Origin: Escherichia coli
GTDB lineage: Bacteria > Pseudomonadota > Gammaproteobacteria > Enterobacterales > Enterobacteriaceae
Direction: 5' to 3' (one strand)
Assembly: GCF_011045215.1 (NCBI RefSeq)
Contig: NZ_CP049201.1
Length of the DNA stretch: 64,000 bases
Shown here: positions 1 through 64,000 of the stretch, piece by piece
How positions within the stretch are numbered: the first letter of the stretch is position 1
Layout: the number at the start of each line of letters is the position of its first letter
Notes under the pieces: model-generated
Seen by the model: only the letters and a program-made list of their open reading frames with translations
The model's database searches: none
What the model was told of the DNA's origin: nothing
Program-made: the position numbers and the translations under genes

Positions 1-1
1 T

Positions 2-733
2 GTCACCGACAGCGTCCATTGCCACGGTTCTGCGACCCTCATCGCCCAGGAAATCCGCCAGACGATTTTCAACGAGCTGCAACTGACGGCGTCTGCGGGC
101 GTGGCACCAGTAAAGTTTCTCGCCAAAATCGCCTCCGACATGAATAAACCCAACGGCCAGTTTGTGATTACGCCGGCAGAAGTTCCGGCATTTTTACAAA
201 CCTTACCACTGGCAAAAATCCCCGGCGTCGGCAAAGTCTCGGCGGCAAAACTGGAAGCGATGGGGCTGCGGACCTGCGGTGATGTACAAAAGTGTGATCT
301 GGTGATGCTGCTTAAACGCTTTGGCAAATTTGGCCGCATTTTGTGGGAGCGTAGTCAGGGGATTGACGAACGCGATGTTAACAGCGAACGGTTGCGAAAA
401 TCCGTCGGCGTGGAACGCACGATGGCGGAAGATATTCATCACTGGTCTGAATGTGAAGCGATTATCGAGCGGCTGTATCCGGAACTTGAACGCCGTCTGG
501 CAAAGGTAAAACCTGATTTACTGATTGCTCGACAGGGGGTGAAATTAAAATTCGACGATTTTCAGCAAACCACCCAGGAGCACGTCTGGCCGCGGCTGAA
601 TAAAGCTGATCTAATCGCCACCGCGCGTAAAACCTGGGATGAACGCCGCGGCGGGCGCGGTGTGCGTCTGGTGGGGCTGCATGTGACGTTGCTGGATCCG
701 CAAATGGAAAGACAACTGGTGCTGGGATTATGA
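2..733 (+). CDS. dinB: DNA polymerase IV, C-terminal part (gene starts upstream of window)
   Basis: Open frame from window edge; translation matches recalled DinB C-terminus ending ERQLVLGL. Confidence 0.85.
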   Translation, partial: VTDSVHCHGSATLIAQEIRQTIFNELQLTASAGVAPVKFLAKIASDMNKPNGQFVITPAEVPAFLQTLPLAKIPGVGKVSAAKLEAMGLRTCGDVQKCDLVMLLKRFGKFGRILWERSQGIDERDVNSERLRKSVGVERTMAEDIHHWSECEAIIERLYPELERRLAKVKPDLLIARQGVKLKFDDFQQTTQEHVWPRLNKADLIATARKTWDERRGGRGVRLVGLHVTLLDPQMERQLVLGL

Positions 734-1182
734 ATAACATACAAATAAGAAACTATCAGCCTGGCGATTTTCAGCAACTATGCGCTATTTTCCTTAGAGC
801 GGTTACGATGACCGCCAGTCAGCATTATTCACCACAACAAATTGCTGCCTGGGCGCAGATTGACGAATCTCGCTGGAAGGAGATACTCGCGAAATCACAA
901 GTGCGGGTTGCAGTCATTAATGCACAACCGGTTGGTTTTATTTCCCGCATTGAACATTATATCGATATGTTATTTGTTGACCCTGAATACACCCGCCGTG
1001 GGGTTGCCAGCGCTTTGTTAAAACCTTTGATTAAGTCTGAATCCGAACTTACGGTGGACGCCAGCATAACCGCAAAACCCTTTTTTGAACGTTATGGTTT
1101 TCAGACAGTTAAGCAGCAGCGCGTTGAATGCCGTGGAGCTTGGTTTACTAATTTTTATATGCGATATAAACCGCAACATTAA
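730..1182 (+). CDS. yafP: GNAT-type acetyltransferase YafP
   Basis: 150 aa ORF, ATGA overlap with dinB stop, matches recalled dinB operon position. Confidence 0.75.
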   Translation: MNNIQIRNYQPGDFQQLCAIFLRAVTMTASQHYSPQQIAAWAQIDESRWKEILAKSQVRVAVINAQPVGFISRIEHYIDMLFVDPEYTRRGVASALLKPLIKSESELTVDASITAKPFFERYGFQTVKQQRVECRGAWFTNFYMRYKPQH

Positions 1183-1415
1183 ATCCAGCTTGCAATGAAA
1201 ATAACGCCCGCCTGGTATGTGCGCGTTTTCTTATTCCACAAACTGCAAGGAGGTAAATCATGACAAATCCTTTATCAATGACTCTTTGCAGACCTTTCCA
1301 GGATTAATTCTTTTTTTCTTGCCCTGGATTCGTCTGCCATTTCCTGATTTTTATATTTATATACTCTAAATAATTCGAGTCGCAGTACATGCAACTTGAA
1401 GTATGACGAGTATAA

Positions 1416-1682
1416 ATGGAATGGTACATGGGCAAATATATTCGTCCCTTATCCGATGCGGTATTTACCATCGCATCTGATGACCTGTGGATCGAGAGTT
1501 TAGCGATCCAACAATTACACACCACGGCAAATTTACCCAACATGCAGCGCGTAGTGGGGATGCCAGATTTACACCCCGGACGCGGCTACCCGATTGGCGC
1601 AGCGTTCTTCTCTGTTGGTCGTTTTTACCCGACAAGACGTCGCTGTAACGGTGCTGGAAACAGAAACGGGCCGCTACTCTGA
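1416..1682 (+). pseudogene. RtcB-like RNA ligase fragment (ykfJ-like remnant)
   Basis: 88 aa ORF with RtcB-like N-terminal motif ([16 protein letters not shown]), far too short for intact RtcB; overlaps prfH frame. Confidence 0.4.
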
Positions 1683-2151
1683 CACGCTGCGTTCGGCGCT
1701 GGTTTCTCTGGATGGCGATAACGCATGGGCATTAAGCGAAAGCTGGTGTGGCACTATTCAGTGGATTTGTCCGAGTCCGTATCGGCCTCATCATGGGCGC
1801 AAAAACTGGTTTCTGGGCATTGGGCGTTTTACCGCTGATGAGCAGGAGCAATCCGATGCGATCCGGTATGAGACGCTGCGTTCGTCGGGGCCGGGTGGTC
1901 AACATGTCAATAAAACCGACTCGGCGGTACGCGCCACGCATTTGGCATCCGGTATTAGCGTGAAGGTTCAGTCAGAGCGTAGTCAGCATGCTAACAAGCG
2001 GCTGGCACGATTGCTGATTGCCTGGAAGCTGGAGCAACAGCAACAGGAAAATAGCGCAGTGCTGAAATCGCAGCGGCGAATGTTCCATCACCAGATTGAA
2101 CGTGGCAACCCGCGACGAACGTTCACAGGGATGGCTTTTATCGAAGGATAA
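1594..2151 (+). CDS. prfH: Peptide chain release factor homolog PrfH (GGQ motif)
   Basis: [16 protein letters not shown] motif typical of class I release factor family; position between yafP and pepD. Confidence 0.65.
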
Positions 2152-2163
2152 TGAAGGATGAAA

Positions 2164-2195
2164 CTGCCGGAAGGCGATTAAACGCCATCCGGCAG
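2164..2195. terminator. Bidirectional hairpin terminator between convergent prfH and pepD
   Basis: Perfect inverted repeat CTGCCGGA...TCCGGCAG with nested GGCG/CGCC stem. Confidence 0.45.
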
Positions 2196-2207
2196 CAAAT
2201 CAAATAA

Positions 2208-3665
2208 TTACTTCGCCGGAATTTCTTTCAGCAGTTCAGTCAGCAGTGTCCAGTAATGACCTACGCTTTCGATGTGAACTTGCTCATCCGGAGAGTGTGG
2301 ACCGGTGATTGTTGGCCCGATAGAAACCATGTCCATTTCCGGATACGGTTTTTTGAACAGACCACATTCCAGGCCCGCGTGGATAATCTGGATGTTCGGC
2401 GTCTTGTTGAACAGGCGCTGATAGGTTTCACGTACCAGATGCATCACCGGAGAATTAGCGTCCGGCTGCCAGCCAGGATATGCGCCTTTTGCTTCGGTTT
2501 TCGCGCCAGCCAGTTTACCCAGCGAATCCAGCATGCTCACCACGTAGTCTTTACCGCTGTCGATCAGAGAACGGATCAGGCAGTGAATTTCTACGTTATT
2601 GTCAGTCATGGTCACCACACCGACGTTCAGGGAGGTTTCGACCACACCTTTTGCCACGTCGGAATTGCGGATCACACCGTTCGGGGTGGCGTTCAGCAGA
2701 CGAATAAAGGTATCGCGAGATTTCGCAATCAGGGCAGCTTTATCGTTCGCTACAGAGTCCAGCAACAAGGCCAGATTTTTCTCTTTCTCTGCCAGCTCGT
2801 TTTTCAGGATCTCCTGATAGGTATTCACCAGAGATTTCAGGGTGTCGACTTTATCAGCTGCGACAGCAATGGTCGCAAAGGCTTCACGCGGGATGGCGTT
2901 ACGCAGTGTGCCGCCGTTGAAATCAATAAGACGCAGATCCAGTTCTTCTGCATGACCCGCCAGGAAGCGCACCAGCAGTTTGTTGGCATTACCGAGGCCA
3001 ACGTGGATTTCACCGCCGGAGTGACCGCCTTTCAGACCTTTTAAGGTTAACTTGAAGGTTTCAAAACCAGCTGGAACCGCTTCACGATCTAAATGCAGGT
3101 TGGAGGTGAAGTCGATACCCCCCGCGCAACCCATGTAGATTTCACCTTCTTCTTCGGAGTCGGTGTTAATCAGAATATCAGCCTGCAACCAGTTGCTCTG
3201 TAAGCCGAACGCACCGTCCATACCGGCTTCTTCGGTCATGGTCAGCAGCACTTCCAGCGGGCCGTGAACCACGTTTTCGTCAGCCAGAACCGCCAGCGCA
3301 GAGGCCATACCAATGCCGTTATCCGCACCCAGCGTGGTGCCGCGCGCTTTAACCCATTCGCCATCAATATAAGGCTGGATAGGATCTTTCGTGAAGTCAT
3401 GCACAGTGTCGTTATTTTTCTGCGGCACCATATCGAGGTGGGCCTGCAAGACGACCGGTTTACGATTTTCCATACCTGCGGTAGCAGGTTTACGAATCAG
3501 GATATTACCTACCTGATCGCGTTCGACATGGAAACCTTTCTCTTTTGCCCAACCAACAATGTATTCAGCGAGTTGCTCTTCATGATAGGACGGGTGAGGA
3601 ATAGAACAGATTTTGGCAAAAATATCCCACAGCGGCTGTGGAGATAATTGAGACAGTTCAGACAC
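2208..3665 (-). CDS. pepD: Cytosol non-specific dipeptidase (aminoacyl-histidine dipeptidase)
   Basis: 485 aa ORF, M20 peptidase-like sequence, conserved position next to gpt. Confidence 0.85.
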   Translation of the reverse strand: MSELSQLSPQPLWDIFAKICSIPHPSYHEEQLAEYIVGWAKEKGFHVERDQVGNILIRKPATAGMENRKPVVLQAHLDMVPQKNNDTVHDFTKDPIQPYIDGEWVKARGTTLGADNGIGMASALAVLADENVVHGPLEVLLTMTEEAGMDGAFGLQSNWLQADILINTDSEEEGEIYMGCAGGIDFTSNLHLDREAVPAGFETFKLTLKGLKGGHSGGEIHVGLGNANKLLVRFLAGHAEELDLRLIDFNGGTLRNAIPREAFATIAVAADKVDTLKSLVNTYQEILKNELAEKEKNLALLLDSVANDKAALIAKSRDTFIRLLNATPNGVIRNSDVAKGVVETSLNVGVVTMTDNNVEIHCLIRSLIDSGKDYVVSMLDSLGKLAGAKTEAKGAYPGWQPDANSPVMHLVRETYQRLFNKTPNIQIIHAGLECGLFKKPYPEMDMVSIGPTITGPHSPDEQVHIESVGHYWTLLTELLKEIPAK

Positions 3666-3925
3666 GTTAAGTCTCCTTGTCGATCACCCGCAAAACAGTA
3701 TTGCAGGTCACAGGGTTAGCAGAAAATGTTGTCAACACAAGACATGCTTGCGAGATATGTTTGAGAATACCACTTTATCCCGCGTCAGGGAGAGGCAGTG
3801 CGTAAAAAGACGCGGACTCATGTGAAATACTGGTTTTTAGTGCGCCAGATCTCTATAATCTCGCGCAACCTATTTTCCCCTCGAACACTTTTTAAGCCGT
3901 AGATAAACAGGCTGGGACACTTCAC

Positions 3926-4384
3926 ATGAGCGAAAAATACATCGTCACCTGGGACATGTTGCAGATCCATGCACGTAAACTCGCAAGCCGACTGATGCCT
4001 TCTGAACAATGGAAAGGCATTATTGCCGTAAGCCGTGGCGGTCTGGTACCGGGTGCGTTACTGGCGCGTGAACTGGGTATTCGTCATGTCGATACCGTTT
4101 GTATTTCCAGCTACGATCACGACAACCAGCGCGAGCTTAAAGTGCTGAAACGCGCAGAAGGCGATGGCGAAGGCTTCATCGTTATTGATGACCTGGTGGA
4201 TACCGGTGGTACTGCGGTTGCGATTCGTGAAATGTATCCAAAAGCGCACTTTGTCACCATCTTTGCAAAACCGGCTGGTCGTCCGCTGGTTGATGATTAT
4301 GTTGTTGATATCCCGCAAGATACCTGGATCGAACAGCCGTGGGATATGGGCGTCGTATTCGTCCCGCCAATCTCCGGTCGCTAA
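3926..4384 (+). CDS. gpt: Xanthine-guanine phosphoribosyltransferase
   Basis: 152 aa ORF with PRTase motif [11 protein letters not shown]. Confidence 0.9.
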
Positions 4385-4390
4385 TCTTTT

Positions 4391-4423
4391 CAACGCCTGG
4401 CACTGCCGGGCGTTGTTCTTTTT
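4391..4423 (+). terminator. Rho-independent terminator after gpt
   Basis: GC stem CAACGCC...GGCGTTG followed by TTCTTTTT. Confidence 0.5.
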
Positions 4424-4475
4424 AACTTCAGGCAGGTTACAATAGTTTCCAGTAAGTATTCTGGAGGCTGCATCC

Positions 4476-5720
4476 ATGACACAGGCAAACCTGAGCGAAA
4501 CCCTGTTCAAACCCCGCTTTAAACATCCTGAAACCTCGACGCTAGTCCGCCGCTTTAATCACGGCGCACAACCGCCTGTGCAGTCGGCCCTTGATGGTAA
4601 AACCATCCCTCACTGGTATCGCATGATTAACCGTCTGATGTGGATCTGGCGCGGCATTGACCCACGCGAAATCCTCGACGTCCAGGCACGTATTGTGATG
4701 AGCGATGCCGAACGTACCGACGATGATTTATACGATACGGTGATTGGCTACCGTGGCGGCAACTGGATTTATGAGTGGGCCACCCAGGCGATGGAGTGGC
4801 AACAAAAAGCCTGTGCGGAAGAAGATCCGCAACTCAGTGGTCGTCACTGGCTGCATGCGGCTACGTTGTACAACATTGCCGCCTATCCTCATCTGAAAGG
4901 AGATGACCTGGCCGAGCAAGCGCAGGCTTTGTCAAACCGCGCCTATGAAGAGGCCGCTCAGCGTCTACCGGGCACGATGCGGCAGATGGAGTTTACCGTA
5001 CCTGGCGGTGCGCCCATCACCGGCTTTTTGCATATGCCGAAAGGCGATGGCCCGTTCCCGACGGTATTAATGTGTGGTGGTCTGGATGCGATGCAGACGG
5101 ACTATTACAGCCTGTATGAACGTTATTTTGCGCCGCGCGGCATTGCGATGCTGACTATTGATATGCCGTCGGTGGGCTTTTCTTCAAAATGGAAGCTCAC
5201 CCAGGACTCCAGCCTGTTGCATCAGCACGTCTTAAAGGCACTGCCTAACGTACCGTGGGTGGATCACACTCGCGTCGCGGCCTTTGGTTTCCGTTTCGGC
5301 GCTAACGTTGCCGTGCGTCTGGCATACCTTGAATCGCCGCGTCTGAAAGCGGTTGCCTGTCTTGGTCCGGTAGTTCATACCCTGTTGAGTGATTTTAAGT
5401 GCCAGCAACAGGTGCCGGAAATGTATCTTGACGTTCTGGCGAGTCGTTTGGGGATGCATGATGCTTCCGATGAAGCGTTGCGCGTGGAGCTGAATCGCTA
5501 TTCATTAAAAGTGCAAGGATTGCTGGGACGTCGCTGCCCAACGCCAATGTTATCAGGCTACTGGAAGAACGATCCGTTCAGCCCGGAAGAGGACTCACGC
5601 TTAATCACCTCATCATCTCATGACGGTAAATTATTAGAGATCCCATTTAACCCGGTGTATCGGAATTTTGACAAAGGTCTTCAGGAAATCACCGACTGGA
5701 TCGAAAAACGCTTGTGTTAA
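4476..5720 (+). CDS. frsA: Esterase FrsA (fermentation/respiration switch protein)
   Basis: 414 aa ORF, alpha/beta hydrolase-like, conserved gpt-frsA-crl order. Confidence 0.8.
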
Positions 5721-6179
<459 letters not shown>

Positions 6180-6188
6180 GTGAAATGT

Positions 6189-6209
6189 GCCGGATGCATC
6201 ACATCCGGC
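6189..6209. terminator. Bidirectional terminator between crl and phoE
   Basis: Inverted repeat GCCGGATG-catca-CATCCGGC. Confidence 0.5.
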
Positions 6210-6217
6210 AATAATCA

Positions 6218-7273
6218 TTAAAACTGATAGGTCATGCCAACCGCGACAATATCATCATTATTAATATTCAATTTGTTATCGCTATCCAGTTGGTTGATTT
6301 TATAATCAACAAACGCTGACATATTTTTGTTGAAATAATACGTAGCACCGACGTCGATATAATTGACCAGATCTTCATCACCGATACCTTCAATATCTTT
6401 CCCTTTCGATAAGACATAACCCAGCGATGGACGCAGACCAAAGTCAAACTGGTATTGAGCGACCGCTTCAAAGTTCTGTGTCTTATTGGCAAAGCCGCCA
6501 GTTATTGGCGTCATTTTGCGAGTTTCAGAATAGAAAGTTGCCAGATAAATATTATTGGCATCGTATTTCAGACCTGTTGCCCATGCTTCTGCTCGCTTGC
6601 CTGTGCCACGGCTTTGCAGGTTCTGCTCGTTGGTGCGATCTGAGTTGGTATAGGCCCCACTAATGGCGAAATCGCTGCCGCCAAAGTCATATGTCAATGA
6701 CGTGCCGAAGCCATCGCCGTTTTGCTTTTTAACGTCGCGGTTTTCGTTTTTCCCTTGATATTGCAGGGTTAAGTTCAGACCATCGATAACGCCGAAGAAG
6801 TCGGTGTTCCTATACGTCGCCAGACCGCTGGCGCGTTTGGTCATAAAGTTGTCGGTCTGCGCCGAGGAGTCGCCACCAAATTCCGGGAACATATCGGTCC
6901 AGGCTTCCACGTCATACAACGCGCCCAGGTTACGGCCATAGTCGAAAGAACCCAAATCTTTATACTTCAATCCGGCAAAAGCGAGACGCGTTTTTTGCTG
7001 TGCAGTATCACTCTCCGCTTTATTTCCGGCAAACTCCGCTTCCCAACGACCATAACCAGTCAGTTGATCGTTAATTTGTGTTTCGCCTTTAAAACCAAAA
7101 CGGATATAACTCTGGTCGCCATCTTTACTGTCGTTATCACTCATATAATGCATGGCTTTAACTTTGCCATAGACATCCAGTTTATTACCGTCTTTGTTAT
7201 ATATTTCTGCGGCCTGTACGGATGCAGATGCCACAATGCCCATCACCACTAATGCCAGAGTGCTCTTTTTCAT
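6218..7273 (-). CDS. phoE: Outer membrane phosphoporin PhoE
   Basis: Signal peptide [21 protein letters not shown], porin C-terminal F; start placed at MKK rather than ORF-track MKM. Confidence 0.9.
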
Positions 7274-7346
7274 TTTCATTCCTGATTTTAATTAACGCGC
7301 GAATATTCTGCGGGAGAGCCCCGTTGAAAACAGGAAAGTTTTTAAC

Positions 7347-7373
7347 CTGAGATTGTTAAAGATATATTACAGA
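7347..7373 (-). promoter_or_regulatory. Pho box (PhoB binding site) upstream of phoE
   Basis: Reverse complement reads CTGTAATATATCTTTAACAATCTC, matching recalled phoE Pho box. Confidence 0.55.
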
Positions 7374-7560
7374 TTAATGATATTCTTAAAATGTGGTAAT
7401 TTAGTAAATCTGTAATAAAAGCGTAAACAACTGCCGCTACGCTTGCTGATCCCGCGCAACAAAACACCATGCTTTGCTCGCAGATGGTTGGCAACCGACG
7501 ACAGTCCTGCTAAAACGTTCGTTTGATATCATTTTTCCTAAAATTGAATGGCAGAGAATC

Positions 7561-8664
7561 ATGAGTGACAGCCAGACGCTGGTGGTAAAACTCGGCACCA
7601 GTGTGCTAACAGGCGGATCGCGCCGCCTGAACCGTGCCCATATCGTTGAACTTGTTCGCCAGTGCGCGCAGTTACATGCCGCCGGGCATCGGATTGTTAT
7701 TGTGACGTCGGGCGCGATCGCCGCCGGACGTGAGCACCTGGGTTACCCGGAACTGCCAGCGACTATCGCCTCGAAACAACTGCTGGCGGCGGTAGGGCAG
7801 AGTCGACTGATTCAACTGTGGGAACAGCTGTTTTCGATTTATGGCATTCACGTCGGGCAAATGCTGCTGACTCGTGCTGATATGGAAGACCGTGAACGCT
7901 TCCTGAACGCCCGCGACACCCTGCGTGCGTTGCTCGATAACAATATCGTTCCGGTAATCAATGAGAACGATGCTGTCGCTACGGCAGAGATTAAAGTCGG
8001 CGATAACGACAACCTTTCTGCACTGGCGGCGATTCTGGCGGGTGCCGATAAACTGTTGTTACTGACCGATCAAAAAGGTTTGTATACCGCTGACCCGCGC
8101 AGCAATCCGCAGGCAGAACTGATTAAAGATGTTTACGGCATTGATGACGCACTGCGCGCGATTGCCGGTGACAGCGTTTCAGGCCTCGGAACTGGCGGCA
8201 TGAGTACCAAATTGCAGGCCGCGGACGTGGCTTGCCGTGCGGGTATCGACACCATTATTGCCGCGGGCAGCAAGCCGGGCGTCATTGGTGATGTGATGGA
8301 AGGCATTTCCGTCGGTACGCTGTTCCATGCCCAGGCGACTCCGCTTGAAAACCGTAAACGCTGGATTTTCGGTGCGCCGCCTGCGGGTGAAATCACGGTA
8401 GATGAAGGGGCAACTGCCGCCATTCTGGAACGCGGCAGCTCCCTGTTGCCGAAAGGCATTAAAAGCGTGACTGGCAATTTCTCGCGTGGTGAAGTCATCC
8501 GCATTTGCAACCTCGAAGGCCGCGATATCGCCCACGGTGTCAGCCGTTACAACAGCGATGCATTACGCCGTATTGCCGGACACCACTCGCAAGAAATTGA
8601 TGCAATACTGGGATATGAATACGGCCCGGTTGCCGTTCACCGTGATGACATGATTACCCGTTAA
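7561..8664 (+). CDS. proB: Glutamate 5-kinase
   Basis: Starts [16 protein letters not shown]; PUA domain at C-terminus; ORF-track start 7474 is an upstream in-frame extension. Confidence 0.9.
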
Positions 8665-8675
8665 GGAGCTGGCCG

Positions 8676-9929
8676 ATGCTGGAACAAATGGGCATTGCCG
8701 CGAAGCAAGCCTCGTATAAATTAGCGCAACTCTCCAGCCGCGAAAAAAATCGCGTGCTGGAAAAAATCGCCGATGAACTGGAAGCACAAAGCGAAATCAT
8801 CCTCAACGCTAACGCCCAGGATGTTGCTGACGCGCGAGCCAATGGCCTTAGCGAAGCGATGCTTGACCGTCTGGCACTGACGCCCGCACGGCTGAAAGGC
8901 ATTGCCGACGATGTACGTCAGGTGTGCAACCTCGCCGATCCGGTGGGGCAGGTAATCGATGGCGGCGTACTGGACAGCGGCCTGCGTCTTGAGCGTCGTC
9001 GCGTACCGCTGGGGGTTATTGGCGTGATTTATGAAGCGCGCCCGAACGTGACGGTTGATGTCGCTTCGCTGTGCCTGAAAACCGGTAATGCGGTGATCCT
9101 GCGTGGTGGCAAAGAAACCTGTCGCACTAACGCGGCAACGGTAGCGGTGATTCAGGACGCCCTGAAATCCTGTGGCTTACCGGCGGGTGCCGTGCAGGCG
9201 ATTGATAATCCTGACCGTGCGCTGGTCAGTGAAATGCTGCGTATGGATAAATACATCGACATGCTGATCCCGCGCGGCGGGGCTGGTTTGCATAAACTGT
9301 GCCGCGAACAGTCGACGATCCCGGTGATCACAGGTGGTATAGGCGTATGCCATATTTACGTTGATGAAAGTGCAGAGATCGCTGAAGCCCTGAAAGTAAT
9401 CGTCAATGCGAAAACTCAGCGTCCGAGCACATGTAATACGGTAGAAACGTTGCTGGTGAATAAAAACATCGCCGATAGCTTCCTGCCCGTATTAAGCAAA
9501 CAAATGGCGGAAAGCGGCGTGACATTACACGCAGATGCAGCTGCGCTGACACAGTTGCAGGCAGGCCCCGCGAAGGTGGTGGCGGTTAAAGCCGAAGAGT
9601 ATGACGATGAGTTTCTGTCATTAGATTTGAACGTCAAAATCGTCAGCGATCTTGACGATGCCATCGCCCATATTCGTGAACACGGCACGCAACACTCCGA
9701 TGCGATCCTGACCCGCGATATGCGCAACGCCCAGCGTTTTGTTAACGAAGTGGATTCGTCCGCTGTTTACGTTAACGCCTCTACGCGTTTTACCGACGGC
9801 GGCCAGTTTGGACTGGGTGCGGAAGTGGCGGTAAGCACACAAAAACTCCACGCGCGTGGCCCAATGGGGCTGGAAGCACTGACCACTTACAAGTGGATCG
9901 GCATTGGTGATTACACCATTCGTGCGTAA
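8676..9929 (+). CDS. proA: Gamma-glutamyl phosphate reductase
   Basis: 417 aa ORF immediately after proB, aldehyde dehydrogenase-like. Confidence 0.9.
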
Positions 9930-10043
9930 ATAAAACCGGGTGATGCAAAAGTAGCCGTTTGATTCACAAGGCCATTGACGCATCGCCCGGTTAGTTTTAA
10001 CCTTGTCCACCGTGATTCACGTTCGTGAACATGTCCTTTCAGG

Positions 10044-10119
10044 GCCGATATAGCTCAGTTGGTAGAGCAGCGCATTCGTAATGCGAAGGTCGTAGGTTCG
10101 ACTCCTATTATCGGCACCA
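10044..10119 (+). tRNA. thrW: tRNA-Thr (anticodon CGT)
   Basis: 76 nt GCCGATATAGCTCAGTTGGTAGAGCAGCGCATTCGTAATGCG...TCGGCACCA with anticodon loop tCGTa. Confidence 0.9.
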
Positions 10120-10122
10120 TTT
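10074..10122. repeat. attL: 49-bp tRNA 3-prime segment, directly repeated at 50070-50118
   Basis: Exact 49-bp match ATTCGTAATGCGAAGGTCGTAGGTTCGACTCCTATTATCGGCACCATTT at both positions. Confidence 0.75.
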
Positions 10123-10133
10123 AAATCAATAAG

Positions 10134-11297
10134 TTACACATCATTAGTACCTTCCTTATTTTTTGACTGGGACAAATTTGGGACCGATGGGTTCAGGATC
10201 GAGTCTATTTGCCGTGCGTGTTCGGTAAGGTGATTAGGTGCAAGGTGAGCATATCGACGAACCATTTCGATAGACTCCCAGCCTCCCATTTCCTGTAACA
10301 CTGACAACGGGACTCCGGCTTGAACCAGCCAACTTGCCCAGGTGTGTCTCAAGTCGTGAAATCTGAAATCATCAATACCAGCCCGTCTCAGCGCCGCTTT
10401 CCAGGCTGTGTTTGCGTCATACCGCATCTTCCTTACTGTTGGCGCTTTCGTTCCGTCTGGTTTGGTACAGCTTTCCTTGTACACAAATACCCAACGGTGA
10501 TGATTCCCGATTTGTTTTTTCAAAACGCGACATGCAGTATCATTCAGCGCAACGCCAATTGCGCGGTTTGATTTACTCTCTTCCGGGTTTATCCATGCCA
10601 CCCGGCGCTGCATGTCTATTTGTTGCCATTCAAGGTTGATGATGTTCGAGCGTCTTAAGCCTGTTGCCAGTGCAAATTCAACAACAGACTTTAATGGCTC
10701 CGGACATTCATCAATCAGCCTTTGTGCTTCATGGGGCTCCAGCCAGCGGATCCGTTTATTCTTTGGTTGAGGCACTTTAATAATTGGTGCCTTATCCAGC
10801 ATTTTCCATTCACGCTCTGCGGCTCTTAGTAGGGCCTTTATAAATGAAAGATGCGTAGCCTTCGTTGCAACGGACGCTGGTTTTGGCGTGTATTCTGGAA
10901 CAGGTTTCCCTTTTTTTCTGCATGCTTCTGCCCTGAGTCTCCAGTTTTCCTCATGACGCCGGTTCGTCATTTTCTGCATTGCTGAATAAATTTTTGATTC
11001 AGTAATGTCTCTTAGTTGCATTCCTGCGAAATGTTGAAGCCAGAATCCGATCCGGCTTTTGTCATCGTCCAGTGATTTTTTATGTGCTTTCTCTTCAAGC
11101 CACCTGACACACGCTTCCTCGAACGTTATATCAGGTATTTCACCAAGTTTGCTGACCCGCCATGCTTCAGCCTTTAGCTTGTCATGGAGTTCTGTCGCCT
11201 GCCTTTTGTCCTTTGTTCCAAGAGACTGTTTAAATCTTTTACCGTTCGGCAATGTGAAACTGGCGTACCATATTTCACCTCTGCGGAAGAGTGACAT
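10134..11297 (-). CDS. Phage integrase (tyrosine recombinase)
   Basis: C-terminal catalytic motif [10 protein letters not shown]...RRYAHL; adjacent to tRNA. Confidence 0.85.
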
Positions 11298-11527
11298 TTT
11301 CTTTCCTCTGTTATGCCATCACCCGCGCTCACCTGGACAGTATGCAGCGGAGACTGAAGAGCCGCAATGCAGGCTTGTCGTGTTGTGAGGTAAGGAGATT
11401 TATTCTTAGTGGGATCTTTGCGTGTTGCCTGAAGACGCCCTGTGCGTATCCAGTTGGTGGCAGTCGGTCTGGATATCTTGAGAAAATGACAGGCCTCATC
11501 GAGTGTGAGGCTGTATGGCTCCATTAT
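11174..11527 (-). CDS. Putative excisionase (HTH)
   Basis: HTH-like [26 protein letters not shown]; overlaps integrase start as in lambda xis-int; start uncertain. Confidence 0.4.
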
Positions 11528-11829
11528 TTCACCTCTTGCTGTGACATTGTTGAAAAATGGATACCAGCTCGTTGCTGCCAGACGATCCAACCGAGAGTCA
11601 TATCCCATGCCATGTATTCGTTATTGCCGTTTTTTGCTCTCCGACGATCTACTAAGTCACCGAAACGCTTTTCCATGAATAATTCATAAGCTTCGCGTTC
11701 ATCTGGTTCTACTTCCAGAGATAGGAGTGCGATTTCATAAGCACGGCGCTCAATATCGTCTCGCACGTCAAGGCTGCTGATACGCTCTTTAATTTCTTTA
11801 ATCAGTTCTTTGTCGGTAAAAGTGGTCAT
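11524..11829 (-). CDS. Hypothetical phage early-left protein
   Basis: ORF in co-directional gene string. Confidence 0.35.
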   Translation of the reverse strand: MTTFTDKELIKEIKERISSLDVRDDIERRAYEIALLSLEVEPDEREAYELFMEKRFGDLVDRRRAKNGNNEYMAWDMTLGWIVWQQRAGIHFSTMSQQEVK

Positions 11830-12191
11830 TATGCTCCAGCCTCCGGTGCTTTTGGCATTACTGCCCAGTGAGTGATATTGACGTTTTCAAGGTCCCCGAC
11901 CTGAAATGTCCACTGCCATTCTCCGGTTTCTTTTTGTCCCCAGGTGTACCAGAGAGAACGCCAGCCAATTAGCCAGCCTTCTCCGTTAGCATCGAATAAC
12001 AAAACACTTTCATTTGCTGGTGGCAGTTCAGTTGACACTGGTATTACTTTGTTTTCCTGTGCTGCACATTTAGCTTCAAGCGCATCGAATTTACGCACCA
12101 GGTATTCAGCATCTGTTTCATTTACTTTCAGATCTCGCGGTACACATCTCCCACGAAGAAACCCTTCCATTTCGAAAACATTCATGCGCAT
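11829..12191 (-). CDS. Hypothetical phage early-left protein
   Basis: ORF, start/stop overlap with neighbours. Confidence 0.35.
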   Translation of the reverse strand: MRMNVFEMEGFLRGRCVPRDLKVNETDAEYLVRKFDALEAKCAAQENKVIPVSTELPPANESVLLFDANGEGWLIGWRSLWYTWGQKETGEWQWTFQVGDLENVNITHWAVMPKAPEAGA

Positions 12192-12730
12192 TTGCGTAAC
12201 TCCGATAACTCGTTAAAGCGTTCCATAAACATCCCGTAGGCATGGCCCGGTGCCAGTGGAATCACGTTGAACATCTCTGTTGCCGGGATACCTTCCAGTA
12301 CAGGCCAGAAAGAGCCATCATCAAGCCCGAGATCGCGGCGTTCGGTTGCCAGCATGATGAGATCGGCATATTTCACGGGTGTACTCATAACTGGGGGTAA
12401 CCCGTATTTCTCACGGATTACGGCGTCTATTTTTTCTTCCATCCGTTTATAGTCAGGAAGAAGGCGTTTCAGTGGTGCGGGAATGTCCTGGCAATACGCT
12501 TCTGTTGCATCATGCATTAACGCTTCAAAAGCAAATTCCTGCGGCACCAGCTGGCTGCAAAGAACCGCATGTTGGGCGACGCTGTAGAAGTGCGAAAGAT
12601 GACCGGCAAAGCGACAGATATTTGAAAGGGAAACCGCGATATCGTTAATATCGATGTCGTCTTTATTTATCTTGTCATAATAAAAATGCTTCCCGGAAAA
12701 AGTTTTAATAAATGACATTTTGTTCTCCAC
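12182..12730 (-). CDS. HD-domain phosphohydrolase (YfdR-like)
   Basis: H...HD motif (HFYSVAQHAV ... LMHDATEAY). Confidence 0.5.
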   Translation of the reverse strand: MENKMSFIKTFSGKHFYYDKINKDDIDINDIAVSLSNICRFAGHLSHFYSVAQHAVLCSQLVPQEFAFEALMHDATEAYCQDIPAPLKRLLPDYKRMEEKIDAVIREKYGLPPVMSTPVKYADLIMLATERRDLGLDDGSFWPVLEGIPATEMFNVIPLAPGHAYGMFMERFNELSELRKCA

Positions 12731-12845
12731 GTATATGCACTACACCGCGCTGAATTCTGGTAAAAGGAAGCCCTCACCATCCGGTGATTATTGAGTTAAT
12801 TACGTTTCCATAAATGCCCCCGCAGGGGCATTTGCAGTAATGAAA

Positions 12846-13670
12846 TCAGGCGGTGAAAGTACCAATAAAGGTTTCTACTTTGCTGTCCTTGAATTTCTCA
12901 ACAAGCAGATCACGAAATTCGTTAGCCATTTCTTCCTGCACCGCCTCCAGCTGAATAATGCGCAGAACCAGTACCGGACGATCGCCAGTGATAATGCTGA
13001 GGCGTAATTTAAACGGACGTTCTTTCAGACCTTCAAACGGAATGCATTTAAATTCAAATGCCACTGGCATAATGTCTTTGGTCTTCGCTTCGACAGACTC
13101 CATCAGGGAGCGTTTGCCGCTGAAGTCATTATCTTCAAAATCAGCGGTCTGGTTTGCTTCAATCGTGATTTTACGGACCGCCGCAGCCGCTTTTGTTGCC
13201 TGAATGGTGTCACCATTAGCATCAAAGCCCACAAGGTAGTCGGCCCAGTCTTCAATCCATTCTGCCAGTGATTTCTGGGAGTTACGCTCGCCATTAACAG
13301 ACAACAGAGCAGAGAACGGTGCTGTCTTTTTCAGTTTGAGAGTGGCGGTGTTATCTGCGTGACCTGGTTCATCAATAGTACCCAGGTTAAGCACACTGAC
13401 GGCACGCATATTATCAGCATCGATAAAGCAGCGGGTGCCTTCATCTGCAAGATCTTTAGAATAACGGGTAAAGTCATCGATGCTGGCAGTGGAAAGCGCA
13501 CCACGGAAACGGAAGCGATTTAAATTAAATTTTTCCAGATCATGAATGCGGAAATTCTCAGGCAATGCCACAGCATCGGCACCAATCTTACTGATAATTT
13601 CATTAACACCCTGAGCAGAAATAAGGGCATGGATTTGATTAATTGCGGTTGCGTCTAAGTTCTGAGACAT
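12846..13670 (-). CDS. Phage protein, YfdQ-like (DUF)
   Basis: 274 aa ORF; size and neighbourhood resemble recalled CPS-53 yfdP-yfdQ-yfdR block. Confidence 0.4.
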
Positions 13671-13735
13671 AATAAGTCCTCACTATATAAAGATATTCAG
13701 TGATGAGATAAATAATCAGTTTATTACGAACGATA

Positions 13736-14098
13736 TTAACGACCTGCTGCGCGGAGTTTTCCGTCAGGTTCACCGGCAAGAGTCAGTAATTGTCCCTGGT
13801 CTTCCTGCAGAATAGTCAGGCGACCACCGCGATTGACATACATCGGCGTTTCGGTGGTGTCTTCTTCGGAAATTTTCCCGCGGTTAGTTGGGCGAACATA
13901 TGAGAGTTTGTGTTTGATTTTCACACGGTTCTCATCAAACGGTTCGATTTCCAGATTGAGTGAGACCTTCCCTTTGGTTTTCGTGTTCATCACACCGGAA
14001 GCGACCTCACTGAGAACTGCGCCGATTTTGGTTTCAAATACGCCGCCGTCCAGCTCCCCGATAAATGCCTGCACATCAGTACTGCGTTCGCTAGCCAT
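13736..14098 (-). CDS. Phage protein, YfdP-like
   Basis: Start placed at MASERSTD with GAGGAG RBS; ORF track extends upstream. Confidence 0.4.
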   Translation of the reverse strand: MASERSTDVQAFIGELDGGVFETKIGAVLSEVASGVMNTKTKGKVSLNLEIEPFDENRVKIKHKLSYVRPTNRGKISEEDTTETPMYVNRGGRLTILQEDQGQLLTLAGEPDGKLRAAGR

Positions 14099-14536
14099 TT
14101 TGCTGCTCCTCATCATATCGACCCTGCAAGGTCGGTTGGTTTCTCCACAAAACAGAGAAGAACACCTGCGGTGGCAGCCGCCCGGATGGATTGGGTTATG
14201 AGCCCGTCGTCCGGTGATGCTCTTCTCTGTTTTGCAAAAAAGGACGGTACCAGCCGGAAGCAAGGGTACAAACTGGTACCGCCAGGACTACACACAGCAT
14301 AAAGTTGTGGTGCCGGGTGCCTCCCGGTGCCTGGCGAAGGTTGCACACCAGGCGGGTGGGTATCCACAGAAGGTCGACTGTCAGCCTCAACCTTAACCCG
14401 CGTGCGCTGAGCCGCATTCACCACAACGCTAAGGATTCTCTTTGGTTGAAAATACTTAGCTGTTATGTGCCTGTCTTTTCACCACTTCAGGCTCGGTGGT
14501 ATCCTTTTAAGCCCGTATACATAAAAGGAAAATCAA

Positions 14537-14782
14537 ATGACTTTTGATGAAAAAGAACTTGATAATGCAATTAATAAAATCATCGTAACGTCGCTCTTTT
14601 CCTGTCTCAGCGACACTCAGCAGAAACAGTTCTACGAATCGGCTTTCAACATGATCGAGCGTTGTTGTTTCTGCGATGCCGACGAGTTACCTGAAAAAAT
14701 CAGGAAACAGTTGGCTGATGCTCTTCGAGTGCGACTTTCTGACCAATTTTCTGAAATGTGCTCTCCGAATTTGGACAAATAG
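14537..14782 (+). CDS. Hypothetical small protein
   Basis: 81 aa ORF with AAAAGGAAAA RBS-like sequence. Confidence 0.35.
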   Translation: MTFDEKELDNAINKIIVTSLFSCLSDTQQKQFYESAFNMIERCCFCDADELPEKIRKQLADALRVRLSDQFSEMCSPNLDK

Positions 14783-14975
14783 AAAAAGGCCATTTCCATT
14801 CAGGGTCTGATGGAAATACTTCAGCCTGTTCCAAAGCACGGCGTAAAGAGAACACAACTCCAGCCATAATCTGATGTTTCCCATTGGTCCAGCTATCGCC
14901 GCTCTGATCTACAGGGGCGGCTATGTCGTATGACCAAACGACTTCACAGTTATTGTTTAAAATCTGGACTTTCAT
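14700..14975 (-). CDS. Hypothetical small protein
   Basis: ORF convergent with previous; start uncertain. Confidence 0.25.
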   Translation of the reverse strand: MKVQILNNNCEVVWSYDIAAPVDQSGDSWTNGKHQIMAGVVFSLRRALEQAEVFPSDPEWKWPFSICPNSESTFQKIGQKVALEEHQPTVS

Positions 14976-15123
14976 TTCATACACCTGCTTTAACATGAGT
15001 GCCTAGTGGCACAACATGACTCAACGAATCATCCTGGATTTCATATGCCCCAGGCGGCTACTTCGTGGGCGTCCTGCCTGTTCGTTGTTTCTTTTGGGTA
15101 CATTATGTATCTCAAAGGTACAT

Positions 15124-15146
15124 TGTCAAGTATAAAAAAACCTGCC
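15124..15146 (-). terminator. Terminator downstream of cI-like repressor gene
   Basis: Stem AACCTGC-cgaa-GCAGGTT followed by T-run on minus strand. Confidence 0.45.
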
Positions 15147-15168
15147 GAAGCAGGTTCATAAACATTGA

Positions 15169-15843
15169 TTAGGCTTTGATTTTGTATCTTCTTGGTTTTC
15201 CTGAGAAAATCACTGTACCAATTATAGAGCAATTACCGTTGATCTTAATGTAAGGCTCAGGCCAGTTTGGGTTTAACGCTTTGAGATAACGCTGTGTCCC
15301 ATCTTCTATCAACCTTTTGAAGGTGGTTTCGCCTGTATCGTGCATCAATGCAATAACGTCGTCACCGTGGCAGGCAGGTACTTCAGGATCGACAAAAATC
15401 ATGTCTCCCGGGCGGTACTCATCAATCATTGAATCACCTATCACCCGCAAGATATAAGTCATTTCCCCACAGGGTACAGGGCAGGGATACGTTTCTGCTG
15501 TGCTCAAATCAACCTCAGAATATCCAACTTCTTTCCATGCTCCGGCCTGTACCCATGATATGACAGGGACTAATGTGATTTGTTTATTAGTGATTGAAAC
15601 ATCAGGTTTTTTTGTGATGTTCGTTGTCTGGTGTTCTTGATCGAGCCATCCGACAGGCAGGTCGAAACATTTTTCGATGTGTCGTGCCATGCTGTCACCG
15701 ATATTTTTAGTAGCACCATCTCCCATAAACCTGCTGGTCTGGGTTGGCTCGCGATCAATCATAGTGGCAAAGGAAGAATTCCCGCCAACACCATCTCTCA
15801 GTTTTCTGGCGTTAGACCGCCGGATGTCATGGATTGTTTTCAT
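15169..15843 (-). CDS. CI-like repressor (HTH plus LexA-like S24 autopeptidase domain)
   Basis: N-terminal HTH-like region and C-terminal S24-like region; divergent from cro-like gene. Confidence 0.75.
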   Translation of the reverse strand: MKTIHDIRRSNARKLRDGVGGNSSFATMIDREPTQTSRFMGDGATKNIGDSMARHIEKCFDLPVGWLDQEHQTTNITKKPDVSITNKQITLVPVISWVQAGAWKEVGYSEVDLSTAETYPCPVPCGEMTYILRVIGDSMIDEYRPGDMIFVDPEVPACHGDDVIALMHDTGETTFKRLIEDGTQRYLKALNPNWPEPYIKINGNCSIIGTVIFSGKPRRYKIKA

Positions 15844-15858
15844 AACGAAATTAAAACC

Positions 15859-15928
15859 CTTGTACCGTTAAGGTACAAGTATCTTGAAGGTTCATTTCAA
15901 TCATGTAATATGTACACCGGAGGTACAT
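15859..15928. promoter_or_regulatory. Immunity-region operators with GTAC-core palindromes
   Basis: CTTGTACCgttaaGGTACAAG and ATGTACaccggagGTACAT between divergent cI and cro. Confidence 0.55.
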
Positions 15929-15933
15929 ATTGT

Positions 15934-16134
15934 ATGAAAGCGTATTGGGACTCTTTAACCAAAGAACAGCAGGGCGAGTTGGCCGGAAAAGTTGGCTCAA
16001 CACCTGGCTACTTACGGCTGGTTTTCAATGGCTATAAAAAAGCCAGTTTTGTGCTGGCTAAAAAACTTGAGCAATGCACGTCAGGTGCAATTACGAAATC
16101 TGACTTAAGACCGGATATCTATCCGAAAGATTAG
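15934..16134 (+). CDS. Cro-like regulator
   Basis: 66 aa ORF divergent from repressor with good RBS; ORF track begins further upstream. Confidence 0.55.
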   Translation: MKAYWDSLTKEQQGELAGKVGSTPGYLRLVFNGYKKASFVLAKKLEQCTSGAITKSDLRPDIYPKD

Positions 16135-16165
16135 CAGAACACTTTCAATTTTTAACCACAGAACG

Positions 16166-16729
16166 ATGAGGCTAACCGTGGGTAAGCATCACTGGAAAAT
16201 AGAAAAACAGCCTGAGTGGTACGTGAAAGCTGTCAGAAAAACTATCGCGGCGTTGCCGGGTGGTTACGCTGAAGCGGCTGACTGGCTCGATGTAACAGAA
16301 AACGCTTTATTCAACCGCCTTCGTGCAGATGGCGATCAGATTTTCCCGCTGGGATGGGCAATGGTTTTACAGCGTGCTGGTGGCACTCACTTCATTGCTG
16401 ATGCTGTGGCGCAGTCTGCAAATGGCGTCTTTGTGTCTCTTCCTGACGTCGAGGATGTGGACAACGCCGATATCAACCAACGCCTGCTGGAAGTCATTGA
16501 ACAGATCGGCAGTTATTCAAAACAGATTCGTTCAGCAATTGAAGACGGTGTAGTGGAACCGCATGAGAAGACAGCAATTAACGACGAGCTGTACCTCTCA
16601 ATTTCGAAGCTGCAGGAGCATGCAGCACTGGTCTACAAAATTTTTTGCATTTCAGAAAGTAATGACGCCCGCGAGTGTGCAGCTCCGGGCGCCGTGGCGT
16701 GTCGTGACTGTGGAGAAACTAACGCATGA
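16166..16729 (+). CDS. Putative CII-like regulatory protein
   Basis: Position after cro; family assignment tentative. Confidence 0.35.
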
Positions 16730-17064
16730 ACAGTTTAACAACACACTACCGTCGCTCGCAACTGATTGCGCTTCCTGTACCGGGTGGAAAAGCGAAGGTG
16801 GAGTATTGCTATGCAGTAAATGTACCAGGTGACAGGGAAATTGTAACCCACAGCTTTGCAGAGTGGGCTGTGGGTGATTTCAACCGGCAGAAGGAGACAG
16901 TCCTTTGCGACAAGTTAACCGCTGGTTCAAAGATCACTACGGAGTGCCCGTCAGAGTCATTCGTTGGGAGCCGGAAACACAACGTGTTATCTACCTCCGC
17001 GAAGGCTATGAGCATGAGTGCTTCAGCCCGCTCGAACAGTTTCGTCGTAAATTCAGGGAAATAG
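16726..17064 (+). CDS. Hypothetical phage protein
   Basis: 112 aa ORF with overlapping start. Confidence 0.35.
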
Positions 17065-17073
17065 AGGTCGGTC

Positions 17074-18015
17074 ATGAGCACTAAATTAACCGGCTATGTA
17101 TGGGATGGTTGCGCTGCATCAGGCATGAAATTATCCAGCGTGGCAATTATGGCCCGCCTGGCTGATTTCAGTAATGACGAAGGTGTGTGCTGGCCATCAA
17201 TTGAAACCATTGCCCGCCAGATTGGCGCGGGAATGAGTACCGTCAGAACGGCTATCGCACGGCTGGAAGCAGAAGGCTGGTTAACGCGTAAGGCGCGTCG
17301 CCAGGGTAACCGCAATGCGTCGAATGTTTATCAGCTTAACGTTGCGAAGCTTCAGGCAGCGGCATTTTCTCAACTGTCAGATTCTGACCCGTCAAAATCT
17401 GACGCATCAAAATCTGACCCGTCAAAATTTGATGCGTCGAAATCTGGCAAAAAAGCGGGTTTTCACCCGTCAGAATCTGGCGGGGATCCGTCAGTAAAAT
17501 CAAAACATGATCCGTCAGATAAAAAAACTTCTCGTCCGGACGCTTCGCAACCGGACACGCAGACGGCTGAACAGGAGTTTTTAACTCGCCATCCTGATGC
17601 GGTTGTATTCAGCCCTAAAAAGCGCCAGTGGGGAACGCAGGATGATTTGACCTGCGCACAGTGGCTCTGGAAAAAAATCATCGCCCTGTACGAGCAGGCC
17701 GCCGAATGTGACGGCGAGGTGGTTCGTCCCAAAGAACCGAACTGGACAGCCTGGGCAAACGAAATTCGCCTGATGTGTGTGCAGGATGGTCGTACTCATA
17801 AACAAATCTGCGAGATGTACAGCCGCGTCAGTCGCGATCCGTTCTGGTGCCGTAACGTGCTCAGCCCGTCGAAGCTGCGGGAAAAATGGGATGAGCTTTC
17901 CCTGCGCTTATCGCCGTCCGTCAGCACGTACACCGAAAAACGCGAAGACCCGTACTTCAAAGCCAGTTACGACAACGTGGACTACAGCCAGATCCCGGCA
18001 GGATTCAGGGGGTGA
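17074..18015 (+). CDS. Replication initiation protein (lambda O-like)
   Basis: N-terminal HTH region, internal low-complexity repeats encoded by iteron DNA. Confidence 0.55.
   Translation: MSTKLTGYVWDGCAASGMKLSSVAIMARLADFSNDEGVCWPSIETIARQIGAGMSTVRTAIARLEAEGWLTRKARRQGNRNASNVYQLNVAKLQAAAFSQLSDSDPSKSDASKSDPSKFDASKSGKKAGFHPSESGGDPSVKSKHDPSDKKTSRPDASQPDTQTAEQEFLTRHPDAVVFSPKKRQWGTQDDLTCAQWLWKKIIALYEQAAECDGEVVRPKEPNWTAWANEIRLMCVQDGRTHKQICEMYSRVSRDPFWCRNVLSPSKLREKWDELSLRLSPSVSTYTEKREDPYFKASYDNVDYSQIPAGFRG
17377..17520. repeat. Putative phage replication origin iterons inside O-like gene
   Basis: Repeated TCAAAATCTGAC / CCGTCAGAATCTG units followed by A-rich tract. Confidence 0.5.
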
Positions 18016-18506
18016 GCATGAGTCTTTTGAATGACGTTCAGAAATTCATTGAAGCCCATCCGGGCTGTACTTCCGGAGATATTGCGGATGCTTTTGCCGG
18101 TTACTCACGGCAGCGCGTTCTGCAGTCAGCAAGCAAGTTACGTCAGAGTGGGCGTGTGGCTCACCGTTGTGAAGGAGATACACGCAGACATTTCCCGCGC
18201 CTGACTGAGAGAGCGCAGGAACCGGAACCACAACCAGTTCGTGAAACCAGACCTGTGCGCAATTTCTATGTCGGCACTAACGATCCCCGTGTGATTTTGT
18301 GCCTGACCCGCCAGGCGGAAGAACTGGAGTCCAGGGGCTTATACCGTCGTGCTGCAACCGTGTGGATGGCGGCATTCCGTGAAAGCCACTCCCAGCCAGA
18401 ACGAAACAATTTTCTGGCGCGTCGTGAGCGGTGCTTACGGAAAAGCAGCAAGCGCGCTGCATCGGGTGAAGAGTGGTATCTGTCAGGGAATTACGTGGGG
18501 GCTTAA
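18012..18506 (+). CDS. Hypothetical phage protein (possible PerC-like C-terminal region)
   Basis: 164 aa ORF; weak motif resemblance only. Confidence 0.35.
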   Translation: MSMSLLNDVQKFIEAHPGCTSGDIADAFAGYSRQRVLQSASKLRQSGRVAHRCEGDTRRHFPRLTERAQEPEPQPVRETRPVRNFYVGTNDPRVILCLTRQAEELESRGLYRRAATVWMAAFRESHSQPERNNFLARRERCLRKSSKRAASGEEWYLSGNYVGA

Positions 18507-19159
18507 TGAGTAATAAATATTGCCAGGCGCTGGTGGAACTGCGGAACAAACCAGCCCATGAACTGAAGGAAGTGGGCGATCAGTGGCGCACGCCGGACAA
18601 CATTTTCTGGGGAATTAACACCCTGTTTGGCCCGTTTGTTCTGGATCTGTTCACTGACGGTGATAACGCCAAATGTGCCGCGTATTACACGGCGGAAGAC
18701 AACGCGCTGGCGCATGACTGGTCAGAACGTCTTGCGGAGCTTAAAGGTGCTGCCTTTGGTAATCCCCCATACAGCCGCGCCAGTCAGCATGAGGGGCAAT
18801 ACATCACCGGCATGCGTTACATCATGAAACATGCCAGTGCCATGCGTGATAAGGGCGGGCGCTATGTTTTCCTGATCAAAGCTGCCACCAGCGAAGTGTG
18901 GTGGCCGGAAGATGCAGATCATATTGCTTTTATTCGCGGGCGTATTGGTTTTGAACTGCCTGTCTGGTTTATCCCGAAAGACGAGAAGCAGGTACCGACA
19001 GGAGCTTTTTTCGCTGGTGCTATTGCTGTTTTTGACAAGACCTGGAAGGGACCGGCAATCAGCTACATCGGGCGCGATGAACTTGAGGCATGTGGTGAGG
19101 CGTTTCTGGCGCAGGTTCGCCAGCAGGCGGAAAAACTGGTCAGGGAGATGGCGGCATGA
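18506..19159 (+). CDS. Phage DNA N6-adenine methyltransferase (Dam-like)
   Basis: NPPY motif (FGNPPYS); TAATG start overlap with previous gene. Confidence 0.7.
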   Translation: MSNKYCQALVELRNKPAHELKEVGDQWRTPDNIFWGINTLFGPFVLDLFTDGDNAKCAAYYTAEDNALAHDWSERLAELKGAAFGNPPYSRASQHEGQYITGMRYIMKHASAMRDKGGRYVFLIKAATSEVWWPEDADHIAFIRGRIGFELPVWFIPKDEKQVPTGAFFAGAIAVFDKTWKGPAISYIGRDELEACGEAFLAQVRQQAEKLVREMAA

Positions 19160-19482
19160 CGACGTTAACTCAATGCCAGCAGCAGGTGCTGGATATGCTG
19201 ATTTCTTATCAGAAAGAACGTGGCTTCCCGCCAACCAATCAGGAGGTGGCAACCATGCTGGGATACCGTTCGGTGAATGCAGCGGTGGAGCATCTTCGCG
19301 CACTGGAGAAAAAAGGCGTCATCACGATAAAGCGTGGCGTGGCCCGGGGGATAACGCTTCATACCGCGGTGAAGGACGACGACAGCGAGGCGGTCGGGAT
19401 TATCCGCGCACTGCTTGCCGGTGAGGAAAACGCAAGGCTGCGTGCAACCCACTGGTTACATGAGAGGGACCTGAAAGTATGA
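19156..19482 (+). CDS. LexA DNA-binding-domain-like protein
   Basis: N-terminal winged-helix-like region without peptidase domain. Confidence 0.4.
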   Translation: MTTLTQCQQQVLDMLISYQKERGFPPTNQEVATMLGYRSVNAAVEHLRALEKKGVITIKRGVARGITLHTAVKDDDSEAVGIIRALLAGEENARLRATHWLHERDLKV

Positions 19483-19868
19483 AGCTGATCCTGCCTTTTC
19501 CGCCCAGCGTGAACACGTACTGGCGACACCCCAACAAAGGGGCGTTTGCTGGTAAGAGCCTGATAAGCGCGGCGGGGCGAAAATTCCAGAGCGCGGCGTG
19601 CGCAGCAATAGTTGAGCAGTTACGTCGTCTGCCGAAACCAACGTCGGCACCTGCTTCAGTGGAGATCGTGTTGTTTCCTCCGGATAACCGGATCCGCGAT
19701 CTGGACAACTATAACAAGGCGCTGTTTGACGCCCTGACCCACGCGGGTGTGTGGGAAGACGACAGTCAGGTGAAAAGAATGCTGGTGGAGTGGGGGCCGG
19801 TTATCCCGGAAGGGAAGGTCGAGATCACTATCAGTAAGTACGAGAAAACGGCGGGTGCAGCCGCCTGA
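19479..19868 (+). CDS. rusA: Holliday junction resolvase RusA
   Basis: 129 aa ORF with RusA-like sequence; typical nin-region position. Confidence 0.65.
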   Translation: MKLILPFPPSVNTYWRHPNKGAFAGKSLISAAGRKFQSAACAAIVEQLRRLPKPTSAPASVEIVLFPPDNRIRDLDNYNKALFDALTHAGVWEDDSQVKRMLVEWGPVIPEGKVEITISKYEKTAGAAA

Positions 19869-19887
19869 TTAAGAGGAGAAACGAAGT

Positions 19888-20685
19888 ATGAATAATCTGA
19901 TGGTCATTGATGGTATTGAAGTTCGTCGTGATGCTTATGGGCGTTACAGCCTGAACGATCTGCACAGGGCTGCCGGTTCTCAGGATAAGCATAAGCCTGC
20001 ATTCTGGCTCCGCAATGAGCAAACCGAACGTTTAATAAGCGAGTTGCAGATTTGCAACTCGGTCAATATAGAGCCAGTTAACGTTAGTCGTGGCGGAAAT
20101 AACCAGGGGACGTATGTCTGCAAAGAACTGGTGTATGCCTATGCAATGTGGATCAGCCCGTCATTCCATCTGAAGGTGATCCGTACTTTCGATATGGTAA
20201 CCAGCGCACCGGAAAAATTATCCGGGCAGGCTGCTGACAAGATGCAGGCTGGCGTGATTCTGCTGGACTTTATGCGCCGGGAGTTAAACCTGTCTAACTC
20301 ATCTGTGCTTGGGGCCTGTCAGAAACTCCAGGAGGCTGTTGGCTTACCGAATCTGGCACCACGCTATGCCATTGATGCTCCTGCTGACGCGCCTGATGGC
20401 TCAAGTCGCCCTACGCTGTCGCTGAGTGCACTGCTGAAACAGTATGGTATCCGCCTGACAGCTAATCAGGCATATCACCAGATGGCGAAGCTGGGGATCG
20501 TTGAACAACGCGAACGATACAGCCGTACCGCGATTAACAACATCAAAAAATTCTGGTCGCTGACGGCGAAAGGCTGCATGTTCGGCAAGAACATTACCAG
20601 TCCTGCAAATCCGCGCGAGACGCAGCCGCATTTCTTCGAATCCCGATTCCCTGAGCTGTTAAAGCTGCTCGATACCGTTCATTGA
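19888..20685 (+). CDS. KilA-N domain protein (antirepressor-like)
   Basis: N-terminal KilA-N-like region. Confidence 0.55.
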   Translation: MNNLMVIDGIEVRRDAYGRYSLNDLHRAAGSQDKHKPAFWLRNEQTERLISELQICNSVNIEPVNVSRGGNNQGTYVCKELVYAYAMWISPSFHLKVIRTFDMVTSAPEKLSGQAADKMQAGVILLDFMRRELNLSNSSVLGACQKLQEAVGLPNLAPRYAIDAPADAPDGSSRPTLSLSALLKQYGIRLTANQAYHQMAKLGIVEQRERYSRTAINNIKKFWSLTAKGCMFGKNITSPANPRETQPHFFESRFPELLKLLDTVH

Positions 20686-20686
20686 G

Positions 20687-21682
20687 GTGACCGTGAGAGC
20701 ACTACTGACCCCTGAAATTGCCCCGCGTATGGGGATCGTATTGTTCAGACCAGGTTCAGAGCTGATGCCCCTGTTTATGCAGGGGCGTGTACTGCTGGAG
20801 CCTGAGCCGGAACGTTATTCATCTTTCGCCAGTGGTGCCGTTCCCGCGGCATCACAACCGCTGGCGGATGATCCTGCTGTTCGGGCCGTGTTCCGCAATG
20901 AGGCAGTGATCCGTCGTGCTGGTGGCGTGGAATGTCTTGAAAGCTGGTTACTTCGTGAAAAAGGCTGCCAGTGGCCTCATTCCGACTGGCACAGCGAGAA
21001 CATGACCACAATGCGACACGCTCCGGGCGCAATCCGTCTGTGCTGGCACTGTGATAACCAGCTGCGCGATCAGTTCACGGAACGGCTGGAATCAATGGCA
21101 ACGGATAACTGTGCCCGCTGGGTGTTGTCTGTTGTGCGTCGGGATCTCGGTTTTGATGATAGTCACGTTGTGACAATGCCGGAACTGTGCTGGTGGCTGA
21201 TTCGTAATGACCTGGCGGATGCCTTACCGGAAAGTGCAGCCCGTAAGGCACTGAGATTACCAAAGCCTGTTGTGCCGTCTGTCACCCGGGAAAGTGACCT
21301 TGTGCCTTCGGTTCCTGCCACCAGCATCATCCAGGATAAGGCAAAAAAGGTGCTGGCGCTGAAAGTGGATCCGGAGTCGCCGGAGTCTTTTATGTTACGC
21401 CCAAAACGTCGCCGCTGGGTTAATGAGAAGTACACGCGCTGGGTTAAGACACAGCCGTGTGCATGTTGTGGAAAGCCCGCTGATGATCCCCACCACCTGA
21501 TAGGCCACGGTCAGGGGGGAATGGGTACAAAAGCGCATGACCTCTTTGTGTTGCCTTTGTGCAGAAAGCATCACGACGAGCTGCATGCGGATACCGTGGC
21601 ATTTGAAGAGAAGTATGGCTCCCAGCTGGAGCTGATATTTCGTTTTATCGATCGTGCGCTGGCAATTGGCGTGCTGGCCTGA
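20687..21682 (+). CDS. Phage protein with C-terminal Cys/His cluster (NinG/DUF-like)
   Basis: CCGKPADDPHHLIGHG...CRKHHDELH motif; family uncertain. Confidence 0.4.
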   Translation: MTVRALLTPEIAPRMGIVLFRPGSELMPLFMQGRVLLEPEPERYSSFASGAVPAASQPLADDPAVRAVFRNEAVIRRAGGVECLESWLLREKGCQWPHSDWHSENMTTMRHAPGAIRLCWHCDNQLRDQFTERLESMATDNCARWVLSVVRRDLGFDDSHVVTMPELCWWLIRNDLADALPESAARKALRLPKPVVPSVTRESDLVPSVPATSIIQDKAKKVLALKVDPESPESFMLRPKRRRWVNEKYTRWVKTQPCACCGKPADDPHHLIGHGQGGMGTKAHDLFVLPLCRKHHDELHADTVAFEEKYGSQLELIFRFIDRALAIGVLA

Positions 21683-21696
21683 TTTGGTGGAGAAAG

Positions 21697-22065
21697 TTGA
21701 TGCGTGATATTCAGATGGTTCTTGAGCGTTGGGGAGCATGGGCGGCGAGTGATAGTTCAGGCGTTGACTATTCACCTATAGCTGCTGGGTTTAAGGGACT
21801 TCTTCCCTATACCAGCAAGAAACGCTTGGCTTGTTCGGATAGTGATGCATTAATTATTGAAGGTTGTCTTGCTCGTCTAAAGCAAAAAAGACCTTATGAG
21901 CATTCGCTTCTTGTGGCACATTATTTATACAGAATATCCAAGCGTAAGATTGCAAAGGCGCGTGGAAAGGATGAGAAATTGATACGTATAGAAATACAGC
22001 TAGCCGAAGGATTTATTGATGGCTGCCTTTCCATGCTAGATCTAACATTAGATTTGGACGTTTAA
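21697..22065 (+). CDS. Putative late-gene antiterminator (Q-like)
   Basis: 122 aa ORF immediately upstream of the lysis region. Confidence 0.45.
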   Translation: MMRDIQMVLERWGAWAASDSSGVDYSPIAAGFKGLLPYTSKKRLACSDSDALIIEGCLARLKQKRPYEHSLLVAHYLYRISKRKIAKARGKDEKLIRIEIQLAEGFIDGCLSMLDLTLDLDV

Positions 22066-22067
22066 TA

Positions 22068-22090
22068 ATACGCCCCATGCAGGGGCGTAT
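22068..22090. terminator. Hairpin between Q-like gene and convergent KAP NTPase gene
   Basis: Perfect 9-bp stem ATACGCCCC-atgca-GGGGCGTAT. Confidence 0.55.
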
Positions 22091-22093
22091 TAT

Positions 22094-23425
22094 TTACTGG
22101 ATGAATGACATTTGATTAATATATTTTATCAATAACTCTCTGGGTGTAGTACTCCAAAAATTTAGGTGTTCATAATCAGTATAAACATTGGTGAATTTTT
22201 TAAGTTCTTCATCACTTTTAGGGGCAAATCGCTCATTAAGAGTAATACTGTCTTTAATTATTCCGAAGAATACAATAGATATTTCAGGAATTTGCGATCT
22301 TCTCTCATAAGAATAAGGTATTTCTTTTATGTTAAGCAGATCTGCTAAATGAGATATAGATTCTGCGGTAATTTCTTGTTTTAGTTTTTCCTTGTCACCA
22401 AAGCAATGTATGAAGACAGCTACGACAAAGATCTTATTTATTAAAGGATCACTGCTTTTGTACTCATCGTCGTTTAATAGTTGAAAAATGTTAAGATTGC
22501 GTGAAAAAGTTTGTGTTTCACGTAAGGATAAGTTGGTTCGTTGAATTAAATCACGGATAAATCTACCAGATAAACTATTAATTTCATTTAATGATTTTGT
22601 CTTGTCTACAAGGTAATTCCAATATATAACAGATGTTTTACATACGACGTGACCATTTATTAAACATGTGTCTGGAAGCGTGATGGTATATTTTATAAAC
22701 TTGTCAAGATACTTTTGTGAGTTAATACTATAACCATAAATATGATTTATCGATGCTTTTAATTGTTCTGTGTTTGTAACTAAAATAAAAAAGACATTAT
22801 TGATGTCAAAAATGTGTTTTATTGTTTCAATGACATTTGTTGAAAAACTCGGCTTACATCGGTCTAATTCATCAATTATAATTACTATCTTTTGACTTTC
22901 TGAAATGCTTTCGATGCAAGATTTAAGTGAATTTATGTTTTTCTCTGATTCCATATGGTCTTCAAGCAAATTTTCAATAGTCCCATCTATTGCTGCATTG
23001 CTTGCTTTCTTCATCGCATCTTGGAATTCTTCGGAAACTTCACTAGCCTCCTGTCGTAAAAACCAACCTGCACCAGCTTTTAGTACCGTTTTTAAACCAA
23101 AGCGAATTGCAGGAAGAGATCTCTTAATGAAGTGTTGTTTTTCTTCCTCAGGTAAAATGCTGGCAATTGCAGAGGTTATGAGAAGTAATGGAGATTCTGC
23201 ATGATCCCCTTTAAAGGCATCAATATAAACAACTTTAGATTCAGTTTCTTGCTCAATAATGAGATTTTTCAGTTTGATACTAAATTCTGTTTTCCCTGTT
23301 CCCCATGCGCCGTCTATTACCAGTGGTGAAATGTCTGCCTCTGGTTTTAGCAACTTGATGATATTTTCAGCGATGTTTCTGCGTTGGAACTCGTCACGTT
23401 CAGTGAAAGATAGTGTATCTAACAT
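22094..23425 (-). CDS. KAP-family P-loop NTPase (candidate phage-exclusion/abortive-infection protein)
   Basis: Walker A GAWGTGKT, Walker B IIIDELDRC; AT-rich; opposite strand in Q-to-lysis moron slot. Confidence 0.75.
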   Translation of the reverse strand: MLDTLSFTERDEFQRRNIAENIIKLLKPEADISPLVIDGAWGTGKTEFSIKLKNLIIEQETESKVVYIDAFKGDHAESPLLLITSAIASILPEEEKQHFIKRSLPAIRFGLKTVLKAGAGWFLRQEASEVSEEFQDAMKKASNAAIDGTIENLLEDHMESEKNINSLKSCIESISESQKIVIIIDELDRCKPSFSTNVIETIKHIFDINNVFFILVTNTEQLKASINHIYGYSINSQKYLDKFIKYTITLPDTCLINGHVVCKTSVIYWNYLVDKTKSLNEINSLSGRFIRDLIQRTNLSLRETQTFSRNLNIFQLLNDDEYKSSDPLINKIFVVAVFIHCFGDKEKLKQEITAESISHLADLLNIKEIPYSYERRSQIPEISIVFFGIIKDSITLNERFAPKSDEELKKFTNVYTDYEHLNFWSTTPRELLIKYINQMSFIQ

Positions 23426-23548
23426 AATATAAACCTATTAACTCCTACAGTAAAAAACGAATAATACGACTTTGGGATTAAAAATCATTAACGCGGTCCG
23501 CAAAAATTCTTGTAATCTGTTAAGAGTGGTTACTTCGCCACACAGCTT

Positions 23549-23580
23549 AAACCCGCCGTCGAGCGGGTTTTGTCGTTTTT
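23549..23580 (+). terminator. Candidate tR-prime-like terminator upstream of lysis genes
   Basis: Stem AAACCCGC-cgtcga-GCGGGTTT followed by TGTCGTTTTT. Confidence 0.4.
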
Positions 23581-23721
23581 GTTGCTGGGGATTCGTTGGG
23601 CCTGGCCTATCCAGCAGTTATCCATTGGTTCGGCTCTTTGACGTTTCCGCTTCTGATTTGCGGTACATGATGTTCCCTCAATTTGCACCTGCTGTATCAG
23701 CGAGGTGAGAGATAACTACAA

Positions 23722-24048
23722 ATGCCTCATAACCCAAATACTTGGCTGGACTTGGTCCAGAGCTGGTGGCGTGGAGACACACCGCTGGGCGCAGTGATTA
23801 TGTCGATTGTTATGGCTGGTTTGCGTATCGCCTACTTTGGTGGTGGTGGCGGCTGGAAGCGAAAAACGCTCGAGATTTTGCTCTGTGGCGCTCTGACTCT
23901 GACTTTTGCATCCGCGCTTGAGTATGTCGGATGGCCTAAATCACTTTCTGTTGCCATTGGTGGTGGCGTTGGGTTGATCGGTGTCGATGCTATTCGTGGG
24001 GCTGCAATGAGAGTAATCGGTAATAAGTTTGGTGGCTCTAAGGAGTAA
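23722..24048 (+). CDS. Putative holin
   Basis: Small hydrophobic protein directly upstream of endolysin. Confidence 0.6.
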   Translation: MPHNPNTWLDLVQSWWRGDTPLGAVIMSIVMAGLRIAYFGGGGGWKRKTLEILLCGALTLTFASALEYVGWPKSLSVAIGGGVGLIGVDAIRGAAMRVIGNKFGGSKE

Positions 24049-24051
24049 TTT

Positions 24052-24528
24052 ATGCAGGTACTAAATTCCCAGCGTAAAGCTTTCCTCGATATGGTGGCAT
24101 GGTCAGAAGGAACGGATAACGGGCGACAACCGACACGTAACCACGGTTATGATGTTATTGTTGGCGGCGAACTGTTCACTGATTACTCCGATCACCCTCG
24201 CAAACTTGTCACGCTAAACCCCAAACTCAAATCAACAGCCGCCGGGCGTTATCAGCTTCTTTCACGCTGGTGGGATGCTTACCGTAAACAGCTTGGTTTG
24301 AAAGACTTCTCCCCCAAAAGCCAGGACGCAGTGGCATTGCAGCAGATTAAAGAGCGTGGCGCTTTACCGATGATTGATCGCGGTGATATCCGTCAGGCTA
24401 TCGATCGTTGCAGCAATATCTGGGCGTCATTACCCGGCGCTGGTTACGGTCAGTATGAACATAAAATCGGTGACCTGATTGCCCGATTCAAAGAGGCTGG
24501 CGGGGTGGTAAATGAAGTTGAGCTATAA
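24052..24528 (+). CDS. Endolysin, lambda R-like lytic transglycosylase
   Basis: Near-identical to recalled lambda R (NQRKAFLDM.AWSEGTDNGRQ.TRNHGYDVIVGGELFTDYSDHPRKLV). Confidence 0.9.
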   Translation: MQVLNSQRKAFLDMVAWSEGTDNGRQPTRNHGYDVIVGGELFTDYSDHPRKLVTLNPKLKSTAAGRYQLLSRWWDAYRKQLGLKDFSPKSQDAVALQQIKERGALPMIDRGDIRQAIDRCSNIWASLPGAGYGQYEHKIGDLIARFKEAGGVVNEVEL

Positions 24529-24973
24529 GCTGGTTATCGTTGCTTTCTTCGTTACTGTCATTGGTTCTTTCATCTGTTCAGTGAATCGTTACCACAATAA
24601 AGCCATTGAATACAAAATGCAGCGTGATGAGAATGCTATGGCATTAGATTCGGCTATGGCGACCATCTTTGATATGCAGAAGCGTCAACGTGACGTAGCA
24701 GAACTTGACGCCAGATACACAAAGGAGCTTGCTGATGCTAATGCGACTATCGAAAGTCTCCGTGCTGATGTTTCTTCTGGGCGTAAGCGCCTGCAAGTCG
24801 CCGCCACCTGTGCAAAATCAACGACCAGAGCCAGCGGCATGGGCGATGGAGAAAGCCCAGGACTTACAGCAGATGCTGAATTCAATTATTACCGTCTCCG
24901 AAGTGGAATCGACAGGATAACCGCACAGGTTAATTACCTACAGGAATACATCAGAACTCAATGCATGAATTAA
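24512..24973 (+). CDS. Spanin inner-membrane subunit Rz
   Basis: N-terminal TM segment, lambda Rz-like (QRDVAALDAKYTKELADA-type motif). Confidence 0.8.
   Translation: MKLSYKLVIVAFFVTVIGSFICSVNRYHNKAIEYKMQRDENAMALDSAMATIFDMQKRQRDVAELDARYTKELADANATIESLRADVSSGRKRLQVAATCAKSTTRASGMGDGESPGLTADAEFNYYRLRSGIDRITAQVNYLQEYIRTQCMN
24735..24920 (+). CDS. Spanin outer-membrane lipoprotein Rz1 (embedded in Rz, +1 frame)
   Basis: Lipobox-like LLGVSAC followed by proline-rich region. Confidence 0.55.
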   Translation: MLMRLSKVSVLMFLLGVSACKSPPPVQNQRPEPAAWAMEKAQDLQQMLNSIITVSEVESTG

Positions 24974-25582
24974 AAGAGGCAGATTGATCGTGTTTTCGAA
25001 GTGTTATACCACGCCCGTTCTGTTAATTTGGCAAAATCTGTTCTGATGCAATGAGTATCGAAAGATTTATTGGACTGGTTGCTTTGGTTATCACTGTTAT
25101 CGCTGGAGTTGTTGGCCTAGGGCGTATCCGTGGCACTAGTAAAAGAAGAGGTTAAAACTGCTCTGTTATACACTGAAGTTAACGCAGCGGCTAAGCACTC
25201 AGCAGCAGGACACCGTGTAGAGGCAACGGAAGAGGCCAGAAATATACAGCAGACTATTAACCATATTCCTGGTGACTCTGTTGAGCGCGGTATGCATAAG
25301 AAATACAAACGTACAATTTGAAGTGGTATATTTTTCTTGTTAGTAGATGAATATAATATACCACACAGAATACGATATAATTATTGCTCATGCTTACCTA
25401 AATATGAAAAACAATAAAGTTATAAGTAGACAAGTGTTTTGTTACTTTTAATAATTGATGTGATGTATATATTAAGATTGAAAAATTTAATCATTCTTTC
25501 CACATATAAATTAAGTGGTTCCCTTAGCTTGTCATTTTTGATGATAAGTGAGAGAATATGAACATTATATGATGGAGATAAT

Positions 25583-25894
25583 ATGTCAAACATAAAAATC
25601 AAACAAGCTATTGAAAAGATTGCGGAGTTCAGAGCAGCATCTGCTGCGATGGCTGATGCTCACATGGTTCTTATTACAGAGCTATTGAACTCAATTGAGG
25701 ATATCCGCAAAAACTCTGGTGATAATCTCTCTGAGTTTGAAAAAGGACAGGTTGCTCTCTACATAAAAATTAGCCCAGTTGTGAAAAATGGAATTTCGAG
25801 TATTGAAAAATATAATGAGTCTTTAAGTTCAGACTATGTTGAGGCTATGAACTCCTTATCTAAAATTGCGGGAGGGAATTCAAATGTCGATTGA
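25583..25894 (+). CDS. Hypothetical protein A of AT-rich cassette
   Basis: 103 aa ORF with GGAG RBS. Confidence 0.45.
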   Translation: MSNIKIKQAIEKIAEFRAASAAMADAHMVLITELLNSIEDIRKNSGDNLSEFEKGQVALYIKISPVVKNGISSIEKYNESLSSDYVEAMNSLSKIAGGNSNVD

Positions 25895-26270
25895 AGATGT
25901 TGGAAGCATCCTTGATAGATTAAAAGTAGCCAGGATCGAAAATAAAAAAATTGAAGAGTCAGCTGGAAAAGCAGAGGAAAATGCTGTTAACTCTAAGCAT
26001 ACTGATGGTAAAACACGAAGCGCCTTAACTATTACGTTTCTCTGGTTCTTTTTTTGCCTTCTTATTTTTAGCTGTCTTTTTGTTCTTTGGTATAATAATT
26101 CTGTTGTGAATTGGGCTTTAGAGTTAAAGAGCAAAGGTGTTGATGATTACGTTCAATATTTAAAGCCACTCGAGCTGGAAAAGGTATTGTCAATAATGAT
26201 TACTGCCCTTGGTACTTCATTAGGATTTATAATTGGGTATTATTTTAAGGATAAAGAAAATCATTCTTAA
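25884..26270 (+). CDS. Hypothetical membrane protein B of AT-rich cassette
   Basis: Hydrophobic segment ITFLWFFFCLLIFSCLFVLWY; start overlaps stop of A. Confidence 0.45.
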   Translation: MSIEDVGSILDRLKVARIENKKIEESAGKAEENAVNSKHTDGKTRSALTITFLWFFFCLLIFSCLFVLWYNNSVVNWALELKSKGVDDYVQYLKPLELEKVLSIMITALGTSLGFIIGYYFKDKENHS

Positions 26271-26315
26271 TATAGAGTTATCTCTAAAGATAACGAATTT
26301 TAATAGGAGGGTAGA

Positions 26316-26618
26316 ATGTCTGAACTGAATTATGAAGCAATAGGTCGCTGCAAAATCCTTAATGAAAAGATCAAAGATCTTCATGCTGAACGAATGAAAG
26401 CTATTGGTGATTTACGTACTGCTGTCTATGCCCTTCATCAGAAAGGGAATGTAAACCTCATCCCACCAGAAATTGTTGAATTCAACCCCCAATCGCTTAC
26501 ATCCCTTGTAGAGAAGGTTGGTCACTATGATGGTGAGCTGATGCGAGCTGTACATGAGTACAACAACTGGTGTGTAGAAGCAGGCGAGAAACCCGTAAAA
26601 CTTATAAAGCTAGACTGA
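26316..26618 (+). CDS. Hypothetical protein C of AT-rich cassette
   Basis: 100 aa ORF with AGGAGG RBS. Confidence 0.45.
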   Translation: MSELNYEAIGRCKILNEKIKDLHAERMKAIGDLRTAVYALHQKGNVNLIPPEIVEFNPQSLTSLVEKVGHYDGELMRAVHEYNNWCVEAGEKPVKLIKLD

Positions 26619-26643
26619 AACAACAAATTTATGCAAATCATTA

Positions 26644-26667
26644 GCCTCGCACATGCGGGGCTTTTTT
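26644..26667 (+). terminator. Rho-independent terminator after AT-rich cassette
   Basis: GCCTCGCA-ca-TGCGGGGC stem followed by TTTTTTAT. Confidence 0.5.
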
Positions 26668-26703
26668 ATGCGCACCACACATGCACATCAAAGAGAGTCT
26701 TCA

Positions 26704-27054
26704 ATGCCGCCACGAATCCCAAAAGCCTGCCGTGTTCGCGGTTGCCGCCATACCACGACTGACCCGTCAGGCTACTGCGAAAGCCACAAAAGCGAAGGCT
26801 GGAAGCAATACAAACCTAGACAATCCCGTCATCAGCGCGGCTACGGTTCGAAGTGGGACAGTATCCGCGCGCGTGTCCTGAAGCGTGACAAAGGCCTGTG
26901 TCAGTTATGTCTGCGTGCCGGTGTGGTGCGTGAGGCGAAAGCCGTTGACCACATCATCCCTAAAGCGCATGGCGGCACTGATGCCGACTGTAATCTGCAG
27001 AGTCTGTGCTGGCCGTGTCATAAGGCGAAGACGGCCCGTGAACGGCTGAAGTGA
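26704..27054 (+). CDS. HNH endonuclease (packaging-associated)
   Basis: HNH motif HIIPKAHGG...CNLQSLCWPCHKAK; start placed after terminator. Confidence 0.75.
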   Translation: MPPRIPKACRVRGCRHTTTDPSGYCESHKSEGWKQYKPRQSRHQRGYGSKWDSIRARVLKRDKGLCQLCLRAGVVREAKAVDHIIPKAHGGTDADCNLQSLCWPCHKAKTARERLK

Positions 27055-27170
27055 TAATAATTCTCAACTGTCTGAGGGGAGGGGCGGGTCAAATCCCTGT
27101 GACCTGACGTCTTCCGGACTGCCCGCCCCATCGTTTTTTTATACCCGCGAAAAATGAAATTTAACCAGGA

Positions 27171-27674
27171 GTGCCGCATATGGCTGGAACGGCGGGGCGT
27201 TCCGGGCGTCGCCCCAAGCCAACGGCGCGCAAGGCGCTGGCCGGAAACCCCGGCAAGCGAGCCCTGAACAAAGATGAACCTGTTTTTACGCCCATCAAAG
27301 GTGTTGAGCCACCGGAGTGGTTCGCAGAAGAAGATCTCCCTCTCGCCACGATCATGTGGCAACTGACAACCAAAGAACTCTGCGGTCAGGGCCTGCTGTG
27401 CGTGACTGACCTGGCGGTACTTGAGCGGTGGTGCGTGGCCTATGAGTTCTGGCGACGTGCCGTGAAAAATATTGCCAGCCAGGGCAACACCATCACCGGT
27501 GCAATGGGCGGCAGGGTCAAAAACCCGGAGCTGACCGCCAAGAAAGAACAGGAGTCCGAGATGAGCAGCACGGGGGCAATGCTCGGACTCGACCCCAGCA
27601 GCCGCCAGCGTCTGATAGGCCTGGCGGGGCAGAAGAAAGCCACTAACCCGTTTCTGAAAATCATCGAATCATGA
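27171..27674 (+). CDS. Terminase small subunit (P27-family-like)
   Basis: N-terminal [19 protein letters not shown] motif. Confidence 0.65.
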
Positions 27675-29404
27675 GCCGGAAATCTTACCCCAACGTAAAT
27701 GCTGCCAATCAGTATGCCCGTGATGTCGTGCGGGGAAAGATTGTGGCCTGCCATTTTGTGATTCAGGCCTGCCAGCGCCATCTTGATGACCTGATGGCGG
27801 AAAAAAGTAAGTCGTTTCGTTACCGCTTCGACAAGGACCTGGCTGAACGGGCCGCCAAATTTATTCAGCTGTTGCCGCACACCAAGGGTGAGTGGGCATT
27901 TAAGAGGATGCCCATCACGCTGGAGCCGTGGCAGCTCTTTGTGATCTGCTGCGCGTTTGGCTGGGTCAATAAAGGCTCCCGGCTGCGCCGCTTCCGTGAG
28001 GTGTATACCGAAATCCCCCGTAAGAACGGCAAATCGGCAATCTCTGCCGGTGTCGCCCTGTATTGTTTTGCCTGTGATAACGAGTTTGGCGCGGAAGTGT
28101 ATTCCGGTGCCACGACAGAGAAACAGGCGTGGGAAGTCTTTCGCCCGGCGCGACTGATGTGTAAACGCACACCCATGCTGACGGAAGCGTTCGGGATTGA
28201 GGTTAACGCCTCAAACATGAACCGTCCGGAGGATGGCGCGCGGTTTGAACCGCTGATCGGTAACCCCGGTGATGGATCATCACCCCACTGTGCGGTGGTG
28301 GATGAATATCACGAGCACGCCACCGATGCGCTTTACACCACGATGCTTACCGGGATGGGGGCGCGACGTCAGCCACTGATGTGGGCCATTACTACTGCCG
28401 GGTACAACATTGAGGGGCCGTGCTACGACAAACGGCGGGAAGTTATCGAGATGCTCAACGGTTCGGTACCCAACGATGAACTGTTCGGGATCATCTATAC
28501 CGTTGACGAAGGTGACGACTGGACCAACCCACAGGTGCTGGAAAAAGCCAACCCGAATATCGGGGTGTCGGTTTACCGTGAGTTTTTGTTAAGTCAGCAA
28601 CAGCGTGCGAAAAATAACGCCCGTCTGGCAAACGTCTTTAAAACAAAACACCTCAATATCTGGGTGTCGGCGCGTTCGGCGTATTTCAACCTGGTGAGCT
28701 GGCAGAGCTGCGAGGATAAATCACTGACTCTTGAGCAATTCGAGGGGCAGCCGTGCATTCTGGCCTTTGACCTGGCGCGTAAACTGGATATGAACAGCAT
28801 GGCGCGACTTTATACCCGCGAGATTGACGGTAAAACGCATTACTACAGTGTGGCCCCGCGTTTCTGGGTACCGTATGACACGGTGTACAGCGTCGAGAAA
28901 AATGAAGATCGCCGGACAGCCGAACGCTTTCAGAAATGGGTGGAAATGGGCGTCCTGACCGTTACCGATGGTGCAGAGGTGGATTATCGCTACATCCTCG
29001 AAGAGGCCAAAGCGGCGAACAAAATCAGCCCGGTCAGCGAGTCACCCATCGACCCCTTCGGGGCGACCGGGCTGTCACATGACCTTGCTGATGAAGACCT
29101 GAATCCCGTCACTATCTTCCAGAACTTCACCAATATGTCCGATCCGATGAAAGAGCTGGAAGCAGCGATTGAATCGGGACGTTTTCATCATGACGGCAAT
29201 CCCATCATGACCTGGTGTATCGGCAACGTGGTCGGCAAAAACATGCCGGGTAACGATGATGTGGTGAAACCCGTCAAAGAGCAGGCGGAAAACAAAATTG
29301 ACGGTGCAGTTGCGCTGATTATGGCGGTTGGCAGAGCCATGCTGTACGAGAAAGAAGACACGCTGTCTGATCACATTGAGTCCTACGGGATCCGCTCGCT
29401 TTAA
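27671..29404 (+). CDS. Terminase large subunit
   Basis: 577 aa ORF following small subunit, ATPase/nuclease-sized. Confidence 0.75.
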
Positions 29405-29415
29405 CTGAGGTAATT

Positions 29416-29598
29416 ATGATCATGCTGATTCTCGCGCCTCTGGTGGGCGTGCTGGGGGTGCTTTTGCTGGCGTATGGTGCCTGGCTGATTTATCCCCCTG
29501 CGGGGTTTGTTGTTGCCGGGGCGTTGTGCCTGTTCTGGTCGTGGCTGGTGGCGCGATATCTCGACCGTACACAGCTGTCTGTTGGTGGAGGTAAATAG
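29416..29598 (+). CDS. Small hydrophobic protein
   Basis: 60 aa ORF with two hydrophobic segments. Confidence 0.3.
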
Positions 29599-30839
29599 TG
29601 TTCTTTTCGGGATTATTTCAACGAAAAAGTGACACACCGGTGACCACGCCAGCAGAGCTGGCGGATGCTATCGGGCTGTCATACGACACCTATACCGGAA
29701 AGCAGATCAGCAGCCAGCGGGCCATGCGACTGACGGCGGTTTTTTCCTGCGTCAGGGTGCTGGCAGAGTCGGTCGGGATGTTGCCCTGCAATCTGTATCA
29801 CCTGAACGGCAGCCTGAAGCAGAGAGCCACTGGCGAACGTCTGCATAAGCTGATCTCCACGCATCCCAATGGCTATATGACGCCGCAGGAGTTCTGGGAG
29901 TTGGTGGTCACCTGTCTGTGCCTGCGGGGAAACTTTTACGCCTACAAAGTGAAAGCATTTGGCGAAGTGGCTGAATTGCTGCCCGTCGATCCCGGCTGTG
30001 TGGTACCGAAGCTTAACAGTAGCTGGGAGCCGATCTATCAGGTCACATTCCCGGATGGCTCCACGGATGTACTGAGCCAGGAGGATATCTGGCATGTGCG
30101 TACGCTGACGCTGGACGGACTGGTGGGGCTGAATCCCATCGCCTATGCCCGCGAGGCAATATCGCTGGCAGCTGCGACCGAAGAGCACGGGGCCAGACTG
30201 TTCAGCAATGGCGCGGTGACGTCGGGTGTGTTGCGTACAGAGCAGACGCTGTCAGATCAGGCTTATGAGCGCCTGAAGAAAGATTTTGAGGAGCGTCACA
30301 CCGGGCTTGGCAATGCTCACCGCCCGATGATCCTTGAGATGGGGCTGGACTGGAAGTCGATGGCGCTGAACGCCGAGGACAGCCAGTTCCTGGAAACCCG
30401 CAAGTTTCAGCTTGAAGAAATCTGTCGTCTGTTCCGTGTGCCATTGCACATGGTGCAGAACACCGATCGTGCCACCTTCAACAATATCGAAGAACTGGGG
30501 CTGGGATTTATCAACTATTCACTGGTGCCGTATCTGACCCGCATTGAGCAGCGGATCAACACCGGACTGGTACGAAAAAGTAAGCAGGGCGTTTATTACG
30601 CCAAATTTAACGCCGGGGCGTTACTGCGCGGGGATATGAAGTCCCGTTTTGAAGCCTACGCCACCGGGATTAACTGGGGAATTTACTCTCCCAATGACTG
30701 CCGCGACCTGGAAGATATGAATCCGCGTCCCGGTGGTGATGTCTATCTCACACCGATGAACATGACCACGAAACCCTCCGATGGCAGTAAAGCCGGTAAG
30801 CAGAAGGATAACGCCAATGCAGACGAAACAACGTCTTGA
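29598..30839 (+). CDS. Portal protein (HK97-family-like)
   Basis: 413 aa ORF after terminase; position and size. Confidence 0.7.
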   Translation: MFFSGLFQRKSDTPVTTPAELADAIGLSYDTYTGKQISSQRAMRLTAVFSCVRVLAESVGMLPCNLYHLNGSLKQRATGERLHKLISTHPNGYMTPQEFWELVVTCLCLRGNFYAYKVKAFGEVAELLPVDPGCVVPKLNSSWEPIYQVTFPDGSTDVLSQEDIWHVRTLTLDGLVGLNPIAYAREAISLAAATEEHGARLFSNGAVTSGVLRTEQTLSDQAYERLKKDFEERHTGLGNAHRPMILEMGLDWKSMALNAEDSQFLETRKFQLEEICRLFRVPLHMVQNTDRATFNNIEELGLGFINYSLVPYLTRIEQRINTGLVRKSKQGVYYAKFNAGALLRGDMKSRFEAYATGINWGIYSPNDCRDLEDMNPRPGGDVYLTPMNMTTKPSDGSKAGKQKDNANADETTS

Positions 30840-31467
30840 TGTACCGCTGAGTCTGAAATCTGTCAGTGACTCCGGTGAGTTTGAAGGGTATGGCTCCGTC
30901 TTTGGTGTAAAGGACAGCCACGATGATGTGGTGATGTCCGGGGCATTTGCTGCTTCCCTGCGGGCGTGGAGTGACAGAAAAGCGTTACCTGCGCTGCTCT
31001 GGCAGCACCGCATGGATGAACCCATCGGTGTTTACACCGAAATGAAGGAAGACGATGTCGGGCTTTACGTCAGGGGACGGTTGCTTATTGATGATGATCC
31101 CCTCGCAAAACGCGCACATGCACACATGAAGGCCGGTTCGTTAACCGGCCTTTCTATTGGGTACGTCCTGAAAGACTGGGAATACGACCGGAGCAAAGAA
31201 GCCTTTCTGCTGAAAGAAATCGACCTCTGGGAAGTCAGCCTGGTGACGTTCCCGTCTAACGACGAGGCGCGGATCAGCGACGTCAAGAACGCACTGGCCC
31301 GCGGGGAAATCCCCGAACAGAAAAAAATCGAAAGAGTCCTGCGTGATGTCGGACTCTCCCGTACCCAGGCCAAAGCATTCATGGCCGGGGGCTATGGCGC
31401 ACTGTCCCTGCGCGACGCTGAGGATGTGGGCTCTGCACTGAATGCACTGAAAAATCTGAACTTCTAA
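30817..31467 (+). CDS. Prohead protease
   Basis: Position between portal and capsid; start placed at MQTKQRL. Confidence 0.6.
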   Translation: MQTKQRLDVPLSLKSVSDSGEFEGYGSVFGVKDSHDDVVMSGAFAASLRAWSDRKALPALLWQHRMDEPIGVYTEMKEDDVGLYVRGRLLIDDDPLAKRAHAHMKAGSLTGLSIGYVLKDWEYDRSKEAFLLKEIDLWEVSLVTFPSNDEARISDVKNALARGEIPEQKKIERVLRDVGLSRTQAKAFMAGGYGALSLRDAEDVGSALNALKNLNF

Positions 31468-31481
31468 TCAGGAGAAATACG

Positions 31482-32687
31482 ATGGCGGTTGATATTAAAG
31501 ATGTCGAACAGGTCGCGCAGGAGCTGCAGCAGAAGTTTGACGACTTCAAAGCAAAGAACGACAAGCGCGTGGATGCGATTGAGCAGGAAAAAGGCAAGCT
31601 TGCCGGGCAGGTGGAAACCCTGAACGGGAAACTCAGCGAGCTGGAAAATCTCAAAAGCGACCTTGAAAAAGAGCTGCTTGAGCTGAAACGTCCGGCTGGT
31701 GGAGCGCAAAATAAACTGGCCACCGAGCATAAAGAGGCGTTTGTGGGCTTCCTGCGTAAAGGCCGTGAAGACGGTCTGCGCGATCTGGAGCGTAAGGCAT
31801 TGCAGGTGGGTACCGATGAAGACGGTGGCTACGCCGTGCCGGAAGAACTGGATCGCAACATTCTTAACCTGCTGAAAGATGAAGTGGTGATGCGTCAGGA
31901 AGCCACGGTGATCACCGTTGGCGGTTCCGACTACAAAAAACTGGTGAATCTGGGCGGTACGGCTTCCGGATGGGTGGGGGAAACGGATACGCGATCCCAG
32001 ACTGCCACCTCCAGACTGGAGCTGATTGAACCTCTCATGGGGGAAATTTACGGCAACCCGCAGGCTACCCAGAAAATGCTGGACGATGCCTTCTTCAACG
32101 TGGAGGCCTGGATCAACAGCGAGCTGGCAACCGAATTTGCCGAACAGGAAGAAATTGCCTTTACCTCAGGCGATGGCACCAAGAAGCCGAAAGGGTTCCT
32201 GGCGTATGAATCCACTGATGAAACCGATAAGGTTCGTGCGTTCGGTAAACTTCAGCATATTGTATCCGGTGAAGCGACGACGGTGACCGCAGACGCCATT
32301 ATCAAACTGATTTACACGCTGCGTAAGGCACACCGCACTGGCGCGAAGTTCATGATGAACAACAACAGCCTGTTTGCCATCCGTCTGCTGAAAGACAGCG
32401 AGGGTAACTATCTGTGGCGTCCGGGGCTGGAACTGGGGCAGCTGTCCTCTCTGGCGGGTTACGGTATCGCTGAAAACGAACAGATGCCGGATATCGCTGC
32501 TGATGCGAAAGCCATTGCATTTGGTAACTTCAAACGGGGTTACACCATCGTTGACCGTATCGGCACCCGCATTCTGCGTGACCCGTACACCAATAAACCG
32601 TTTGTCGGTTTTTATACCACCAAGCGCACCGGCGGGATGCTGGTCGATTCGCAGGCCATCAAACTGCTGAAGATTGCAGCGGCGTAA
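31482..32687 (+). CDS. Major capsid protein (HK97 fold with N-terminal coiled-coil delta domain)
   Basis: N-terminal coiled-coil region followed by capsid-sized domain. Confidence 0.7.
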   Translation: MAVDIKDVEQVAQELQQKFDDFKAKNDKRVDAIEQEKGKLAGQVETLNGKLSELENLKSDLEKELLELKRPAGGAQNKLATEHKEAFVGFLRKGREDGLRDLERKALQVGTDEDGGYAVPEELDRNILNLLKDEVVMRQEATVITVGGSDYKKLVNLGGTASGWVGETDTRSQTATSRLELIEPLMGEIYGNPQATQKMLDDAFFNVEAWINSELATEFAEQEEIAFTSGDGTKKPKGFLAYESTDETDKVRAFGKLQHIVSGEATTVTADAIIKLIYTLRKAHRTGAKFMMNNNSLFAIRLLKDSEGNYLWRPGLELGQLSSLAGYGIAENEQMPDIAADAKAIAFGNFKRGYTIVDRIGTRILRDPYTNKPFVGFYTTKRTGGMLVDSQAIKLLKIAAA

Positions 32688-32736
32688 TCACTCAGGGGCG
32701 CGGAACCGCGCCCCCTGTTCTGACGGGTGAAGAATC

Positions 32737-32937
32737 ATGATCCTGAAACAAGATCTGAAATGGTCACCGGACGGTATGCGTGTTGAGGTCATTCGGGCCG
32801 GTGAGTATGACGACGGGGCGCTTCCTGCCCGGGTGCAGGAGATTGCACTTCAGGCCGGGTTAGCAGAGCGCGGAATCAGTGCAAAAAGCAGTAAAGCGGC
32901 AAAAGAGAAAAAAGCCACGACCAGTAAAGAGGGCTGA
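32737..32937 (+). CDS. Hypothetical head protein
   Basis: 66 aa ORF after capsid gene. Confidence 0.3.
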   Translation: MILKQDLKWSPDGMRVEVIRAGEYDDGALPARVQEIALQAGLAERGISAKSSKAAKEKKATTSKEG

Positions 32938-32939
32938 GT

Positions 32940-33263
32940 ATGCTTCTGACAATGGAAGAGATTAAAGCCCAACTCCGGCTGGATGAGGATTTCGATACTG
33001 ATGACCGCCATCTGCAACTGCTGGCCTGTGCGGCACAAAAGCGGACGGAAACGTATCTGAACCGGAAGCTCTATGCACCGGATGAAACCATTCCGGACAG
33101 CGATCCGGACGGGCTGCACCTGCCGGATGATATTCGTCTGGGGATGCTGATGCTTATCAGCCATTTTTACGAAAACCGCTCGTCGGTTACTGAAGTGGAG
33201 AAACTCGACATGCCGCAGAGTTTTGGCTGGCTTGTCGGCCCGTACAGGTACTTTCCGCAATGA
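32940..33263 (+). CDS. Head-tail connector protein
   Basis: Position and size. Confidence 0.45.
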   Translation: MLLTMEEIKAQLRLDEDFDTDDRHLQLLACAAQKRTETYLNRKLYAPDETIPDSDPDGLHLPDDIRLGMLMLISHFYENRSSVTEVEKLDMPQSFGWLVGPYRYFPQ

Positions 33264-33670
33264 AAATTCGTCAGGCGCAGACCAGCGCAACCTACATTCT
33301 GCCGGACCCCGGTGAACTGAATAAACGCGTCCTGATCCGCCAGCGGGTGGATATGCCCGCGGATAACTTTGGCGTGGAGCCTCAATACCCGGTTACGTTC
33401 CGGACATGGGCGAAGGTTATCCAGACCAGTGCCACCACCTGGCAGGAAACCGCGCAGACCGGGGACGCCATCACCCATTACATCACCATTCGTTACCGCC
33501 GGGGGATCACTGCTGATTATGAGGTGGTCTGTGATGACAGTGTGTACCGGGTGAAACGTCAGCGTGATCTGAACGGGGCGCGGCGCTTTCTGCTGCTGGA
33601 GTGTACGGAGCTGGGCGAATGTAGGCAGAGTCACGGAGGCAGCAATGGCGACTCCCTTTTTTCACGTTGA
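33260..33670 (+). CDS. Head closure/adaptor protein
   Basis: Position and size. Confidence 0.4.
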   Translation: MKIRQAQTSATYILPDPGELNKRVLIRQRVDMPADNFGVEPQYPVTFRTWAKVIQTSATTWQETAQTGDAITHYITIRYRRGITADYEVVCDDSVYRVKRQRDLNGARRFLLLECTELGECRQSHGGSNGDSLFSR

Positions 33671-34151
33671 TGTTCAGCAGCCCGCCGAGATGCGCTTTAA
33701 CCGCGCCCGTGTCCGGCGGGCGTTTGTCACGATTGGGCAGCGTCATATGCGTGATGCCCGTCGGCTGGTGATGCGCCGTGCGCGGTCGGTACCAGGTGAA
33801 AACCCCGGTTATCAGACCGGACGCCTGGCTCGTTCGATTGGTTATATGGTGCCGAGAGCCAGTAAAAAGCGAGCCGGTTTTATGACACGCATTGCCCCTA
33901 ACCAGCGCAACGGGAAGGGGAACCGGATGATCTCTGGTGACTTCTATCCGGCATTTCTGTTTTTTGGTGTCCGGGGAGGAGCAAAACGTCGTCGTAGTCA
34001 TCATCGTGGTGCATCCGGTGGCAGCGGCTGGCGACTGGCTCCACGTAATAACTTCATGGTGGAAACTCTTGAAAAGAACCGCAGCTGGACACGCTATTTT
34101 CTGGCGCGGGAATTGCGTAAATCACTGAAGCCGGAGCGACGACACAGATGA
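33645..34151 (+). CDS. Neck/tail completion protein
   Basis: Position and size. Confidence 0.35.
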   Translation: MATPFFHVDVQQPAEMRFNRARVRRAFVTIGQRHMRDARRLVMRRARSVPGENPGYQTGRLARSIGYMVPRASKKRAGFMTRIAPNQRNGKGNRMISGDFYPAFLFFGVRGGAKRRRSHHRGASGGSGWRLAPRNNFMVETLEKNRSWTRYFLARELRKSLKPERRHR

Positions 34152-34708
34152 AACTGACGCCTGTTATTGCTGCACTGCGTGCCCGCTGTCCGTATTTTGA
34201 AAACCGGGTTGCAGGCGCGGCCCAGTTCAAAAATCTGCCGGAGGTCGGAAAGCTGAAACTCCCGGCGGCATATGTTGTACCGGGTGATGATTCTCCGGGA
34301 GAAAACAAAAGCCAGACCGACTACTGGCAGGAGCTGAAAGAGGGTTTCTCCGTGGTTGTCATACTGAGTAACGGGCGTGATGAGCGCGGTCAGTTTGCCT
34401 CGTATGATGTGGTGGACGATGTCCGGCAGATGCTCTTTAAGGCTCTGCTGGGCTGGAACCCGGAGGCGTGCGGTAACCCGATTACCTATGACGGCGGCAC
34501 GCTGCTGGATCTGAATCGTCATGAGCTGATTTATCAGTTCGATTTTTCGGTCATCAGCGAGCTGACTGAAGACGATACCCGCCAGCAGGATGACCTGAAC
34601 AGTCTGGATGAACTGCGAACGCTGGCGATTGATGTTGATTATCTCGATCCCGGTAACGGGCCTGACGGCGATATCGAACATCACACCGAAATAACCCTTC
34701 CTTCCTGA
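34148..34708 (+). CDS. Tail terminator/completion protein
   Basis: Position upstream of sheath. Confidence 0.35.
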   Translation: MKLTPVIAALRARCPYFENRVAGAAQFKNLPEVGKLKLPAAYVVPGDDSPGENKSQTDYWQELKEGFSVVVILSNGRDERGQFASYDVVDDVRQMLFKALLGWNPEACGNPITYDGGTLLDLNRHELIYQFDFSVISELTEDDTRQQDDLNSLDELRTLAIDVDYLDPGNGPDGDIEHHTEITLPS

Positions 34709-34716
34709 GAATCTTC

Positions 34717-34887
34717 ATGTTTGTGAAACCTGTTAAAGGGCGGTCAGTTCCTGACCCTGCCCGCGGCGACCTTTTGCCCGCCGAAGGGCGAAATGTTGAC
34801 GAGAACAACTACTGGCTGCGCCGTGAAGCAGCGGGTGATATCCGGCGCGTGAATAAAAAGGTGAATACCGATGACGATAAGCTTTAA
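34717..34887 (+). CDS. Small protein upstream of sheath
   Basis: 56-codon ORF found by manual translation; not in ORF track. Confidence 0.25.
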   Translation: MFVKPVKGRSVPDPARGDLLPAEGRNVDENNYWLRREAAGDIRRVNKKVNTDDDKL

Positions 34888-36367
34888 CACCATTCCGTCG
34901 AATACGCTGGTTCCGTTGTTTTATGCGGAAATGGATAACTCGGCGGCGAATACTGCACAGGACAGCGGAGCATCGCTGCTGATTGGTCATGCCAATAACG
35001 GTGCAGAGATTGTTGCCAACAGTCTGGTACTGATGCCGTCGGCAGACTATGCACGCCAGATTTGTGGTGCGGGAAGTCAGCTGGCGCGTATGGTCGAGGC
35101 TTATCGCCAGACCGACCCGTTTGGTGAGCTGTATGTGATTGCCGTTCCTGAATCCACAGGCGCGGCGGCAACGGTTACGCTGACGGTGACCGGGGCGGCA
35201 ACCGAAACCGGCACGGTGAATGTCTATGTGGGACGTACCCGCGTGCAGGCTCCGGTGACCAACGGCGATAACGTCACGACGATTGCCAGCAGTATCAAAG
35301 ATGCCATCAATGCCGTTCCGGCCCTGCCGTTTACGGCTTCATCTTCGGCAGGCGTGGTCACACTGACCGCGCGTCATAAGGGGCTTTGCGGGAATGAAAT
35401 TCCTGTCAGCCTCAATTACTACGGCTTTGGTGGGGGCGAAGTGCTGCCAGCGGGCGTACAGATTGCCGTGGCGACGGGTACCGCCGGAACGGGTGCTCCG
35501 GTTCTCACCGGCGCGGTGGCTGCAATGGCGGATGAGCCGTTTGATTATATCGGCCTGCCGTTCAACGACACGGCCTCCGTTAACACGCTGATGACCGAGA
35601 TGAACGATACCAGCGGTCGCTGGAGCTATGCGCGTCAGCTGTATGGTCATGTGTATACGGCAAAGATCGGCACGCTGTCAGAACTGGTGACCGCAGGTGA
35701 CCAGTTTAACCAGCAGCACATTACCCTGGCGGGGTACGAAAAAGAGACCCAGACGCCTGCCGACGAACTGGCGGCAAGCCGTACCGCCCGCGCAGCGGTG
35801 TTTATTCGCAACGATCCGGCACGTCCCACGCAGACCGGTGAGCTGGTGGGTATGCTGCCTGCGCCGAAGGGGAAACGGTTCACGATGACCGAACAACAGA
35901 CCCTGCTGTCTCATGGCGTGGCAACGGCGTATGTCGAAAGCGGGGTACTGCGCATTCAGCGTGATGTCACCACGTACAGGAAAAACGCTTACGGGGTTGC
36001 GGATAACAGCTACCTAGACAGTGAGACTCTGCATACCAGCGCGTATGTACTGCGCAAACTGAAATCCGTCATTACCAGTAAGTACGGGCGTCACAAGCTT
36101 GCCAGTGACGGTACCCGCTTTGGTCCCGGTCAGGCGATTGTCACCCCGGCGGTGATCAAAGGGGAACTGCTGGCAACCTACCGTCAGCTTGAGCGTGCGG
36201 GGATCGTGGAAAACTACGCACTGTTTAAGCAGTACCTAGTTGTGGAGCGTGATGCCAGCGATCCGAACCGCCTGAACACGCTGTTCCCGCCTGACTATGT
36301 TAACCAGTTGCGTGTCTTTGCCGTGGTTAACCAGTTCCGTCTTCAGTATTCAGAGGAGTCCGCATAA
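34871..36367 (+). CDS. Tail sheath protein (Mu gpL-like)
   Basis: 498 aa ORF at head of contractile-tail module. Confidence 0.7.
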   Translation: MTISFNTIPSNTLVPLFYAEMDNSAANTAQDSGASLLIGHANNGAEIVANSLVLMPSADYARQICGAGSQLARMVEAYRQTDPFGELYVIAVPESTGAAATVTLTVTGAATETGTVNVYVGRTRVQAPVTNGDNVTTIASSIKDAINAVPALPFTASSSAGVVTLTARHKGLCGNEIPVSLNYYGFGGGEVLPAGVQIAVATGTAGTGAPVLTGAVAAMADEPFDYIGLPFNDTASVNTLMTEMNDTSGRWSYARQLYGHVYTAKIGTLSELVTAGDQFNQQHITLAGYEKETQTPADELAASRTARAAVFIRNDPARPTQTGELVGMLPAPKGKRFTMTEQQTLLSHGVATAYVESGVLRIQRDVTTYRKNAYGVADNSYLDSETLHTSAYVLRKLKSVITSKYGRHKLASDGTRFGPGQAIVTPAVIKGELLATYRQLERAGIVENYALFKQYLVVERDASDPNRLNTLFPPDYVNQLRVFAVVNQFRLQYSEESA

Positions 36368-36723
36368 TGGCCCGTATCGGGGGAACCTGTTATTTCAAAA
36401 TTGACGGTCAGCAGCTATCGCTGACCGGCGGCATTGAGGTGCCCATGAACAGGACGGTCAATGATGACATCATCGGCCTGGACGGTTCAGTGGACCGCAA
36501 GGAAACTCACCGTGCGCCTTATGTCAAAGGGACCTTCAAGGTGCCGAAGAATTTTCCGGTGAGCAAAATCACCTCGTCTGATGAGATGACCATCACTGCC
36601 GAGCTGGCGAACGGTCAGGTCTATGTACTGTCGTCTGCCTGGCTGCACGGCGAAGCGAACCATAATGCCGAAGAAGGCACGGTCGATCTTGAGTTCCACG
36701 GTGAAGAAGGGGATTACCAGTGA
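36367..36723 (+). CDS. Tail tube protein
   Basis: 118 aa ORF directly after sheath. Confidence 0.6.
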   Translation: MARIGGTCYFKIDGQQLSLTGGIEVPMNRTVNDDIIGLDGSVDRKETHRAPYVKGTFKVPKNFPVSKITSSDEMTITAELANGQVYVLSSAWLHGEANHNAEEGTVDLEFHGEEGDYQ

Positions 36724-37043
36724 TTGAGCTTGTACTTAAAAAACCGATCATCGCCCACAAAGAAACACTGCATGTGCTGGAAATACGTGAGCCTACGTAT
36801 GACGAGATTGAGGCGCTGGGGTTCCCTTTCTCTGTTTCGCCTGATGGTGGTATGAAAATGGACAGTCAGGTGGCGCTGAAATATATCCCGCTTCTGGCCG
36901 GGATCCCGCGCTCGTCTGCAGCGCAGATGACGAAGCTGGATATTTTCAAGGCAGGCATGATTGTAATGCGTTTTTTTACCGGCTTGGAGACGGAAGAGAC
37001 CTCCGGAAGCGATTCTACAATGTCGCGTGGTTCTGGAAATTAA
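36720..37043 (+). CDS. Tail assembly chaperone
   Basis: Small ORF between tube and tape measure. Confidence 0.45.
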   Translation: MIELVLKKPIIAHKETLHVLEIREPTYDEIEALGFPFSVSPDGGMKMDSQVALKYIPLLAGIPRSSAAQMTKLDIFKAGMIVMRFFTGLETEETSGSDSTMSRGSGN

Positions 37044-37127
37044 ACCCCCTTGAACTTCGCCGGACGGCTATTTCCCACTTTGCTGATCTGGAGGCAGAGG
37101 CCGTCCGTATAAATGAGGAGATGAAGC

Positions 37128-39035
37128 ATGGCTGATAATTTTCAGCTGAAAGCCATCATCACCGCCGTTGACAGGCTATCCGGCCCGCTTAAAGGTATGC
37201 AGCGTCAGCTTAAGGGATTTCAGAAAGAAGTCTCCAGCCTTGCTCTGGGCGCTGCCGGGGCGGGTACTGCAATAATGGGGGCACTGGTACTCCCTGTAAA
37301 ATCAGCCATCACCCTTGAATCGAAGATGGCTGATGTCCGCAAAGTGGTGGACGGTCTGGATACGCCGGATGCGTTTAAGGCCATGACGGAGCAGGTGCGT
37401 GACCTGTCAACCGAACTGCCTATGTCGGCGGAAGGTATCGCTGAAATCGTGGCGGCGGGTGGTCAGGCCGGGATTGCACGTGATGAACTGATGCAGTTTG
37501 CCACTGATGCGGTGAAGATGGGCGTGGCCTTTGATACCACGGCTGAAGAGTCCGGGCAGATGATGGCCCAGTGGCGTACTGCGTTTAATATGACGCAGGA
37601 TGAAGTGGCCGGGCTGGCTGACAAAATCAACTACCTTGGTAATACCGGCCCGGCGAACGCGAAGAAAATCTCCGATATTGTTACGCGTATTGGTCCTTTA
37701 GGTGGTGTTGCAGGTGTGGCTTCCGGCGAAATCGCGGCAATGGGGGCAACCATTGCCGGGATGGGCGTGGAGTCAGAAATTGCCGCCACAGGGATCAAGA
37801 ACTTCATGCTTTCCCTGACCGCGGGAAATTCTGCGACAAAATCGCAGAAACAGGCATTGCGTTTTCTGCGGATCAATCCGAAGAAATTAGCTGCTGATAT
37901 GCAGAAAGATGCCCGGGGCACCATGCTATCTGTACTGGATGCGATGGCTAAAGTGCCTAAAGAAAAACGGGCAGCTGTGCTGAATGCCCTGTTCGGGAAA
38001 GAGTCTCTGGGCGCGATAGCACCTCTGCTGACTAACCTTGATTTGTTGCGTACCAACTTCAGGCGGGTTGCGGATTCCCAGCAGTATGGCAGTTCGATGC
38101 AGAAGGAATATGCTTCGAGGGCAGCGACGACGGAAAACCAGCTTTTACTTCTGCAAAATCAACTTGATGCCATTTCTTCCACGCTGGGGGAAACGTTTCT
38201 TCCTGAGGTTAATGATGGTCTTGAAGCGGTAAAACCGCTCCTTGAGGAAGTGAGAACGTTTGTCCGTGAAAACCCGGAGCTCGTTAAGACCATTGCTAAA
38301 ATCGGTCTGGCCTTACTGACGGTGGGAGCCGCTGCAGGCTCTTTGTCCAGAATTATGAAAGTTCTCGGCGGTGTGATGAATATGACGCCTGCTAAGGGGC
38401 TGATTGCTCTTCTGGTTGGTGGCGCTTACCTCATTATTGATAACTGGGAAACCGTAGGTCCTGTCATAAAAAAAGTCTGGCACGTGATGGATGAAACGGC
38501 GCAGGCGATGGGGGGATGGGAAACTGTTCTGAAAGCGATTGCCCTGTTTATGGCAACCAAATGGGTTGCTGACGTTACCAAATCCATTACCGCAGTGACC
38601 AGAGAGATGCGTACGCTGGGGAAGGTATCGGCAGAAACGGGATTGATGGGGAAAGGCCGCGGCTTTATCGGGAAGGCCGGGGTATATGGTTTTCTGGGAA
38701 CCCTGATGTATGAGCCGGTTAAAGATACTCTGGAAAGTGTTGTTCCTGAAGATACGGTTAACTGGCTGGATAATAAAGGGCTGTTTCTGGCTTCAGACTG
38801 GACGCCTTTTTTTGATCGTAAAGAGTACGAGCAATATCAGGCCAGCCTGAGTCAGTACAAACCCAATGTTCCGCTGTTGAATCCATCTTCTTCCATGACA
38901 CAGCACAGCGAGCTGAAAGTCACGTTCGAGAATGCTCCGCCAGGTATGAAGATAATTGATGTACCGGACAAAGCCGATCCCCTGATGAAAATCACGCACG
39001 ATGTGGGGTATTCCCCTTTTCGTTTTCCACGATAA
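37128..39035 (+). CDS. Tail tape measure protein
   Basis: 635 aa, Ala/Gly-rich with hydrophobic segments. Confidence 0.75.
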   Translation: MADNFQLKAIITAVDRLSGPLKGMQRQLKGFQKEVSSLALGAAGAGTAIMGALVLPVKSAITLESKMADVRKVVDGLDTPDAFKAMTEQVRDLSTELPMSAEGIAEIVAAGGQAGIARDELMQFATDAVKMGVAFDTTAEESGQMMAQWRTAFNMTQDEVAGLADKINYLGNTGPANAKKISDIVTRIGPLGGVAGVASGEIAAMGATIAGMGVESEIAATGIKNFMLSLTAGNSATKSQKQALRFLRINPKKLAADMQKDARGTMLSVLDAMAKVPKEKRAAVLNALFGKESLGAIAPLLTNLDLLRTNFRRVADSQQYGSSMQKEYASRAATTENQLLLLQNQLDAISSTLGETFLPEVNDGLEAVKPLLEEVRTFVRENPELVKTIAKIGLALLTVGAAAGSLSRIMKVLGGVMNMTPAKGLIALLVGGAYLIIDNWETVGPVIKKVWHVMDETAQAMGGWETVLKAIALFMATKWVADVTKSITAVTREMRTLGKVSAETGLMGKGRGFIGKAGVYGFLGTLMYEPVKDTLESVVPEDTVNWLDNKGLFLASDWTPFFDRKEYEQYQASLSQYKPNVPLLNPSSSMTQHSELKVTFENAPPGMKIIDVPDKADPLMKITHDVGYSPFRFPR

Positions 39036-39059
39036 CGCAGTCCTTTTTGAGGTCAGTCT

Positions 39060-40436
39060 ATGGATTTATCCTCATTTCCCACCCGACCTTCATTACTTTC
39101 GTCGTCTTCAGGCTGGCGTGACAGACTTCAGGACGCGTCATTTCGCGGCGTATCGTTTAAGGTTGAAGAAGAAAGTGCGGGAACCGGTCGCCGTGTGGAA
39201 ACACACGAATACCCGAACCGCGACAAGCCCTATACCGAAGATCTGGGAAAAGTTACTTTCCGCCCGTCCATCACGGCTTATGTGGTGGGAGATGACTGCT
39301 TTGACCAGCGCGATCGCCTGATTGATGCGCTGAATAAACCCGGTCCCGGCACGCTTGTCCATCCGACATACGGTGAGCTGAAAGTCTGTGTTGACGGGGA
39401 AGTTCGGGTCAGCACATCGAAAAGTGAAGGGCGTATTGTCCGCTTTGACCTGAAGTTTGTCGAAGCGGGAGAACTCTCTTACCCCACATCAGGTGCGGCG
39501 ACGGCGCAGACGCTGATGTCATCCTGTTCTGCACTGGATGACTGCATCAGTGACAGTTTCAGTGGTTTCAGTATCGATGGCGTGGCGGATTTTGTGCAGA
39601 ACGACGTCGTCGGTAATGCCAGCACAATGCTGGGGTATGTTTCTGATGCGATGAAAGTGGTGGATTCTGCCGTATCGGATGCTGCCAGGCTGTTGCAGGG
39701 GGATATCTCGGTACTTCTGCCGCCGCCATCGTCAGGAAAAAATTTCGTTGAGCAGGTGCAGAAAATGTGGCGTACCGGGAAACGCCTTTATGGTAACGCC
39801 AGCGACCTGGTCACCATGATCAAAACGCTTTCCGGTGTCAGCCTCGGCAGCGATCTGCAACCGCGCGGCGTCTGGAAAACGGACAGTAAAACCACCGCCA
39901 CGGCGACGCAGCAGCGTAACGTGGTTGCCAGCATCCTTCGTACGACCGCAATCAGCGAAGCGGCGTATGCCGTCACCCGATTGCCTGCGCCAACAACTTC
40001 TGCGGTGATGCAGAATGCCGCAGTGGGGCAGTCAACAACACCCGCGCAGAGCTCCGGCTGGCCTTCCGTCACGCATCCGGCACTGAACAATGCACCGGCG
40101 GTGAAAAACACGGTTGACCTGCCAACGTGGGAAGAACTGACCGACATTCGCGACACACTGAATACGGCAATTGATAAGGAGTTGTCCCGTACAACCAGTG
40201 ATGCGCTGTTTCTGGCGCTGCGCCGGGTGAAAGCAGATCTGAATGCGGATATCAACACGCGCCTTGAACAGTCTGCTCGGATCATTCAGCGCACACCGGA
40301 TGAGGTTTTACCCGCGCTGGTGCTGGCGGCGACCTGGTTTGATAACGCGGCGCGTGACGCGGACATTATCCGGCGTAATGCCATTACGCATCCCGGCTTT
40401 GTGCCGGTGATCCCTCTGAAGGTGCCAGTGCAATGA
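39060..40436 (+). CDS. DNA circularisation protein (Mu N-like)
   Basis: Position after tape measure in Mu-like tail order. Confidence 0.55.
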   Translation: MDLSSFPTRPSLLSSSSGWRDRLQDASFRGVSFKVEEESAGTGRRVETHEYPNRDKPYTEDLGKVTFRPSITAYVVGDDCFDQRDRLIDALNKPGPGTLVHPTYGELKVCVDGEVRVSTSKSEGRIVRFDLKFVEAGELSYPTSGAATAQTLMSSCSALDDCISDSFSGFSIDGVADFVQNDVVGNASTMLGYVSDAMKVVDSAVSDAARLLQGDISVLLPPPSSGKNFVEQVQKMWRTGKRLYGNASDLVTMIKTLSGVSLGSDLQPRGVWKTDSKTTATATQQRNVVASILRTTAISEAAYAVTRLPAPTTSAVMQNAAVGQSTTPAQSSGWPSVTHPALNNAPAVKNTVDLPTWEELTDIRDTLNTAIDKELSRTTSDALFLALRRVKADLNADINTRLEQSARIIQRTPDEVLPALVLAATWFDNAARDADIIRRNAITHPGFVPVIPLKVPVQ

Positions 40437-41512
40437 ACGACAATGTCACGCTACGGGTAAATGGCCGGGAGTGGAATGGCTGGACATCGGTGCGCATCGG
40501 TGCCGGTATTGAACGGCTGGCGCGGGATTTCAGTGTGGAGATCACCCGCCAGTGGCCGGGTGATGAGGGTATCACCACGCTTCAGCCGCGCATTAAAAAC
40601 GGTTCAAAAGTGGAGGTGCTGATTGGTGATGAGCTGGTGATCACCGGCTGGGTGGAGGCGACGCCCGTTCGTTACGATGCCCGTTCGGTCAGCACCGGTA
40701 TTGCCGGACGTAGTCTGACGGCTGACCTGATTGACTGTGCAGCCGAACCGACACAGTTTAACGGACGCTCGCTGGTGCAGATTGCGCAGGCGCTTGCTGC
40801 GCCTTTCGGCATTGAGGTGGTGAACAGCGGTGCGCCGTCGGGTGTTATTCCTGATGTTCAGCCTGATCACGGTGAAACGGTGATTGAGGTAATCAACAAA
40901 ATACTCGGTCAGCAGCAGGCACTGGCTTACGACGATCCGCACGGCAGGCTGGTGATTGGCGGTATTGGCTCAACGCGGGCACATACCGCGCTGGTACTTG
41001 GGGAAAACATCCTTTCCTGCGATACGGAGAAGAGTATCCGGGAGCGGTTTTCAGTTTACCAGGTGGCGGGGCAGCGTGCCGGAAACGACGATGATTTCGG
41101 TGAGGCCACCACCACCGCGCTGCGGGCCCGCACAGAGGACGCATTTATTGCCCGTTACCGTCCGATGTATATCAGGCAGACAGGGCAGGCCACGGGGGCT
41201 GGCTGTATTGCGCGTGCTGACTTTGAAGCCCGGCAACGGGCGGCGCGGACGGATGAAACCACCTATGTGGTGCAGGGCTGGCGACAGGGTAACGGTACGC
41301 TGTGGCAGCCCAACCAGCGGGTGATTGTCTTTGATCCGGTCTGTGGTTTTGACAATACCGAACTGCTTGTTTCGGAAGTCACGTTTACTCAGGACCAGAA
41401 CGGCACCCTGACGGAAATCCGTGTCGGCCCGCCTGATGCTTATCTGCCTGAACCCGATGCCCCCGGCGCGCAGAAAAAGAAAAAAGCCAGAGTACAGGAG
41501 GACCCGTTCTGA
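40433..41512 (+). CDS. Baseplate hub protein (Mu P-like)
   Basis: Position and size in Mu-like module. Confidence 0.55.
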   Translation: MNDNVTLRVNGREWNGWTSVRIGAGIERLARDFSVEITRQWPGDEGITTLQPRIKNGSKVEVLIGDELVITGWVEATPVRYDARSVSTGIAGRSLTADLIDCAAEPTQFNGRSLVQIAQALAAPFGIEVVNSGAPSGVIPDVQPDHGETVIEVINKILGQQQALAYDDPHGRLVIGGIGSTRAHTALVLGENILSCDTEKSIRERFSVYQVAGQRAGNDDDFGEATTTALRARTEDAFIARYRPMYIRQTGQATGAGCIARADFEARQRAARTDETTYVVQGWRQGNGTLWQPNQRVIVFDPVCGFDNTELLVSEVTFTQDQNGTLTEIRVGPPDAYLPEPDAPGAQKKKKARVQEDPF

Positions 41513-42060
41513 TGAGGACGATTGAAGCCATGCAGCGACAACTTCTCGGCCTGATTGGGCGGGCAGTGGTGAAAAGTATCAGCGCCGCCACGAAATGTCA
41601 GACCGTGGATGTGTCCCTGATTGCCGGTGAACCCAAAGCCGGGGTTGAACATCTTGAACCCTACGGTTTTACCGCAAGGGCAAACAGCGGTGCGGAAGCG
41701 GTGGTGTTGTTTCCGGATGGCGACCGTTCTCATGCGGTGGTTGTTACGGTGTCGGACCGGCGCTACCGCCTGAAAGGGCTGCAGACGGGTGAGGTGGCTG
41801 TCTATGACGATCAGGGGCAGTCTGTGACGCTGACCCGGGAGGGGATCGTGGTGGACGGTGCAGGTAAAACGATCACGTTTCGCAATGCGCCCAGAGCACG
41901 TTTTGAAATGGACCTTGAAGTGACCGGACAGGTGAAAGACCTGTGCGACTCCGGCGGCACTACCATGTCAGCGATGCGGCTTGCCTATAACGGGCATCGT
42001 CACAGAGAGAACGGTCAGGGCAGTAACACCGACAAACCTGATAAAGCGATGGAGGCATGA
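41512..42060 (+). CDS. Baseplate assembly protein (Mu gp45-like)
   Basis: Position and size. Confidence 0.5.
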   Translation: MRTIEAMQRQLLGLIGRAVVKSISAATKCQTVDVSLIAGEPKAGVEHLEPYGFTARANSGAEAVVLFPDGDRSHAVVVTVSDRRYRLKGLQTGEVAVYDDQGQSVTLTREGIVVDGAGKTITFRNAPRARFEMDLEVTGQVKDLCDSGGTTMSAMRLAYNGHRHRENGQGSNTDKPDKAMEA

Positions 42061-42485
42061 TGGAACTGTGGCTGACGGTGAACGGTAAACGCACCTGCGC
42101 CAGCGCACCGCTGGATCCGCTGACCCGCGCCGTGGTGATTTCCATGTTTACCTGGCGGCGGGCGGAGCCTGATGACAACGCCGACGTCCCGATGGGATGG
42201 TGGGGGGATACCTGGCCTGCGGTACAGAATGACCGTTACGGCTCCCGACTGTGGCTGCTTCAGCGCAGCAAACTGACCAATCAGCTGGTGCAGACGGTAA
42301 GGGGGTATATCCGCGAATGCCTGCAATGGATGATTGATGACGGCGTGGTGTCCCGTATTGATCTGGATATCCGCCGCACCGGGATTAATGAGCTGGGTAA
42401 CAGTATCACCCTCTGGCGTCGTGACGGACCGATAATGATTTCTTTTGATGATCTGTGGAGTGCGATAACGCATGGCGGACAGTGA
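42057..42485 (+). CDS. Baseplate protein (Mu gp46-like)
   Basis: Position and size. Confidence 0.45.
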   Translation: MMELWLTVNGKRTCASAPLDPLTRAVVISMFTWRRAEPDDNADVPMGWWGDTWPAVQNDRYGSRLWLLQRSKLTNQLVQTVRGYIRECLQWMIDDGVVSRIDLDIRRTGINELGNSITLWRRDGPIMISFDDLWSAITHGGQ

Positions 42486-43530
42486 ATTTCAGCGCCCGAC
42501 GCTGGCAGAAAATATCAGTATGCTCCGTAACGATTTATTCGCCAGGCTGGACGTCAGCGACACGCTCCGGCGCATGGATGAAGACGTGCGGGCAAAGGTG
42601 TATGCGGCGGCGCTGCATACGGTTTACGGTTACATCGATTATCTGGCAATGAACATGCTGCCTGACCTGTGCGATGAGTCCTGGCTGGCGCGACATGCTG
42701 CGATGAAACGGTGTCCGCGCAAGGGGGCCACGGCTGCCAGCGGGTATATGCGCTGGGAAGGTGTCAGCGATGGCCTGAAGGTGACCGCCGGGAGCGTGAT
42801 TCAGCGCGCTGACCTGGTTCAGTACACGGCAACTGCTGATGCAACCAGCTCCGGTGGTGTCCTGCGCGTGCCGATCACTTGCTCAAGTGCAGGCGCGGTC
42901 GGTAACGCTGACGACGGTACGGCATTAATCCTGGTCACGCCGGTGAATGGTCTGCCGTCTTCCGGTGTTGCAGATACCCTGACTGGCGGATTCGATACTG
43001 AAGATCTGGAAACGTGGCGCGCCCGCGTCATTGAGCGGTATTACTGGACGCCTCAGGGCGGGGCTGACGGGGACTATGTCGTCTGGGCTAAAGAAGTGCC
43101 CGGCATTACCCGCGCATGGACATACCGTCACTGGATGGGAACGGGAACTGTCGGTGTGATGATTGCCAGCAGTGACCTGATTAATCCCATTCCGGAAGAA
43201 TCAACGGAAACGGCGGCAAGACAACATATCGGGCCACTGGCCCCGGTGGCAGGCTCTGATTTGTATGTGTTCAGGCCGGTGGCACATACGGTGGATTTTC
43301 ATATCCGCGTGACGCCGGACACACCGGAAATACGGGCTGCCATCACCGCGGAGTTGCGTTCGTTCCTGCTGCGTGATGGTTATCCGCAGGGAGAACTGAA
43401 GGTATCGCGTATCAGTGAGGCGATTTCCGGTGCGAACGGGGAATACAGCCATCAGTTGCTTGCACCGGCAGACAATATCTCCATTGCAAAAAATGAACTG
43501 GCGGTTCTGGGGACGATTTCATGGACGTGA
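42472..43530 (+). CDS. Baseplate J-like protein (Mu gp47-like)
   Basis: Position and size. Confidence 0.6.
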
Positions 43531-44105
43531 CAAACGATGATTACATCCGTCTGTTGTCGGCACTGTTGCCCCCCGGTCCGGCGTGGTCAGCCAGCGATCC
43601 GGCGATTGCCGGTGCGGCACCGTCATTAACCCGTGTTCATCAGCGTGCGGATGCCCTGATGCGGGAGCTGGATCCGCGCACAACCACCGAACTGATAAAC
43701 CGCTGGGAGCGTCTGTGCGGCCTGCCGGATGAATGTATTCCGGCAGGGACGCAGACCCTTCGCCAGCGTCAGCAACGGCTGGATGCGAAGGTTAATCTGG
43801 CGGGCGGCATCAATGAGGATTTTTACCTTGCACAGCTTGCTGCCCTGGGCAGACCAGACGCCACCATCACGCGATACGACAAAAGCACGTTCACCTGCTC
43901 ATCTGCCTGTACTGACGCGGTGAATGCGCCGGAATGGCGGTATTACTGGCAGGTCAACATGCCAGCCGCCACCAACACCACCTGGATGACATGTGGCGAT
44001 CCCTGTGATTCCGCACTGCGTATCTGGGGCGACACCGTAGTCGAGTGTGTGCTTAACAAACTCTGCCCGTCGCATACCTACGTAATTTTTAAATATCCGG
44101 AGTAA
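43521..44105 (+). CDS. Tail protein (Mu gp48-like)
   Basis: Position and size. Confidence 0.45.
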
Positions 44106-44108
44106 TCC

Positions 44109-44642
44109 ATGCATCGTATAGACACGAAAACCGCGCAGAAGGATAAGTTCGGCGCGGGTAAGAACGGTTTTACCCGTGGTAACCCCCAGACCGGCACACC
44201 TGCCACCGATCTGGATGATGACTACTTTGACATGTTGCAGGAGGAGCTTTGCAGCGTGGTGGAGGCATCCGGTACCAGCCTGGAGAAGGGGAGGCATGAC
44301 CAGTTGCTTACCGCACTTCGCGCGCTGCTGTTAAGCCGCAAGAATCCGTTTGGCGATATCAAATCGGACGGCACGGTGAAAACGGCTCTCGAAAACCTTG
44401 GTTTGGGAGAAGCGGCAAAACGGGATGTGGGGACAGGGGAAAATCAGATACCGGACATGGCCTCTTTTGCCAGTGGTGATGGATGGATGAAATTACCCAA
44501 CGGGAAAATCCTGCAATATGGTCGTGGTGCGGTTACGCCGACATTATCGACGCAAACAATGAGAATTACATTCAGCATCCCTTTTCCTAAAAAGTGGACT
44601 GCGCCATGCTTACTCATTCTGGTGATGGTGGTGCGCCTTTAG
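44109..44642 (+). CDS. Tail fibre protein, constant N-terminal part
   Basis: Gly-rich N-terminus; ORF ends abruptly at start of putative invertible segment. Confidence 0.55.
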
Positions 44643-44835
44643 GTGCTGGGCGGGGATTCGTGATGACCGCAGAAGGCCCAACATTAACCTGTTTTTAATT
44701 CCGCTTACAGAACTGCATCAACCAGTTCCACAGTATCGATGAATTACAGTTGGTGGGCTGTTGGTGAGTAATTTTATTCAGGGTGATTTATATGAACGAA
44801 TATGTTTATAGCGCAAGGAATAATGCTTTTTCCCT

Positions 44836-45093
44836 GTGGATATGATTGATAAATATAAATCAGAGGGATGGGATTTATCAGATGCAAAGGAGGTGAATCA
44901 AAATATTATCAGTGAGTTTATGGCTGAACCGCCACAAGGAAAAATCCGTATTGCCGGAGATGATGGGATGCCTGCGTGGGCAGATATTCCTCCACCCACG
45001 CATGAAGAGCTTATTGAAATTACTGAATCAGAAAGACAGCTACTAATTAACCGGGCCAACGAATACATGAACAGTAAATCTGTGGCCCGGTAA
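44836..45093 (+). CDS. Tail fibre assembly protein
   Basis: 85 aa ORF with tail fibre assembly-like sequence. Confidence 0.45.
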   Translation: MDMIDKYKSEGWDLSDAKEVNQNIISEFMAEPPQGKIRIAGDDGMPAWADIPPPTHEELIEITESERQLLINRANEYMNSKSVAR

Positions 45094-45206
45094 AGCCGCT
45101 ATTGGTCGTCTGAAAGATGATGAACTGGCGCAATATAATTTGTGGCTGGATTATCTGGACGCACTGGAGCTGATCGATACTTCCGGTGCGCCAGATATTG
45201 AATGGC

Positions 45207-45449
45207 CTACGCCTCCGGCAGTTCAGGCCAGATGACATCCGGCGCGGTGCTGGTATCTGTTGCCGTCACCGCGTCAATGTAATCCAGCACAGCGTTAAGG
45301 CGGGTTGTTTCTGCCTGCGTCAGATTCCGTCCGGCCTGTAATTTCAGTTGAATCAGACTGATGGAGGCCATTGCAGTATGAATCAGCGACTGGCGCAGTG
45401 CTTCTGCTGCATCTACTGCTGCGCCGTGCTGTGCCTCGGTATCTGTCAC
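45207..45449 (-). CDS. Tail fibre assembly-like protein (alternative orientation)
   Basis: Small ORF on opposite strand within segment. Confidence 0.3.
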   Translation of the reverse strand: MTDTEAQHGAAVDAAEALRQSLIHTAMASISLIQLKLQAGRNLTQAETTRLNAVLDYIDAVTATDTSTAPDVIWPELPEA

Positions 45450-45927
45450 CCATTTCTCACCATTCCATTTATCGTATGGCGTTAACGGGGCGATAGTGGT
45501 TGTATTTTCAGGATAATCACCCGGAGCTGTGATTTTTTCGATTCTCCTGTTTCGGTGCTATAGACGATTTCACCACGATGATCTGGCACATATTCCCATG
45601 AATTTAAATCTACAGAGCGACAGATTGCATAACCAGCTTTATGTGTAATAAGCATCCAAACAAGAACATGCCGGGATACCGACGCCGACAGCGAGATATT
45701 CAGTTGATGTAGAAATATATTCACGCGTTTCACCATCATAATTATAAATGATAATGTCTCCCGCTTTTATGGCAATGAGTTCACTATTTAATACAGCTTT
45801 ATTCATCATGCAGCCCTCACAATATAATTAAAGGCGATGTTACGTGGACGATTTTCATTTGCTGTTGGAACAACATTTGCCGCCGAGAAGTGAACATCTT
45901 GTCGGATTTTTCGGTCATTAGCGTATG

Positions 45928-46341
45928 TCATAGACACATTGATGTTATTCCGGACTGAGGTACCTCCGTAAAAGCCCCACTCACACTTTGAACATCGACA
46001 ATTGCATTAATTTCGCTGTTTACGCGCAACTGACCAAAACCGCCAGTAATGTTTCGAATAGCATCTCCTTGCGATGAAAGCAGAGTTCGCCCACTATCCA
46101 CACCACGTTCATCATCCCATCCACGAATAAATTCACCGCGTAAATCAGGCAATTTATTTGTCGGGTAAGCCTTTGCCAGTTCCGGGTATTCTTCAGCAGA
46201 AAAAGCCGCACCATTGCATTTCAGCCAGCCTGTTGGCGGAGTGGCTGAAGGCCACGGAACAGGCACCCCAACCCCACATGCTGAGCCTTCTCCCAAACCA
46301 ACGTTTATGAAAATGCAGAAATAACGAGCAAATGGCATCAT
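45928..46341 (-). CDS. Alternative tail fibre C-terminal segment
   Basis: Gly-rich ORF on minus strand facing the fibre gene. Confidence 0.35.
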   Translation of the reverse strand: MMPFARYFCIFINVGLGEGSACGVGVPVPWPSATPPTGWLKCNGAAFSAEEYPELAKAYPTNKLPDLRGEFIRGWDDERGVDSGRTLLSSQGDAIRNITGGFGQLRVNSEINAIVDVQSVSGAFTEVPQSGITSMCL

Positions 46342-46367
46342 TCCTGCTTTTGTCAGGGAGATCTACC

Positions 46368-47850
<1,483 letters not shown>

Positions 47851-47930
47851 CTAACCCTTTGAATTTACATAGCGCAAAAAGATACCTTTCCTCATAATGT
47901 GAGCTAATTTTATGTTTCGTTTGATGATCG

Positions 47931-47993
47931 GGTCGGTCTCGAAAACCGGAGTAGGGGCAACTCTACCGGGGTTCAAATCCCCCTCTCTCGCCA
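47931..47993 (+). other. tRNA-Ser-like 3-prime fragment (degenerate)
   Basis: GGTCTCGAAAACCGGAGTAGGGGCAACTCTACCGGGGTTCAAATCCCCCTCTCTCGCCA resembles 3-prime two-thirds of a serine tRNA; 5-prime part missing. Confidence 0.4.
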
Positions 47994-48570
47994 CTTTATC
48001 AATGACTTATCTCCCGACTTCCCGTCTTGCTTTTCCTAAACAGAACAATCGTAGAATATTCTTGAAGGGTTAGATCGTCACTGTTTTCTGTTCGATACTG
48101 TGACATTCAGCACTTGATTCGCTATGGATCTGACAGGAAGGTTTTGAGCGAAAATCTGCAGTTATTCAGTCGTTTTCTTATCGGTCACCATTATTCTTTT
48201 AGACATTGATCCTACAAAGCTGCCGCAAAGTTGGTGGTGGGAACTGAAGTTGCGTAGAGAAGGGGTCAATACCCGGAGGCAAACATGGGCTGGCAAAAGT
48301 GTAGCGGTATTAGGCGCAGCTATTTAGCCTAGTTATGTTTTATGAAAACTTGATATCATATAAGTGTCTTACTTATTGGCTGTAAATAAGTTTTTCTAAG
48401 GAATTGTTTCTTGAGTATCATTTGTAACTGTAACGGAATTTATAATCCTTTGCTTTATTGTTACGGTATTTTTATCACACCCTATTTTTAGTGGTTTTTA
48501 TACTGAAGTTTGGCAAAGTGAACTTTATATACATATACTTCATCCTGTTTCAGTTAAATTGGGTGGATGA

Positions 48571-49315
48571 TATGGCAACTACATGTTCAGTTATATTGAT
48601 TTTGGAGTCCTTTGATGTTTATTTCGGAAAAGAGAGTGTGTTTCTGGAGAGAGGTTCATCTGTACTTGTCGACTCTAGCTCTAGAGATTTTTTCCTGACA
48701 TATCCTGAAAGAGTGATAGTGGCGGATTTTGGCGCTGAGTTTATTAGTCGCTATTTGAAAGCTAATAACTTAAGGGATATTTCTGATTGTAGGGAATATC
48801 CATCTTATTTAAAAATAAACTTTGCTGACTTCAGTTTAATTAAAGGATTAATTAGTTGGGCTAATCACTGTGCTGAATACATAGAAATTTTTGATGAGTC
48901 TATTGCTTTTACATGTCTCTCTGCATTTTCTTCTGAAAAACAATTTGGAGTATTTCTGTTTGGATGTTTGAAAAGCACAGGGGCTAAAGTTAAAACGATT
49001 ATTCATACGGATTTATCTGCACCATGGCGTCTTAAGGATATATCATCAAGATTATATCTCAGCGAAAGTTTACTAAAGAGGAAATTGAAAGAAGAGGGGG
49101 TATCATTCAGTAAGATCATACTTGATGAGAGGATGCAAATGGCTGAATATTTACTCAGCACTCGTTGTTATCCTATTAGTAAAGTAGCTAAGGTCTGTGG
49201 TTATGCCAGTGTCTCATACTTTACTTATGTATTTAGACGTTATTTTGGTGTTTCTCCAAGTCAATACTCTCAGAGGAGTTCAGAAAGTAAAATTCTTACT
49301 CACCAGGGAATCTGA
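48571..49315 (+). CDS. AraC/XylS-family transcriptional regulator (Rns/AggR/AppY-like)
   Basis: C-terminal dual-HTH pattern WRLKDISSRLYLSESLLKRKLK...ILDERM...YFGVSP; AT-rich; start uncertain. Confidence 0.65.
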
Positions 49316-49356
49316 TCATTGTTCTTGCCCCCTTATTTCCAGACAGGGGGTGTATC

Positions 49357-49722
49357 TTAAGTTAACGTTACCCGCTGACGTCGATATTCTCGCGGAGAGC
49401 GATAACCCAACGCACTGTGCGGATGGTTTTCATTGTAATGTTCGATCGCCACTGCAAGATTATGCAATGCCGTTCTTACATTCGGTTTCGGCATGAACGC
49501 GATGTAGTCTTCCTTCATCGTTTTCACGAACCTTTCTGCAATTCCATTACTCTGAGGACTGCTGATTGCCGTTGTGCAGGGCTCCAGATTCAACTCTCTG
49601 GCGAACTGCCGTGTTTCATGCGCTCTATACGCTGAACCGTTATCTGTCAGCCACTGGATGGACTGTTCCGGTACTTTATCGCCAAAGCGTTTTTCTATCG
49701 CTCCTAACATGACATCCTGCAC
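49357..49722 (-). pseudogene. IS3-family transposase, C-terminal fragment (IS2-like)
   Basis: rve integrase-core motif WLTDNGS...[16 protein letters not shown]; only the last ~120 aa present. Confidence 0.6.
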
Positions 49723-50069
49723 TGTCGCTTTATCGTAACCTCCCGTGCTTGCGGCCCAGTCTATGGCTTCACGATCGCAACAGTCCAGGGCGATTCATCT
49801 GGGCCAATCCTCGCTCATAACAGGCATTCACTTCAGTCATGGCAGAAAGGTATGCATGCTGGAGAAGTCGTGAAAGAAAAGAAGACTGCTGCGCCGTTTG
49901 TCGTCACGTTTATCTTCATTGGCTATGCAAGTCGTAATACAAGGTGGGACAAAACTGAGACACATAAGGCCTCGCAATGGCTTGCAAGGCTTTACATGTT
50001 TTGATGTGGTGGGACGTGTGAGCGCAGTGTTGATGGGGTAATGCTTTGAATTAGAAGCGGATTCTTATA

Positions 50070-50118
50070 ATTCGTAATGCGAAGGTCGTAGGTTCGACTC
50101 CTATTATCGGCACCATTT
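50070..50118. repeat. attR of prophage / attL of downstream element: second copy of 49-bp tRNA-Thr 3-prime segment
   Basis: Exact repeat of 10074-10122. Confidence 0.75.
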
Positions 50119-50280
50119 CAACGTCTTTTCCCGTCTATTAAAATCCAAAAAACCCGCATATACTCTAGCTTTGAGCGCCCCCGATAGTGTTTTAACGTCT
50201 ATCAATATCTCCTAAAATCCACGTCTTTTGGGGGTATATTCGGGGGTATATGCTGTGTGGGCTACTGGAGATACCCCCAA

Positions 50281-51471
50281 ATGAAACTAAATGCCCGTCA
50301 GGTCGATACGGCCAAACCGAAAGAAAAACCCTATAAACTGGCCGATGGTGGTGGGCTTTATCTGCTTGTTAATCCCAATGGTTCCCGGTACTGGCGTTTA
50401 AAGTACCGGGTAGCCGGAAAAGAAAAGCTGTTGGCGCTGGGGGTATATCCCGATGTAACCCTGGCTGATGCCAGGGCGAAACGAGATGAGGCCAAAAGGG
50501 GTATGGCTGGGGGGATCGACCCGAACGAAGCGAAGCGGGAAGAAAAATTGAACCGCGAAGCGCAAATCAAAAACACCTTCGAAGAAATCGCCAGAGAGTG
50601 GCATACAGAACGGCAGAAGAAATGGTCTGAGGGGTACGCCTCGGACATTCTGGAAGCATTCAGTAAAGACATATTCCCTTGGATTGGAAAACGCCCCATC
50701 ACGGAAATAAAGCCCCTTGATTTGCTGAATACGCTTAAACGCATCGAGAATAGGGGAGCGACTGAAAAGGCCCGTAAGGTTCGCCAGTGGTGCGGGGAGG
50801 TCTGGAAGTATGCGATCGTTACCGCCCGCGCAGAATATAACCCCGCCCCTGATCTATCTGTGGCTATGGAAGGACACGAAGGGGAGCACTTCCCCCATCT
50901 GGAAGCCGAAGAGTTACCCGAATTTTTCCAGACGCTGGCGACGGCAAAAAGTAACGTTCAGGTTATTTTGGGGCTGCGTCTGCTTATTCTTGTGGGGTTA
51001 CGTCCGGTTGAATTACGCGCGGCCCCGTGGTCAGAGATTGATTTTGATAATGCCTTGTGGGAGATCCCCAAAGAGCGAATGAAGAAAAGACGTCCGCACG
51101 TTGTCCCGCTTTCTCGCCAGGCTATGGTTATTCTCGGGCAATTAAAAGAGTTGTCGGGCCGCAATCCTTTCATTTTTCCGGGCCGGAACGACCCGCGAAA
51201 GCCAATGAGTGAAGGAGCAATTAATCAGCTAATAAAGCGACTCGGGTATAAGGGCAAAGCTTGCGGGCATGGTTTCCGACATACCATGAGCACAATTTTG
51301 TATGAGAAAGGGTATAACACCGAATGGATCGAAACCCAGCTTGCACATGTTGATAAAAATACCATCCGTGGCACATATAATCATGCCCGCTATCTGGATG
51401 GACGCCGGGAAATGCTTCAATGGTATGCCGACTATATGGAATCGCTGGCGAGTGGCAGGGTAAAAGATTAG
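50281..51471 (+). CDS. P4-type integrase (tyrosine recombinase)
   Basis: N-terminal MKLNARQVDTAKPKEKPYKLADGGGLYL typical of P4-family integrases; catalytic HGFRHT... Confidence 0.85.
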   Translation: MKLNARQVDTAKPKEKPYKLADGGGLYLLVNPNGSRYWRLKYRVAGKEKLLALGVYPDVTLADARAKRDEAKRGMAGGIDPNEAKREEKLNREAQIKNTFEEIAREWHTERQKKWSEGYASDILEAFSKDIFPWIGKRPITEIKPLDLLNTLKRIENRGATEKARKVRQWCGEVWKYAIVTARAEYNPAPDLSVAMEGHEGEHFPHLEAEELPEFFQTLATAKSNVQVILGLRLLILVGLRPVELRAAPWSEIDFDNALWEIPKERMKKRRPHVVPLSRQAMVILGQLKELSGRNPFIFPGRNDPRKPMSEGAINQLIKRLGYKGKACGHGFRHTMSTILYEKGYNTEWIETQLAHVDKNTIRGTYNHARYLDGRREMLQWYADYMESLASGRVKD

Positions 51472-52020
51472 AGAAGGTCTAAGACGGGAATACCGCTAAA
51501 TTAGATGTTAGGCGTGGACACTCAGCATCCACGCTTAAACTTTTTATTATCATTTTCAATGAATTATGATTTTGGAAATTTTATAAAAAACACCAAGATT
51601 ACTAATCTATTGATTAATATGAAATATTTCTTTTTTTGATTATTAATTGTGCTCTTGATTGTTGTTTTTATGGTGTTAATTTATAAAAATCTTATTTATA
51701 GGAATTAACATTATATAGTTGGCACTTTTTGCTAAAATCTGTTTTTATTGTGTTTTATTTTTATTTCATTTTTGTTGTTGTTTGTTTGATTTTTAGTGTC
51801 TTTATATCTGGCTAATTGATTTCACTCAAACCATAAATCCTTTCAGAGGCTTCTAGAGTCTTCCTGAGGCTTAAATTGACTTAACTAAAAGTCAAGCCCC
51901 ACATCCCACATACATCTTTTTGACATGCACTTATGGCGTGAATAACAATGACTTCATCCAATCTACAGGCATCCTATAAAGTCAATGTCTGTATATAGAA
52001 AGATATTACATAACGTTTGA

Positions 52021-52260
52021 ATGTTAATAGCGGGTGTGAATATGAGAAATGATGCAATGCAGCTTTTAAACCAGGGAAAAAGATTGATCCGCCTGCCTGA
52101 AGTTATGATGCTTACGGGGCGGTGTCGCGCCAGTATTTATAAAGATATCAATGCAAATGTCTTTCCAAAGCCGATTAAAACCGGCCCGCGTTCTGTCGCA
52201 TGGGTTGAGGGTGAGATCAGCGACTGGATCGACAACAAAATCAAAGAGCGCAAAGTGTAA
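52021..52260 (+). CDS. AlpA-family transcriptional regulator
   Basis: RLIRLPEVMMLTGRCRASIYKDI...FPKPIK.GPRSVAWVEGEISDWI; start may be 52057. Confidence 0.7.
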   Translation: MLIAGVNMRNDAMQLLNQGKRLIRLPEVMMLTGRCRASIYKDINANVFPKPIKTGPRSVAWVEGEISDWIDNKIKERKV

Positions 52261-52459
52261 ATCTGATTTTATTCAGAGATGAATATGATTTATTTGAATG
52301 CTAAGGATTTTGTGTATTCTTTTTGTTGTAAATACTCGTAGCATGGGGAGTTGGCAGTATTTATTCAGTATTAGGTTAAGTAGTGATAAAATACCAGGTA
52401 ATGCCGGTTTATGCAGTGTTTAATATATTTGTTGCTGGCGAAAATTTACGGAAAATTAA

Positions 52460-53332
52460 ATGAACATTACTGATATTATCAGCCATCGCGTATATCGTGA
52501 TGCGGATCTTGCTGTCATTAATAACACGGCATTTATTCAGCCTTATGACGGTTGTCACCGTGGGTTGTATGAAATGCGCGTTATTGAACTTTATCGCCTG
52601 AATAAAATGATGCACCTTACCCACGAATATAAATCTATTTCCGGGGAAAGCGTAGGCATTCCGGCGACTAAAGAGGAACTGTTTACACTGGTTAATAAAG
52701 GGCATGAACTTTGCCAGTCTGAACGGGAAAAGCTGGCGGCACTTGAAGCAGAATTGCAGCGTCTGCCAAGCCCGGCTGTAATTCCTGCGCCGCAGACGAT
52801 TAAAGAAGCACAGCAGGCCCGTAAATCACTAGAAGATGAAAGATACAGACTGCATCACGCAGCAATTAAAAATCAAGTCAAAGCACAGCAGGAAGAGTTA
52901 TCCATCAGACAAAACATTCTGGAATTGCTCGCGCCGGTTATTGATGTGTTGTTGGCCGTGGAAGATGTGGAACTGCTCGATCTGCGCCGTTCCCTGCCTA
53001 AGTCATCCCTCGATGCTAAGGCATTCAAAAAGGCGATTTCTGAAATTGAGTGTGCTGACCTTGCCTGGCAGAAAATGGATAAACTGGAGATTGCCCTTAA
53101 CAAGGTGGTGAACAACTGCACATATCGCCCGGAAGGAAGCATTAATCCCCGTTTTGTTAACCCTCTTAATGAAGATAAGCGGGAACGCGCCGAAATATCA
53201 CGCGATTATTACAGCTCTGAAATGGCCTTTATTCATACGGTGATGAGTGCAGATGAATATTTAAATTATATGTTGCCGATCCGTCACCAGCAGCGCGCGC
53301 AACGACTCACATTAGAAAGAAATATCAACTAA
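52460..53332 (+). CDS. Coiled-coil protein (possible scaffold or capsid-size factor)
   Basis: 290 aa with long predicted helical/coiled-coil central region; immediately upstream of capsid-like gene. Confidence 0.4.
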   Translation: MNITDIISHRVYRDADLAVINNTAFIQPYDGCHRGLYEMRVIELYRLNKMMHLTHEYKSISGESVGIPATKEELFTLVNKGHELCQSEREKLAALEAELQRLPSPAVIPAPQTIKEAQQARKSLEDERYRLHHAAIKNQVKAQQEELSIRQNILELLAPVIDVLLAVEDVELLDLRRSLPKSSLDAKAFKKAISEIECADLAWQKMDKLEIALNKVVNNCTYRPEGSINPRFVNPLNEDKRERAEISRDYYSSEMAFIHTVMSADEYLNYMLPIRHQQRAQRLTLERNIN

Positions 53333-53341
53333 GGAAGAATT

Positions 53342-54349
53342 ATGTCTTATGTAACACCAGATTATTTAACGCAGTATCACGAAAACCTGATTAAGTCTTT
53401 TAATATTAAATATAAAAACGAAGATACGGGGTATTTCACCATATCACAGCCGGAAAAAGCATCTCCGGATGCATGGGGATGTTCCACGCTTGATGTTAAA
53501 GGCTCGTCCTGGCTGATTGATAATATTTCATTACTGGACATTATCGGTGCGGATGGCACGACGATCACCATCGGTGATGGTTCCCTTTATACAGGCCGTG
53601 CAAAGGAAGGTCGCTTTCATAAGAAACTAAAAACCAACGGAACACCTTTTTTATTATCAGAAACGGATTCCTGCGCCTCATTGACTTATGAAGAAATGGC
53701 GGTAATGGCAAACGCGAAAAATTTCAGTAATGAAATGATCATTTTTTTCAAGAAGGCCGTGGTGCGGGATATGCTCCGTATTGGATTTAACGGCAAGATG
53801 ATTGCCGAAAATACCAACCCGGAACAATATAAAAACGGCGAAGATATCAATATTGGCTGGCACTCGCTGGCAAAAACATTCAATAACGGTTCACAAATTA
53901 TTTCTGATGCTTTCGCACTGGGGAAAGGCGGTGATTTTGCCGATGTTCACGATCTGGCTGATTGCCTCATCACGTCAAAAATCCCCGAAGGTCAGCGCGA
54001 AGATCCGGGCCTTGTGGTGATGGTTGGCGCGCAACTTGCCGCCCGCGAACGACTGAAACTGTTCAACATGGCCGATCAACCACTGACGCTGACGGCGGGG
54101 GATATGCTGACAAGCAGTGTCGCCGGTCGCTTTGCTTTTATCCCGCCGTTTATGCCGGGTAAGCGCCTGGCTGTTACGACGCTGAAAAATTTGCAGATCC
54201 TGACGCTGAAACACAGCCAACGCTACCGCGCGGAGGATATCCCGCAACGAGGTGTTTATGAGCATGGCTATTTACGTGAGGAAGGTTACGCGCTGGGGGA
54301 TGGCTATCTTTACGCGGCCAGCGATGAGAACGCCGTAACGCTGGTTTAA
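53342..54349 (+). CDS. P2 gpN-family major capsid-like protein
   Basis: Motifs GFNG, GKGGDFA and EDPGLVVMVGAQLAA resemble recalled P2 gpN; needs search confirmation. Confidence 0.5.
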   Translation: MSYVTPDYLTQYHENLIKSFNIKYKNEDTGYFTISQPEKASPDAWGCSTLDVKGSSWLIDNISLLDIIGADGTTITIGDGSLYTGRAKEGRFHKKLKTNGTPFLLSETDSCASLTYEEMAVMANAKNFSNEMIIFFKKAVVRDMLRIGFNGKMIAENTNPEQYKNGEDINIGWHSLAKTFNNGSQIISDAFALGKGGDFADVHDLADCLITSKIPEGQREDPGLVVMVGAQLAARERLKLFNMADQPLTLTAGDMLTSSVAGRFAFIPPFMPGKRLAVTTLKNLQILTLKHSQRYRAEDIPQRGVYEHGYLREEGYALGDGYLYAASDENAVTLV

Positions 54350-54561
54350 GTATCGAGTACAGCCAGCTTTGACAGTGATGGCCAGATAAAAGAAAACCCT
54401 CTCACCGGAACGAACAAGAAACGATAAGAGGGTTTATCAGGAAGATGATTCTACGTGATGAATTATACCGAGAAACAACCGATGCTTACCAGCAAAAACG
54501 CGTCACTGTTTGTGCAGCTGGCACCGTCCGATCTGACGGTGTTTTCCGGAATGGTAAGGAG

Positions 54562-54753
54562 CTATTCCTTTGCCTTTTTGCGCTGTTCTGCTTTCAGCTT
54601 GCGCCCGCAGGCATCCAGCACCCAAGCGGAAAAACTTGAACCCGGATTATCGACTTTTTCGCGTTCTACGCAGGCATCAATTTCTGCGATCATTTCATGC
54701 GGGAAGCGTATTCCCTTGTATGTTGTTTTGCTGTTTATGTGGTTTTTAGTCAT
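54562..54753 (-). CDS. Putative ribbon-helix-helix repressor
   Basis: 64 aa; start placed at MTKNH; divergent from operator array. Confidence 0.45.
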   Translation of the reverse strand: MTKNHINSKTTYKGIRFPHEMIAEIDACVEREKVDNPGSSFSAWVLDACGRKLKAEQRKKAKE

Positions 54754-54769
54754 GCTGGAAACTCTTAAG

Positions 54770-54870
54770 TGTTTAAACATCAGTAAAGATACAGTAAAGC
54801 CGGACATAACAAAACTGTTTAAACAAAATCTGTTGACTTGTTTAAACACTCAGCATAATGTGTTTAAACA
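54770..54870. promoter_or_regulatory. Operator array: four copies of palindrome TGTTTAAACA overlapping a rightward promoter
   Basis: Copies at 54770, 54816, 54839, 54861; TTGACT at 54834. Confidence 0.55.
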
Positions 54871-54960
54871 GTTTGCTACGTTGCAAACTGAAAAAACGAA
54901 GCCCGGCAGTGTTGACGCACTAACCGGGCCTCTGACCAACACGTTATTAGGAGTAACGCT

Positions 54961-55164
54961 ATGGCTAGCCATCAGTGTAACCAAACTCGCCCTAAAAATC
55001 GCCTATTTCTCTTTCTCGCGGTATCACGGGCCGACATGCAGGACAAACCACACCGCGAACAAATCACCGCGTACAGCGAACAGGAAGCCCGTTCCATGCT
55101 GGCCGGTCGCTTTATCCTCTGCTTTGCTGGCCGTCTGCCGGTTCAGGAGGTGCACCATGTTTAA
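54961..55164 (+). CDS. Hypothetical small protein
   Basis: 67 aa ORF with AGGAG RBS. Confidence 0.4.
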   Translation: MASHQCNQTRPKNRLFLFLAVSRADMQDKPHREQITAYSEQEARSMLAGRFILCFAGRLPVQEVHHV

Positions 55165-55405
55165 CCCACTGGACAACCGCAAAGCGGCGGCGCTTAACCC
55201 GTTCCACGATGACTGTTACGATCCGCCAGCCTTTATTAAACCGGGTTCAAAAGTAGTGGTTGAAATTGATTCCCGGGAAATGGAGGTCGCTATTCTAGCC
55301 GCTTATGACTACGGACTGGACGCGCTGAACGACGATGGCCGGGAAGAGCTTAACCGCTTAATTGCTGACCTGAAAGACAAGATAACGGAGGCGCGGTATG
55401 CATAA
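55157..55405 (+). CDS. Hypothetical small protein
   Basis: 82 aa with CAGGAGG RBS; C-terminal part of a longer ORF-track entry. Confidence 0.4.
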   Translation: MFNPLDNRKAAALNPFHDDCYDPPAFIKPGSKVVVEIDSREMEVAILAAYDYGLDALNDDGREELNRLIADLKDKITEARYA

Positions 55406-55823
55406 TCTGCTTAATTCACCGTTGCCAGTGTCTATGGATCTCTTTCAGGCTGGCGAGATGTGCGGGCATTTTGTCGCGCGGTTAACGGATGAAAGTTGTG
55501 TTGACGAGACTGAACGCGTCGCACTTTGCGGACGTCTGGCTTTTGCCCTGCGTTCTCTTTCATCTCTTTGTGATACAGACTATCCATCGCATATCCAGGC
55601 GCAATTAACCGCGACTGCTATTCCTGCTCCCTGCGTACCTGATGAGTGGATCGACGCGACGATCATGACGGGCTATTGCACCGCCTTAAATGATGCGCTG
55701 CTTAGTCGCTCCCTTCGTATGGACGTTGAAACACAATTACGCTGGCTTTTGCATGACATGATTAATTTACTTGTCAGATATCTGAAACAGCCTTGTATTA
55801 AGGCGGGAGTAGATCATGTCTGA
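55398..55823 (+). CDS. Hypothetical protein
   Basis: 141 aa ORF in operon string. Confidence 0.4.
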   Translation: MHNLLNSPLPVSMDLFQAGEMCGHFVARLTDESCVDETERVALCGRLAFALRSLSSLCDTDYPSHIQAQLTATAIPAPCVPDEWIDATIMTGYCTALNDALLSRSLRMDVETQLRWLLHDMINLLVRYLKQPCIKAGVDHV

Positions 55824-56214
55824 AATTATGCTCACACCGTTTCACGTTGACCGCCATTTTTACGATCTGGTTTACGGTGCTTCATTTTTTGCGGATGCAT
55901 TACCTGCAATGAATGATATCAAGCAGCAGCGGCTTTATTGTCGATTATTGCAATTAAATCTGGTTGTTTTATTTGAAAAACGGTCGCGGGATATTCCCCC
56001 AATTCAGTCGAGTAAAATAAAAATCGCTGATGAGGTTATATTTCTTAATGTCGATAATATTTATCATGCGCTTTCCCTGACTGCCGGGCTGATAAGTCAG
56101 GATATCAGTAAGGGGATGGAAAAAGAACTGGCTGAATATATCAGGGATATTATTAGTATTATTTTTAATGAAATGCGAATGCAGATGGTTGATTATGATC
56201 CATATGAAATGTGA
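55816..56214 (+). CDS. Hypothetical protein
   Basis: 132 aa ORF in operon string. Confidence 0.4.
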   Translation: MSEIMLTPFHVDRHFYDLVYGASFFADALPAMNDIKQQRLYCRLLQLNLVVLFEKRSRDIPPIQSSKIKIADEVIFLNVDNIYHALSLTAGLISQDISKGMEKELAEYIRDIISIIFNEMRMQMVDYDPYEM

Positions 56215-56310
56215 GACGAATAAAACAATAATCGATTTATAAGAACTGAAAAATATTTAATTATAACCGTATTTTAACGGGGGATAATTACGCCCCTGTA
56301 AGGAAAATAT

Positions 56311-56580
56311 ATGTCTGATTTGAATACCATTGCTGTTAATAGTGCTGAAAAATATCTTAGCCTTGAGTGCTTCCATAAACTCAACCGCGCAAGGAATGTT
56401 TCATTCCAGATGCATTTACAGATCCGTCAGTGTGAGATAAACGGCCTGCCACTTTTATGGATTCCAGATATTTTCAGCTATATCAGCGAAGACATATCCG
56501 CCGTTCTGGAAGAAGCCAAAGTACTTGGCCTTTGCGATAAGTTCACAGGCGAAGCCCGGATCGGTCAGGTCAGTCTTTAA
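56311..56580 (+). CDS. Hypothetical protein
   Basis: 89 aa ORF upstream of primase. Confidence 0.35.
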   Translation: MSDLNTIAVNSAEKYLSLECFHKLNRARNVSFQMHLQIRQCEINGLPLLWIPDIFSYISEDISAVLEEAKVLGLCDKFTGEARIGQVSL

Positions 56581-56613
56581 TTTTTTGTATTCCGCGCCGC
56601 CCGCTGCGGCGCA

Positions 56614-59376
56614 TTGTCTTACCCATTAATAAAGGTCATACCGATGCAAGGTAAAAAAGTTTCACAGACAGCAGGACGCGCGGCGGGCCAGTGGGAAAAT
56701 ATTCTTGAACACCTGGGGATTACTGTTCCTGCGGGTGGTCTTCATGGCCCCTGCCCGATCTGCGGCGGTAAAGATCGTTTTCGCTTTGATAATAAAAAAG
56801 GGCGTGGAACCTGGTTCTGCAACCAGTGCGGCCACGGTGACGGGCTGGATCTGGTCAAACTGGCGCTTTCGCTGGACACCGGGCCAGCCGCTGATCGAGT
56901 TGCTGAATTACTTCCGGCCCTTCCTCCGCCTGCGGTCATGCAGCCTGCCAGAAAAGAAGCCAGTGACGAAGGTCGCCCACATGACTACTGGCAACGCCTC
57001 TTTGCCCGTACTCAGCCGGGGGAAAGCCCTTACCTTACGGCGCGGGGGCTGACAGGTTTTGAACTGCCGCTGACCGTTCAGGAGATGAAAACCGCTGGCG
57101 GTGTTTTTCCGGCTGGTTCGCTTTTATTACCGATCACGGACACCGAAGGACGGATGACCGGTGCACAGCTTATCGGCCCGGACAAGGTAAAAGGCTTATG
57201 TGCTGGCACCAGGAAAAAAGGGCGTTTTATCTCTGTCGGGCCGTTCCCGGAGAAAATGCCCGCGCGGATCATTATCTCGGAAGGCTTTGCCACTGCGTTA
57301 AGCGCATCCCTGCTTTCAGAGGGCTGGAGTATTGCGGCGCTGGATAAAGGCAACCTGAAAGACGTTGCGGAGCAAATCCGCCAGAAATGGCCGGACGTGC
57401 AGATCGTTATTGCCGGTGATAATGACTTTTCTGACGGTAAACCCAATCAGGGGAAAGAGTCTGCGATCAAAGCTGCACTGGCCGTTAAGGGATGGATGAC
57501 CATTCCTCCCGGACGGATCAAAGTTGACTGGGATGATTACCGCCGTGAATTTGGCCTCCAGCGCGCCCGTGACGCATTCGCGGAAGAACTGCTTAACCCG
57601 GCAGACACCGAAACGCGTTTACCGCATGGTTTCCGCCTGACGAAGGATTATCTTTGGTTTGATCGCCCGCTCAGTGACGGTAGCGAAAGCGGCCAGACTC
57701 GCCAGGTGAAGATATGTAGCCCGCTCAAAGTGACGGCCATCACCAGCGACGGCGAAGGCGGTAAATTCGGGCGTCTGCTTGAGTGGGAAGACTCCAGCGG
57801 ATTACGGCATGAATGGGCGATGCCAATGACAGTGCTTGCCGGAAGCGGTCAGGAGCTGCGGGAGGTTCTGCTTGATAACGGAATGCACTTTATCAGCGTG
57901 AACGGCGCGGCGCGTAGCTATCTGATGGAATACATTTCTAACTGTCGCCCGGTTCGCCGCGTCACCTGCGTTGAAAAAACAGGCTGGTTTAGCGGTGCGT
58001 ATGTTCTCCAGGATGAGGTGATCGGCAGCGATGCCGGATCGGTCATCCTCCAGTCTGCTATGTCGTCTAAAAATGACTTCCGGGTGAGCGGAACGGTGGC
58101 GGAATGGGCGCAACACGTCGGGCGCTATTGTGCCGGAAATTCCCGCCTGGTGTTCTGCGTCAGTCTGGCGCTGGCCGCGCCGTTACTGAATATTATTGGT
58201 GTTGGCGGCGGCGGTTATCACCTTAAGGGCGAATCCACGGACGGCAAGACAACCACAATGAAGGTAGCGGCGTCTGTCTGCGGCGGGCCTGATTTCTGGA
58301 AAACGTGGCGGGCAACCGGAAACGCGCTGGAAGGTATTGCGCTACGCCGTAATGATGCCGCCCTGATGCTGGATGAAATCAGCGAAGTTGACGGCAGAGA
58401 GGCTAGCCGGATCGCCTATATGCTGGGGAACGGGCAGGGCAAAGCAAGGGGGCGCGTTGATGGCAGCGTCCGCGATCCGGTGACCTGGACATTGCTTTAC
58501 CTGTCCACCGGGGAAATCTCTATTGCGGAACATGCCGCCGAAGCCGGAGAAAAGCGAACCGGCGCGGGTGTCGGTGTGCGTATGGTGCAAATCCCCAGCG
58601 ATACCGGAAAACATGGCGCTTTCGAAAATCTCCACGGCATGGAAGGCGGTAAAGCGTTTGCGGAATACCTTGAACAGACCTGTAAACAATATTACGGCGC
58701 GCCGTTCCGCGAATGGTTGCGCTGGCTGGCGGCAAATCTGACGGAAACCGCGAACCGGGCGCGGGCAATGAAAAAAGAGTATGAACGGACATTATTACCC
58801 GAAGATTCCGGCAAGCAGGTTGGGCGCATTGTGGATCGCTTTGCACTGTTGGCCGTTGCGGGGGAACTGGCGAGTGAAGCGGGGATCACAGGCTGGCAAC
58901 CAGGAGAAGCGTATAACGCTGCAAGAAGCTGTCTGGCGGCATGGCTTAACGATCGTGGACATGCGGCCAACCAGGAAGAAGCCGACGCGCTGGAGAAGGT
59001 GCGGCGCTTTATTACGGCCAATCAGTACACACGCTTTGCTGACTGGTATGACGAGAAAAACCGCCCGTCAAATATGGTTGGCTTTCGCCGGGTGGAGAAA
59101 GGCGGGAACGGTATTGGCATGAGCAAAAAGGAGAACAGCGGCGATACTGTTAAAGACGGGGACGCCACTAAAGAGCCGGAAACCACATTTTATATCCTGC
59201 CCAGCGGATGGAAGGAAATTTGCGGGACGTCGGACAGCGTTAAAACGGCGAGACTATGCGACGAGGCTGGATGGCTTGTAAAGGATGAAGATCGCCAGCG
59301 CCTACAACGTACAGTAAGACTACCGGAAATTGGCTTAAAGAAAGTGTATGTGTTCAGCGGCGAAGTGATCGGATAA
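56614..59376 (+). CDS. P4 alpha-like primase-helicase
   Basis: Zinc-binding CPICGG...CNQCGHGDG, TOPRIM-like IISEGFATA...AGDND, P-loop GESTDGKTT. Confidence 0.8.
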   Translation: MSYPLIKVIPMQGKKVSQTAGRAAGQWENILEHLGITVPAGGLHGPCPICGGKDRFRFDNKKGRGTWFCNQCGHGDGLDLVKLALSLDTGPAADRVAELLPALPPPAVMQPARKEASDEGRPHDYWQRLFARTQPGESPYLTARGLTGFELPLTVQEMKTAGGVFPAGSLLLPITDTEGRMTGAQLIGPDKVKGLCAGTRKKGRFISVGPFPEKMPARIIISEGFATALSASLLSEGWSIAALDKGNLKDVAEQIRQKWPDVQIVIAGDNDFSDGKPNQGKESAIKAALAVKGWMTIPPGRIKVDWDDYRREFGLQRARDAFAEELLNPADTETRLPHGFRLTKDYLWFDRPLSDGSESGQTRQVKICSPLKVTAITSDGEGGKFGRLLEWEDSSGLRHEWAMPMTVLAGSGQELREVLLDNGMHFISVNGAARSYLMEYISNCRPVRRVTCVEKTGWFSGAYVLQDEVIGSDAGSVILQSAMSSKNDFRVSGTVAEWAQHVGRYCAGNSRLVFCVSLALAAPLLNIIGVGGGGYHLKGESTDGKTTTMKVAASVCGGPDFWKTWRATGNALEGIALRRNDAALMLDEISEVDGREASRIAYMLGNGQGKARGRVDGSVRDPVTWTLLYLSTGEISIAEHAAEAGEKRTGAGVGVRMVQIPSDTGKHGAFENLHGMEGGKAFAEYLEQTCKQYYGAPFREWLRWLAANLTETANRARAMKKEYERTLLPEDSGKQVGRIVDRFALLAVAGELASEAGITGWQPGEAYNAARSCLAAWLNDRGHAANQEEADALEKVRRFITANQYTRFADWYDEKNRPSNMVGFRRVEKGGNGIGMSKKENSGDTVKDGDATKEPETTFYILPSGWKEICGTSDSVKTARLCDEAGWLVKDEDRQRLQRTVRLPEIGLKKVYVFSGEVIG

Positions 59377-59469
59377 GACCTGCTGACACCGCTATAACTA
59401 ACGGTGTTGGCCAGCTTCCGGCCCTGGAAACATAGCCAGCCAGGAAGAAGTGATCGCACGTATCATATT

Positions 59470-59690
59470 TTTTAGTGGAAACAGTGGGAACATAGGGAAC
59501 AGACTTGATTTATAAAGGTTTTATTTGTTCCCAATTACTGTTCCCATATGGTAACAGGTGGTAATGTATTTTAAATCATATGGTTATGTTGATATGCAAA
59601 GCGTTGTTCCCAGTTGTAAAAGAGAGATGGGAACAGGAAAAAGGTATAAATATCAACACTGTTACCATTGTTCCCACTGTTTCCACCATT
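59470..59690. repeat. Iteron cluster (TGTTCCCA / TGGGAACA), crr/ori-like
   Basis: At least 9 copies in both orientations directly downstream of primase. Confidence 0.6.
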
Positions 59691-59724
59691 TTTGACAATA
59701 ACAATATTTAATTTCGGGGAAAAT

Positions 59725-59741
59725 GCTTTTCCCTGGCTGGC
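59725..59741. repeat. 17-bp direct repeat GCTTTTCCCTGGCTGGC (copy 1)
   Basis: Perfect match to 62005-62021. Confidence 0.6.
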
Positions 59742-59760
59742 TAACATCAAAGGTAAAGAA

Positions 59761-60726
59761 ATGAGCATTAAGAAACGTCCTGATGGAAAATGGCTGGTAG
59801 ATATGCGGCCCGCAGGTCGTAAAGGAAAACGTATTCGCAGGGTTTTTAACAGGAAATCGGAGGCCCTGGCATTTGAGATGTATTACCTGGTCCGTTCTCA
59901 ATCGCCGGAATGGGCAACGAACTTCACAGACCGCAGATTATTAAGCGATTTGCGTAAAACATGGTGGGACCTGTTTGGACACGCCAGAAATAACGCAGAA
60001 ACTGAAAAGCGCCAGCTTGATAAAACCATCCGGCAGATGGGAGATCCACCAGTTAACCGGCTTACAATCCGCTTCATTCTGGAATTCAGAGCAGGCCGTG
60101 TTTCAGGGAAATTAAAGGCATCCACGATAAATCGCGATATGTACCGGTTATCAGGCATGTTTACCGAATTAATTAAAGCAGGTGAGTGTAAAAATAATCC
60201 GTTCCGTAGTCTTGAACCGTTAAAGGAAGAACCTTCCGCAGTAACGTTTCTGACCCACGAAGAAATTAGCATGTTACTGGAAAAACTGGAGGGAGATTCG
60301 CGTAAGCTGGCGTTACTGTGTCTTAATACTGGGGCGCGTTTCAGTGAAGCCGCGAATCTAACGGCTGAAATGGTTAACAACCGTCGTGTAACGTTTATTA
60401 AGACAAAGAACGGGAAGCAGCGGACAATACCCATTTCATCTGAACTCGAAAAGGAAATAAAAACAAAAAATTCAGGTCAACTTTTCACGGTGGATTATAA
60501 ATGGTTTTCCCGCAGGTTGAAGGCAATCAAACCGGATTTACCGGATGGACAGGCAACGCATGTATTACGACATACTTTCGCCAGTCATTTCATTATGAAT
60601 GGGGGAAATATTGTTGTATTAAAAGAGATTCTTGGACATGCCAATATTCAGCAAACTATGATTTATGCACACTTTGCGCCTGAATTTCTGGCGCAGGCTG
60701 TAACATTGAATCCATTTAGTAAGTAA
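59761..60726 (+). CDS. Tyrosine integrase (second integrase of the region)
   Basis: N-terminal MSIKKRPDGKWLVD arm-binding-like region; C-terminal HVLRHTFASH... Confidence 0.8.
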   Translation: MSIKKRPDGKWLVDMRPAGRKGKRIRRVFNRKSEALAFEMYYLVRSQSPEWATNFTDRRLLSDLRKTWWDLFGHARNNAETEKRQLDKTIRQMGDPPVNRLTIRFILEFRAGRVSGKLKASTINRDMYRLSGMFTELIKAGECKNNPFRSLEPLKEEPSAVTFLTHEEISMLLEKLEGDSRKLALLCLNTGARFSEAANLTAEMVNNRRVTFIKTKNGKQRTIPISSELEKEIKTKNSGQLFTVDYKWFSRRLKAIKPDLPDGQATHVLRHTFASHFIMNGGNIVVLKEILGHANIQQTMIYAHFAPEFLAQAVTLNPFSK

Positions 60727-60754
60727 CTGCGGATTTTCTTTTGAATGTACAAAA

Positions 60755-61012
60755 CTAACGTTGAAGTAATTCTTTCATGACCGTTTTTTGTTCCGGCGTC
60801 ATCATGTCAATCATTGTTTTTACTGCTTTATCCCCAGTCAGAGCGCTGGGGCTTAGCGTATGGGAGAACGTCATATTCATAACGAAGGTATGCCCACATT
60901 CAACATTATTACAGGCACAATACATATCAGACAGGTGGGGATGCTTGCGCACTGTCTTTTTTGTTGTTGAATTACTTCCACACTCAGGACAAACAATTTT
61001 ATGGCTGCGCAT
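60755..61012 (-). CDS. Ogr/Delta-family zinc-finger late-gene activator-like protein
   Basis: CPEC...CACNNVEC zinc-finger spacing resembling P2 Ogr; start uncertain. Confidence 0.5.
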   Translation of the reverse strand: MRSHKIVCPECGSNSTTKKTVRKHPHLSDMYCACNNVECGHTFVMNMTFSHTLSPSALTGDKAVKTMIDMMTPEQKTVMKELLQR

Positions 61013-61432
61013 AATAATCACCACTCGTAAAAGGCGCATTATTATACCACTATTTGCATTAAACAAAAAAAAGAAATTGATATAAATTATCAATAATATC
61101 ATCGTGTTATGTCATTCCATTCTTTCTTTGCTTTTAACTTAGTGTCACGCAATTTGATTTTTTTTGTTTTAATTTTCATATGGTTACGTTATTTTGATTA
61201 AAGATTGAATTTTACGATGACTGTAATTATTGAAATCCTTTTCAACTGATTGCATTTTTTTCAGTCTCAAATTTCATGTAAAACCCCGTTTAACGCCTGT
61301 TCTGGCGCTTCTTTCCTGCAATTTTCCAAACTGAAAAAATTCTCACTACGTAAACACCGTGGGCGTGCGGGTGAGCGCGGTTTTGGTCCCGCTGGCGTTT
61401 GCGTCGTAACAAGTCAGAAACATACAACCACA

Positions 61433-61450
61433 TGTACAACTAGCTGTACA
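61433..61450. promoter_or_regulatory. Putative TA operator: two TGTACA palindromes
   Basis: TGTACAactagcTGTACA upstream of yefM-like start. Confidence 0.5.
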
Positions 61451-61495
61451 TATGCAATACTTACGACGTAATAACTTGGCGGACGGAAAAACACT

Positions 61496-61741
61496 ATGCA
61501 ACACGTAAACTATACCGATGCTCGACAGCATTTAGCTGACCTGATGCAGCAGGCTAATGATGATCGTGCGCCAATCCTGGTTACGCGTAAGGGTGCTAAA
61601 AGCGTAGTAATGATCGATGCGGAAGAGTTCGCATCGATTCAGGAAACGTTACACCTGTTCAGTAACCCGGCGAACGCCGCACACATTGAAGCCAGCCTTG
61701 CATCGCTCGAACGCGGCGATTATGAGGAACTGGACATTTAA
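61496..61741 (+). CDS. YefM/Phd-family antitoxin
   Basis: 81 aa; ATGA overlap with toxin gene. Confidence 0.7.
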   Translation: MQHVNYTDARQHLADLMQQANDDRAPILVTRKGAKSVVMIDAEEFASIQETLHLFSNPANAAHIEASLASLERGDYEELDI

Positions 61742-62001
61742 TGAAAGTCAGGATATCCCCGCAGGCAAAAGGCGATCTTCAGTACTGGGCTGAGAATGAC
61801 CCAAAGACGTATAACAAGGTAATGGAGCTAATCAAATCGGCTAAGGAAAGCCCCTTCAAGGGGATAGGGAAGCCGGAGGCGCTAAAGCATCGTAAGCCGC
61901 TTTGGTCACGTCGAATCACGAAAGAACATCGCCTGGTGTATTACGTTGAGCAAGGCGATCTGTACATTGTTGCGTGTCGCTATCACTACACCACGATTTA
62001 A
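61741..62001 (+). CDS. YoeB/Txe-family toxin (mRNA interferase)
   Basis: KGKPE.LKH...WSRRIT.EHRLVY...ACRYHY motif. Confidence 0.75.
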   Translation: MKVRISPQAKGDLQYWAENDPKTYNKVMELIKSAKESPFKGIGKPEALKHRKPLWSRRITKEHRLVYYVEQGDLYIVACRYHYTTI

Positions 62002-62004
62002 ACA

Positions 62005-62021
62005 GCTTTTCCCTGGCTGGC
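62005..62021. repeat. 17-bp direct repeat GCTTTTCCCTGGCTGGC (copy 2)
   Basis: Perfect match to 59725-59741. Confidence 0.6.
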
Positions 62022-62320
62022 GGGTTTACCTTAACTTTGCCAGCACTGTTTAAACGCCCGCCGCTCTCTCCCAAATACAGTATAAAAAGCAATCAATTAT
62101 TGTGGACGTAAAAGCGCATGGGGGTACAATTGGGGGTACGTTGGTTATCCATTATGTAATAAATTCATAATAAACATGGTGTTATATTGCATGTTTAACT
62201 CTTATTATCTACCCCATATTCAAATACACCACGTTTCCTCCTGTGCCGTATTTATGCCATTGTAACCCTGGCAATTAATCAAAATACTGTTCTGACATCA
62301 GGCAATGCAGGTGCAGACAT

Positions 62321-63220
62321 TTAAGCCAATTGCTGCCGCCATTCCTTAACGTGGTCAATCAGAGCGCGGAGCTTTGGTGCAATATTGCGACGCTGTGGGA
62401 AATACAGATAGAAGCCCGGAAATTGTGGAAGAAAGTCATCAAGCAGAGATACAAGCTTACCGCTTTCAATATATGGCCTGAAAGTTTCCTGAGTGGCAAT
62501 TGTTATTCCTCCGCCGGCAAGAGCCAGCCTCAACATCAGACGCAGATCATTAGTCGTAATCTGTGGTTCAATCGCAAGGTCGAAAGCTCTCCCGTTTTCT
62601 TCAAATGGCCAGCGATAAGGCGCAACATCCGGGGATTGACGCCAGCCGATACACTTATGATTCACAAGTTCACGCGGATGAACAGGTGTGCTGTTGGCTG
62701 CGAGATAGGAGGGAGAGGCAACGACCATTTCACGCTGACTGCCGGTAAGGGGCACAGCAATCATGTCTTTTTCAATGACCTCTCCGAGCCTTACGCCAGC
62801 ATCGTAACCTGCGGCCACGATATCGAATTCCTCATCCGTGACAACAATATCAAGCGTAACGGCTGGATTGGCTGCTGCAAACGAAGCGATTAGCGGACCT
62901 GAAAGAAATTCTTCAGCTATTGACGTCACTGCGATTCTGAGAAGTCCACGTGGTACATGATCAGAAACCATCTCTTCGAACGCTGTCTCAATACCGGATA
63001 AAGGTAATGACAGCGATTTATGCAGCCGTTCTCCTGCTTCTGTCAAATTAACTGAGCGCGTGGTCCGCATTACAAGCATTGTCCCGAATGCATCTTCAAG
63101 GCGTCTTATTCCCTGACTGACCGCTGAACGGGTAACGCCCAGCCGTGCGGCGGCTTTACTGAAATTACTCTCTTCTGCTACCGCGATAAAAATGGGTAAA
63201 AGATTAAGATCGATTTTCAT
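62321..63220 (-). CDS. LysR-family transcriptional regulator
   Basis: N-terminal HTH, LysR substrate-binding-sized C-terminus; divergent from dehydrogenase gene. Confidence 0.8.
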   Translation of the reverse strand: MKIDLNLLPIFIAVAEESNFSKAAARLGVTRSAVSQGIRRLEDAFGTMLVMRTTRSVNLTEAGERLHKSLSLPLSGIETAFEEMVSDHVPRGLLRIAVTSIAEEFLSGPLIASFAAANPAVTLDIVVTDEEFDIVAAGYDAGVRLGEVIEKDMIAVPLTGSQREMVVASPSYLAANSTPVHPRELVNHKCIGWRQSPDVAPYRWPFEENGRAFDLAIEPQITTNDLRLMLRLALAGGGITIATQETFRPYIESGKLVSLLDDFLPQFPGFYLYFPQRRNIAPKLRALIDHVKEWRQQLA

Positions 63221-63318
63221 TGTTTAATGCCGCTAACCACTGAGTACATTGAAAGCAGGATACTGGAACCAATCATAAAGTTCTATTCTCTCTCCGAACA
63301 CATTTGAAGGAGAACGTA

Positions 63319-63999
63319 ATGGATAAGGTCATATTAATTACCGGCGCATCAAGTGGTATTGGGGAAGGTATTGCCAGAGAGCTTGGACCGACAGGTGCAA
63401 AGGTTTTACTGGGAGCACGCAGAGTTGAGCGTATCGAAGCCATTGCAACCGAAATTTGCCGCGCAGGAGGAATTGCTAAAGCGCGGGAGTTGGATGTCAC
63501 AGACCGACAGTCCATGGCAGATTTCGTGCAAGTAGCGCTGGATAGCTGGGGGCGAGTTGATGTTCTTATCAATAATGCGGGCGTTATGCCGCTTTCACCG
63601 CTTGCAGCAGGAAAACAGGATGAATGGGAGCTCACTATTGACGTGAATATCAAAGGTGTACTGTGGGGAATTGGCGCTGTACTTCCGGTGATGGAAGCAC
63701 AGGGTTCCGGTCAGATAATCAATCTTGGTTCTATTGGTGCCCTTTCTGTTGTGCCCACAGGCGCAGTCTATTGTGCATCAAAATTTGCAGTACGGGCTAT
63801 TTCTGATGGCTTACGGCAGGAAAGCTCGAAAATCCGTGTGACCTGCGTAAATCCTGGCGTTGTCGAAAGTGAACTGGCTTCAACCATTACCCATGTGGAA
63901 ACCATGAAGGCAATGGACGCCTACCGTTCTGTTGCACTTCAACCTGCGGATATTGCCCGTGCGGTAAGGCATATTATTGAATCTCCCGAAAGCGTTGAT
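63319..63999 (+). CDS. Short-chain dehydrogenase/reductase (partial, continues beyond window)
   Basis: TGASSGIGEGIA Rossmann motif and YCASK active-site motif; no stop in window. Confidence 0.75.
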   Translation, partial: MDKVILITGASSGIGEGIARELGPTGAKVLLGARRVERIEAIATEICRAGGIAKARELDVTDRQSMADFVQVALDSWGRVDVLINNAGVMPLSPLAAGKQDEWELTIDVNIKGVLWGIGAVLPVMEAQGSGQIINLGSIGALSVVPTGAVYCASKFAVRAISDGLRQESSKIRVTCVNPGVVESELASTITHVETMKAMDAYRSVALQPADIARAVRHIIESPESVD

Positions 64000-64000
64000 A

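Follow-up and report, generated by a model that had tools for sequence, protein, structure and literature searches.

A short hydrophobic reading frame behind Rz in an Escherichia coli prophage is very probably the 5' fragment of a decayed HK639/mEp390-type i-spanin gene

A 34-codon ORF located just after the Rz gene of an Escherichia coli prophage raises the question of whether it encodes a small membrane toxin or a lysis accessory factor, or whether it is simply a chance ORF, the three possibilities offered by a previous reading of the letters alone (hereafter, the sequence-only reading). The window analyzed here is a stretch of 64,000 nucleotides from contig NZ_CP049201.1 (assembly GCF_011045215.1), to which all positions refer. 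The ORF exists and its product, MSIERFIGLVALVITVIAGVVGLGRIRGTSKRRG in the ORF listing, is the peptide originally proposed, but the first coordinates given for it (25052-25156) are one base off and translate out of frame. It occupies positions 25051-25155 of the plus strand, stop codon included, and its start lies 78 nt beyond the stop codon of Rz (24971-24973).

The predicted transmembrane helix and basic C-terminus of this peptide are borne out by its composition. The best 19-residue Kyte-Doolittle mean is 2.63 (residues 6-24), in a segment that aligns with the transmembrane domain (TMD) of the homologs described below; this hydrophobic core ranks first among those of the 156 ORFs in the window that start with ATG and have 30-45 aa, and the basic tail is genuine. 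The length of the ORF is at chance level, with 72 ORFs of at least 25 aa overlapping the 6-kb stretch around it. Its hydrophobicity is not due to chance: PHROG 1026, a known i-spanin family, has a TMD homologous to this segment, and this significant homology contradicts the chance-ORF reading as a whole. The ORF is indeed unannotated, as initially claimed: only one complete E. coli genome in RefSeq matches, and there PGAP calls just an overlapping ORF of 63 aa.

The locus is set in the late region of a lambdoid prophage. Upstream, the lambda-type lysis cassette comprises a holin (23722-24048; PHROG 126), a lambda R-like endolysin (24052-24528; PHROG 90), the lambda-type i-spanin Rz (24512-24973, plus strand; PHROG 13, E = 3.6e-64) and, embedded in Rz, the o-spanin Rz1 (24735-24920; PHROG 3198, E = 7.2e-28), all of them intact. 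This cassette is homologous to 204 phage records exactly up to position 24973, the last base of the Rz stop codon, and no further. No terminator-like site was found between Rz and the spanin relic described below, which is therefore probably transcribed on the late mRNA. Promoter-like sites at the locus occur at chance frequency. Downstream of the relic, AT-rich sequence (25322-25582; GC 0.23-0.25) precedes a three-gene cargo (25583-26618; GC 0.23-0.39) related to PHROGs 21707, 20796 (a TM protein) and 4827, with no assigned function, and beyond these genes are HNH endonuclease and terminase genes. A variable cargo slot is also present between the Q antiterminator and the holin, occupied here by a KAP-family NTPase gene on the minus strand (22094-23425) and in related prophages by Kiwa KwaA/KwaB, NA37-domain proteins or an N6/N4 methyltransferase.

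The 34-codon ORF and the 63-codon ORF that overlaps it (25130-25321, plus strand, +1 frame; hypothetical protein WP_001385440.1 in the PGAP annotation) match successive parts of the same family. The 34-aa ORF matches positions 5-35 of the 85 positions of PHROG 1026, a profile of Rz-like spanins, with an E-value of 5e-4, and the 63-aa ORF matches positions 46-84 (E = 4.6e-10). When one A was removed by hand, the resulting 89-aa product matched positions 5-84 of 85 (E = 2.9e-18); the whole profile is thus covered only by the repaired product and not by the 34-aa ORF as it stands. A DNA search with positions 24950-25350 retrieved similarity just after the endolysin in the phages LMessi, CharmingMan, Fostie, SaltyDalty and mEp390, where the matched features carry the name Rz-like spanin. 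At the matching place, LMessi and CharmingMan present a single uninterrupted i-spanin ORF, MGFETLIGIAAAVIAAIAGAFGLGHIRGTSKAEAKADQQ...VNHMPGDDVDRELRTNWTRKG, and a lipoprotein o-spanin, MYSRLLTICLAMMLIVSC..., overlaps it in a different frame. The 34-codon ORF aligns codon by codon with the intact homologs over their residues 1-31, and the remainder of the LMessi/CharmingMan spanin aligns with the 63-codon ORF, which from position 25145 represents the 3' part of this i-spanin pseudogene and corresponds to its periplasmic domain. Identity between the repaired product and intact family members is 49-54%.

The breadth of this family was apparent only with an exhaustive HMMER search and tblastn, as a word-indexed protein search returned just the 63-aa fragment itself. 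With the repaired protein as query, tblastn matched 41 phage records, and in 35 of them a single unbroken match spanned 80% or more of that protein, mostly residues 1-87; the HMMER search of 1.84 billion representative proteins recovered a family of mostly 85-98-aa proteins aligning end to end. This search did not retrieve any family of 34-aa proteins, although gene finders rarely call ORFs that short, and a stop near codon 34 was observed in no homologous lineage by either method. The 34-codon frame is therefore not conserved in homologous phages, the very outcome that the sequence-only reading had named as refuting its proposal: the frame runs to about 87-91 codons instead of ending at codon 34.

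Some annotations within this family deserve a comment. The 89-aa i-spanins of LMessi (PP925823; 2038-2306 of the compared piece) and CharmingMan (PP925830; 1954-2222) are unannotated, and in both records a wrong-frame 49-aa ORF is called a hypothetical protein and only the o-spanin is labelled as a spanin. Among the i-spanin relatives there is also a 139-aa protein that reads as an in-frame fusion of the i-spanin to the o-spanin periplasmic domain (..RELRESLPAPVVVDTACSWVR..), which is either a fused spanin that occurs in nature or the product of a frameshift error in the assembly it came from.

The lesion separating the two ORFs is found at positions 25141-25144 of the plus strand, where the window reads AAAA and the four intact homologs aligned all read AAA; in the DNA alignment, this column is a single one-base gap in every homolog. 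The extra A shifts the frame and leads to the TAA stop at 25153-25155, and deletion of one A restores the 89-aa ORF. The TMD and the periplasmic domain are consequently no longer in one reading frame, since the extra A places the periplasmic part in the +1 frame. In addition, an 8-nt deletion between positions 25050 and 25051 (plus strand; alignment columns 52-59) has removed the GAGG Shine-Dalgarno (SD) sequence that precedes the start codon in every intact homolog aligned (n = 4). The anti-SD duplex energy at the 34-codon ORF is +0.6 kcal/mol, versus -5.6 to -6.9 kcal/mol in the homologs, and it ranges from -6.4 to -8.6 kcal/mol in the four neighboring genes checked.

The overlapping partner gene is damaged as well. 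An o-spanin relic is located at 25242-25343 in the third frame of the plus strand, with an ATA at position 25242 where the DNA alignment shows ATG in all four homologs, a degraded lipobox (LSAVC), and a stop codon (25341-25343) only 15 residues past the Cys, around which the AT-rich sequence begins; homology with intact cassettes fades at about 25289-25345. The 33 remaining residues are identical to the N-terminus of the LMessi o-spanin at 15 positions (45%), without gaps (BLASTP, E = 7e-8). A PHROG scan of this 33-aa relic gave no match, and its identification rests on the in-register DNA alignment together with the pairwise BLASTP. With its ATA start, degraded lipobox and short tail, it does not constitute an overlapping cognate o-spanin lipoprotein gene. 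Gene decay is therefore directly visible at this locus, as four separate defects.

On the other side, the last ~14 codons of a GH19 endolysin are recognizable at 25010-25054 of the plus strand (HARSVNLAKSVLMQ*), with a stop codon that overlaps the ATG of the 34-codon ORF. By translation comparison and DNA alignment, HARSVNLAKSVLMQ resembles the endolysin C-termini ..RRALFNLAKSVLV of LMessi, mEp390, Ec1344 and Chris1. The spanin relic thus adjoins a GH19 tail and retains the place right behind the endolysin that this gene has in mEp390, LMessi and Chris1. The same interval contains a 20-codon ORF (24984-25046, plus strand; MIVFSKCYTTPVLLIWQNLF) with a TTG start and an SD-like AAGAGG sequence right after the Rz stop codon; its TGA (25044-25046) precedes the ATG of the 34-codon ORF by 5 nt, and no PHROG matches it. 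In principle, re-initiation at the 34-codon ORF after this 20-codon ORF is a small possibility.

The known system closest to these remains is the overlapped spanin pair of the HK639/mEp390 type (i-spanin PHROG 1026, for example mEp390 gp51; o-spanin PHROG 1275), with HK639/mEp390 listed as a two-component spanin family (Kongari et al., 2018; PMC6139136). The relic has in common with it the N-terminal TMD, the GLGxxRGTSK motif, of which the 34-codon ORF carries RGTSK, and the NxQQTxNH motif, as well as the gene order directly after a GH19 endolysin and an o-spanin frame starting inside the 3' end of the i-spanin. In contrast to this type, the i-spanin gene in the window is split by a one-base insertion and lacks an SD, its o-spanin lacks an ATG and is truncated, and the whole relic stands behind a complete and unrelated lambda-type cassette. 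The embedded Rz/Rz1 spanin of lambda (PHROG 13/PHROG 3198) belongs to the same functional class and has the same topology, an inner-membrane protein with a TMD paired with an outer-membrane lipoprotein, but Rz shows no significant sequence relationship to the relic.

The distribution of this allele among relatives tells more about the region than about the peptide. An identical frameshifted allele is present in all 11 related prophage loci, and positions 24901-25600 are 100% identical in 10 of them, the eleventh differing by one base outside the ORF. The invariant block extends over 1.8 kb (24800-26600) in the 11 loci and includes the 3' end of Rz, the relic, the AT-rich non-coding DNA and the cargo, whereas the flanking lysis and terminase genes outside it differ by up to 5-10% per 200-nt bin. 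Since this invariance is block-wide and extends to non-coding DNA, it provides no specific evidence on the 34-codon ORF, and selection on the peptide cannot be deduced from it; the block looks like a recently spread module rather than the outcome of selection on the peptide. In the assembly collection, 254 blocks contain the exact 63-aa ORF (WP_001385440.1). An exact 35-mer of the intact-frame allele was absent from IMG/VR contigs, where the four matches all carry the extra base, and from metagenome contigs, so the date of the frameshift cannot be bracketed. Judging from these copies, the frameshift is real and fixed in the lineage. Among 5426 complete E. coli genomes, the sole high-identity megablast match was VTB97420v (NZ_CP178690.1), 99.27% identical to window positions 21950-28350 over 6.4 kb, with nearly all of the 47 mismatches in the terminase region; this pattern shows that the window contains a closely related but different prophage copy.

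Substitution rates add to this picture. The repaired window copy has a Ka of 0.29-0.35 against the intact homologs, which differ among themselves by a Ka of 0.09-0.17 with similar Ks. This Ka excess lies mainly in the C-terminal part and fits relaxed constraint: Ka/Ks for the window copy is 0.14-0.74 there (0.42-0.74 with three of its four homologs), whereas the intact genes give 0.11-0.29 among themselves. Over the N-terminal 30 codons, Ka/Ks against the intact homologs is not raised (0.09-0.29), a comparison with little power given so short a segment.

This last result can be read in two ways. Instead of being a dead fragment, the lone TMD with its basic tail might have been kept as a micro-protein, acting as a membrane toxin, a modulator of lysis timing or a dominant-negative factor on membrane lysis proteins. 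Such a role could account for the low N-terminal Ka/Ks and for a frameshifted allele that is both widespread and identical, and it would be compatible with a core that is the most hydrophobic of 156 comparable ORFs, with the probable presence of the ORF on the late transcript (given the lack of a terminator-like site after Rz) and with an upstream SD-bearing 20-codon ORF that might permit re-initiation. However, low N-terminal Ka/Ks is equally expected of a recently inactivated gene, the invariance is common to the flanking non-coding DNA, a stop near codon 34 has no counterpart in any homologous lineage, and the ORF has no SD, its ancestral one having been deleted. As regards a toxin in particular, Pfam, NCBIfam and PHROGs gave no above-threshold match to a toxin, holin or other family; the hits to DUF1328 (19.3 bits, cut-off 27) and NF010228 (19.7 bits, cut-off 71) reflect generic transmembrane similarity. 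Rfam, which covers described families only, gave no match at E<=1 in 24500-25800 and hence no known antisense RNA. Type I toxins and phage membrane micro-proteins (Hok, Ldr, TisB and similar) are alike in size and also have a single TMD with a charged end; unlike them, the window peptide has no family match, known antisense RNA or translation signal, and its TMD derives from a spanin anchor. These observations speak against the toxin interpretation and leave the micro-protein reading in general improbable. The suggestion of a lysis accessory factor survives in part: a link with lysis exists by ancestry, the peptide corresponding to a former i-spanin membrane anchor, but not as an independent factor.

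The remaining alternatives concern the frameshift itself. Two rare Arg codons in a row can induce +1 frameshifting in E. coli, and at AGU-AAA-AGA-AGA a pause of the ribosome at the rare AGA codons could let the Lys-tRNA shift from one AAA onto the next, overlapping one, rebuilding the 89-aa i-spanin. By inspection, AAA-AGA-AGA fits a shift-prone site, permitting perfect re-pairing of tRNA-Lys in the +1 frame with two AGA codons next but no stimulatory element, and the product would equal the repaired protein, with its end-to-end match to PHROG 1026. Nevertheless, the intact homologs are single ORFs reading AAA-GCG-GAA without such a site, so that the shift is not conserved in related functional genes; all copies being identical, comparative support is also lacking. 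The o-spanin partner that such a product would require is dead, the SD is deleted, and the raised C-terminal Ka argues for relaxed constraint in that part. Programmed slippage is accordingly even less probable than a retained micro-protein. Taken jointly, there is a slim chance that the TMD fragment, through re-initiation, or the 89-aa form, through a +1 slip, is still made and acts as a membrane lysis modulator or toxin; if true, this would be a case of a pseudogene fragment turned micro-protein. Finally, the split lies in a short A run, as might be expected if a sequencing or assembly error in a homopolymer had disrupted a gene that is really intact. However, 11 loci from independent assemblies, among them a complete genome and four IMG/VR contigs, all read AAAA, the intact-frame 35-mer is missing from the viral and metagenome contigs, and the gene pair carries further, independent lesions, namely the SD deletion and the damaged o-spanin. 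Barring one systematic error in all of these assemblies, their agreement leads us to reject this explanation, whose probability is close to nil.

Therefore, the 34-codon ORF is very probably the 5' fragment of a dead HK639/mEp390-type i-spanin gene, a redundant and decayed relic of mosaic recombination. We infer both the order of events that follows and the redundancy argument. The ancestor of this HK97-like prophage would have carried a cassette like those of present-day mEp390, LMessi and Chris1, composed of holin(s), a GH19 endolysin and an overlapped i-/o-spanin pair. Recombination may then have brought in the lambda-type S/R/Rz/Rz1 genes, replacing the part containing the holin and the GH19 endolysin, with a right junction near the end of the old endolysin. 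The old spanin pair would have been left downstream as a passenger, presumably redundant because the intact lambda-type Rz/Rz1 pair in front supplies the spanin function, and would then have decayed. The decay is seen directly in the sequence: a one-base insertion has split the i-spanin into the 34- and 63-codon ORFs, an 8-base deletion has taken the SD, the o-spanin start has become ATA and the o-spanin body has been lost beside the AT-rich cargo region. Little or none of the peptide is likely to be made, and it lacks a partner to work with.

In terms of annotation, WP_001385440.1 and the 34-codon ORF should be labelled together as one frameshifted i-spanin pseudogene. The 34-codon ORF is an ordinary pseudogene fragment, mostly of annotation interest, and does not open a new biological question. 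Nevertheless, the locus offers a clean example of the swapping of lambdoid lysis cassettes, in which the recombination scar retains the last codons of the replaced endolysin together with its decaying spanin pair.

Follow-up and report, generated by a model that had tools for sequence, protein, structure and literature searches.

Inside a prophage integrated at the tRNA-Thr gene thrW of Escherichia coli, we find a serine-tRNA-like fragment that, judged from alignments, is almost certainly the core of an attR belonging to another tRNA gene, serU. It is still attached to the chromosomal DNA that flanks serU and was almost certainly transplanted into the thrW prophage together with it. The window, by which we mean the whole 64,000-nucleotide stretch that was analysed (E. 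coli contig NZ_CP049201.1, assembly GCF_011045215.1), contains the features listed in Table 1, and we refer to the tRNA fragment as the relic core.

Table 1. Features of the window around the serU relic, from thrW to the P4-type integrase
Feature	Position	Strand	Evidence
thrW tRNA-Thr(CGT) gene	10044-10119	+	ARAGORN; Rfam 71.8 bits
Left direct repeat, 3' 49 bp of thrW; attL core of the resident prophage	10074-10122	+	alignment
thrW-type tyrosine integrase, 387 aa	10134-11297	-	Pfam Phage_integrase 3.5e-48
Prophage body	11838-47754	+	megablast blocks 96-98% vs MB15 (11838-48271); MB15 annotation; Pfam
Pin invertase ORF	46332-46922		Pfam Resolvase
LEM-3-like GIY-YIG gene	46868-47805	-	ORF list; PF22945 3.3e-14 on O157 copy
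Type-B phage arm (P arm) of old serU attR	47755-47933	+	alignments, chimeric-query search
Relic att core, 3' 62 nt of serU tRNA-Ser(CGA)	47934-47993	+	alignments, sub-threshold Rfam fold
Captured host DNA, intergenic flank after serU towards yodB/zinT	47994-48271 (278 bp)	+	alignment to K-12
AT-rich AraC-family regulator module	48272-49317	+	Pfam HTH_AraC/HTH_18; GC 0.31-0.37
Truncated IS3-family element	49318-49793	-	Pfam rve_3/rve; IS3-family transposase matches end at 49793
Phage arm of thrW-type attachment site	49794-50069	+	
Perfect 49-bp repeat of thrW 3' end; attR core of the resident prophage	50070-50118	+	100%, E = 1e-22
P4-type integrase	50257-51471	+	Pfam Arm-DNA-bind_3 + Phage_int_M + Phage_integrase; O157 annotation

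On the plus strand the relic core (47934-47993) reads CGGTCTCGAAAACCGGAGTAGGGGCAACTCTACCGGGGTTCAAATCCCCCTCTCTCGCCA and aligns to positions 29-90 of the 90-nt tRNA-Ser of K-12 W3110. This reference gene is annotated between mtfA and yodB (locus order tRNA-Asn, mtfA, tRNA-Ser, yodB), and we identify it as serU because of these neighbouring genes. The fragment spans the 3' part of the anticodon arm, the variable arm, the T arm and the 3' acceptor strand with the CCA end; the anticodon CGA lies at 47940-47942 and the CCA at 47991-47993. It is identical to serU save for two 1-nt deletions, one reducing a run of five G to four in the T stem (47967) and the other reducing CC to C in the acceptor strand (47988). 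Upstream of tRNA position 29 the sequence is that of a phage arm, so that, as the preliminary description had stated, the 5' part is missing: neither the 5' acceptor strand nor the D arm is present. Weaker similarity to serU extends back to 47925 (tRNA position 20), the last 9 nt of the arm (47925-47933) being an imperfect mimic of tRNA positions 20-28.

Homology to serU does not stop at the CCA end but runs on for 278 bp into the chromosomal DNA downstream of the gene. Core and flank align to the K-12 serU locus as one block covering window 47925-48271, with 334/349 positions identical and E = 6e-160, which bears out the 3' tRNA-Ser fragment proposed by the preliminary description and leaves no room for the lack of significant similarity that it had named as the outcome speaking against it. 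The flank is 96-98% identical to the DNA downstream of serU (96% to K-12 over the whole 349-bp alignment), and the same flank stands behind an intact serU in about 5,420 (5,421-5,424) of 5,426 complete E. coli genomes. The fragment itself matches an annotated tRNA-Ser in 5,422 of these genomes.

No tRNA finder calls the fragment. ARAGORN, the check that had been suggested from the outset, returned thrW as the only tRNA of the window, and Rfam at its gathering threshold likewise reported thrW alone. In a permissive Rfam scan the fragment scores 27.4 bits with the tRNA clan, below the gathering score of 47. In the resulting fold the anticodon, variable and T arms pair and the 5' half does not, and there are non-canonical pairs in the acceptor and D region. 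A functional or partial tRNA-Ser is ruled out by these three results. In the promoter and terminator scan we found no terminator-like site in the relic or its flank, and no promoter-like site there outside the region upstream of the AraC gene.

The order of the parts is phage arm, 3' part of a tRNA gene, host flank, and therefore that of an attR junction. The core matches the 3' part of the target tRNA, a P arm lies on its left and host flank lies on its right. The arm left of the core is the arm found at the native serU attR in MB15, RMDEC332, GF130, PM4 and others. The 278-bp flank is unrelated to the phage P' arm that follows serU in the attL of MB15. The suggestion that the fragment could be a fossil att site from an earlier serine-tRNA integration is thus supported by the phage arm on the left and the 278 bp of serU flank on the right. 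Beyond that suggestion, the preliminary description had noted neither the captured flank, nor the closing thrW repeat at 50070-50118, nor that lambdoid phages share the relic as part of a mobile module. The relic is not an active att site of the resident element, because the window has neither a second serU core nor a serU-type integrase: a search for another serU core in the window found none, and the serU-type Int of MB15 gives only 31% identity over 58 aa, at 10134-11297. The matching attL and cognate integrase of an active att pair are accordingly both missing from the window.

The resident element is bounded by thrW and a perfect 49-bp repeat of its 3' end. This repeat (50070-50118) is the true attR core of the resident prophage, and the serU relic therefore lies inside the element, in keeping with the earlier placement of the fragment in a prophage integrated at tRNA-Thr. 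A site-specific integrase is annotated beside thrW in LH10-b-1 and in O157 as well. The body of the prophage carries early genes, a terminase, an HK97-type head, a Mu-like contractile tail with baseplate, an invertible tail-fibre segment, the Pin invertase and the GIY-YIG gene. From its gene content it appears to be a complete-looking, apparently full-length e14/SfV-like myovirus genome of ~40 kb.

To the left, the relic lies 130 bp beyond the start of the longest GIY-YIG ORF and ~180 bp from the start annotated in O157. In the window, small indels break this minus-strand, LEM-3-like gene into two ORFs (46868-47386 and 47383-47805); the O157 homologue is intact, has 257 aa and corresponds to about 46981-47754. 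To the right, ~580 bp away, an AraC-family gene at 31-37% GC represents the AT-rich islet, and both neighbours had been named correctly from the sequence. Its coding sequence (48572-49315, 247 aa) is identical to O157 WP_000246059.1 by exact-sequence comparison, and a promoter-like site was found upstream of it at 48510-48539. It is followed by an IS3 remnant with an rve-domain ORF (49357-49722) that has no N-terminus. Within the thrW-type arm region, 49811-50004 is ~88% identical to lambda/21 b-region sequence and 49945-50117 is 98% identical to the att region of Shigella phage SfIV.

Since we read the relic as a transplanted attR, the same GIY-YIG gene and arm are expected at the real serU locus in some genomes. 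We searched complete E. coli genomes with a chimeric query in which window 47600-48271 was extended by the following 400 bp of the native K-12 flank, reaching into yodB, and found the native configuration in at least 7 of them. MB15 and RMDEC332 cover 100% of the query. Coverage is 86% in E-ge-1 and F3, whose GIY-YIG gene is interrupted by an IS4, and in Q5, GF130 and PM4 it extends as far as a natural breakpoint that lacks yodB.

The MB15 locus starts with mtfA and an intact serU, followed by three small genes, a 328-aa integrase and a DUF4224 protein, probably the excisionase; then come the early genes, the head genes, the Mu-like tail genes, pinE, GIY-YIG, attR and finally yodB. The block common to its attL and attR is ~68 bp long, opening at tRNA position 25 and extending 2 nt beyond the 3' end, and the relic core covers this whole identity block save its first 4 nt. 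By megablast the window prophage is collinear with that of MB15 over 11838-48271 at 96-98% identity, with the tail-fibre segment inverted. On the circular map, what differs is that the P' arm, three genes, int and xis of MB15 are swapped for the flank, the AraC gene, the IS3 remnant, a thrW-type attP, and int and xis of the thrW type. On this comparison of sequences, the window prophage is in effect the same phage as that of MB15 with a different integration module. The mosaic recombination between prophages that the preliminary description had drawn from the fragment is borne out by this collinearity with a native-serU prophage everywhere but in the integration module.

The segment 44919-46306, beside the Pin invertase, is the tail-fibre segment that is inverted relative to the MB15 prophage. 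A host-range switch of the Pin/Gin type is expected to invert in this way. In PM4, the prophage at the native serU locus has lambda-type J/lom/stf/tfa tail genes and terminates in the GIY-YIG gene and the type-B arm, and this end module is therefore common to siphovirus-type and myovirus-type backbones.

The relic is not confined to thrW prophages. The lambdoid phages PhiR70_1, ev099 and mEp332 contain sequence with 98.6-99.1% identity to window 47933-49793, which comprises core, flank, AraC gene and IS3 remnant; its right limit at 49793 is also the end of the phage matches. In the records of all three phages the arm, core, flank and AraC gene lie between tfa and int; in ev099 the module sits between the tail-fibre assembly gene (tfa) and a 356-aa integrase with its excisionase, which is the position of the lambda b region. 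Host DNA contiguous with attR, the mark of a transducing phage, is thus present inside these phage genome records, and the P'-int-xis block of MB15 is absent from the window. Of the three, mEp332 forms plaques (PMC3442831). At the bio-ybhB (att-lambda) locus, a related prophage has the portion of the module made up of AraC and IS3.

Junction alignments reveal two left arms, A and B, joined to one and the same core. Type A occurs in ev099 and mEp332 and also at the native lambdoid serU attR of SJC33 and SerU-LTIIb; type B is the arm of the MB15-type phage and occurs in the window, O157, LH10-b-1, ECE218, 21B8 and SCEC020026. Among 32 IMG/VR contigs with the flank/AraC junction, 30 could be classified, 24 as type B and 6 as type A. 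Where the right side was readable, arm and right side combine as B with thrW (5), A with ev099 (3) and B with ev099 (1). One contig, IMGVR_UViG_2721755728_000010, has a myovirus-type tail-fibre region, GIY-YIG and a type-B arm, with ev099-type sequence to the right of the IS3 remnant, and both sides of the module therefore recombine independently. The type-B (myovirus) form of the relic was found in prophages only, with none among the virion-derived genomes of the phage collection searched.

About 15% of complete E. coli genomes have the relic, among them O157:H7, where it lies in Sp1/CP-933H. About 820 of the 5,426 genomes carry the type-B arm with the 5' end of the GIY-YIG gene, and in 517 the interval between the relic core and the thrW repeat is at least 80% covered. 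In the genome records examined (RefSeq O157, LH10-b-1) the relic is unannotated. A large subgroup of genomes, SCEC020026 among them, has an IS1 in the captured serU flank (7783-8550 of the SCEC020026 locus record; window equivalent 48149-48158), where it appears to have duplicated 9-10 bp of target. GPEC1165 has lost the relic and has another IS1 immediately to the left of its AraC gene.

The junction between flank and AraC module (48271/48272) is identical in all copies. A relic-specific haplotype of the flank, for instance CA at 48215-16, is found in 37 relic copies and in 0 of 6 native flanks, of which that of SJC33 is the nearest to it. The common junction and haplotype in these alignments point to a single capture. 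The relic core is mutated in 17 of the 37 copies, with about six distinct changes, and the native cores in none of six. The window shares the G deletion at 47967 with LH10-b-1 and two viral contigs, and nine relic copies have TT changed to GG in the T loop. Such a pattern fits neutral decay, with selection neither as a tRNA nor as an att site.

Compared with O157, the window lacks single nucleotides at six places between 47018 and 48546, all in short mono- or dinucleotide runs, and has a CT insertion (indel sites 47018, 47387-8, 47967, 47988, 48395, 48468 and 48546). Together these indels split the GIY-YIG gene, whose frame is broken by one of the deletions. These deletions may be real decay or homopolymer/assembly errors, and the window's private deletion at 47988 could be an assembly error.

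Taken as a whole, the data are probably best explained by a serU attR relic of an e14/SfV-like myovirus that was captured once and is now non-functional and decaying. Such a myovirus was almost certainly once integrated in the serU tRNA-Ser(CGA) gene, and we hypothesize that one imprecise excision of the lambda-bio type brought host DNA from beyond attR into the phage genome. Structure, single junction and haplotype together make imprecise excision a reasonably favoured route of capture. The excision would have retained attR and flank at the cost of the original P'-int-xis block. In its place would have come a foreign integration module, of the thrW type in the window and of the lambda type in ev099, by which lysogeny was restored. 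From there the module could have spread among phage backbones by recombination, with the relic probably persisting by hitch-hiking beside the AraC regulator gene.

The two arms on one flank count against this explanation to the extent that they need an extra recombination step. Core and flank together would provide 340 bp of homology with the attR region of any serU-resident prophage, and ordinary recombination across these 340 bp would suffice to explain the A/B arm swap. Int-mediated exchange at the core is possible but unsupported. The junction of flank and AraC module carries no diagnostic signature, so the illegitimate joint may be at 48271/48272 or at 49793 in the IS3 remnant.

The position of that joint matters for an alternative in which the AraC gene (patE) and the IS3 had first inserted in the chromosome 278 bp downstream of serU, and the phage excised the whole stretch with its joint at 49793. 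In its favour, the right end of the module is a break inside the IS3 followed by two different sequences in different phages, so that 49793 looks more like a novel joint than 48271/48272 does. In E. coli, moreover, the AraC gene always has the serU flank on its left, save where an IS1 has cut the flank. Against it, intact serU, flank and AraC together were found in 0 of the 5,426 complete E. coli genomes (chimeric query, at least 80% coverage). The junction 24-mer is likewise absent from 100,044 species-representative genomes save for one stray contig, JAIJJM010000766.1, 1,480 bp long and with the exact E. coli phage flank/AraC junction; it is assigned to a Collinsella sp. MAG, almost certainly by a binning error. 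The AraC block, at 31-37% GC, also looks foreign to E. coli. We consider a host island unlikely; if it were true, the AraC gene would be transduced host cargo and the relic would document the acquisition of a moron.

It is also conceivable that the relic is alive in another sense, as a secondary attB or homology patch through which serU-specific phages enter thrW or att-lambda prophages and swap modules. Many copies do keep a perfect ~62-bp core, two genuine serU phage arms stand on the same flank, and the combinations of arm and right side are shuffled. Against this, A and B are the only arms among 30 viral contigs and all genomes examined. No two-core locus or hybrid site was found inside a prophage, the native attL/attR pair of MB15 aside, and neither two-core loci nor further arm types were found among the 32 viral contigs and all loci retrieved. 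The excess of mutated relic cores over native ones is what is expected without selection, and ordinary homologous recombination accounts for the arm swap, which makes a live site very improbable. A broader reading, in which the relic is a portable piece of serU bridging serU-specific phages to thrW or att-lambda prophages, exchanging integration modules and spreading the AraC regulator, appears doubtful to us. In a weaker version it would be the first natural molecular fossil of the entry of prophage-end cargo by imprecise excision.

We reject the remaining two readings. A decayed phage-encoded tRNA-Ser that lost its 5' half, the other possibility raised in the preliminary description, could point to the capacity of this phage group for tRNA genes, as in SerU-LTIIb, whose record has tRNA-Arg, tRNA-Gly and tRNA-Thr near the lysis genes. 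This origin does not explain why 278 bp of serU-downstream host DNA follow the fragment, why its start coincides with that of the att identity block of serU phages, or why the identical junction is present at native serU. Lambdoid phage tRNA genes lie in the Q-lysis region, and the fragment sits at the prophage end. Nor does a strain-specific chromosomal rearrangement, in which recombination between thrW and serU prophages moved serU-side DNA to thrW, find much beyond the fact that related prophages occur at both thrW and serU in E. coli. The serU flank is only 278 bp long, and what comes after it is not serU DNA; this composite recurs in hundreds of genomes from various lineages, O157:H7 included, and in packaged phages; and the native serU locus is intact in genomes that have the composite.

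Returning to the captured attR, its closest known counterparts are the native serU attR of SerU-LTIIb (KU052038) and MB15, which have the same core (positions 29-90) and the same first 278 bp of flank, with the type-B arm in MB15, GF130 and PM4. In KU052038 (Escherichia phage SerU-LTIIb) a 62-nt pseudo-tRNA-Ser is annotated at the equivalent native junction. The window copy differs in lying away from serU, with neither partner attL nor cognate integrase, and in having a flank that stops at 278 bp and joins AraC and IS3 inside an element bounded by thrW repeats.

A second parallel is provided by lambda-bio-type transducing phages, which arise by imprecise prophage excision (Campbell model). Like them, ev099, mEp332 and the window prophage combine late genes, b region, attR and host DNA and are missing P'-int-xis. 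Unlike laboratory lambda-bio isolates, the relic phages are natural, fixed and widely spread, contain only 278 bp of recognisable host DNA, and have gained a new integration module that leaves them able to lysogenise.

The arrangement is repeated at thrW in O157:H7, in Sp1/CP-933H and Sp2 (the O-island 8 region). There, sequence 99.5% identical to window 46.5-49.5 kb lies in the same order of pinE, GIY-YIG, relic, AraC, IS remnant, thrW repeat and P4-like integrase. Sp1 has been described as a remnant of ~10-12 kb, classed as 'other' and with no morphogenesis genes, and Sp2 as P4-like (PMC2669165). The window holds an apparently full-length relative of the Sp1 remnant, of ~40 kb. No mention of the serU relic was found in PMC2669165 or in the O157 RefSeq annotation, and our search of the literature on serU and thrW prophages, CP-933H, Sp1/Sp2, mEp332, ev099 and imprecise excision found no description of it.

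By position alone, the AraC gene at 48572-49315 is probably patE (z0321, O-island 8); source names for the exact protein say only 'AraC family'. PatE is an activator of acid resistance and a repressor of LEE, one of the AraC-like regulators of prophages (PMC10877973). Like the PatE, PsrA/B and AppY morons, the window gene belongs to the AraC family, is AT-rich and independently promoted, lies where the tail-fibre end and the att site enclose it, and recurs across unrelated backbones. It differs from this type of cargo in being physically linked to a fossil att site and host flank, which preserve some of its history.

Pseudo-tRNA att remnants, tandem thrW elements, specialised transduction and prophage-end AraC cargo are all known. 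To our knowledge, natural phage genomes that keep an old attR with a recognisable host flank have rarely been documented. Here the donor configuration, the relic and viable carrier phages align base by base, and this set offers a concrete, datable example of a change of integration site and of the pickup of DNA beside an att site. The relic and its flank give these prophages 340 bp of homology with the chromosomal serU locus, directly upstream of an AraC regulator that is probably PatE. They also set an annotation trap, since predictors that use tRNA fragments as boundaries could mistake 47934-47993 for a prophage end and divide a single prophage into two.

Two further elements of the window deserve mention. 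Directly after the thrW repeat, the P4-type integrase opens a P4-like satellite that is the counterpart of O157 Sakai Sp2 and extends from 50257 to about 63000. Within the window we found no further thrW repeat (at least 15 nt, at most 1 mismatch) to close the satellite. The integrase is intact in the window and split by IS1203 in O157, and O157 annotation gives the other satellite genes as 'ABC-three component system', psu/sid/ogr-like and primase. The thrW prophage itself has a 443-aa ORF on the minus strand (22094-23425) that the MB15 prophage lacks, with the antiterminator region on one side and the lysis region on the other. It matches in size and position the 'KAP family NTPase' of LH10-b-1 and is possible defence-type cargo.

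Follow-up and report, generated by a model that had tools for sequence, protein, structure and literature searches.

The AT-rich islet at the right end of a prophage in Escherichia coli is, very probably, a lysogenic-conversion ("moron") module, whose active gene, patE, encodes an AraC/XylS activator that is carried by phage and belongs to the acid-stress group of YdeO, GadW, GadX and AppY. The analysed stretch, hereafter the window, comprises 64,000 nucleotides, and the features discussed are collected in Table 1. In this islet the original prediction had placed an AT-rich stretch, an AraC/XylS-family regulator and a truncated IS3-family transposase C-terminus just inside attR, and all of these elements, the position relative to attR included, were recovered at or close to the coordinates given. 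The presence of patE at the prophage right end, where a non-essential slot separates attR from the tail-fibre/pin genes, is a real finding, and the gene is already known: the supposed horizontally acquired cargo reprogramming host expression proved identical to a regulator of O157 described in the literature as PatE.

The mechanical open reading frame runs from 48458 to 49315. The true start of patE was set at the ATG at 48572, as RefSeq annotates it for the identical gene of O157 and as the N-terminal alignment with YdeO, GadW and AppY supports; this gives a protein of 247 aa. The product is identical to WP_000246059.1 of O157:H7 at 247 of 247 residues (100%), and the locus as a whole shares 99.6% nucleotide identity with the O157 thrW island over 3.8 kb. 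The chance that the gene was disrupted unnoticed, which the original prediction had allowed for, did not materialise, as 744 of 744 nt match the O157 copy. WP_000246059.1 is the only AraC gene in the O157:H7 proA-thrW island, which we take to be OI-8/CP-933H; our literature search found nothing joining CP-933H with thrW. Judged by sequence, the regulator in the window should be PatE (z0321), and the equation of WP_000246059.1 with z0321 rests on its being the sole AraC-type gene in the thrW island and on two secondary published sources. One of these presents z0321 as the AraC/XylS regulator PatE on OI-8 (PMC10877973), while the other lists Z0321 as "putative regulator (prophage CP-933H), O-island 8", with a 6-fold RpoS dependence (PMC2907692).

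Table 1 Features of the prophage and of the islet at its right end (window coordinates)
Feature	Position	Strand	Description	Basis
thrW, tRNA-Thr CGT	10044-10119			ARAGORN
attL core	10074-10122	+	last 46 nt of thrW + TTT	exact repeat with 50070-50118
SfV-type integrase gene	10134-11297	-	adjoins attL	PHROG; int region 97-99.5% identical to SfV, SfIV and SfII
pin-type DNA invertase	46368-46922	+		PHROG 125, E=1e-96; annotated pinE in the O157 locus
LEM-3-like GIY-YIG gene	46980-47754	-	context cargo, frameshifted	O157 annotation WP_000355475.1
Fossil attR of serU-integrating phage	47934-48271	+		native serU locus match, alignment boundaries, exact pattern match, K-12 annotation
patE upstream region	48272-48571	+	AT-rich, 33.3% G+C	composition, promoter scan
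patE	48572-49315	+	intact 247-aa AraC/XylS-family regulator	Pfam, O157 identity, NCBIfam, PDB, AlphaFold, PHROG
IS2-like (IS3-family) right-end remnant	49325-49793	-		NCBIfam, blastn, O157 annotation
Spacer	49794-49944	.	151 bp, IS remnant to phage att arm	
SfV-type attP arm + attR core	49945-50118	+	arm 49945-50069; core 50070-50118, thrW 3' repeat	
P4-type integrase	50257-51471	+	opens second element in tandem	NF007246 integrase domain, E=3e-91

As described in PMC10877973, PatE activates gadB, gadC, gadE and hdeAB, its cis-element in the hdeA promoter lying between -132 and -45, and down-regulates six LEE genes by a mechanism that this review calls unclear. PMC10057817 groups PatE with PsrB, and both with AppY, among the AraC regulators of AR2 that prophages encode; PatE is absent from PMC8565820. 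According to the literature on the identical protein, the resident prophage transcribes patE in stationary phase, under RpoS dependence, and PatE acts on the hdeA promoter cis-element, raising the expression of gadE, gadBC and hdeAB, with more acid resistance and less LEE gene expression as the outcome. The same circuit presumably works on the conserved gad/hde loci of this host, and the AT-rich promoter is probably silenced by H-NS until stationary phase or stress. PatE, as published, ties prophage carriage to stomach-acid survival and damped type III secretion in EHEC, and the presence of patE marks a strain with phage-tuned acid resistance.

The composition of the islet agrees with its predicted AT-richness. 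The patE gene has 35.2% G+C, and the 1044-bp unit consisting of the gene and its upstream region (48272-49315) has 34.7%. The window mean is 49.6%, the remainder of the prophage stands at 50.7%, and among 1044-bp windows this unit falls in the lowest 2.5%. Within it, the conserved patE cassette starts at 48420, a sigma-70-like promoter candidate (TTGGCA-18 nt-TATACT) lies at 48510-48539, and a Shine-Dalgarno sequence, GGTGGA, is located 6-11 nt ahead of the patE ATG. The scan found promoter-like sites in the patE region to be no more frequent than in shuffled sequences, but the promoter block is near-invariant even in the 84.5%-identical cassette copy at locus L016, another moron slot (between Q and holin); the putative promoter is therefore supported by conservation and not by scan enrichment, and published EDL933 arrays are the one source on its activity. 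Compared with O157, three 1-nt deletions were observed upstream of patE, at 48395, 48468 and 48546, which could alter expression or be assembly errors.

These three indels, together with the very AT-rich composition of the region, the IS and att debris on its flanks and the frameshifted GIY-YIG gene nearby, might also suit an intact cargo gene that is permanently silenced by H-NS, has no role here and is kept as the prophage end is selectively neutral. We regard this as improbable, given that the coding sequence carries no difference relative to O157 against 16 differences in the 3.1 kb of flanks compared, and that copies of the protein from three att sites and from three viable phages are 99.6-100% identical. 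Moreover, the identical gene was highly expressed and RpoS-dependent in EDL933 arrays (PMC2907692), and a mutant phenotype for patE is reported in PMC10877973.

To place PatE among the AraC/XylS regulators, its domains were compared with profiles and structures. Pfam returned HTH_18 (E=1.9e-15, residues 196-273 of the long reading frame) and two HTH_AraC matches, and the C-terminal domain of ~100 aa with two helix-turn-helix motifs that characterises the family is present: residues 1 to ~135 form a beta-rich N-terminal domain and residues ~136-238 a double-HTH DNA-binding domain. The AlphaFold model (pLDDT 82) has seven helices between residues 136 and 238, and these fit onto the DNA-binding domain of GadX with an rmsd of 1.2-1.6 A. 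PatE is a full-length match to phrog_1450, and its best NCBIfam matches are YdeO (NF007407, 148.1 bits, residues 1-235 against 1-233 of 253) and GadX (NF007432, 110.5 bits, C-terminal half only). Both scores fall below the curated cutoffs (348 and 500, respectively), and an assignment of PatE as a YdeO or GadX equivalog was rejected.

The nearest relatives of PatE in sequence are the acid-stress regulators YdeO, GadW, GadX and AppY, at 28-35% identity; neither these nor the more distant Rns, CsvR and ToxT are housekeeping sugar regulators. YdeO of K-12 and GadW align with it over the full length at 35% and 33% identity, and GadX is 35% identical over 161 C-terminal residues by BLASTP. A PDB search matched the solved GadX DNA-binding domain at 3e-24, along with Rns, CsvR and ToxT; by structure alignment the GadX domain is 43-44% identical to that of PatE (TM 0.9). 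YdeO, GadW and GadX have the same two-domain architecture as PatE and a common N-terminal motif, M..(V/I/T)CSV(I/V), and according to PMC10877973 they share with it the gadE and hdeAB regulon, whereas their genes lie on the chromosome, at ydeO and gadXW, and PatE is borne by phage. AppY, an AraC-type regulator on the cryptic prophage DLP12 of K-12, is 28% identical to PatE over the full length and is likewise located just downstream of tail-fibre assembly genes near the prophage end. Like PatE, it has been tied to acid resistance and RpoS (PMC10057817). However, it belongs to another orthologous group, occupies another prophage and att site, and has a broader published regulon.

The resemblance originally claimed to the Rns/AggR/AppY subgroup is supported, with the refinement that in sequence the acid-stress regulators stand nearest and Rns, CsvR and ToxT further away. 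Rns and CsvR (ETEC) and ToxT (V. cholerae) gave the best full-length structural matches to the PatE model (Foldseek E 8e-12 to 8e-9, ~250 aligned columns), and the model is predicted to have the Rns/ToxT-type two-domain fold, with a cupin-like N-terminal beta-sandwich and an AraC DNA-binding domain. The identity is only 18-22%, however, and the TM of ~0.5 reflects either domains that are oriented differently or divergence of the N-terminal one. In sequence, the three align with PatE over the linker and DNA-binding domain (E ~1e-15), and no sequence alignment was obtained between the N-terminal domains of PatE and Rns/ToxT. Rns, CsvR and ToxT control operons for pili and toxins; no operon of either kind was found beside patE in the window, in the O157 locus or in the prophages at argW and att-lambda/bio.

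The outer end of the IS remnant lies 5-10 bp past the patE stop codon, and its other end is ~275 bp before the attR repeat, which bears out its predicted position. It comprises the C-terminal ~145 codons of a transposase (49357-49791) and a terminal inverted repeat, with the 5' ~856 bp of the element missing. The reading frame 49357-49722 on the minus strand aligns with the IS2 TnpB profile over positions 172-289 of its 301 (E=1e-54), so that the IS3-family assignment (family profile E=2e-25) could be narrowed to IS2-like. By blastn, 49325-49793 matches nt 857-1326 of 1331 of IS2A at 70% identity, inverted and with the terminal repeat included. Given that its TnpB score is 186 bits, where the profile's cutoff is 597, and that only one terminal repeat is present, the stub appears from its sequence to be what is left of the 3' (C-terminal) end of an IS2-like element and no functional member; in O157 it is annotated as "integrase core domain, missing N-terminus". 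A hairpin terminator suspected after patE (GCCCCC...GGGGG, 49328-49352) was rejected, being the terminal repeat region of this element. The stub and the serU fossil described below would be assembly debris with no present function.

An IS end abutting the stop codon, with the IS itself truncated, signals deletions, and with the Rns/CsvR/ToxT-like predicted fold it raises the question of whether PatE once ran an adjacent cargo operon, as Rns, CfaD and AggR run neighbouring pilus operons. The IS2-like element would then have deleted that operon, and the gad/hde effect would be cross-talk through a GadX/YdeO-like DNA-binding domain, 43-44% identical to that of GadX. We give this only a very slim chance: the best full-length profile is YdeO and no pilus regulator, and no adhesin or pilus genes adjoin the module in any of eight copies inspected (those of this window, O157 L001, L002, L003, mEp332, ev099 and PhiR70_1). 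In addition, homologous cassettes with 84%, 55% and 53% identity stand alone, with no partner operon, between Q and holin in lambdoid prophages. The 53%-identical homologues, of 243 aa, were suspected to be PsrA/PsrB; they too lie between Q and holin, and they bear no such name.

The carrier of patE is apparently a complete ~40-kb SfV-like prophage at thrW. The two copies of the thrW repeat match exactly, with 0 such repeats expected by chance; the second closes the prophage at 50118, and patE lies ~750 bp inside attR. On the left of the islet, the pin invertase is the last phage-function gene before the cargo and follows an invertible tail-fibre/tfa segment. The adjoining GIY-YIG gene is broken by two frameshifts (+CT at 47387-47388 and -T at 47018), its two halves matching phrog_5356 at positions 1-120 and 122-244. 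On the right, the spacer is common only to the O157 thrW island among the compared loci and has no homology to SfV, and the segment beyond it is 96% identical to SfV 20467-20643, between gtrA and int. In SfV the same slot, between tail-fibre assembly and attP/int, holds the serotype-conversion cassette gtrABV; the lineage is the same and the cassette also serves lysogenic conversion, but its genes are for O-antigen glucosylation and not for a transcription factor. The PatE locus of O157:H7 EDL933 has the same left neighbours (pin, GIY-YIG and the serU fossil), IS2-like stub and attR, with a few indels upstream of patE, whereas its carrier is a ~10-kb IS-riddled remnant without late genes.

The patE module was found in 536 of 5426 complete E. 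coli genomes (~10%), in the viable lambdoid phages mEp332, ev099 and PhiR70_1 and in prophages at three att sites, where it follows tfa at argW and att-lambda/bio. It has the hallmarks of a moron, namely a non-essential slot, deviant G+C, presence or absence among related phages (SfV has gtr instead) and several unrelated backbones. This distribution also bears on whether PatE might control phage functions such as tail-fibre inversion, superinfection exclusion or induction, and not host genes. The gene does adjoin pin and the invertible tail-fibre segment, and its homologues come directly after the late antiterminator Q, yet unrelated virion backbones (an SfV-like myovirus and lambda-like siphoviruses) carry the same gene, O157 has it in the 10-kb CP-933H remnant, which lacks late genes, and the published targets (PMC10877973) are host genes. 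A phage-directed role is accordingly close to negligible in probability. Beyond the published function, the details added here are of modest value: an apparently complete SfV-like carrier, viable lambdoid carriers, presence in about one tenth of complete E. coli genomes, and a serU attR fossil.

This fossil directly precedes the patE upstream region. Positions 47934-47993 correspond to the 3' 60 nt of the tRNA-Ser(CGA) gene serU (native nt 29-90, with two 1-nt deletions), and 47994-48271 are 278 bp of the chromosomal serU-yodB intergenic region. The whole query was matched in 5404 of 5426 E. coli genomes, and identity to the native serU locus was 95-98% among the matches listed. A functional tRNA at 47900-47993 was rejected: ARAGORN called none at the fossil, the only tRNA-like match from Rfam there stayed below threshold (27 bits, with a gathering score of 47), and this copy of serU lacks its 5' half. 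The left edge of the fossil falls at the att core that phages of Klebsiella and Citrobacter use at serU. The order of tail end, att core, bacterial right-flank DNA and novel joint is that of specialised transducing phages of the lambda-bio type, as expected from imprecise excision of a serU prophage; in contrast to these, only a 278-bp relic is left here, the current carriers use other int/att modules, and we infer the event itself.

We speculate, at roughly even odds, that the patE module keeps a fossil of its own capture, by imprecise excision of a serU phage, after which recombination passed it between at least three integrase/att modules (thrW, argW and att-lambda), two virion types (SfV-like myovirus and lambda-like siphovirus) and phages that are still viable. 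If so, lysogeny would today be able to carry the reprogramming of acid resistance into naive E. coli. On a small scale, the module illustrates how phages assemble morons and shuffle them among themselves.

No third thrW repeat closing the tandem element beyond attR was present in the window. This second element sits at the regenerated thrW 3' end, is not part of the patE module and differs from its O157 counterpart, the two sequences diverging right after attR.

The mechanically called ORF 48458-49315 encodes an AraC-type DNA-binding domain (Pfam HTH_18, 1.9e-15, and two HTH_AraC matches), in agreement with the AraC/XylS-family regulator with a C-terminal HTH named in the original prediction. 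The segment around it, 46286-50122, matches the proA-thrW island of E. coli O157:H7 at 99.6% identity. We take this island to be the CP-933H of the O157 genome papers; its sole AraC-type gene is WP_000246059.1 in RefSeq (247 aa), whose start ATG corresponds to window position 48572. In support of this start, the N-terminal sequence MATTCSVILI can be aligned with those of YdeO, GadW and AppY. The window protein, which we identify as PatE, agrees with WP_000246059.1 at 247/247 residues, with 0 nucleotide differences within the gene, and the regulator gene is thus undisrupted, as had been supposed. Over 46286-50122, 16 differences from O157 were found, 7 of them 1-2-bp indels, several of these in homopolymers. 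That patE is permanently silent debris is unlikely, given that the coding sequence is perfectly conserved amid changes in its flanks; we consider it highly probable that PatE is a phage-borne cargo regulator acting on host acid-resistance loci.

The window is E. coli chromosome, with proBA (7474-9929) matched in 5379 of 5426 complete E. coli genomes at a best identity of 99.2%. Because the last 46 nt of thrW plus TTT (10074-10122) recur as an exact second copy at 50070-50118, with no other in the window, and an integrase gene directly follows thrW, 10123-50118 was delimited as a prophage of ~40 kb, with the islet under study (48000-49860) at the right-hand end. Across its integrase and early region (10120 to ~27100) the prophage shares 97% identity with the Shigella serotype-converting phages SfV, SfIV and SfII, the late region carries tail sheath and Mu-like baseplate genes, and 49945-50121 is 96% identical to the SfV attP region between gtrA and int. 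In SfV, gtrA, gtrB and gtrV lie between the tail-fibre assembly gene and attP, whereas the corresponding slot in the window contains pin and an invertible tail-fibre segment together with a GIY-YIG gene and the patE module. The patE gene occupies the precise slot for lysogenic-conversion genes in the SfV-type lineage. While the O157:H7 island is a ~10-kb IS-riddled remnant, the prophage in the window appears complete.

Coordinates of patE, its prophage, the adjoining element and homologous cassettes
Feature	Position	Strand	Remark
thrW, tRNA-Thr CGT	10044-10119
Integrase gene	10134-11297	-	directly after thrW
serU fossil	47934-48271		partial copy of the native serU locus
patE	48572-49315	+	247 aa
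IS2-like stub	49325-49793		aligned inverted to IS2
P4-type integrase	50257-51471		second element
AlpA-like ORF	52021-52260		second element
ORF resembling P2-family major capsid protein	53342-54349		second element; 157 bits, below cutoff
Helicase-like protein, 920 aa	56614-59376		second element
Second tyrosine recombinase	59668-60726		second element
PatE homologue, locus L016	5841-6738		84% aa identity; Q-to-holin slot
PatE homologue, loci L010-L012	7001-7732		53% aa identity; Q-to-holin slot
PatE homologue, locus L017	6001-6735		55% aa identity; Q-to-holin slot

The predicted AT-rich stretch before the regulator is borne out by composition, with 33.3% G+C at 48272-48571 and 35.2% in the gene; the resulting 1044-bp unit, at 34.7%, is among the lowest 2.5% of same-size windows, the window as a whole having 49.6% and the prophage outside the unit 50.7%. 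A truncated IS3-family transposase C-terminus was also expected and is present as an IS2-like remnant: ORF 49357-49722 (-) covers positions 172-289 of 301 in the IS2 transposase profile (E=1e-54), and the stub around it shows 70% identity to nt 857-1326 of the 1331-nt IS2, terminal repeat included, which makes it by sequence the right-hand third of an element of the IS2 type. Between the patE stop codon and the outer end of the stub lie 5-10 bp. All elements named in the original prediction are thus accounted for. A candidate terminator hairpin after patE was rejected, being the terminal repeat of this element. The next 151 bp (49794-49944), up to the SfV-type attP arm, also occur in the O157 island and showed no match to SfV, IS2 or the other patE carriers compared.

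The best curated profile for PatE is YdeO, aligned over the full length (148 bits, cutoff 348), followed by GadX (110 bits, cutoff 500), and PatE does not qualify as an equivalog of YdeO, GadW, GadX or AppY. Against K-12 proteins, identity is 35% (YdeO), 33% (GadW) and 28% (AppY) over the full length, 35% over 161 C-terminal residues of GadX and 39% over 127 of EnvY. The closest solved structure by sequence is the GadX DNA-binding domain (3e-24); next come CsvR, Rns and ToxT (1e-16 to 1e-13), with AraC and MarA much weaker. An AlphaFold model built from 16 homologues (pLDDT 82, pTM 0.70) predicts an N-terminal beta-rich domain followed by a seven-helix AraC domain; its best full-length Foldseek matches are Rns, CsvR and ToxT (E 8e-12 to 8e-9, TM ~0.5), and the GadX domain superposes at TM 0.9 with 43-44% identity. 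Taken together, these profile, pairwise, solved-structure and model comparisons show the label "Rns/AggR/AppY-like, horizontally acquired" to be right in kind, with the nearest group refined to the acid-stress regulators YdeO/GadW/GadX/AppY. PatE also matches the full-length phage protein family phrog_1450 (function unknown) at 1e-95.

The serU fossil directly upstream of patE, inside the thrW prophage, comprises the 3' 60 nt of serU, tRNA-Ser(CGA) nt 29-90, together with 278 bp from the serU-yodB intergenic region, at 95-98% identity to the native locus in sampled E. coli genomes. The left edge of homology falls in the anticodon stem, where several Klebsiella and Citrobacter phages also start matching, presumably at their serU attP cores, and the phage sequence adjoining this edge differs between carriers. 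Since the order is phage DNA, serU core and bacterial right flank, the fossil looks like an attR. The simplest explanation for its presence inside phages integrating elsewhere, among them the viable phages mEp332, ev099 and PhiR70_1, would be that an ancestral serU prophage was excised imprecisely. For capture of the module by such aberrant excision, together with transferability of acid-resistance reprogramming today, we put the chances at roughly even.

The block of serU fossil, AT-rich leader, patE and IS2-like stub also stands after the tail-fibre assembly gene in a lambdoid prophage integrated at argW/intS, occurs with an upstream IS1 insertion in a second one at att-lambda beside bio, and lies between tfa and attP-int-xis in mEp332, ev099 (Radostvirus) and PhiR70_1 (98.6-99.1% identity). 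Among 5426 complete E. coli genomes, 536 contain window 47900-49330 over at least 80% of its length. With carrier phages this diverse, a role of PatE in regulating phage functions is hardly credible. The PatE homologues listed in the table each stand alone between Q and holin of lambdoid prophages, the second of the classical slots for morons and the site of stx in Stx phages. It is very improbable that PatE is a local regulator orphaned by deletion of a partner operon, the homologous cassettes being solitary in other slots. The L016 cassette is 84.5% identical in nucleotides, with homology at 48420-49309, which takes in 152 bp of upstream sequence and the gene as far as its stop codon. Promoter-like sites upstream of patE are not commoner than in shuffled sequence; the near-invariance of the TTGGCA-18 nt-TATACT block (48510-48539) in this copy supports patE as a self-contained promoter-plus-gene cassette.

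PatE has been described as an AraC/XylS regulator (z0321, O-island 8/prophage CP-933H) that activates gadB, gadC, gadE and hdeAB by way of a cis-element located between -132 and -45 in the hdeA promoter, and places 6 LEE genes under negative control (review PMC10877973). Z0321 shows 6-fold RpoS dependence (PMC2907692), and PatE and PsrB are cited with AppY as phage-borne AraC regulators of the AR2 system (PMC10057817). The gene, its family, its prophage location and the proposed role in lysogenic conversion are thus already published, the last for the identical protein. The regulator gene is intact and foreign in composition, has a conserved block resembling a promoter and sits in a non-essential slot of a temperate phage; in the proposed cargo-regulator mechanism, following the literature on the identical protein, it would be expressed in stationary phase in an RpoS-dependent manner and activate hdeAB and gadE/gadBC, raising acid resistance and lowering LEE expression. 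Because the targets are core E. coli loci, we infer that this host runs the same circuit. H-NS probably silences the AT-rich leader, and the IS2-like stub and serU fossil would be inert scars. Beside the published PatE work, our additions carry modest interest: a complete SfV-like carrier, viable lambdoid carriers, ~10% prevalence, two alternative moron slots and the serU attR fossil.

Several other features of the window were recorded. At 44109-46922 lies an invertible tail-fibre C-terminus/tfa region with a pin-type invertase; its tfa genes are in opposed orientation, an arrangement also seen in the O157 island. The SfV-like prophage seems to have kept a host-range switch of the Mu/P1/e14 type. 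The LEM-3-like GIY-YIG gene (46980-47754, -) carries two frameshifting indels, +CT at 47387-47388 and -T at 47018, whereas the O157:H7 copy is intact (257 aa); these small indels, like the others across 46286-50122, could be real decay or assembly error. A second element, 50257-60726, lies in tandem at the regenerated thrW end and might be a phage satellite carrying a capsid gene of its own; no thrW repeat closing it was found within the 64-kb window. The most AT-rich stretch of the window (21551-23745, down to 31% G+C) lies inside the prophage, where ORF 22094-23425 (-), 443 aa, belongs to PHROG family 8614 (function unknown), has a weak QatA-like ATPase match (35 bits) and may be cargo with a role in anti-phage defence. 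Two more AT-rich islets (<38% G+C in 1-kb windows) lie at 24801-26745 in the prophage and at 51051-52745 just after the P4-type integrase.

Follow-up and report, generated by a model that had tools for sequence, protein, structure and literature searches.

A gene-free, AT-rich spacer between int and alpA as a probable control region of alpA in a P4-like satellite of Escherichia coli

In the Gram-negative PICIs EcCICFT073 and EcCIMP1, int is followed by alpA, whose product is a master activator, autoactivated and induced by the helper through its upstream region. In EcCICFT073, AlpA switches on its own promoter, and the inducing stimulus is the helper phage and not the SOS response (PMC6092414); a fragment of EcCIMP1 covering positions -449 to +50 of alpA gives helper-dependent induction (PMC11773190). 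Neither the AlpA binding sites nor the phage signal has been defined for these two elements (PMC6092414, PMC11773190). H-NS directly binds the alpA promoter of CP4So, a P4-like prophage of Shewanella oneidensis, and represses alpA 19-fold, and excision of CP4-57 in E. coli, as cited in the same study, is reportedly not under H-NS control (PMC5148205). For P4 itself, P2 Cox binds boxes 10-11 bp apart upstream of the promoter P_LL and activates it, the consensus of these boxes being TTAAA(G/C)NC(A/C) (PMC3936717). Moreover, excisionase-type regulators bind weakly conserved direct repeats spaced by one helical turn (PMC7498355).

The window studied here, that is the whole 64-kb stretch of E. coli DNA that was analysed, carries a satellite of about 12 kb (50091-62216) whose insertion site, at 50091-50115, duplicates the 3' end of tRNA-Thr. 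This duplicate is an exact repeat of the last 25 nt of the intact tRNA-Thr (CGT) gene, which occupies 10044-10119, and about 40 kb of other integrated DNA thus separate the tRNA from the satellite in a tandem arrangement. Fragments of IS and AraC-like genes are found just upstream of the satellite (48458-49722). Of the seven core components of P4-like satellites (PMC8628076), int, alpA, epsilon, alpha and delta are present, recognised through the Pfam families Phage_integrase, Phage_AlpA, Derepression, DUF927 with Toprim and Zn_Ribbon_Prim, and Ogr_Delta. As in EcCICFT073 and EcCIMP1, int precedes alpA, whereas the gene content here is P4-like and there is no sequence similarity to the PICIs beyond the AlpA family. 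The element resembles CP4So in being P4-like, integrated and equipped with alpA, but genus and element differ.

At the level of sequence homology, no match to Psu or Sid was obtained in the scanned ORFs or in the RefSeq annotation. Downstream of alpA, the satellite encodes a 290-aa orphan protein (52460-53332) with no Pfam or PHROG match, whose 31 clusters are all from Escherichia or Salmonella, and then its own diverged major capsid protein of the P2 family (53342-54349), with a best phage match of about 41% identity. No description of a capsid-encoding P4-like lineage without sid and psu was found by targeted full-text searches or in the surveys of P4-like satellites that were consulted. The satellite family, which encodes a capsid protein of its own and lacks sid, psu and a P2-type cos, is more unusual than the spacer to which this work is devoted.

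Several other observations were made along the satellite. In type-1 alleles, an AT-rich gap of 199 bp with about 33% GC (52261-52459) separates alpA from the 290-aa gene, against 35 bp in the type-2 alleles of Salmonella. Few segments are less conserved than this gap (74-92% identity), and a second promoter, serving the capsid genes, might be located in it. In the interval between the ylcI-like and icd-like genes, which are divergent, TGTTGACTTGTTTAAACA at 54831-54848 has the TGT-N12-ACA form of Ogr/Delta sites. It precedes the icd-like ATG by about 45 bp and could serve the replication operon as a late promoter. Beside the ogr/delta-like gene there is a second tyrosine integrase gene of the P2-phage type (59668-60726; 352 aa, apparently intact), with 68-78% nucleotide identity to int of P2-like phages and with shorter counterparts in the relatives L001 (642 bp) and L003 (966 bp). 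The right end carries a Phd/YefM-YoeB toxin-antitoxin pair (61496-62001), conserved in E. coli relatives. Likely arm-type repeats of the integrase are present as two copies of GGGGGTATAT near attL (50231-50253) and two of GGGGGTAC near attR (62121-62141), and a degenerate attR core, CTCTTATTATCTACCCCA, lies at 62199-62216.

Between int and alpA, a gap of 570 bp is found (51472-52041, the alpA ATG being most likely at 52042). It belongs to a known kind of feature, the alpA/vis control region of satellites, and is as such an ordinary regulatory intergenic region. We think it probable that it acts in cis to keep the master regulator alpA silent as long as no helper phage is active. Twelve alleles of the spacer were compared, from E. 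coli, E. albertii and subspecies of S. enterica, which differ in integrase (two unrelated types, 43% identical), in AlpA (two groups, about 62%) and in primase (again two unrelated types). Alignments and per-segment identities of these related alleles show a spacer made of four parts, which by their sequence would be a terminator, an AT-rich core, a phased array, and a promoter with its leader. They are listed here together with the genes on either side.

50281..51471, + strand: int, P4-type tyrosine integrase gene (Pfam Arm-DNA-bind_3, Phage_int_M, Phage_integrase)
51508..51560, + strand: putative intrinsic terminator of int, with an 11-bp stem and a 9-nt loop (51508-51538), then a T-rich run
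51535..51835, no strand: AT/T-rich core, of which composition and length are kept and sequence is not
51814..51884, no strand: array of helically phased 10-bp units (TRF period 10; direct-repeat search)
51876..51895, no strand: inverted repeat TTGACTT-N6-AAGTCAA, its right arm inside the near-invariant AAAAGTCAA
51920..51949, + strand: predicted sigma-70 promoter of alpA, with -35 TTGACA at 51920-51925 and -10 TAACAA/AACAAT at 51943-51949
51957..52041, + strand: predicted leader (5' UTR) of alpA, conserved among type-1 alleles
52042..52260, + strand: alpA, 72 aa (Pfam Phage_AlpA, 1.2e-18)

The initial annotation described this region as about 550 bp of extremely AT-rich, T-tract-laden spacer (51472-52020; 549 bp at 29.1% GC). 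A GC scan of the 64-kb window and counts of the tracts confirmed the AT-rich and T-tract-laden character, and the gap is real, but it reaches 52041 and the AT richness is not uniform: extreme values are limited to about 51535-51835, and the final 200 bp or so, which bear the conserved motifs, have 35-37% GC. Over 51540-51800 the GC content is 19.5%, and the 260 bp at 51535-51794, with 18.5%, are the lowest of all 260-bp stretches in the window, the next-lowest having 24.2% and the window as a whole 49.6%. Such a stretch has the size and composition of H-NS-silenced acquired DNA (at least 200 bp well above host AT). On the + strand, T makes up 53% of the core, with 12 T tracts and 5 A tracts of at least 4 nt; TpA steps amount to 11.1 per 100 bp versus 4.6.

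Immediately downstream of int, which is also annotated in RefSeq at a locus 99.8% identical, the hairpin that had been noticed on first reading proved to be real. An inverted-repeat search placed its arms at 51508-51518 and 51528-51538, and it folds at -15.1 kcal/mol (z -3.3) with the T-run CTTTTTATTATCATTTT directly after it. The terminator scan missed it, plausibly because its 9-nt loop lies outside the 3-8 loop limit of the scan. Among the alleles, the 5' arm GGYGTGGACA is invariant and the 3' arm exists in two forms, …TCCACGC… and …GTGGACAYGCC/CACACCTG, either of which can pair with that 5' arm; in three type-1 alleles, among which both forms are represented, the hairpin has folding energies between -15 and -18 kcal/mol (z from -2.8 to -3.8), with -17.7 for L003 and -17.1 for L008. 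A stable hairpin and a T-run thus follow the stop codon, as in Rho-independent terminators, and the structure has been kept despite sequence change. The block formed by GGYGTGGACA and the T-run is common even to elements with unrelated integrases. Judging from these alignments, the hairpin is an intrinsic terminator of int that goes with the spacer and not with the integrase module.

At the other end of the spacer, the promoter of alpA suspected in the initial annotation can be proposed at a precise position. The promoter scan retrieved TTGACA-N18-AACAAT with 10 of 12 matches, a predicted promoter with a consensus -35 and a poor -10 (TAACAA/AACAAT). All 12 alleles, whatever their integrase type or AlpA group, retain TTTTGAC(A/T) and the -10 core AATAA without change, and the two hexamers are everywhere 17-18 bp apart, within the 16-18 bp of sigma-70 promoters. 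In type-2 alleles the -35 reads TTGACT or TTGACA and the -10 TAAAGT (TAAAAT in L023), at a spacing of 17 bp. Identity to L002, L008 and L010 is 94-98% for the promoter and 91-100% for the leader, above the level of third codon positions; the leader is 36 nt shorter in type-2 alleles. A second inverted repeat, on either side of the predicted start site (51945-51957/51976-51988), was discarded as probably due to chance, being unconserved in L008 and L003. The start of alpA at 52042 is the one annotated in near-identical RefSeq loci, and the protein has 72 aa in all relatives; its PHROG annotation is "excisionase and transcriptional regulator" and it is 39% identical to P4 Vis over 59 aa.

Upstream of the promoter lies the array of 10-bp units, of which the clearest are AGAGGCTTCT, AGAGTCTTCC, TGAGGCTTAA and ATTGACTTAA at 51845-51884; a less distinct copy is present at 51814-51830. 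Autocorrelation at lag 10 gave z values of 2.2-5.7 in each of six divergent alleles (mean 3.6), with a second peak at lag 20, and among the Salmonella alleles L005, L020 and L019 the number of units changes in exact 10-bp steps (2, 3 and 4 copies). The array is closed by AAAAGTCAA, whose GTCAA core is invariant and stands about 22-25 bp upstream of the -35 in 12 of 12 alleles. The minus-strand sequences of the units are TTAAGTCAAT, TTAAGCCTCA, GGAAGACTCT and AGAAGCCTCT. Like the Cox boxes of P4, they contain the AAG-N-C core, follow one another at this spacing and point away from the gene, alpA being on the + strand. The layout is that of a Cox array, with a spacing of 10-11 bp, upstream of a promoter of the alpA/vis family and facing away from it. 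The phased units score 6/8 against the P2 Cox-box consensus, and the 7/8 matches of the spacer are four single sites, two of them near the promoter (51886 and 51976), the former being TAAAAGTCA (51886-51894) within the AAAAGTCAA motif. A strict P2 Cox-box array was therefore rejected, as the units match only 6-7 of 8 positions.

This pattern is that of small winged-helix excisionases and regulators, and the array is therefore, by analogy, likely to be a docking site for AlpA (autoactivation) and/or for a Cox-like protein of the helper. The unit consensus, RAGNCTT, does not visibly vary with the AlpA group; the recognition regions of the two groups resemble each other, which fits a common consensus, and AlpA and a helper-encoded binder are not separable on these grounds. 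In the att arms, only short AAG-containing resemblances to the units were found, too weak to be used. Weak direct repeats 10-11 bp apart beside a promoter are also known for 186 Apl at pR-pL, lambda Xis and P2 Cox at Pc (PMC7498355, PMC3936717). Those arrays overlap the promoters and repress them, whereas the array of the spacer occupies about -73 to -142, where activator sites are more usually found.

A close counterpart is the region upstream of vis in P4. There too, a gene of the AlpA/Vis family stands behind about 550 bp of gene-free, partly AT-rich DNA (27-29% GC), and in both elements tandem 10-bp units lie about 150-200 bp upstream of the ATG and point away from the gene. In P4 (L014, NC_001609) these units are annotated as "ori type 2 repeats", three 10-bp repeats at 9176-9205, 146-175 bp upstream of the vis ATG. 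On the opposite strand they read TTAAAGTCA, TTAAAGCCA and TTAAAGCAA and score 8/8, 8/8 and 7/8 against the Cox-box consensus; spaced by 10 bp, they are the three best Cox-box matches upstream of vis. These P4 repeats served as a control for the spacer, where an array of at least six Cox-box copies was not found, and their sequence suggests that they probably belong to the activation of P_LL rather than to the origin. Differences are also evident. The P4 units are near-perfect P2 Cox boxes and those of the spacer match 6-7 of 8 positions; P_LL has a TGT-N12-ACA Ogr/Delta site, whereas no such late-promoter motif was found in the spacer; the P4 region carries the alpha-binding iterons of the origin, which are elsewhere in our satellite; and its left neighbour is sid in P4 and int here. 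In architecture, the spacer is equivalent to the P4 region upstream of vis.

No motif conserved across all alleles was found in the AT-rich core, and a search for repeated k-mers that might be iterons of the core returned only low-complexity AT words, none of them conserved. The identity of the core to L008 and L010 is 82%, and third codon positions in the neighbouring genes give 72-95%; the core changes at a silent-site rate, so its sequence is unconstrained while its composition and length are kept. Identity to L003 falls to 61%, in contrast to 92-95% at third positions of the flanking genes of L003, which points to a replacement of the whole cassette from the hairpin through alpA. The initial annotation had also expected such DNA to be curved, and this received little backing. 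The 10-11-bp periodicity of AA/TT does not exceed that of dinucleotide shuffles (78-239 of 300 reach it), so the A/T tracts are not helically phased. With a Bolshoy-type wedge model, which behaved correctly on synthetic phased and unphased A-tract controls, the mean predicted curvature of the core ranks at the 67th-81st percentile of the window. Local predicted bends attain the 97th-99.9th percentile, at different positions in different alleles, and the window holds, elsewhere, a dozen curvature peaks stronger than those of the spacer. Strong intrinsic curvature of the spacer is not supported, because the tracts are unphased.

H-NS is known to select on base composition alone. Matches to TCGATAAATT, a high-affinity H-NS motif (PMC2094087), number four in the spacer with up to two mismatches, or 7 per kb versus 1.3 per kb in the window; this density is about five times that of the window, yet not above composition-matched shuffles. 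By analogy with CP4So, silencing of the AT-rich core by H-NS is plausible, and we infer it, together with the identity of the binders of the array, from the composition and the layout described above.

The most serious rival to a regulatory role of the whole gap, although an unlikely one in our opinion, is that only the terminator and the promoter-proximal 200 bp or so are functional, the core being filler that drifted towards AT through mutation bias in the absence of constraint. The core evolves at least at the rate of third codon positions, a rate also expected of DNA without function; alleles have been exchanged in their entirety, no motif is common to all alleles and the H-NS motif counts are those of shuffles. 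Against this, a length of 473-574 bp and a gene-free state are kept in 12 alleles of Escherichia and Salmonella, and the core is deleted in none of them. The estimated mutational equilibrium of enterobacteria is about 30% GC or higher. The lowest 200-bp GC of each of the 12 alleles is 17-27%, far under typical enterobacterial non-coding DNA.

Other explanations bear on what the gap may once have held. The proximity of int had suggested a decayed cargo site, comparable to the int-psu defence hotspot of canonical P4-like satellites. In canonical P4-like elements, variable defence genes do adjoin int (PMC9122126; PMC8628076), and a different thrW satellite, that of strain EC5, encodes a 265-aa protein in the interval from int to its HTH gene. 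In the present family, however, none of the 12 alleles has variable cargo after int: no member has a gene at the int–alpA position, ORF remnants are lacking, and the length of the spacer is kept, not ragged. Moreover, the spacer DNA has no match in phages, and in the E. coli genomes, where it was found in 3 of 5,426 complete genomes (two in near mode, three in distant mode), all matches are this element alone. A decayed cargo site is thus quite improbable.

The counterpart in P4 raises the question of a replication origin, since the annotated P4 ori fills the equivalent AT-rich region and includes the three 10-bp repeats. We hold it very improbable that the spacer is a homologous origin of the satellite. 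Those P4 repeats appear to be Cox boxes, and primase-type iterons with the sequence TGTTCCCA are located at 59425-59686 and not in the spacer, where no iteron cluster of the P4 origin type was found. Six of these iterons are perfect, and 11-12 are counted with up to one mismatch; they occur in both orientations and flank an AT-rich stretch right after the primase gene. L003, which has an unrelated primase type, carries other iterons, GGTTACAA in 12 copies, at the equivalent position (18082-18663), so that the iterons co-vary with the primase, whereas no such correspondence with the primase type is seen for the spacer alleles.

No better founded is the possibility that the spacer is a packaging (cos/pac) site. 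The P4 cos is integrase-proximal, our satellite has no recognisable P2/P4 cos elsewhere, and the conserved block shared by elements with unrelated integrases could be taken for such a site. A terminator maintained through alternative pairings is, however, a sufficient explanation of that block, the core sequence is unconserved, and there is no similarity to phage DNA. The P2/P4 cos 19-mer GGCGAGGCGGGGAAAGCAC is absent from the whole window at up to three mismatches, and nothing in the satellite (50000-62400) resembles the sequences that flank the P2/P4 cos.

Least likely of all is a missed small protein gene or small RNA: the longest ORF of the spacer, of 44 aa (51505-51639), is shortened to 23 aa in the nearest alleles and missing from the rest, divergent alleles share no ORF of at least 20 aa, Pfam and Rfam searches of the spacer gave no match and the core is unconserved, so that the initial annotation was right in seeing no credible ORF, and the comparison with homologous satellites that it had called for, now carried out, found no intact conserved gene overlooked in any of the 12 alleles.

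The anatomy of the spacer, its conservation pattern and its lack of genes, all observed directly, can be combined with the systems described above into a scheme for the control of alpA. The Rho-independent terminator would stop the transcription of int and thereby insulate alpA. The AT-rich core, of about 300 bp, would be a sequence-independent insulator and a likely platform for silencers such as H-NS. The 10-bp array, with its units on one face of the helix and ending in AAAAGTCAA about 25 bp upstream of the -35, would dock AlpA and/or a Cox-like protein of the helper, and the conserved TTGACA promoter with its weak -10, followed by the leader, would then drive alpA. More specifically, and only as a tentative proposal that is further from assured than the regulatory role itself, the spacer might be a two-input switch, in which the core recruits H-NS/StpA, so that a promoter with a strong -35 is kept off, and AlpA or a Cox-like protein of the helper, forming a filament from the RAGNCTT units onwards, counters the silencing.

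To conclude, AlpA is the master switch of Gram-negative satellites, and the spacer offers a compact and directly testable candidate for its operator. If the two-input switch were true, the array would be the first defined operator of the AlpA family in a satellite, and it would open a way towards the helper-phage signal that turns on alpA.

Follow-up and report, generated by a model that had tools for sequence, protein, structure and literature searches.

Composition of the satellite in the thrW region

The window analyzed here is a stretch of 64,000 nucleotides of Escherichia coli DNA. In the thrW region it carries a prophage and, in tandem with it, a satellite that spans from 50119 to about 62.0-62.3 kb and is approximately 12 kb in size. 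Two ORFs on the plus strand, one of 290 aa (52460-53332) and one of 335 aa (53342-54349), were found where the first-pass annotation had placed them. They lie between alpA (52021-52260) on the upstream side and a regulatory region with YlcI/YnfO, Icd-like and cI-like genes on the downstream side, again as it had described. Annotations by PGAP were taken from the related, near-identical loci L001 and L002. The features are listed below.

10044-10119, thrW, tRNA-Thr(cgt)
50070-50118, no strand, att junction joining the upstream prophage to the satellite; 49-bp copy of the thrW 3' end, exact repeat of 10074-10122
50257-51471, plus strand, satellite tyrosine integrase of the P4 type; 44% identity to P4 Int over 407 aa (E 6e-116), PHROG 1 integrase
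52021-52260, plus strand, AlpA/Vis-family regulator-excisionase; 39% identity to P4 ORF88/Vis (E 6e-15), PHROG 2790, PGAP 'AlpA family' in L001
52460-53332, plus strand, partner gene, 290 aa; satellite-specific all-alpha family
53342-54349, plus strand, homolog of the P2 gpN-family major capsid protein, 335 aa; satellite-specific clade
54562-54849, minus strand, YlcI/YnfO-family gene, divergent, start of the regulatory region; NF041551 (E 6e-13), PGAP in L001
54961-55164, plus strand, Icd-like gene, homolog of the P4 cI-kil region; NF033153 phage_ICD_like (E 7e-19), PHROG 1743 'transcriptional repressor'
55398-56214, plus strand, hypothetical genes of the early operon, two in number (141 and 132 aa) and overlapping; kept in L001
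56311-56580, plus strand, epsilon-like helper derepression protein; 45% identity to P4 epsilon (E 4e-19), PGAP 'Derepression protein'
56614-59376, plus strand, alpha-type primase-helicase (Zn ribbon, Toprim, DUF927); PHROG 1139 over the full length (E 3.5e-167)
59668-60726, plus strand, second tyrosine integrase, P2-phage type; 68-80% nucleotide identity to integrases of P2-like phages
60755-61102, minus strand, Ogr/Delta-family zinc-finger late-gene activator (longest ORF); PHROG 603 (E 7e-32), PGAP 'ogr/Delta-like zinc finger'
61229-61406, plus strand, cos-like packaging region; AACTGAAAAA-type repeats and a GC-rich core
61496-62001, plus strand, right-end cargo of the satellite, a toxin-antitoxin pair (Phd/YefM-YoeB); PGAP, identical genes in L001 and L002

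A third att copy was sought to the right of the satellite and none was found. For the two hypothetical genes of the early operon (141 and 132 aa) there was no family match in PHROG, NCBIfam or PADLOC. The second integrase is variable cargo outside the capsid module, and in L001 it is replaced by other genes. The L001 counterpart of the Ogr/Delta gene is annotated by PGAP as a product of 85 aa.

The backbone of the element is of the P4 type and consists of int, alpA, an Icd/cI-like gene, epsilon, the alpha primase and an Ogr/Delta regulator. By BLASTP the products of int (44%), alpA (39%), epsilon (45%) and alpha (37% identity over 322 aa, E 4e-48) match their P4 homologs, which bears out the earlier reading as a P4-like satellite. 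Additionally, the Icd/cI-like region, an Ogr/Delta-family activator, the size of about 12 kb, the integration at a tRNA gene and a cos-type packaging site are shared with P4. The P4-like core as defined by SatelliteFinder comprises int, alpA, epsilon/ash, alpha, delta, sid and psu; here, an integrase, an AlpA-type regulator, epsilon/ash, alpha and Ogr/Delta were present, whereas sid and psu were missing. P4 is the textbook satellite without a capsid gene and reshapes the capsid of its helper with Sid. In the element studied here sid and psu are instead replaced by a capsid gene of the satellite itself and by a partner that is not related to them. Genes for portal, head-tail connector, TerS, TerL, gpM and protease were found nowhere in the satellite by annotation, locus comparison and PHROG.

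The neighbouring prophage combines an HK97-type head with a Mu-like contractile tail, according to the annotation of a 98% identical prophage. This agrees with its earlier description, as does the view that it is not an obvious helper of the P2 type: no candidate helper for the satellite is contained in the 64-kb window.

The 335-aa capsid protein homolog and its 290-aa partner

The 335-aa protein matched the Pfam family Phage_cap_P2 (PF05125) over model positions 3-324 of 327 with an E-value of 1.2e-54, and PHROG 70 'major head protein' over positions 3-337 of 345 (E 3.7e-72). The match to TIGR01551 (E 5e-46) reached 157.3 bits and was under the curated equivalog cut-off of 219.65. Judged by these profiles the protein is a gpN-family homolog and not a certified equivalog. 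The solved P2/P4 gpN chain 7jw1_A was matched as well (E 1e-12), and so was 7oz4_A; from this sequence homology an HK97 fold is predicted. The three motifs named in the first-pass annotation are present in the 335-aa protein and align with GFNG, GKGGDYA and EDPDLVVIVGRQLLA of P2 gpN. The likeness to gpN proposed in the first-pass annotation was thus upheld at the level of the family. P2 itself is a distant relative: the identity to P2 gpN is only 22-24%, whereas the nearest relatives, the capsid proteins of ESSI-2-type Peduoviridae, reach 40-45%.

In the alignment the 335-aa protein was collinear with the phage capsid proteins, with neither large indels nor loss of domains. An F|(S/T) context, presumably the place where P2 gpN is cleaved after residue 31, was aligned and kept between satellite and phage capsid proteins. 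The satellite capsid genes were monophyletic (200/200 and 194/200 NJ bootstraps), which points to a single ancient capture. True phages in the sister clade carry a cluster of portal, TerL, gpO, gpN and gpM.

The 290-aa partner was modelled by AF2 as an all-alpha-helical protein with helices of up to 42 residues (pLDDT 84, pTM 0.77). The model was fairly compact and had no obviously elongated scaffold shape. There was no match for the protein in Pfam, NCBIfam, PHROG or PADLOC. A fold search of the model in PDB and BFVD gave no match either, and no known scaffold was resembled. The family consists of 58 representatives among 1.84e9 proteins, almost all of them 273-308 aa in length. When partner and capsid protein were modelled as a fused chain from a paired alignment of 12 rows, pLDDT was 56 and pTM 0.43, with the capsid part below 50.

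Comparison with gpO yielded no Pfam match (PF05929), a BLASTP E-value of 0.04 and an hhalign probability of 0.2%. For Sid and Psu the hhalign probability of the partner family was below 1% and there was no fold match. Thus no kinship of the partner with gpO, Sid or Psu is seen in the comparisons of sequence, profile and fold. Furthermore, the proteins of the window had no BLASTP match to Sid or Psu at E<0.01, and no ORF of the window element or of the other screened satellite loci matched sid or psu at E<1e-4. The pair is accordingly not the ordinary Sid/Psu/Delta set, and only the 335-aa protein found a counterpart, the gpN family, in the comparison with gpN, gpO, Sid and Psu.

The partner occupies the position of gpO, directly upstream of the capsid gene. 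We propose that it helps the satellite capsid protein to assemble, as a scaffold or as a determinant of capsid size. The arrangement resembles gpO-gpN of P2 in that the gene of a (here proposed) assembly factor directly precedes the capsid gene, in the F|(S/T) context at the presumed gpN cleavage position, and in the gpO protease domain which occurs in satellite relatives. It differs from P2 in that the partner has no detectable similarity to gpO, in that protease and scaffold are encoded by different genes, or the former is missing altogether as in the window element, and in that portal, terminase and gpM genes are not nearby.

Partner and capsid ORFs are only 9 nt apart, and the AGGAAG Shine-Dalgarno sequence of the capsid gene shares nucleotides with the stop codon of its partner; the two genes form one operon. 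In most related loci the spacing from alpA to the partner gene is 5-50 nt, and there alpA opens the capsid operon. A survey of related elements recovered the order alpA/vis, partner, capsid in 17 of the 20 species-level loci. The partner gene was located directly 5' of the Phage_cap_P2 gene in all 17 intact satellite loci surveyed. The same was true for the three most distant members of the partner family that were checked, all of which belong to small elements with an integrase (two of the three with a primase too). The dN/dS ratios were 0.14-0.24 for the partner and 0.10-0.17 for the capsid gene, compared to 0.11 for alpha, and both genes are under purifying selection. With 17 independent species-level loci sharing this order, and with dN/dS at 0.10-0.24, the pair is not a chance arrangement. 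It is an old, obligate cassette of a satellite family conserved across Enterobacterales.

These data bear on whether the pair could be left over, without function, from the head cluster of a degraded P2-like prophage which recombined into a P4-like island. The gene is labelled by PGAP merely as a phage capsid protein, and broken copies occur occasionally: the capsid gene is split in locus L026 and the GPO_N gene in L018. Yet order and length are kept in 17 loci of more than 10 genera, the dN/dS values are low, the capsid genes form a monophyletic clade, and no remnants of portal, terminase or gpM flank the pair. A functionless remnant is highly improbable and effectively refuted because of the conservation data.

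A subset of the related satellites adds the protease domain of gpO (GPO_N only) without its scaffolding half. In these proteins the D/H/S motifs are kept and the entire C-terminal scaffolding half is missing. The gpO N-domains of the satellites are closest to those of ESSI-2-type phages.

The pair may also be read as a decoy that poisons or titrates the head assembly of the helper and is unneeded for the satellite's own particles, so that the host population is protected or packaging is biased. Satellites commonly interfere with their helpers, anti-phage cargo is abundant in P4-like elements (PMC9122126), and the element does keep other cargo, namely the toxin-antitoxin pair and the second integrase. 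However, a decoy would have no need to preserve the capsid protein at full length, with every domain and the putative context of the maturation site, across many genera, nor to recruit a protease domain. The PADLOC scan of the partner gave no match to a defence family, and the module is placed in the core operon after alpA, outside the variable cargo hotspots. We consider this reading quite unlikely; of the two functions considered in the first-pass annotation, the anatomy favours a capsid/scaffold module over a decoy.

Packaging site, putative helper and late control

An nhmmer cos profile was made from sequences of phage ev015 and 10 other satellites, excluding the type of the window. It gave a single significant match in the 64-kb window, at 61229-61406 (E 3e-11). 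The cos-like block of the satellite has its homolog at the genome end of ESSI-2-type peduoviruses. Among 50,697 phage records the equivalent block of another satellite matched only ESSI-2-type phages, and the matches extended to the ends of the records. BLASTN with the block of the window, which is a diverged variant, matched no phage. With partial phage loci, BLASTN of the satellite non-coding DNA gave coding matches only; the cos link is visible only with a complete phage record. The 19-mer of the P2/P4 cos was absent, even if three mismatches were allowed. Because the cos region is common to satellite and ESSI-2 lineage and the P2 cos 19-mer is absent, the sequence comparison indicates an ESSI-2-type member of the Peduoviridae rather than P2 as the likely helper.

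The regulator is of the single-domain Ogr type. It shares 45-52% identity with Ogr of ESSI-2-type prophages, and a BLASTP similarity to P4 Delta was absent. In this respect, as well as in the cos region and the phage kin, which both point to ESSI-2-type phages and not to P2, the element differs from P4.

A TCGG-N13/14-CCGA dyad is located upstream of gpO in 8 of 8 ESSI-2-type phages, but none of the satellites has it ahead of alpA or of the partner gene. Within approximately 900 nt upstream of the partner gene no strict TGT-N12-ACA was found in the window, L001 and L002, and the few matches in other satellites had no consistent position; this strict pattern is a weak test and misses the PO site of P2 itself as well. 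Late control of the module in the manner of the helper is therefore not supported.

Proposed function and relation to known satellites

With moderate confidence we infer that the locus serves head morphogenesis in a P4-backbone satellite of about 12 kb, as a module replacing sid and psu. The module would provide the satellite shell and an assembly partner, giving satellite-sized heads on the portal, terminase and tail of the helper. After infection or induction of an ESSI-2-type helper the satellite would excise and replicate through alpha. The capsid genes, just downstream of alpA and in most relatives part of the alpA operon, would become expressed, with the 290-aa protein serving as assembly or size-determining partner of the capsid protein. 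The latter, alone or mixed with that of the helper, would build a small shell. A T=4 shell appears probable because it fits 12 kb compared to the 29-31 kb of the helper (28.8-30.9 kb in ESSI-2-type genomes), if the helper capsid is T=7. The shell would form on the helper portal and would be matured by the helper gpO protease, since a protease gene is missing from the window element. Finally, the helper terminase would fill it from the satellite cos, and head-completion proteins and tail of the helper would complete the particle.

The capsid paralog might also act in small numbers. Just such a case is described for SaPIbov5, whose Ccm is a satellite-borne homolog of the capsid protein of its helper (10.1101/2022.09.08.507074, PMC6893505). 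Likewise, a few satellite capsid homologs might join the capsid of the helper, for instance at the pentamer positions, and force a small shell, while the 290-aa protein assists or removes the helper scaffold as in the case of SaPIbov5 Ccm or CpmA/CpmB of other SaPIs. The satellite capsid proteins are 40-45% identical to and collinear with those of one phage lineage, as co-assembly would require, and the window element is without protease, portal and terminase genes. On the other hand, proteins of this identity may have diverged too far at their subunit interfaces to form mixed lattices, and a partner in the position of gpO together with a protease-only gpO in relatives looks like a self-sufficient procapsid kit. 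Redirection of the helper capsid by such mixing is considered unlikely. Both systems have in common a satellite paralog of the capsid protein of the helper lineage (of the HK97 fold, here predicted) and a small cos-packaged element, and small capsids are expected for both. The present one differs by the P2 gpN family, the other host phylum and backbone, the obligate second gene and the protease in some cases.

The own capsid protein, forming a satellite clade apart from phage homologs, is shared with the cf-PICIs (e.g. EcCIEDL933). These encode the full head and packaging set of portal, protease, head-tail adaptor and connector, TerS and TerL (PMC10085698), whereas here only the capsid protein and its partner are present and some relatives add a protease domain. 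Since nothing else of the head is encoded, the window element must take portal, terminase and connectors from its helper.

The Gram-negative PICIs, such as EcCICFT073 with c1499/c1500, are similar as alpA-led, one-directional small islands that carry a homolog of the helper-family capsid protein beside a second head-related gene. A capsid gene is present in 21 of the 29 reference elements; the genes are lambda gpE-family capsid and decoration proteins, the helpers are lambdoid, and EcCICFT073 is packaged in full-size heads (PMC6092414, PMC10111431). The satellite studied here is distinguished from them by the P2 gpN capsid family, the new partner family and the P4-like backbone. EcCICFT073 is the only Gram-negative PICI examined in this regard to date. 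Its capsid gene c1499 was dispensable for helper interference, and transfer too is cited as not requiring it (PMC6092414, PMC10111431), so that a satellite capsid homolog need not be essential.

More tentatively, these elements could represent a hitherto unrecognised 'half capsid-forming' lineage of the P4 type, in which the shell consists wholly of the own gpN-family protein with a novel scaffold and in some members an own protease, and in which portal, terminase, connectors and tail are taken from ESSI-2-type peduoviruses. This extended reading is possible, although we would rather doubt it at present. If it is true, half capsid-forming satellites stand in evolution midway from satellites that remodel capsids (P4, SaPI) to cf-PICIs, and the lineage arose once and then spread across Enterobacterales.

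In the open-access literature, covered by the two reference surveys, a 2026 hotspot preprint and keyword searches, P4-like satellites with a gpN-family gene were not described. The elements would constitute a sizeable sister group of the P4-likes with the same replication and regulation backbone, which solved the head problem with an own capsid protein and an unrelated partner and whose target is another branch of the Peduoviridae. Provided that the proposed function is correct, the module is a compact two-gene system for steering an HK97-fold protein to a smaller T number, with a new scaffold-like protein family and a helper assignment that is testable via the common cos site, and it is a stepping stone toward fully capsid-forming satellites. 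A sister variant of the satellite is present in about 8% of complete E. coli genomes. As sid and psu are used as core markers, many such elements have probably been entered as P4-likes with missing genes or as isolated 'phage capsid' genes.

The thrW region and the satellite

In the window, thrW is followed by a prophage of about 40 kb. The last 49 bp of thrW are then repeated, and a satellite of about 12 kb comes after this repeat. Only two copies of the thrW 3' end were found, the first at the tRNA gene and the second at the boundary of prophage and satellite. On the right side of the satellite (62001-62320) no att copy could be recognised, so that the junction there may have decayed or be very short.

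Features of the thrW region
10044-10119, thrW, tRNA-Thr (cgt)
46868-47805, minus strand, PD-T4-3 anti-phage defence gene (PADLOC PDLC04031), as two adjacent ORFs
48458-49315, AraC-like regulator ORF, from translation only
49357-49722, minus strand, IS3-family transposase fragment, from translation only
50070-50118, 49-bp copy of the thrW 3' end at the prophage/satellite boundary, repeat of 10074-10122
50257-51471, integrase
52021-52260, alpA
52460-53332, partner ORF, 290 aa
53342-54349, capsid homolog ORF, 335 aa
59668-60726, plus strand, second tyrosine integrase of the satellite, P2-phage type

The prophage had been described as combining an HK97-type head with a Mu-like tail. This agrees with the annotation of a 98% identical copy elsewhere: protease and capsid are of HK97 type, the tail is contractile and Mu-like, and the invertase is pinE. 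At the right end of the prophage, adjoining pinE, lies the PD-T4-3 gene. Its profile is shared between an ORF of 139 aa (positions 1-121) and one of 171 aa (123-244), which makes it either a frameshifted gene or one in two parts. The AraC-like ORF and the IS3 fragment (48458-49722) are located between the tail-fibre/invertase end and the att copy.

Downstream of the 335-aa ORF, the satellite carries divergent YlcI/YnfO, an Icd/cI-like gene, two hypothetical genes, an epsilon-like gene, a 920-aa alpha-type primase, the second integrase, an Ogr/Delta zinc-finger gene and a Phd/YoeB pair. BLASTP identities to the P4 proteins were 44% (Int), 39% (Vis/AlpA), 45% (epsilon) and 37% (alpha). The backbone is thus P4-related, as the first-pass annotation had proposed, and the element is a satellite of P4 type without sid or psu. 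The second integrase shared 68-80% nucleotide identity with integrases of P2-like Salmonella, Yersinia and Escherichia phages; in L001, an element that is near-identical elsewhere, other cargo stood in its place.

The capsid homolog and its partner

The 335-aa protein matched PF05125 (E 1e-54, model positions 3-324 of 327), PHROG 70 (E 4e-72) and TIGR01551 (E 5e-46, under the equivalog cut-off) and aligned directly with gpN as solved in the P4 procapsid structure (7jw1). Judged by these matches, it belongs to the P2 gpN capsid family and is homologous to it over the full length. The resemblance to gpN, initially proposed from three motifs, was confirmed, as these align with the corresponding P2 gpN motifs and the PF05125 match is full-length. 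Identity to P2 gpN itself was only 22-24%; the nearest phage relatives (40-45%) were capsid proteins of ESSI-2-type Peduoviridae, namely Cronobacter phage ESSI-2, Escherichia phages ESSI2_ev015/040/129/239, Yersinia phage vB_YenM_324 and an E. coli prophage. The alignment with the phage proteins was collinear, without domain loss, and an F|(S/T) context was conserved at the position after residue 31, where we take P2 gpN to be cleaved. The homology as such is no novelty, as the PGAP annotation of the gene reads 'P2 family phage major capsid protein'.

The two ORFs are separated by 9 nt, and the stop codon of the first is overlapped by a ribosome-binding site, AGGAAG. For the 290-aa protein no match was found in Pfam, NCBIfam, PHROG or PADLOC, nor by an HMM search of PDB sequences. 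An AlphaFold2 model built on an alignment of 17 positional homologs was confident and predicted to be all-helical (pLDDT 84, pTM 0.77); Foldseek returned nothing at E<0.001 against PDB and BFVD. The comparison with gpO, Sid and Psu suggested by the first-pass annotation showed it to be unrelated to all three, and these identities were rejected (BLASTP without match, hhalign probability <1%). A profile search of 1.84 billion representative proteins yielded only 58 relatives, nearly all of 273-308 aa. No fusion to other domains was evident, and only one member is longer (385 aa), with an N-terminal extension. Partners of other satellites shared 15-23% identity with that of the window, yet aligned end to end.

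Conservation, packaging and proposed role

One genome per species was scanned and the resulting 20 loci were sorted by BLASTP. Three turned out to be true peduoviruses, which have genes for portal, TerL, gpO, capsid and TerS. The other 17 were small elements with, in this order, alpA/vis, a partner of ~285 aa, a capsid homolog of ~333 aa, an ASH/cI-like gene, an alpha primase and Ogr/Delta, the integrase being located at one end or the other. Their hosts were Pectobacterium, Erwinia, Buttiauxella, Intestinirhabdus, Citrobacter, Pantoea, Atlantibacter, Franconibacter, Kosakonia, Phytobacter, Siccibacter and two MAGs. BLASTP found no Sid or Psu match among the satellite ORFs of these loci. Each of the three most distant partner-family members checked was immediately followed by a Phage_cap_P2 gene; all three elements are small and have an integrase, two of them also a primase. 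The two genes thus form a cassette that has been conserved.

In neighbour-joining trees (rooted on P2 gpN, 200 bootstraps) the satellite capsid proteins formed one clade in 200/200 replicates, and in 194/200 with distant metagenomic elements added, branching beside or within the ESSI-2-type phages. Between the window and two close relatives, dN/dS was 0.10-0.17 for the capsid gene, 0.14-0.24 for the partner and 0.11 for alpha. An inert remnant is contradicted by this conservation and seems to us highly improbable.

The P2/P4 cos 19-mer was absent. Most satellites carried, just 3' of the Ogr gene, a collinear non-coding block of ~200 nt matching the right end of the record of ev015, the complete ESSI-2-type genome used for comparison. 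This record ends with ...CCGCAGGCGGGTGC, and at its start a Nextera adapter precedes GTAGCGCCGTTTTTGTC; in the satellites both end halves are read through without a break. The adapter TCGTCGGCAGCGTCAGATGTGTATAAGAGACAG (L040, NC_049395.1, ESSI2_ev015, 1-48) is a contamination at the apparent physical genome end. An nhmmer profile of the phage and ten satellites, the window type excluded, gave one match above threshold in the 64-kb window (61229-61406, plus strand, E 3e-11). Among 50,697 phage records, the block of another satellite matched only ESSI-2, ev015, ev040, ev129, YenM_324 and S.Kent 1-2-1, reaching the record end in ESSI-2 and ev015; the phages sharing the block are those whose capsid protein, Ogr and gpO N-domain are closest. 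The block of the window itself is a diverged variant without a phage match by BLASTN, so it does not name a specific helper, and no helper phage was found within the window.

The element thus combines a gpN-family gene that is complete, a novel and obligate partner where phages have gpO, and an ESSI-2-type cos-like site and Ogr. On balance we favour, with some reserve, a head-assembly module: the pair would produce satellite-sized shells, and a helper would supply portal, protease, terminase, connectors and tail. The element has no protease gene. Several satellites (Pectobacterium, Pantoea, one MAG, L035) encode a protein of 169-176 aa comprising only the gpO N-terminal domain, with the conserved D, H and S motifs kept and the entire C-terminal half missing. 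In P2 gpO this half forms the scaffold. As these relatives keep the protease domain alone, with a separate helical protein before the capsid gene, the partner probably takes the scaffold or size-determining role. Assuming a T=7 helper capsid, a T=4 shell has ~0.43 of its volume, i.e. 12-13 kb for a helper of 29-31 kb, in agreement with the 12-kb element.

Several observations count against a head-assembly module: the compact predicted shape of the partner, the failure of a fused-chain model of both proteins, the missing phage-type late-promoter dyad upstream, and the finding that the capsid gene was dispensable in the only Gram-negative PICI for which this has been tested (PMC6092414). Regarding the dyad, an inverted repeat TCGG-N13/14-CCGA was found in all eight ESSI-2-type loci (L031, L032, L033, L003, L010, L024, L025, L029) in the divergent terminase/gpO promoter region, ~100-130 nt upstream of gpO. 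It is probably the Ogr site of these phages, unlike TGT-N12-ACA of P2, and was found upstream of alpA or the capsid module in no satellite. As rival readings, a Ccm-like co-assembly with the helper capsid protein appears unlikely, and a mainly interfering or decoy role more doubtful still.

Related satellites and occurrence in E. coli

The element acts most like a cross of P4, with which it shares backbone, size and cos packaging, and satellites carrying capsid homologs (SaPIbov5 with Ccm, Gram-negative PICIs, cf-PICIs). It differs from the P4-like family by lacking two defining features, sid and psu, and from cf-PICIs by lacking their defining own portal, connectors and terminase. Among Gram-negative PICIs, 21 of 29 reference elements have a capsid gene (PMC10111431). 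In the open-access literature text we found no report that P4-type satellites carry a capsid gene of the gpN family or a partner of this kind.

Within 5426 complete E. coli genomes the window-type element was rare (2-3 genomes), and prophages of the L010 type, which belong to the candidate helper lineage, were present in only 42. Far commoner than the window type was a sister variant adjoining a tRNA-Arg gene (~447 genomes), e.g. L034 (NZ_AP018784.2, 1504754-1515127) between dsdC and yfdC. It carries the same module and, as cargo, the sce7725/sce7726 gene pair. Defence cargo was seen in related capsid-carrying elements: a retron Ec48-type reverse transcriptase with effector in a Pectobacterium satellite (L005, 9539-11436), and YjiT and YjiV-like helicase genes in a metagenomic element (L038, 5074-10182).
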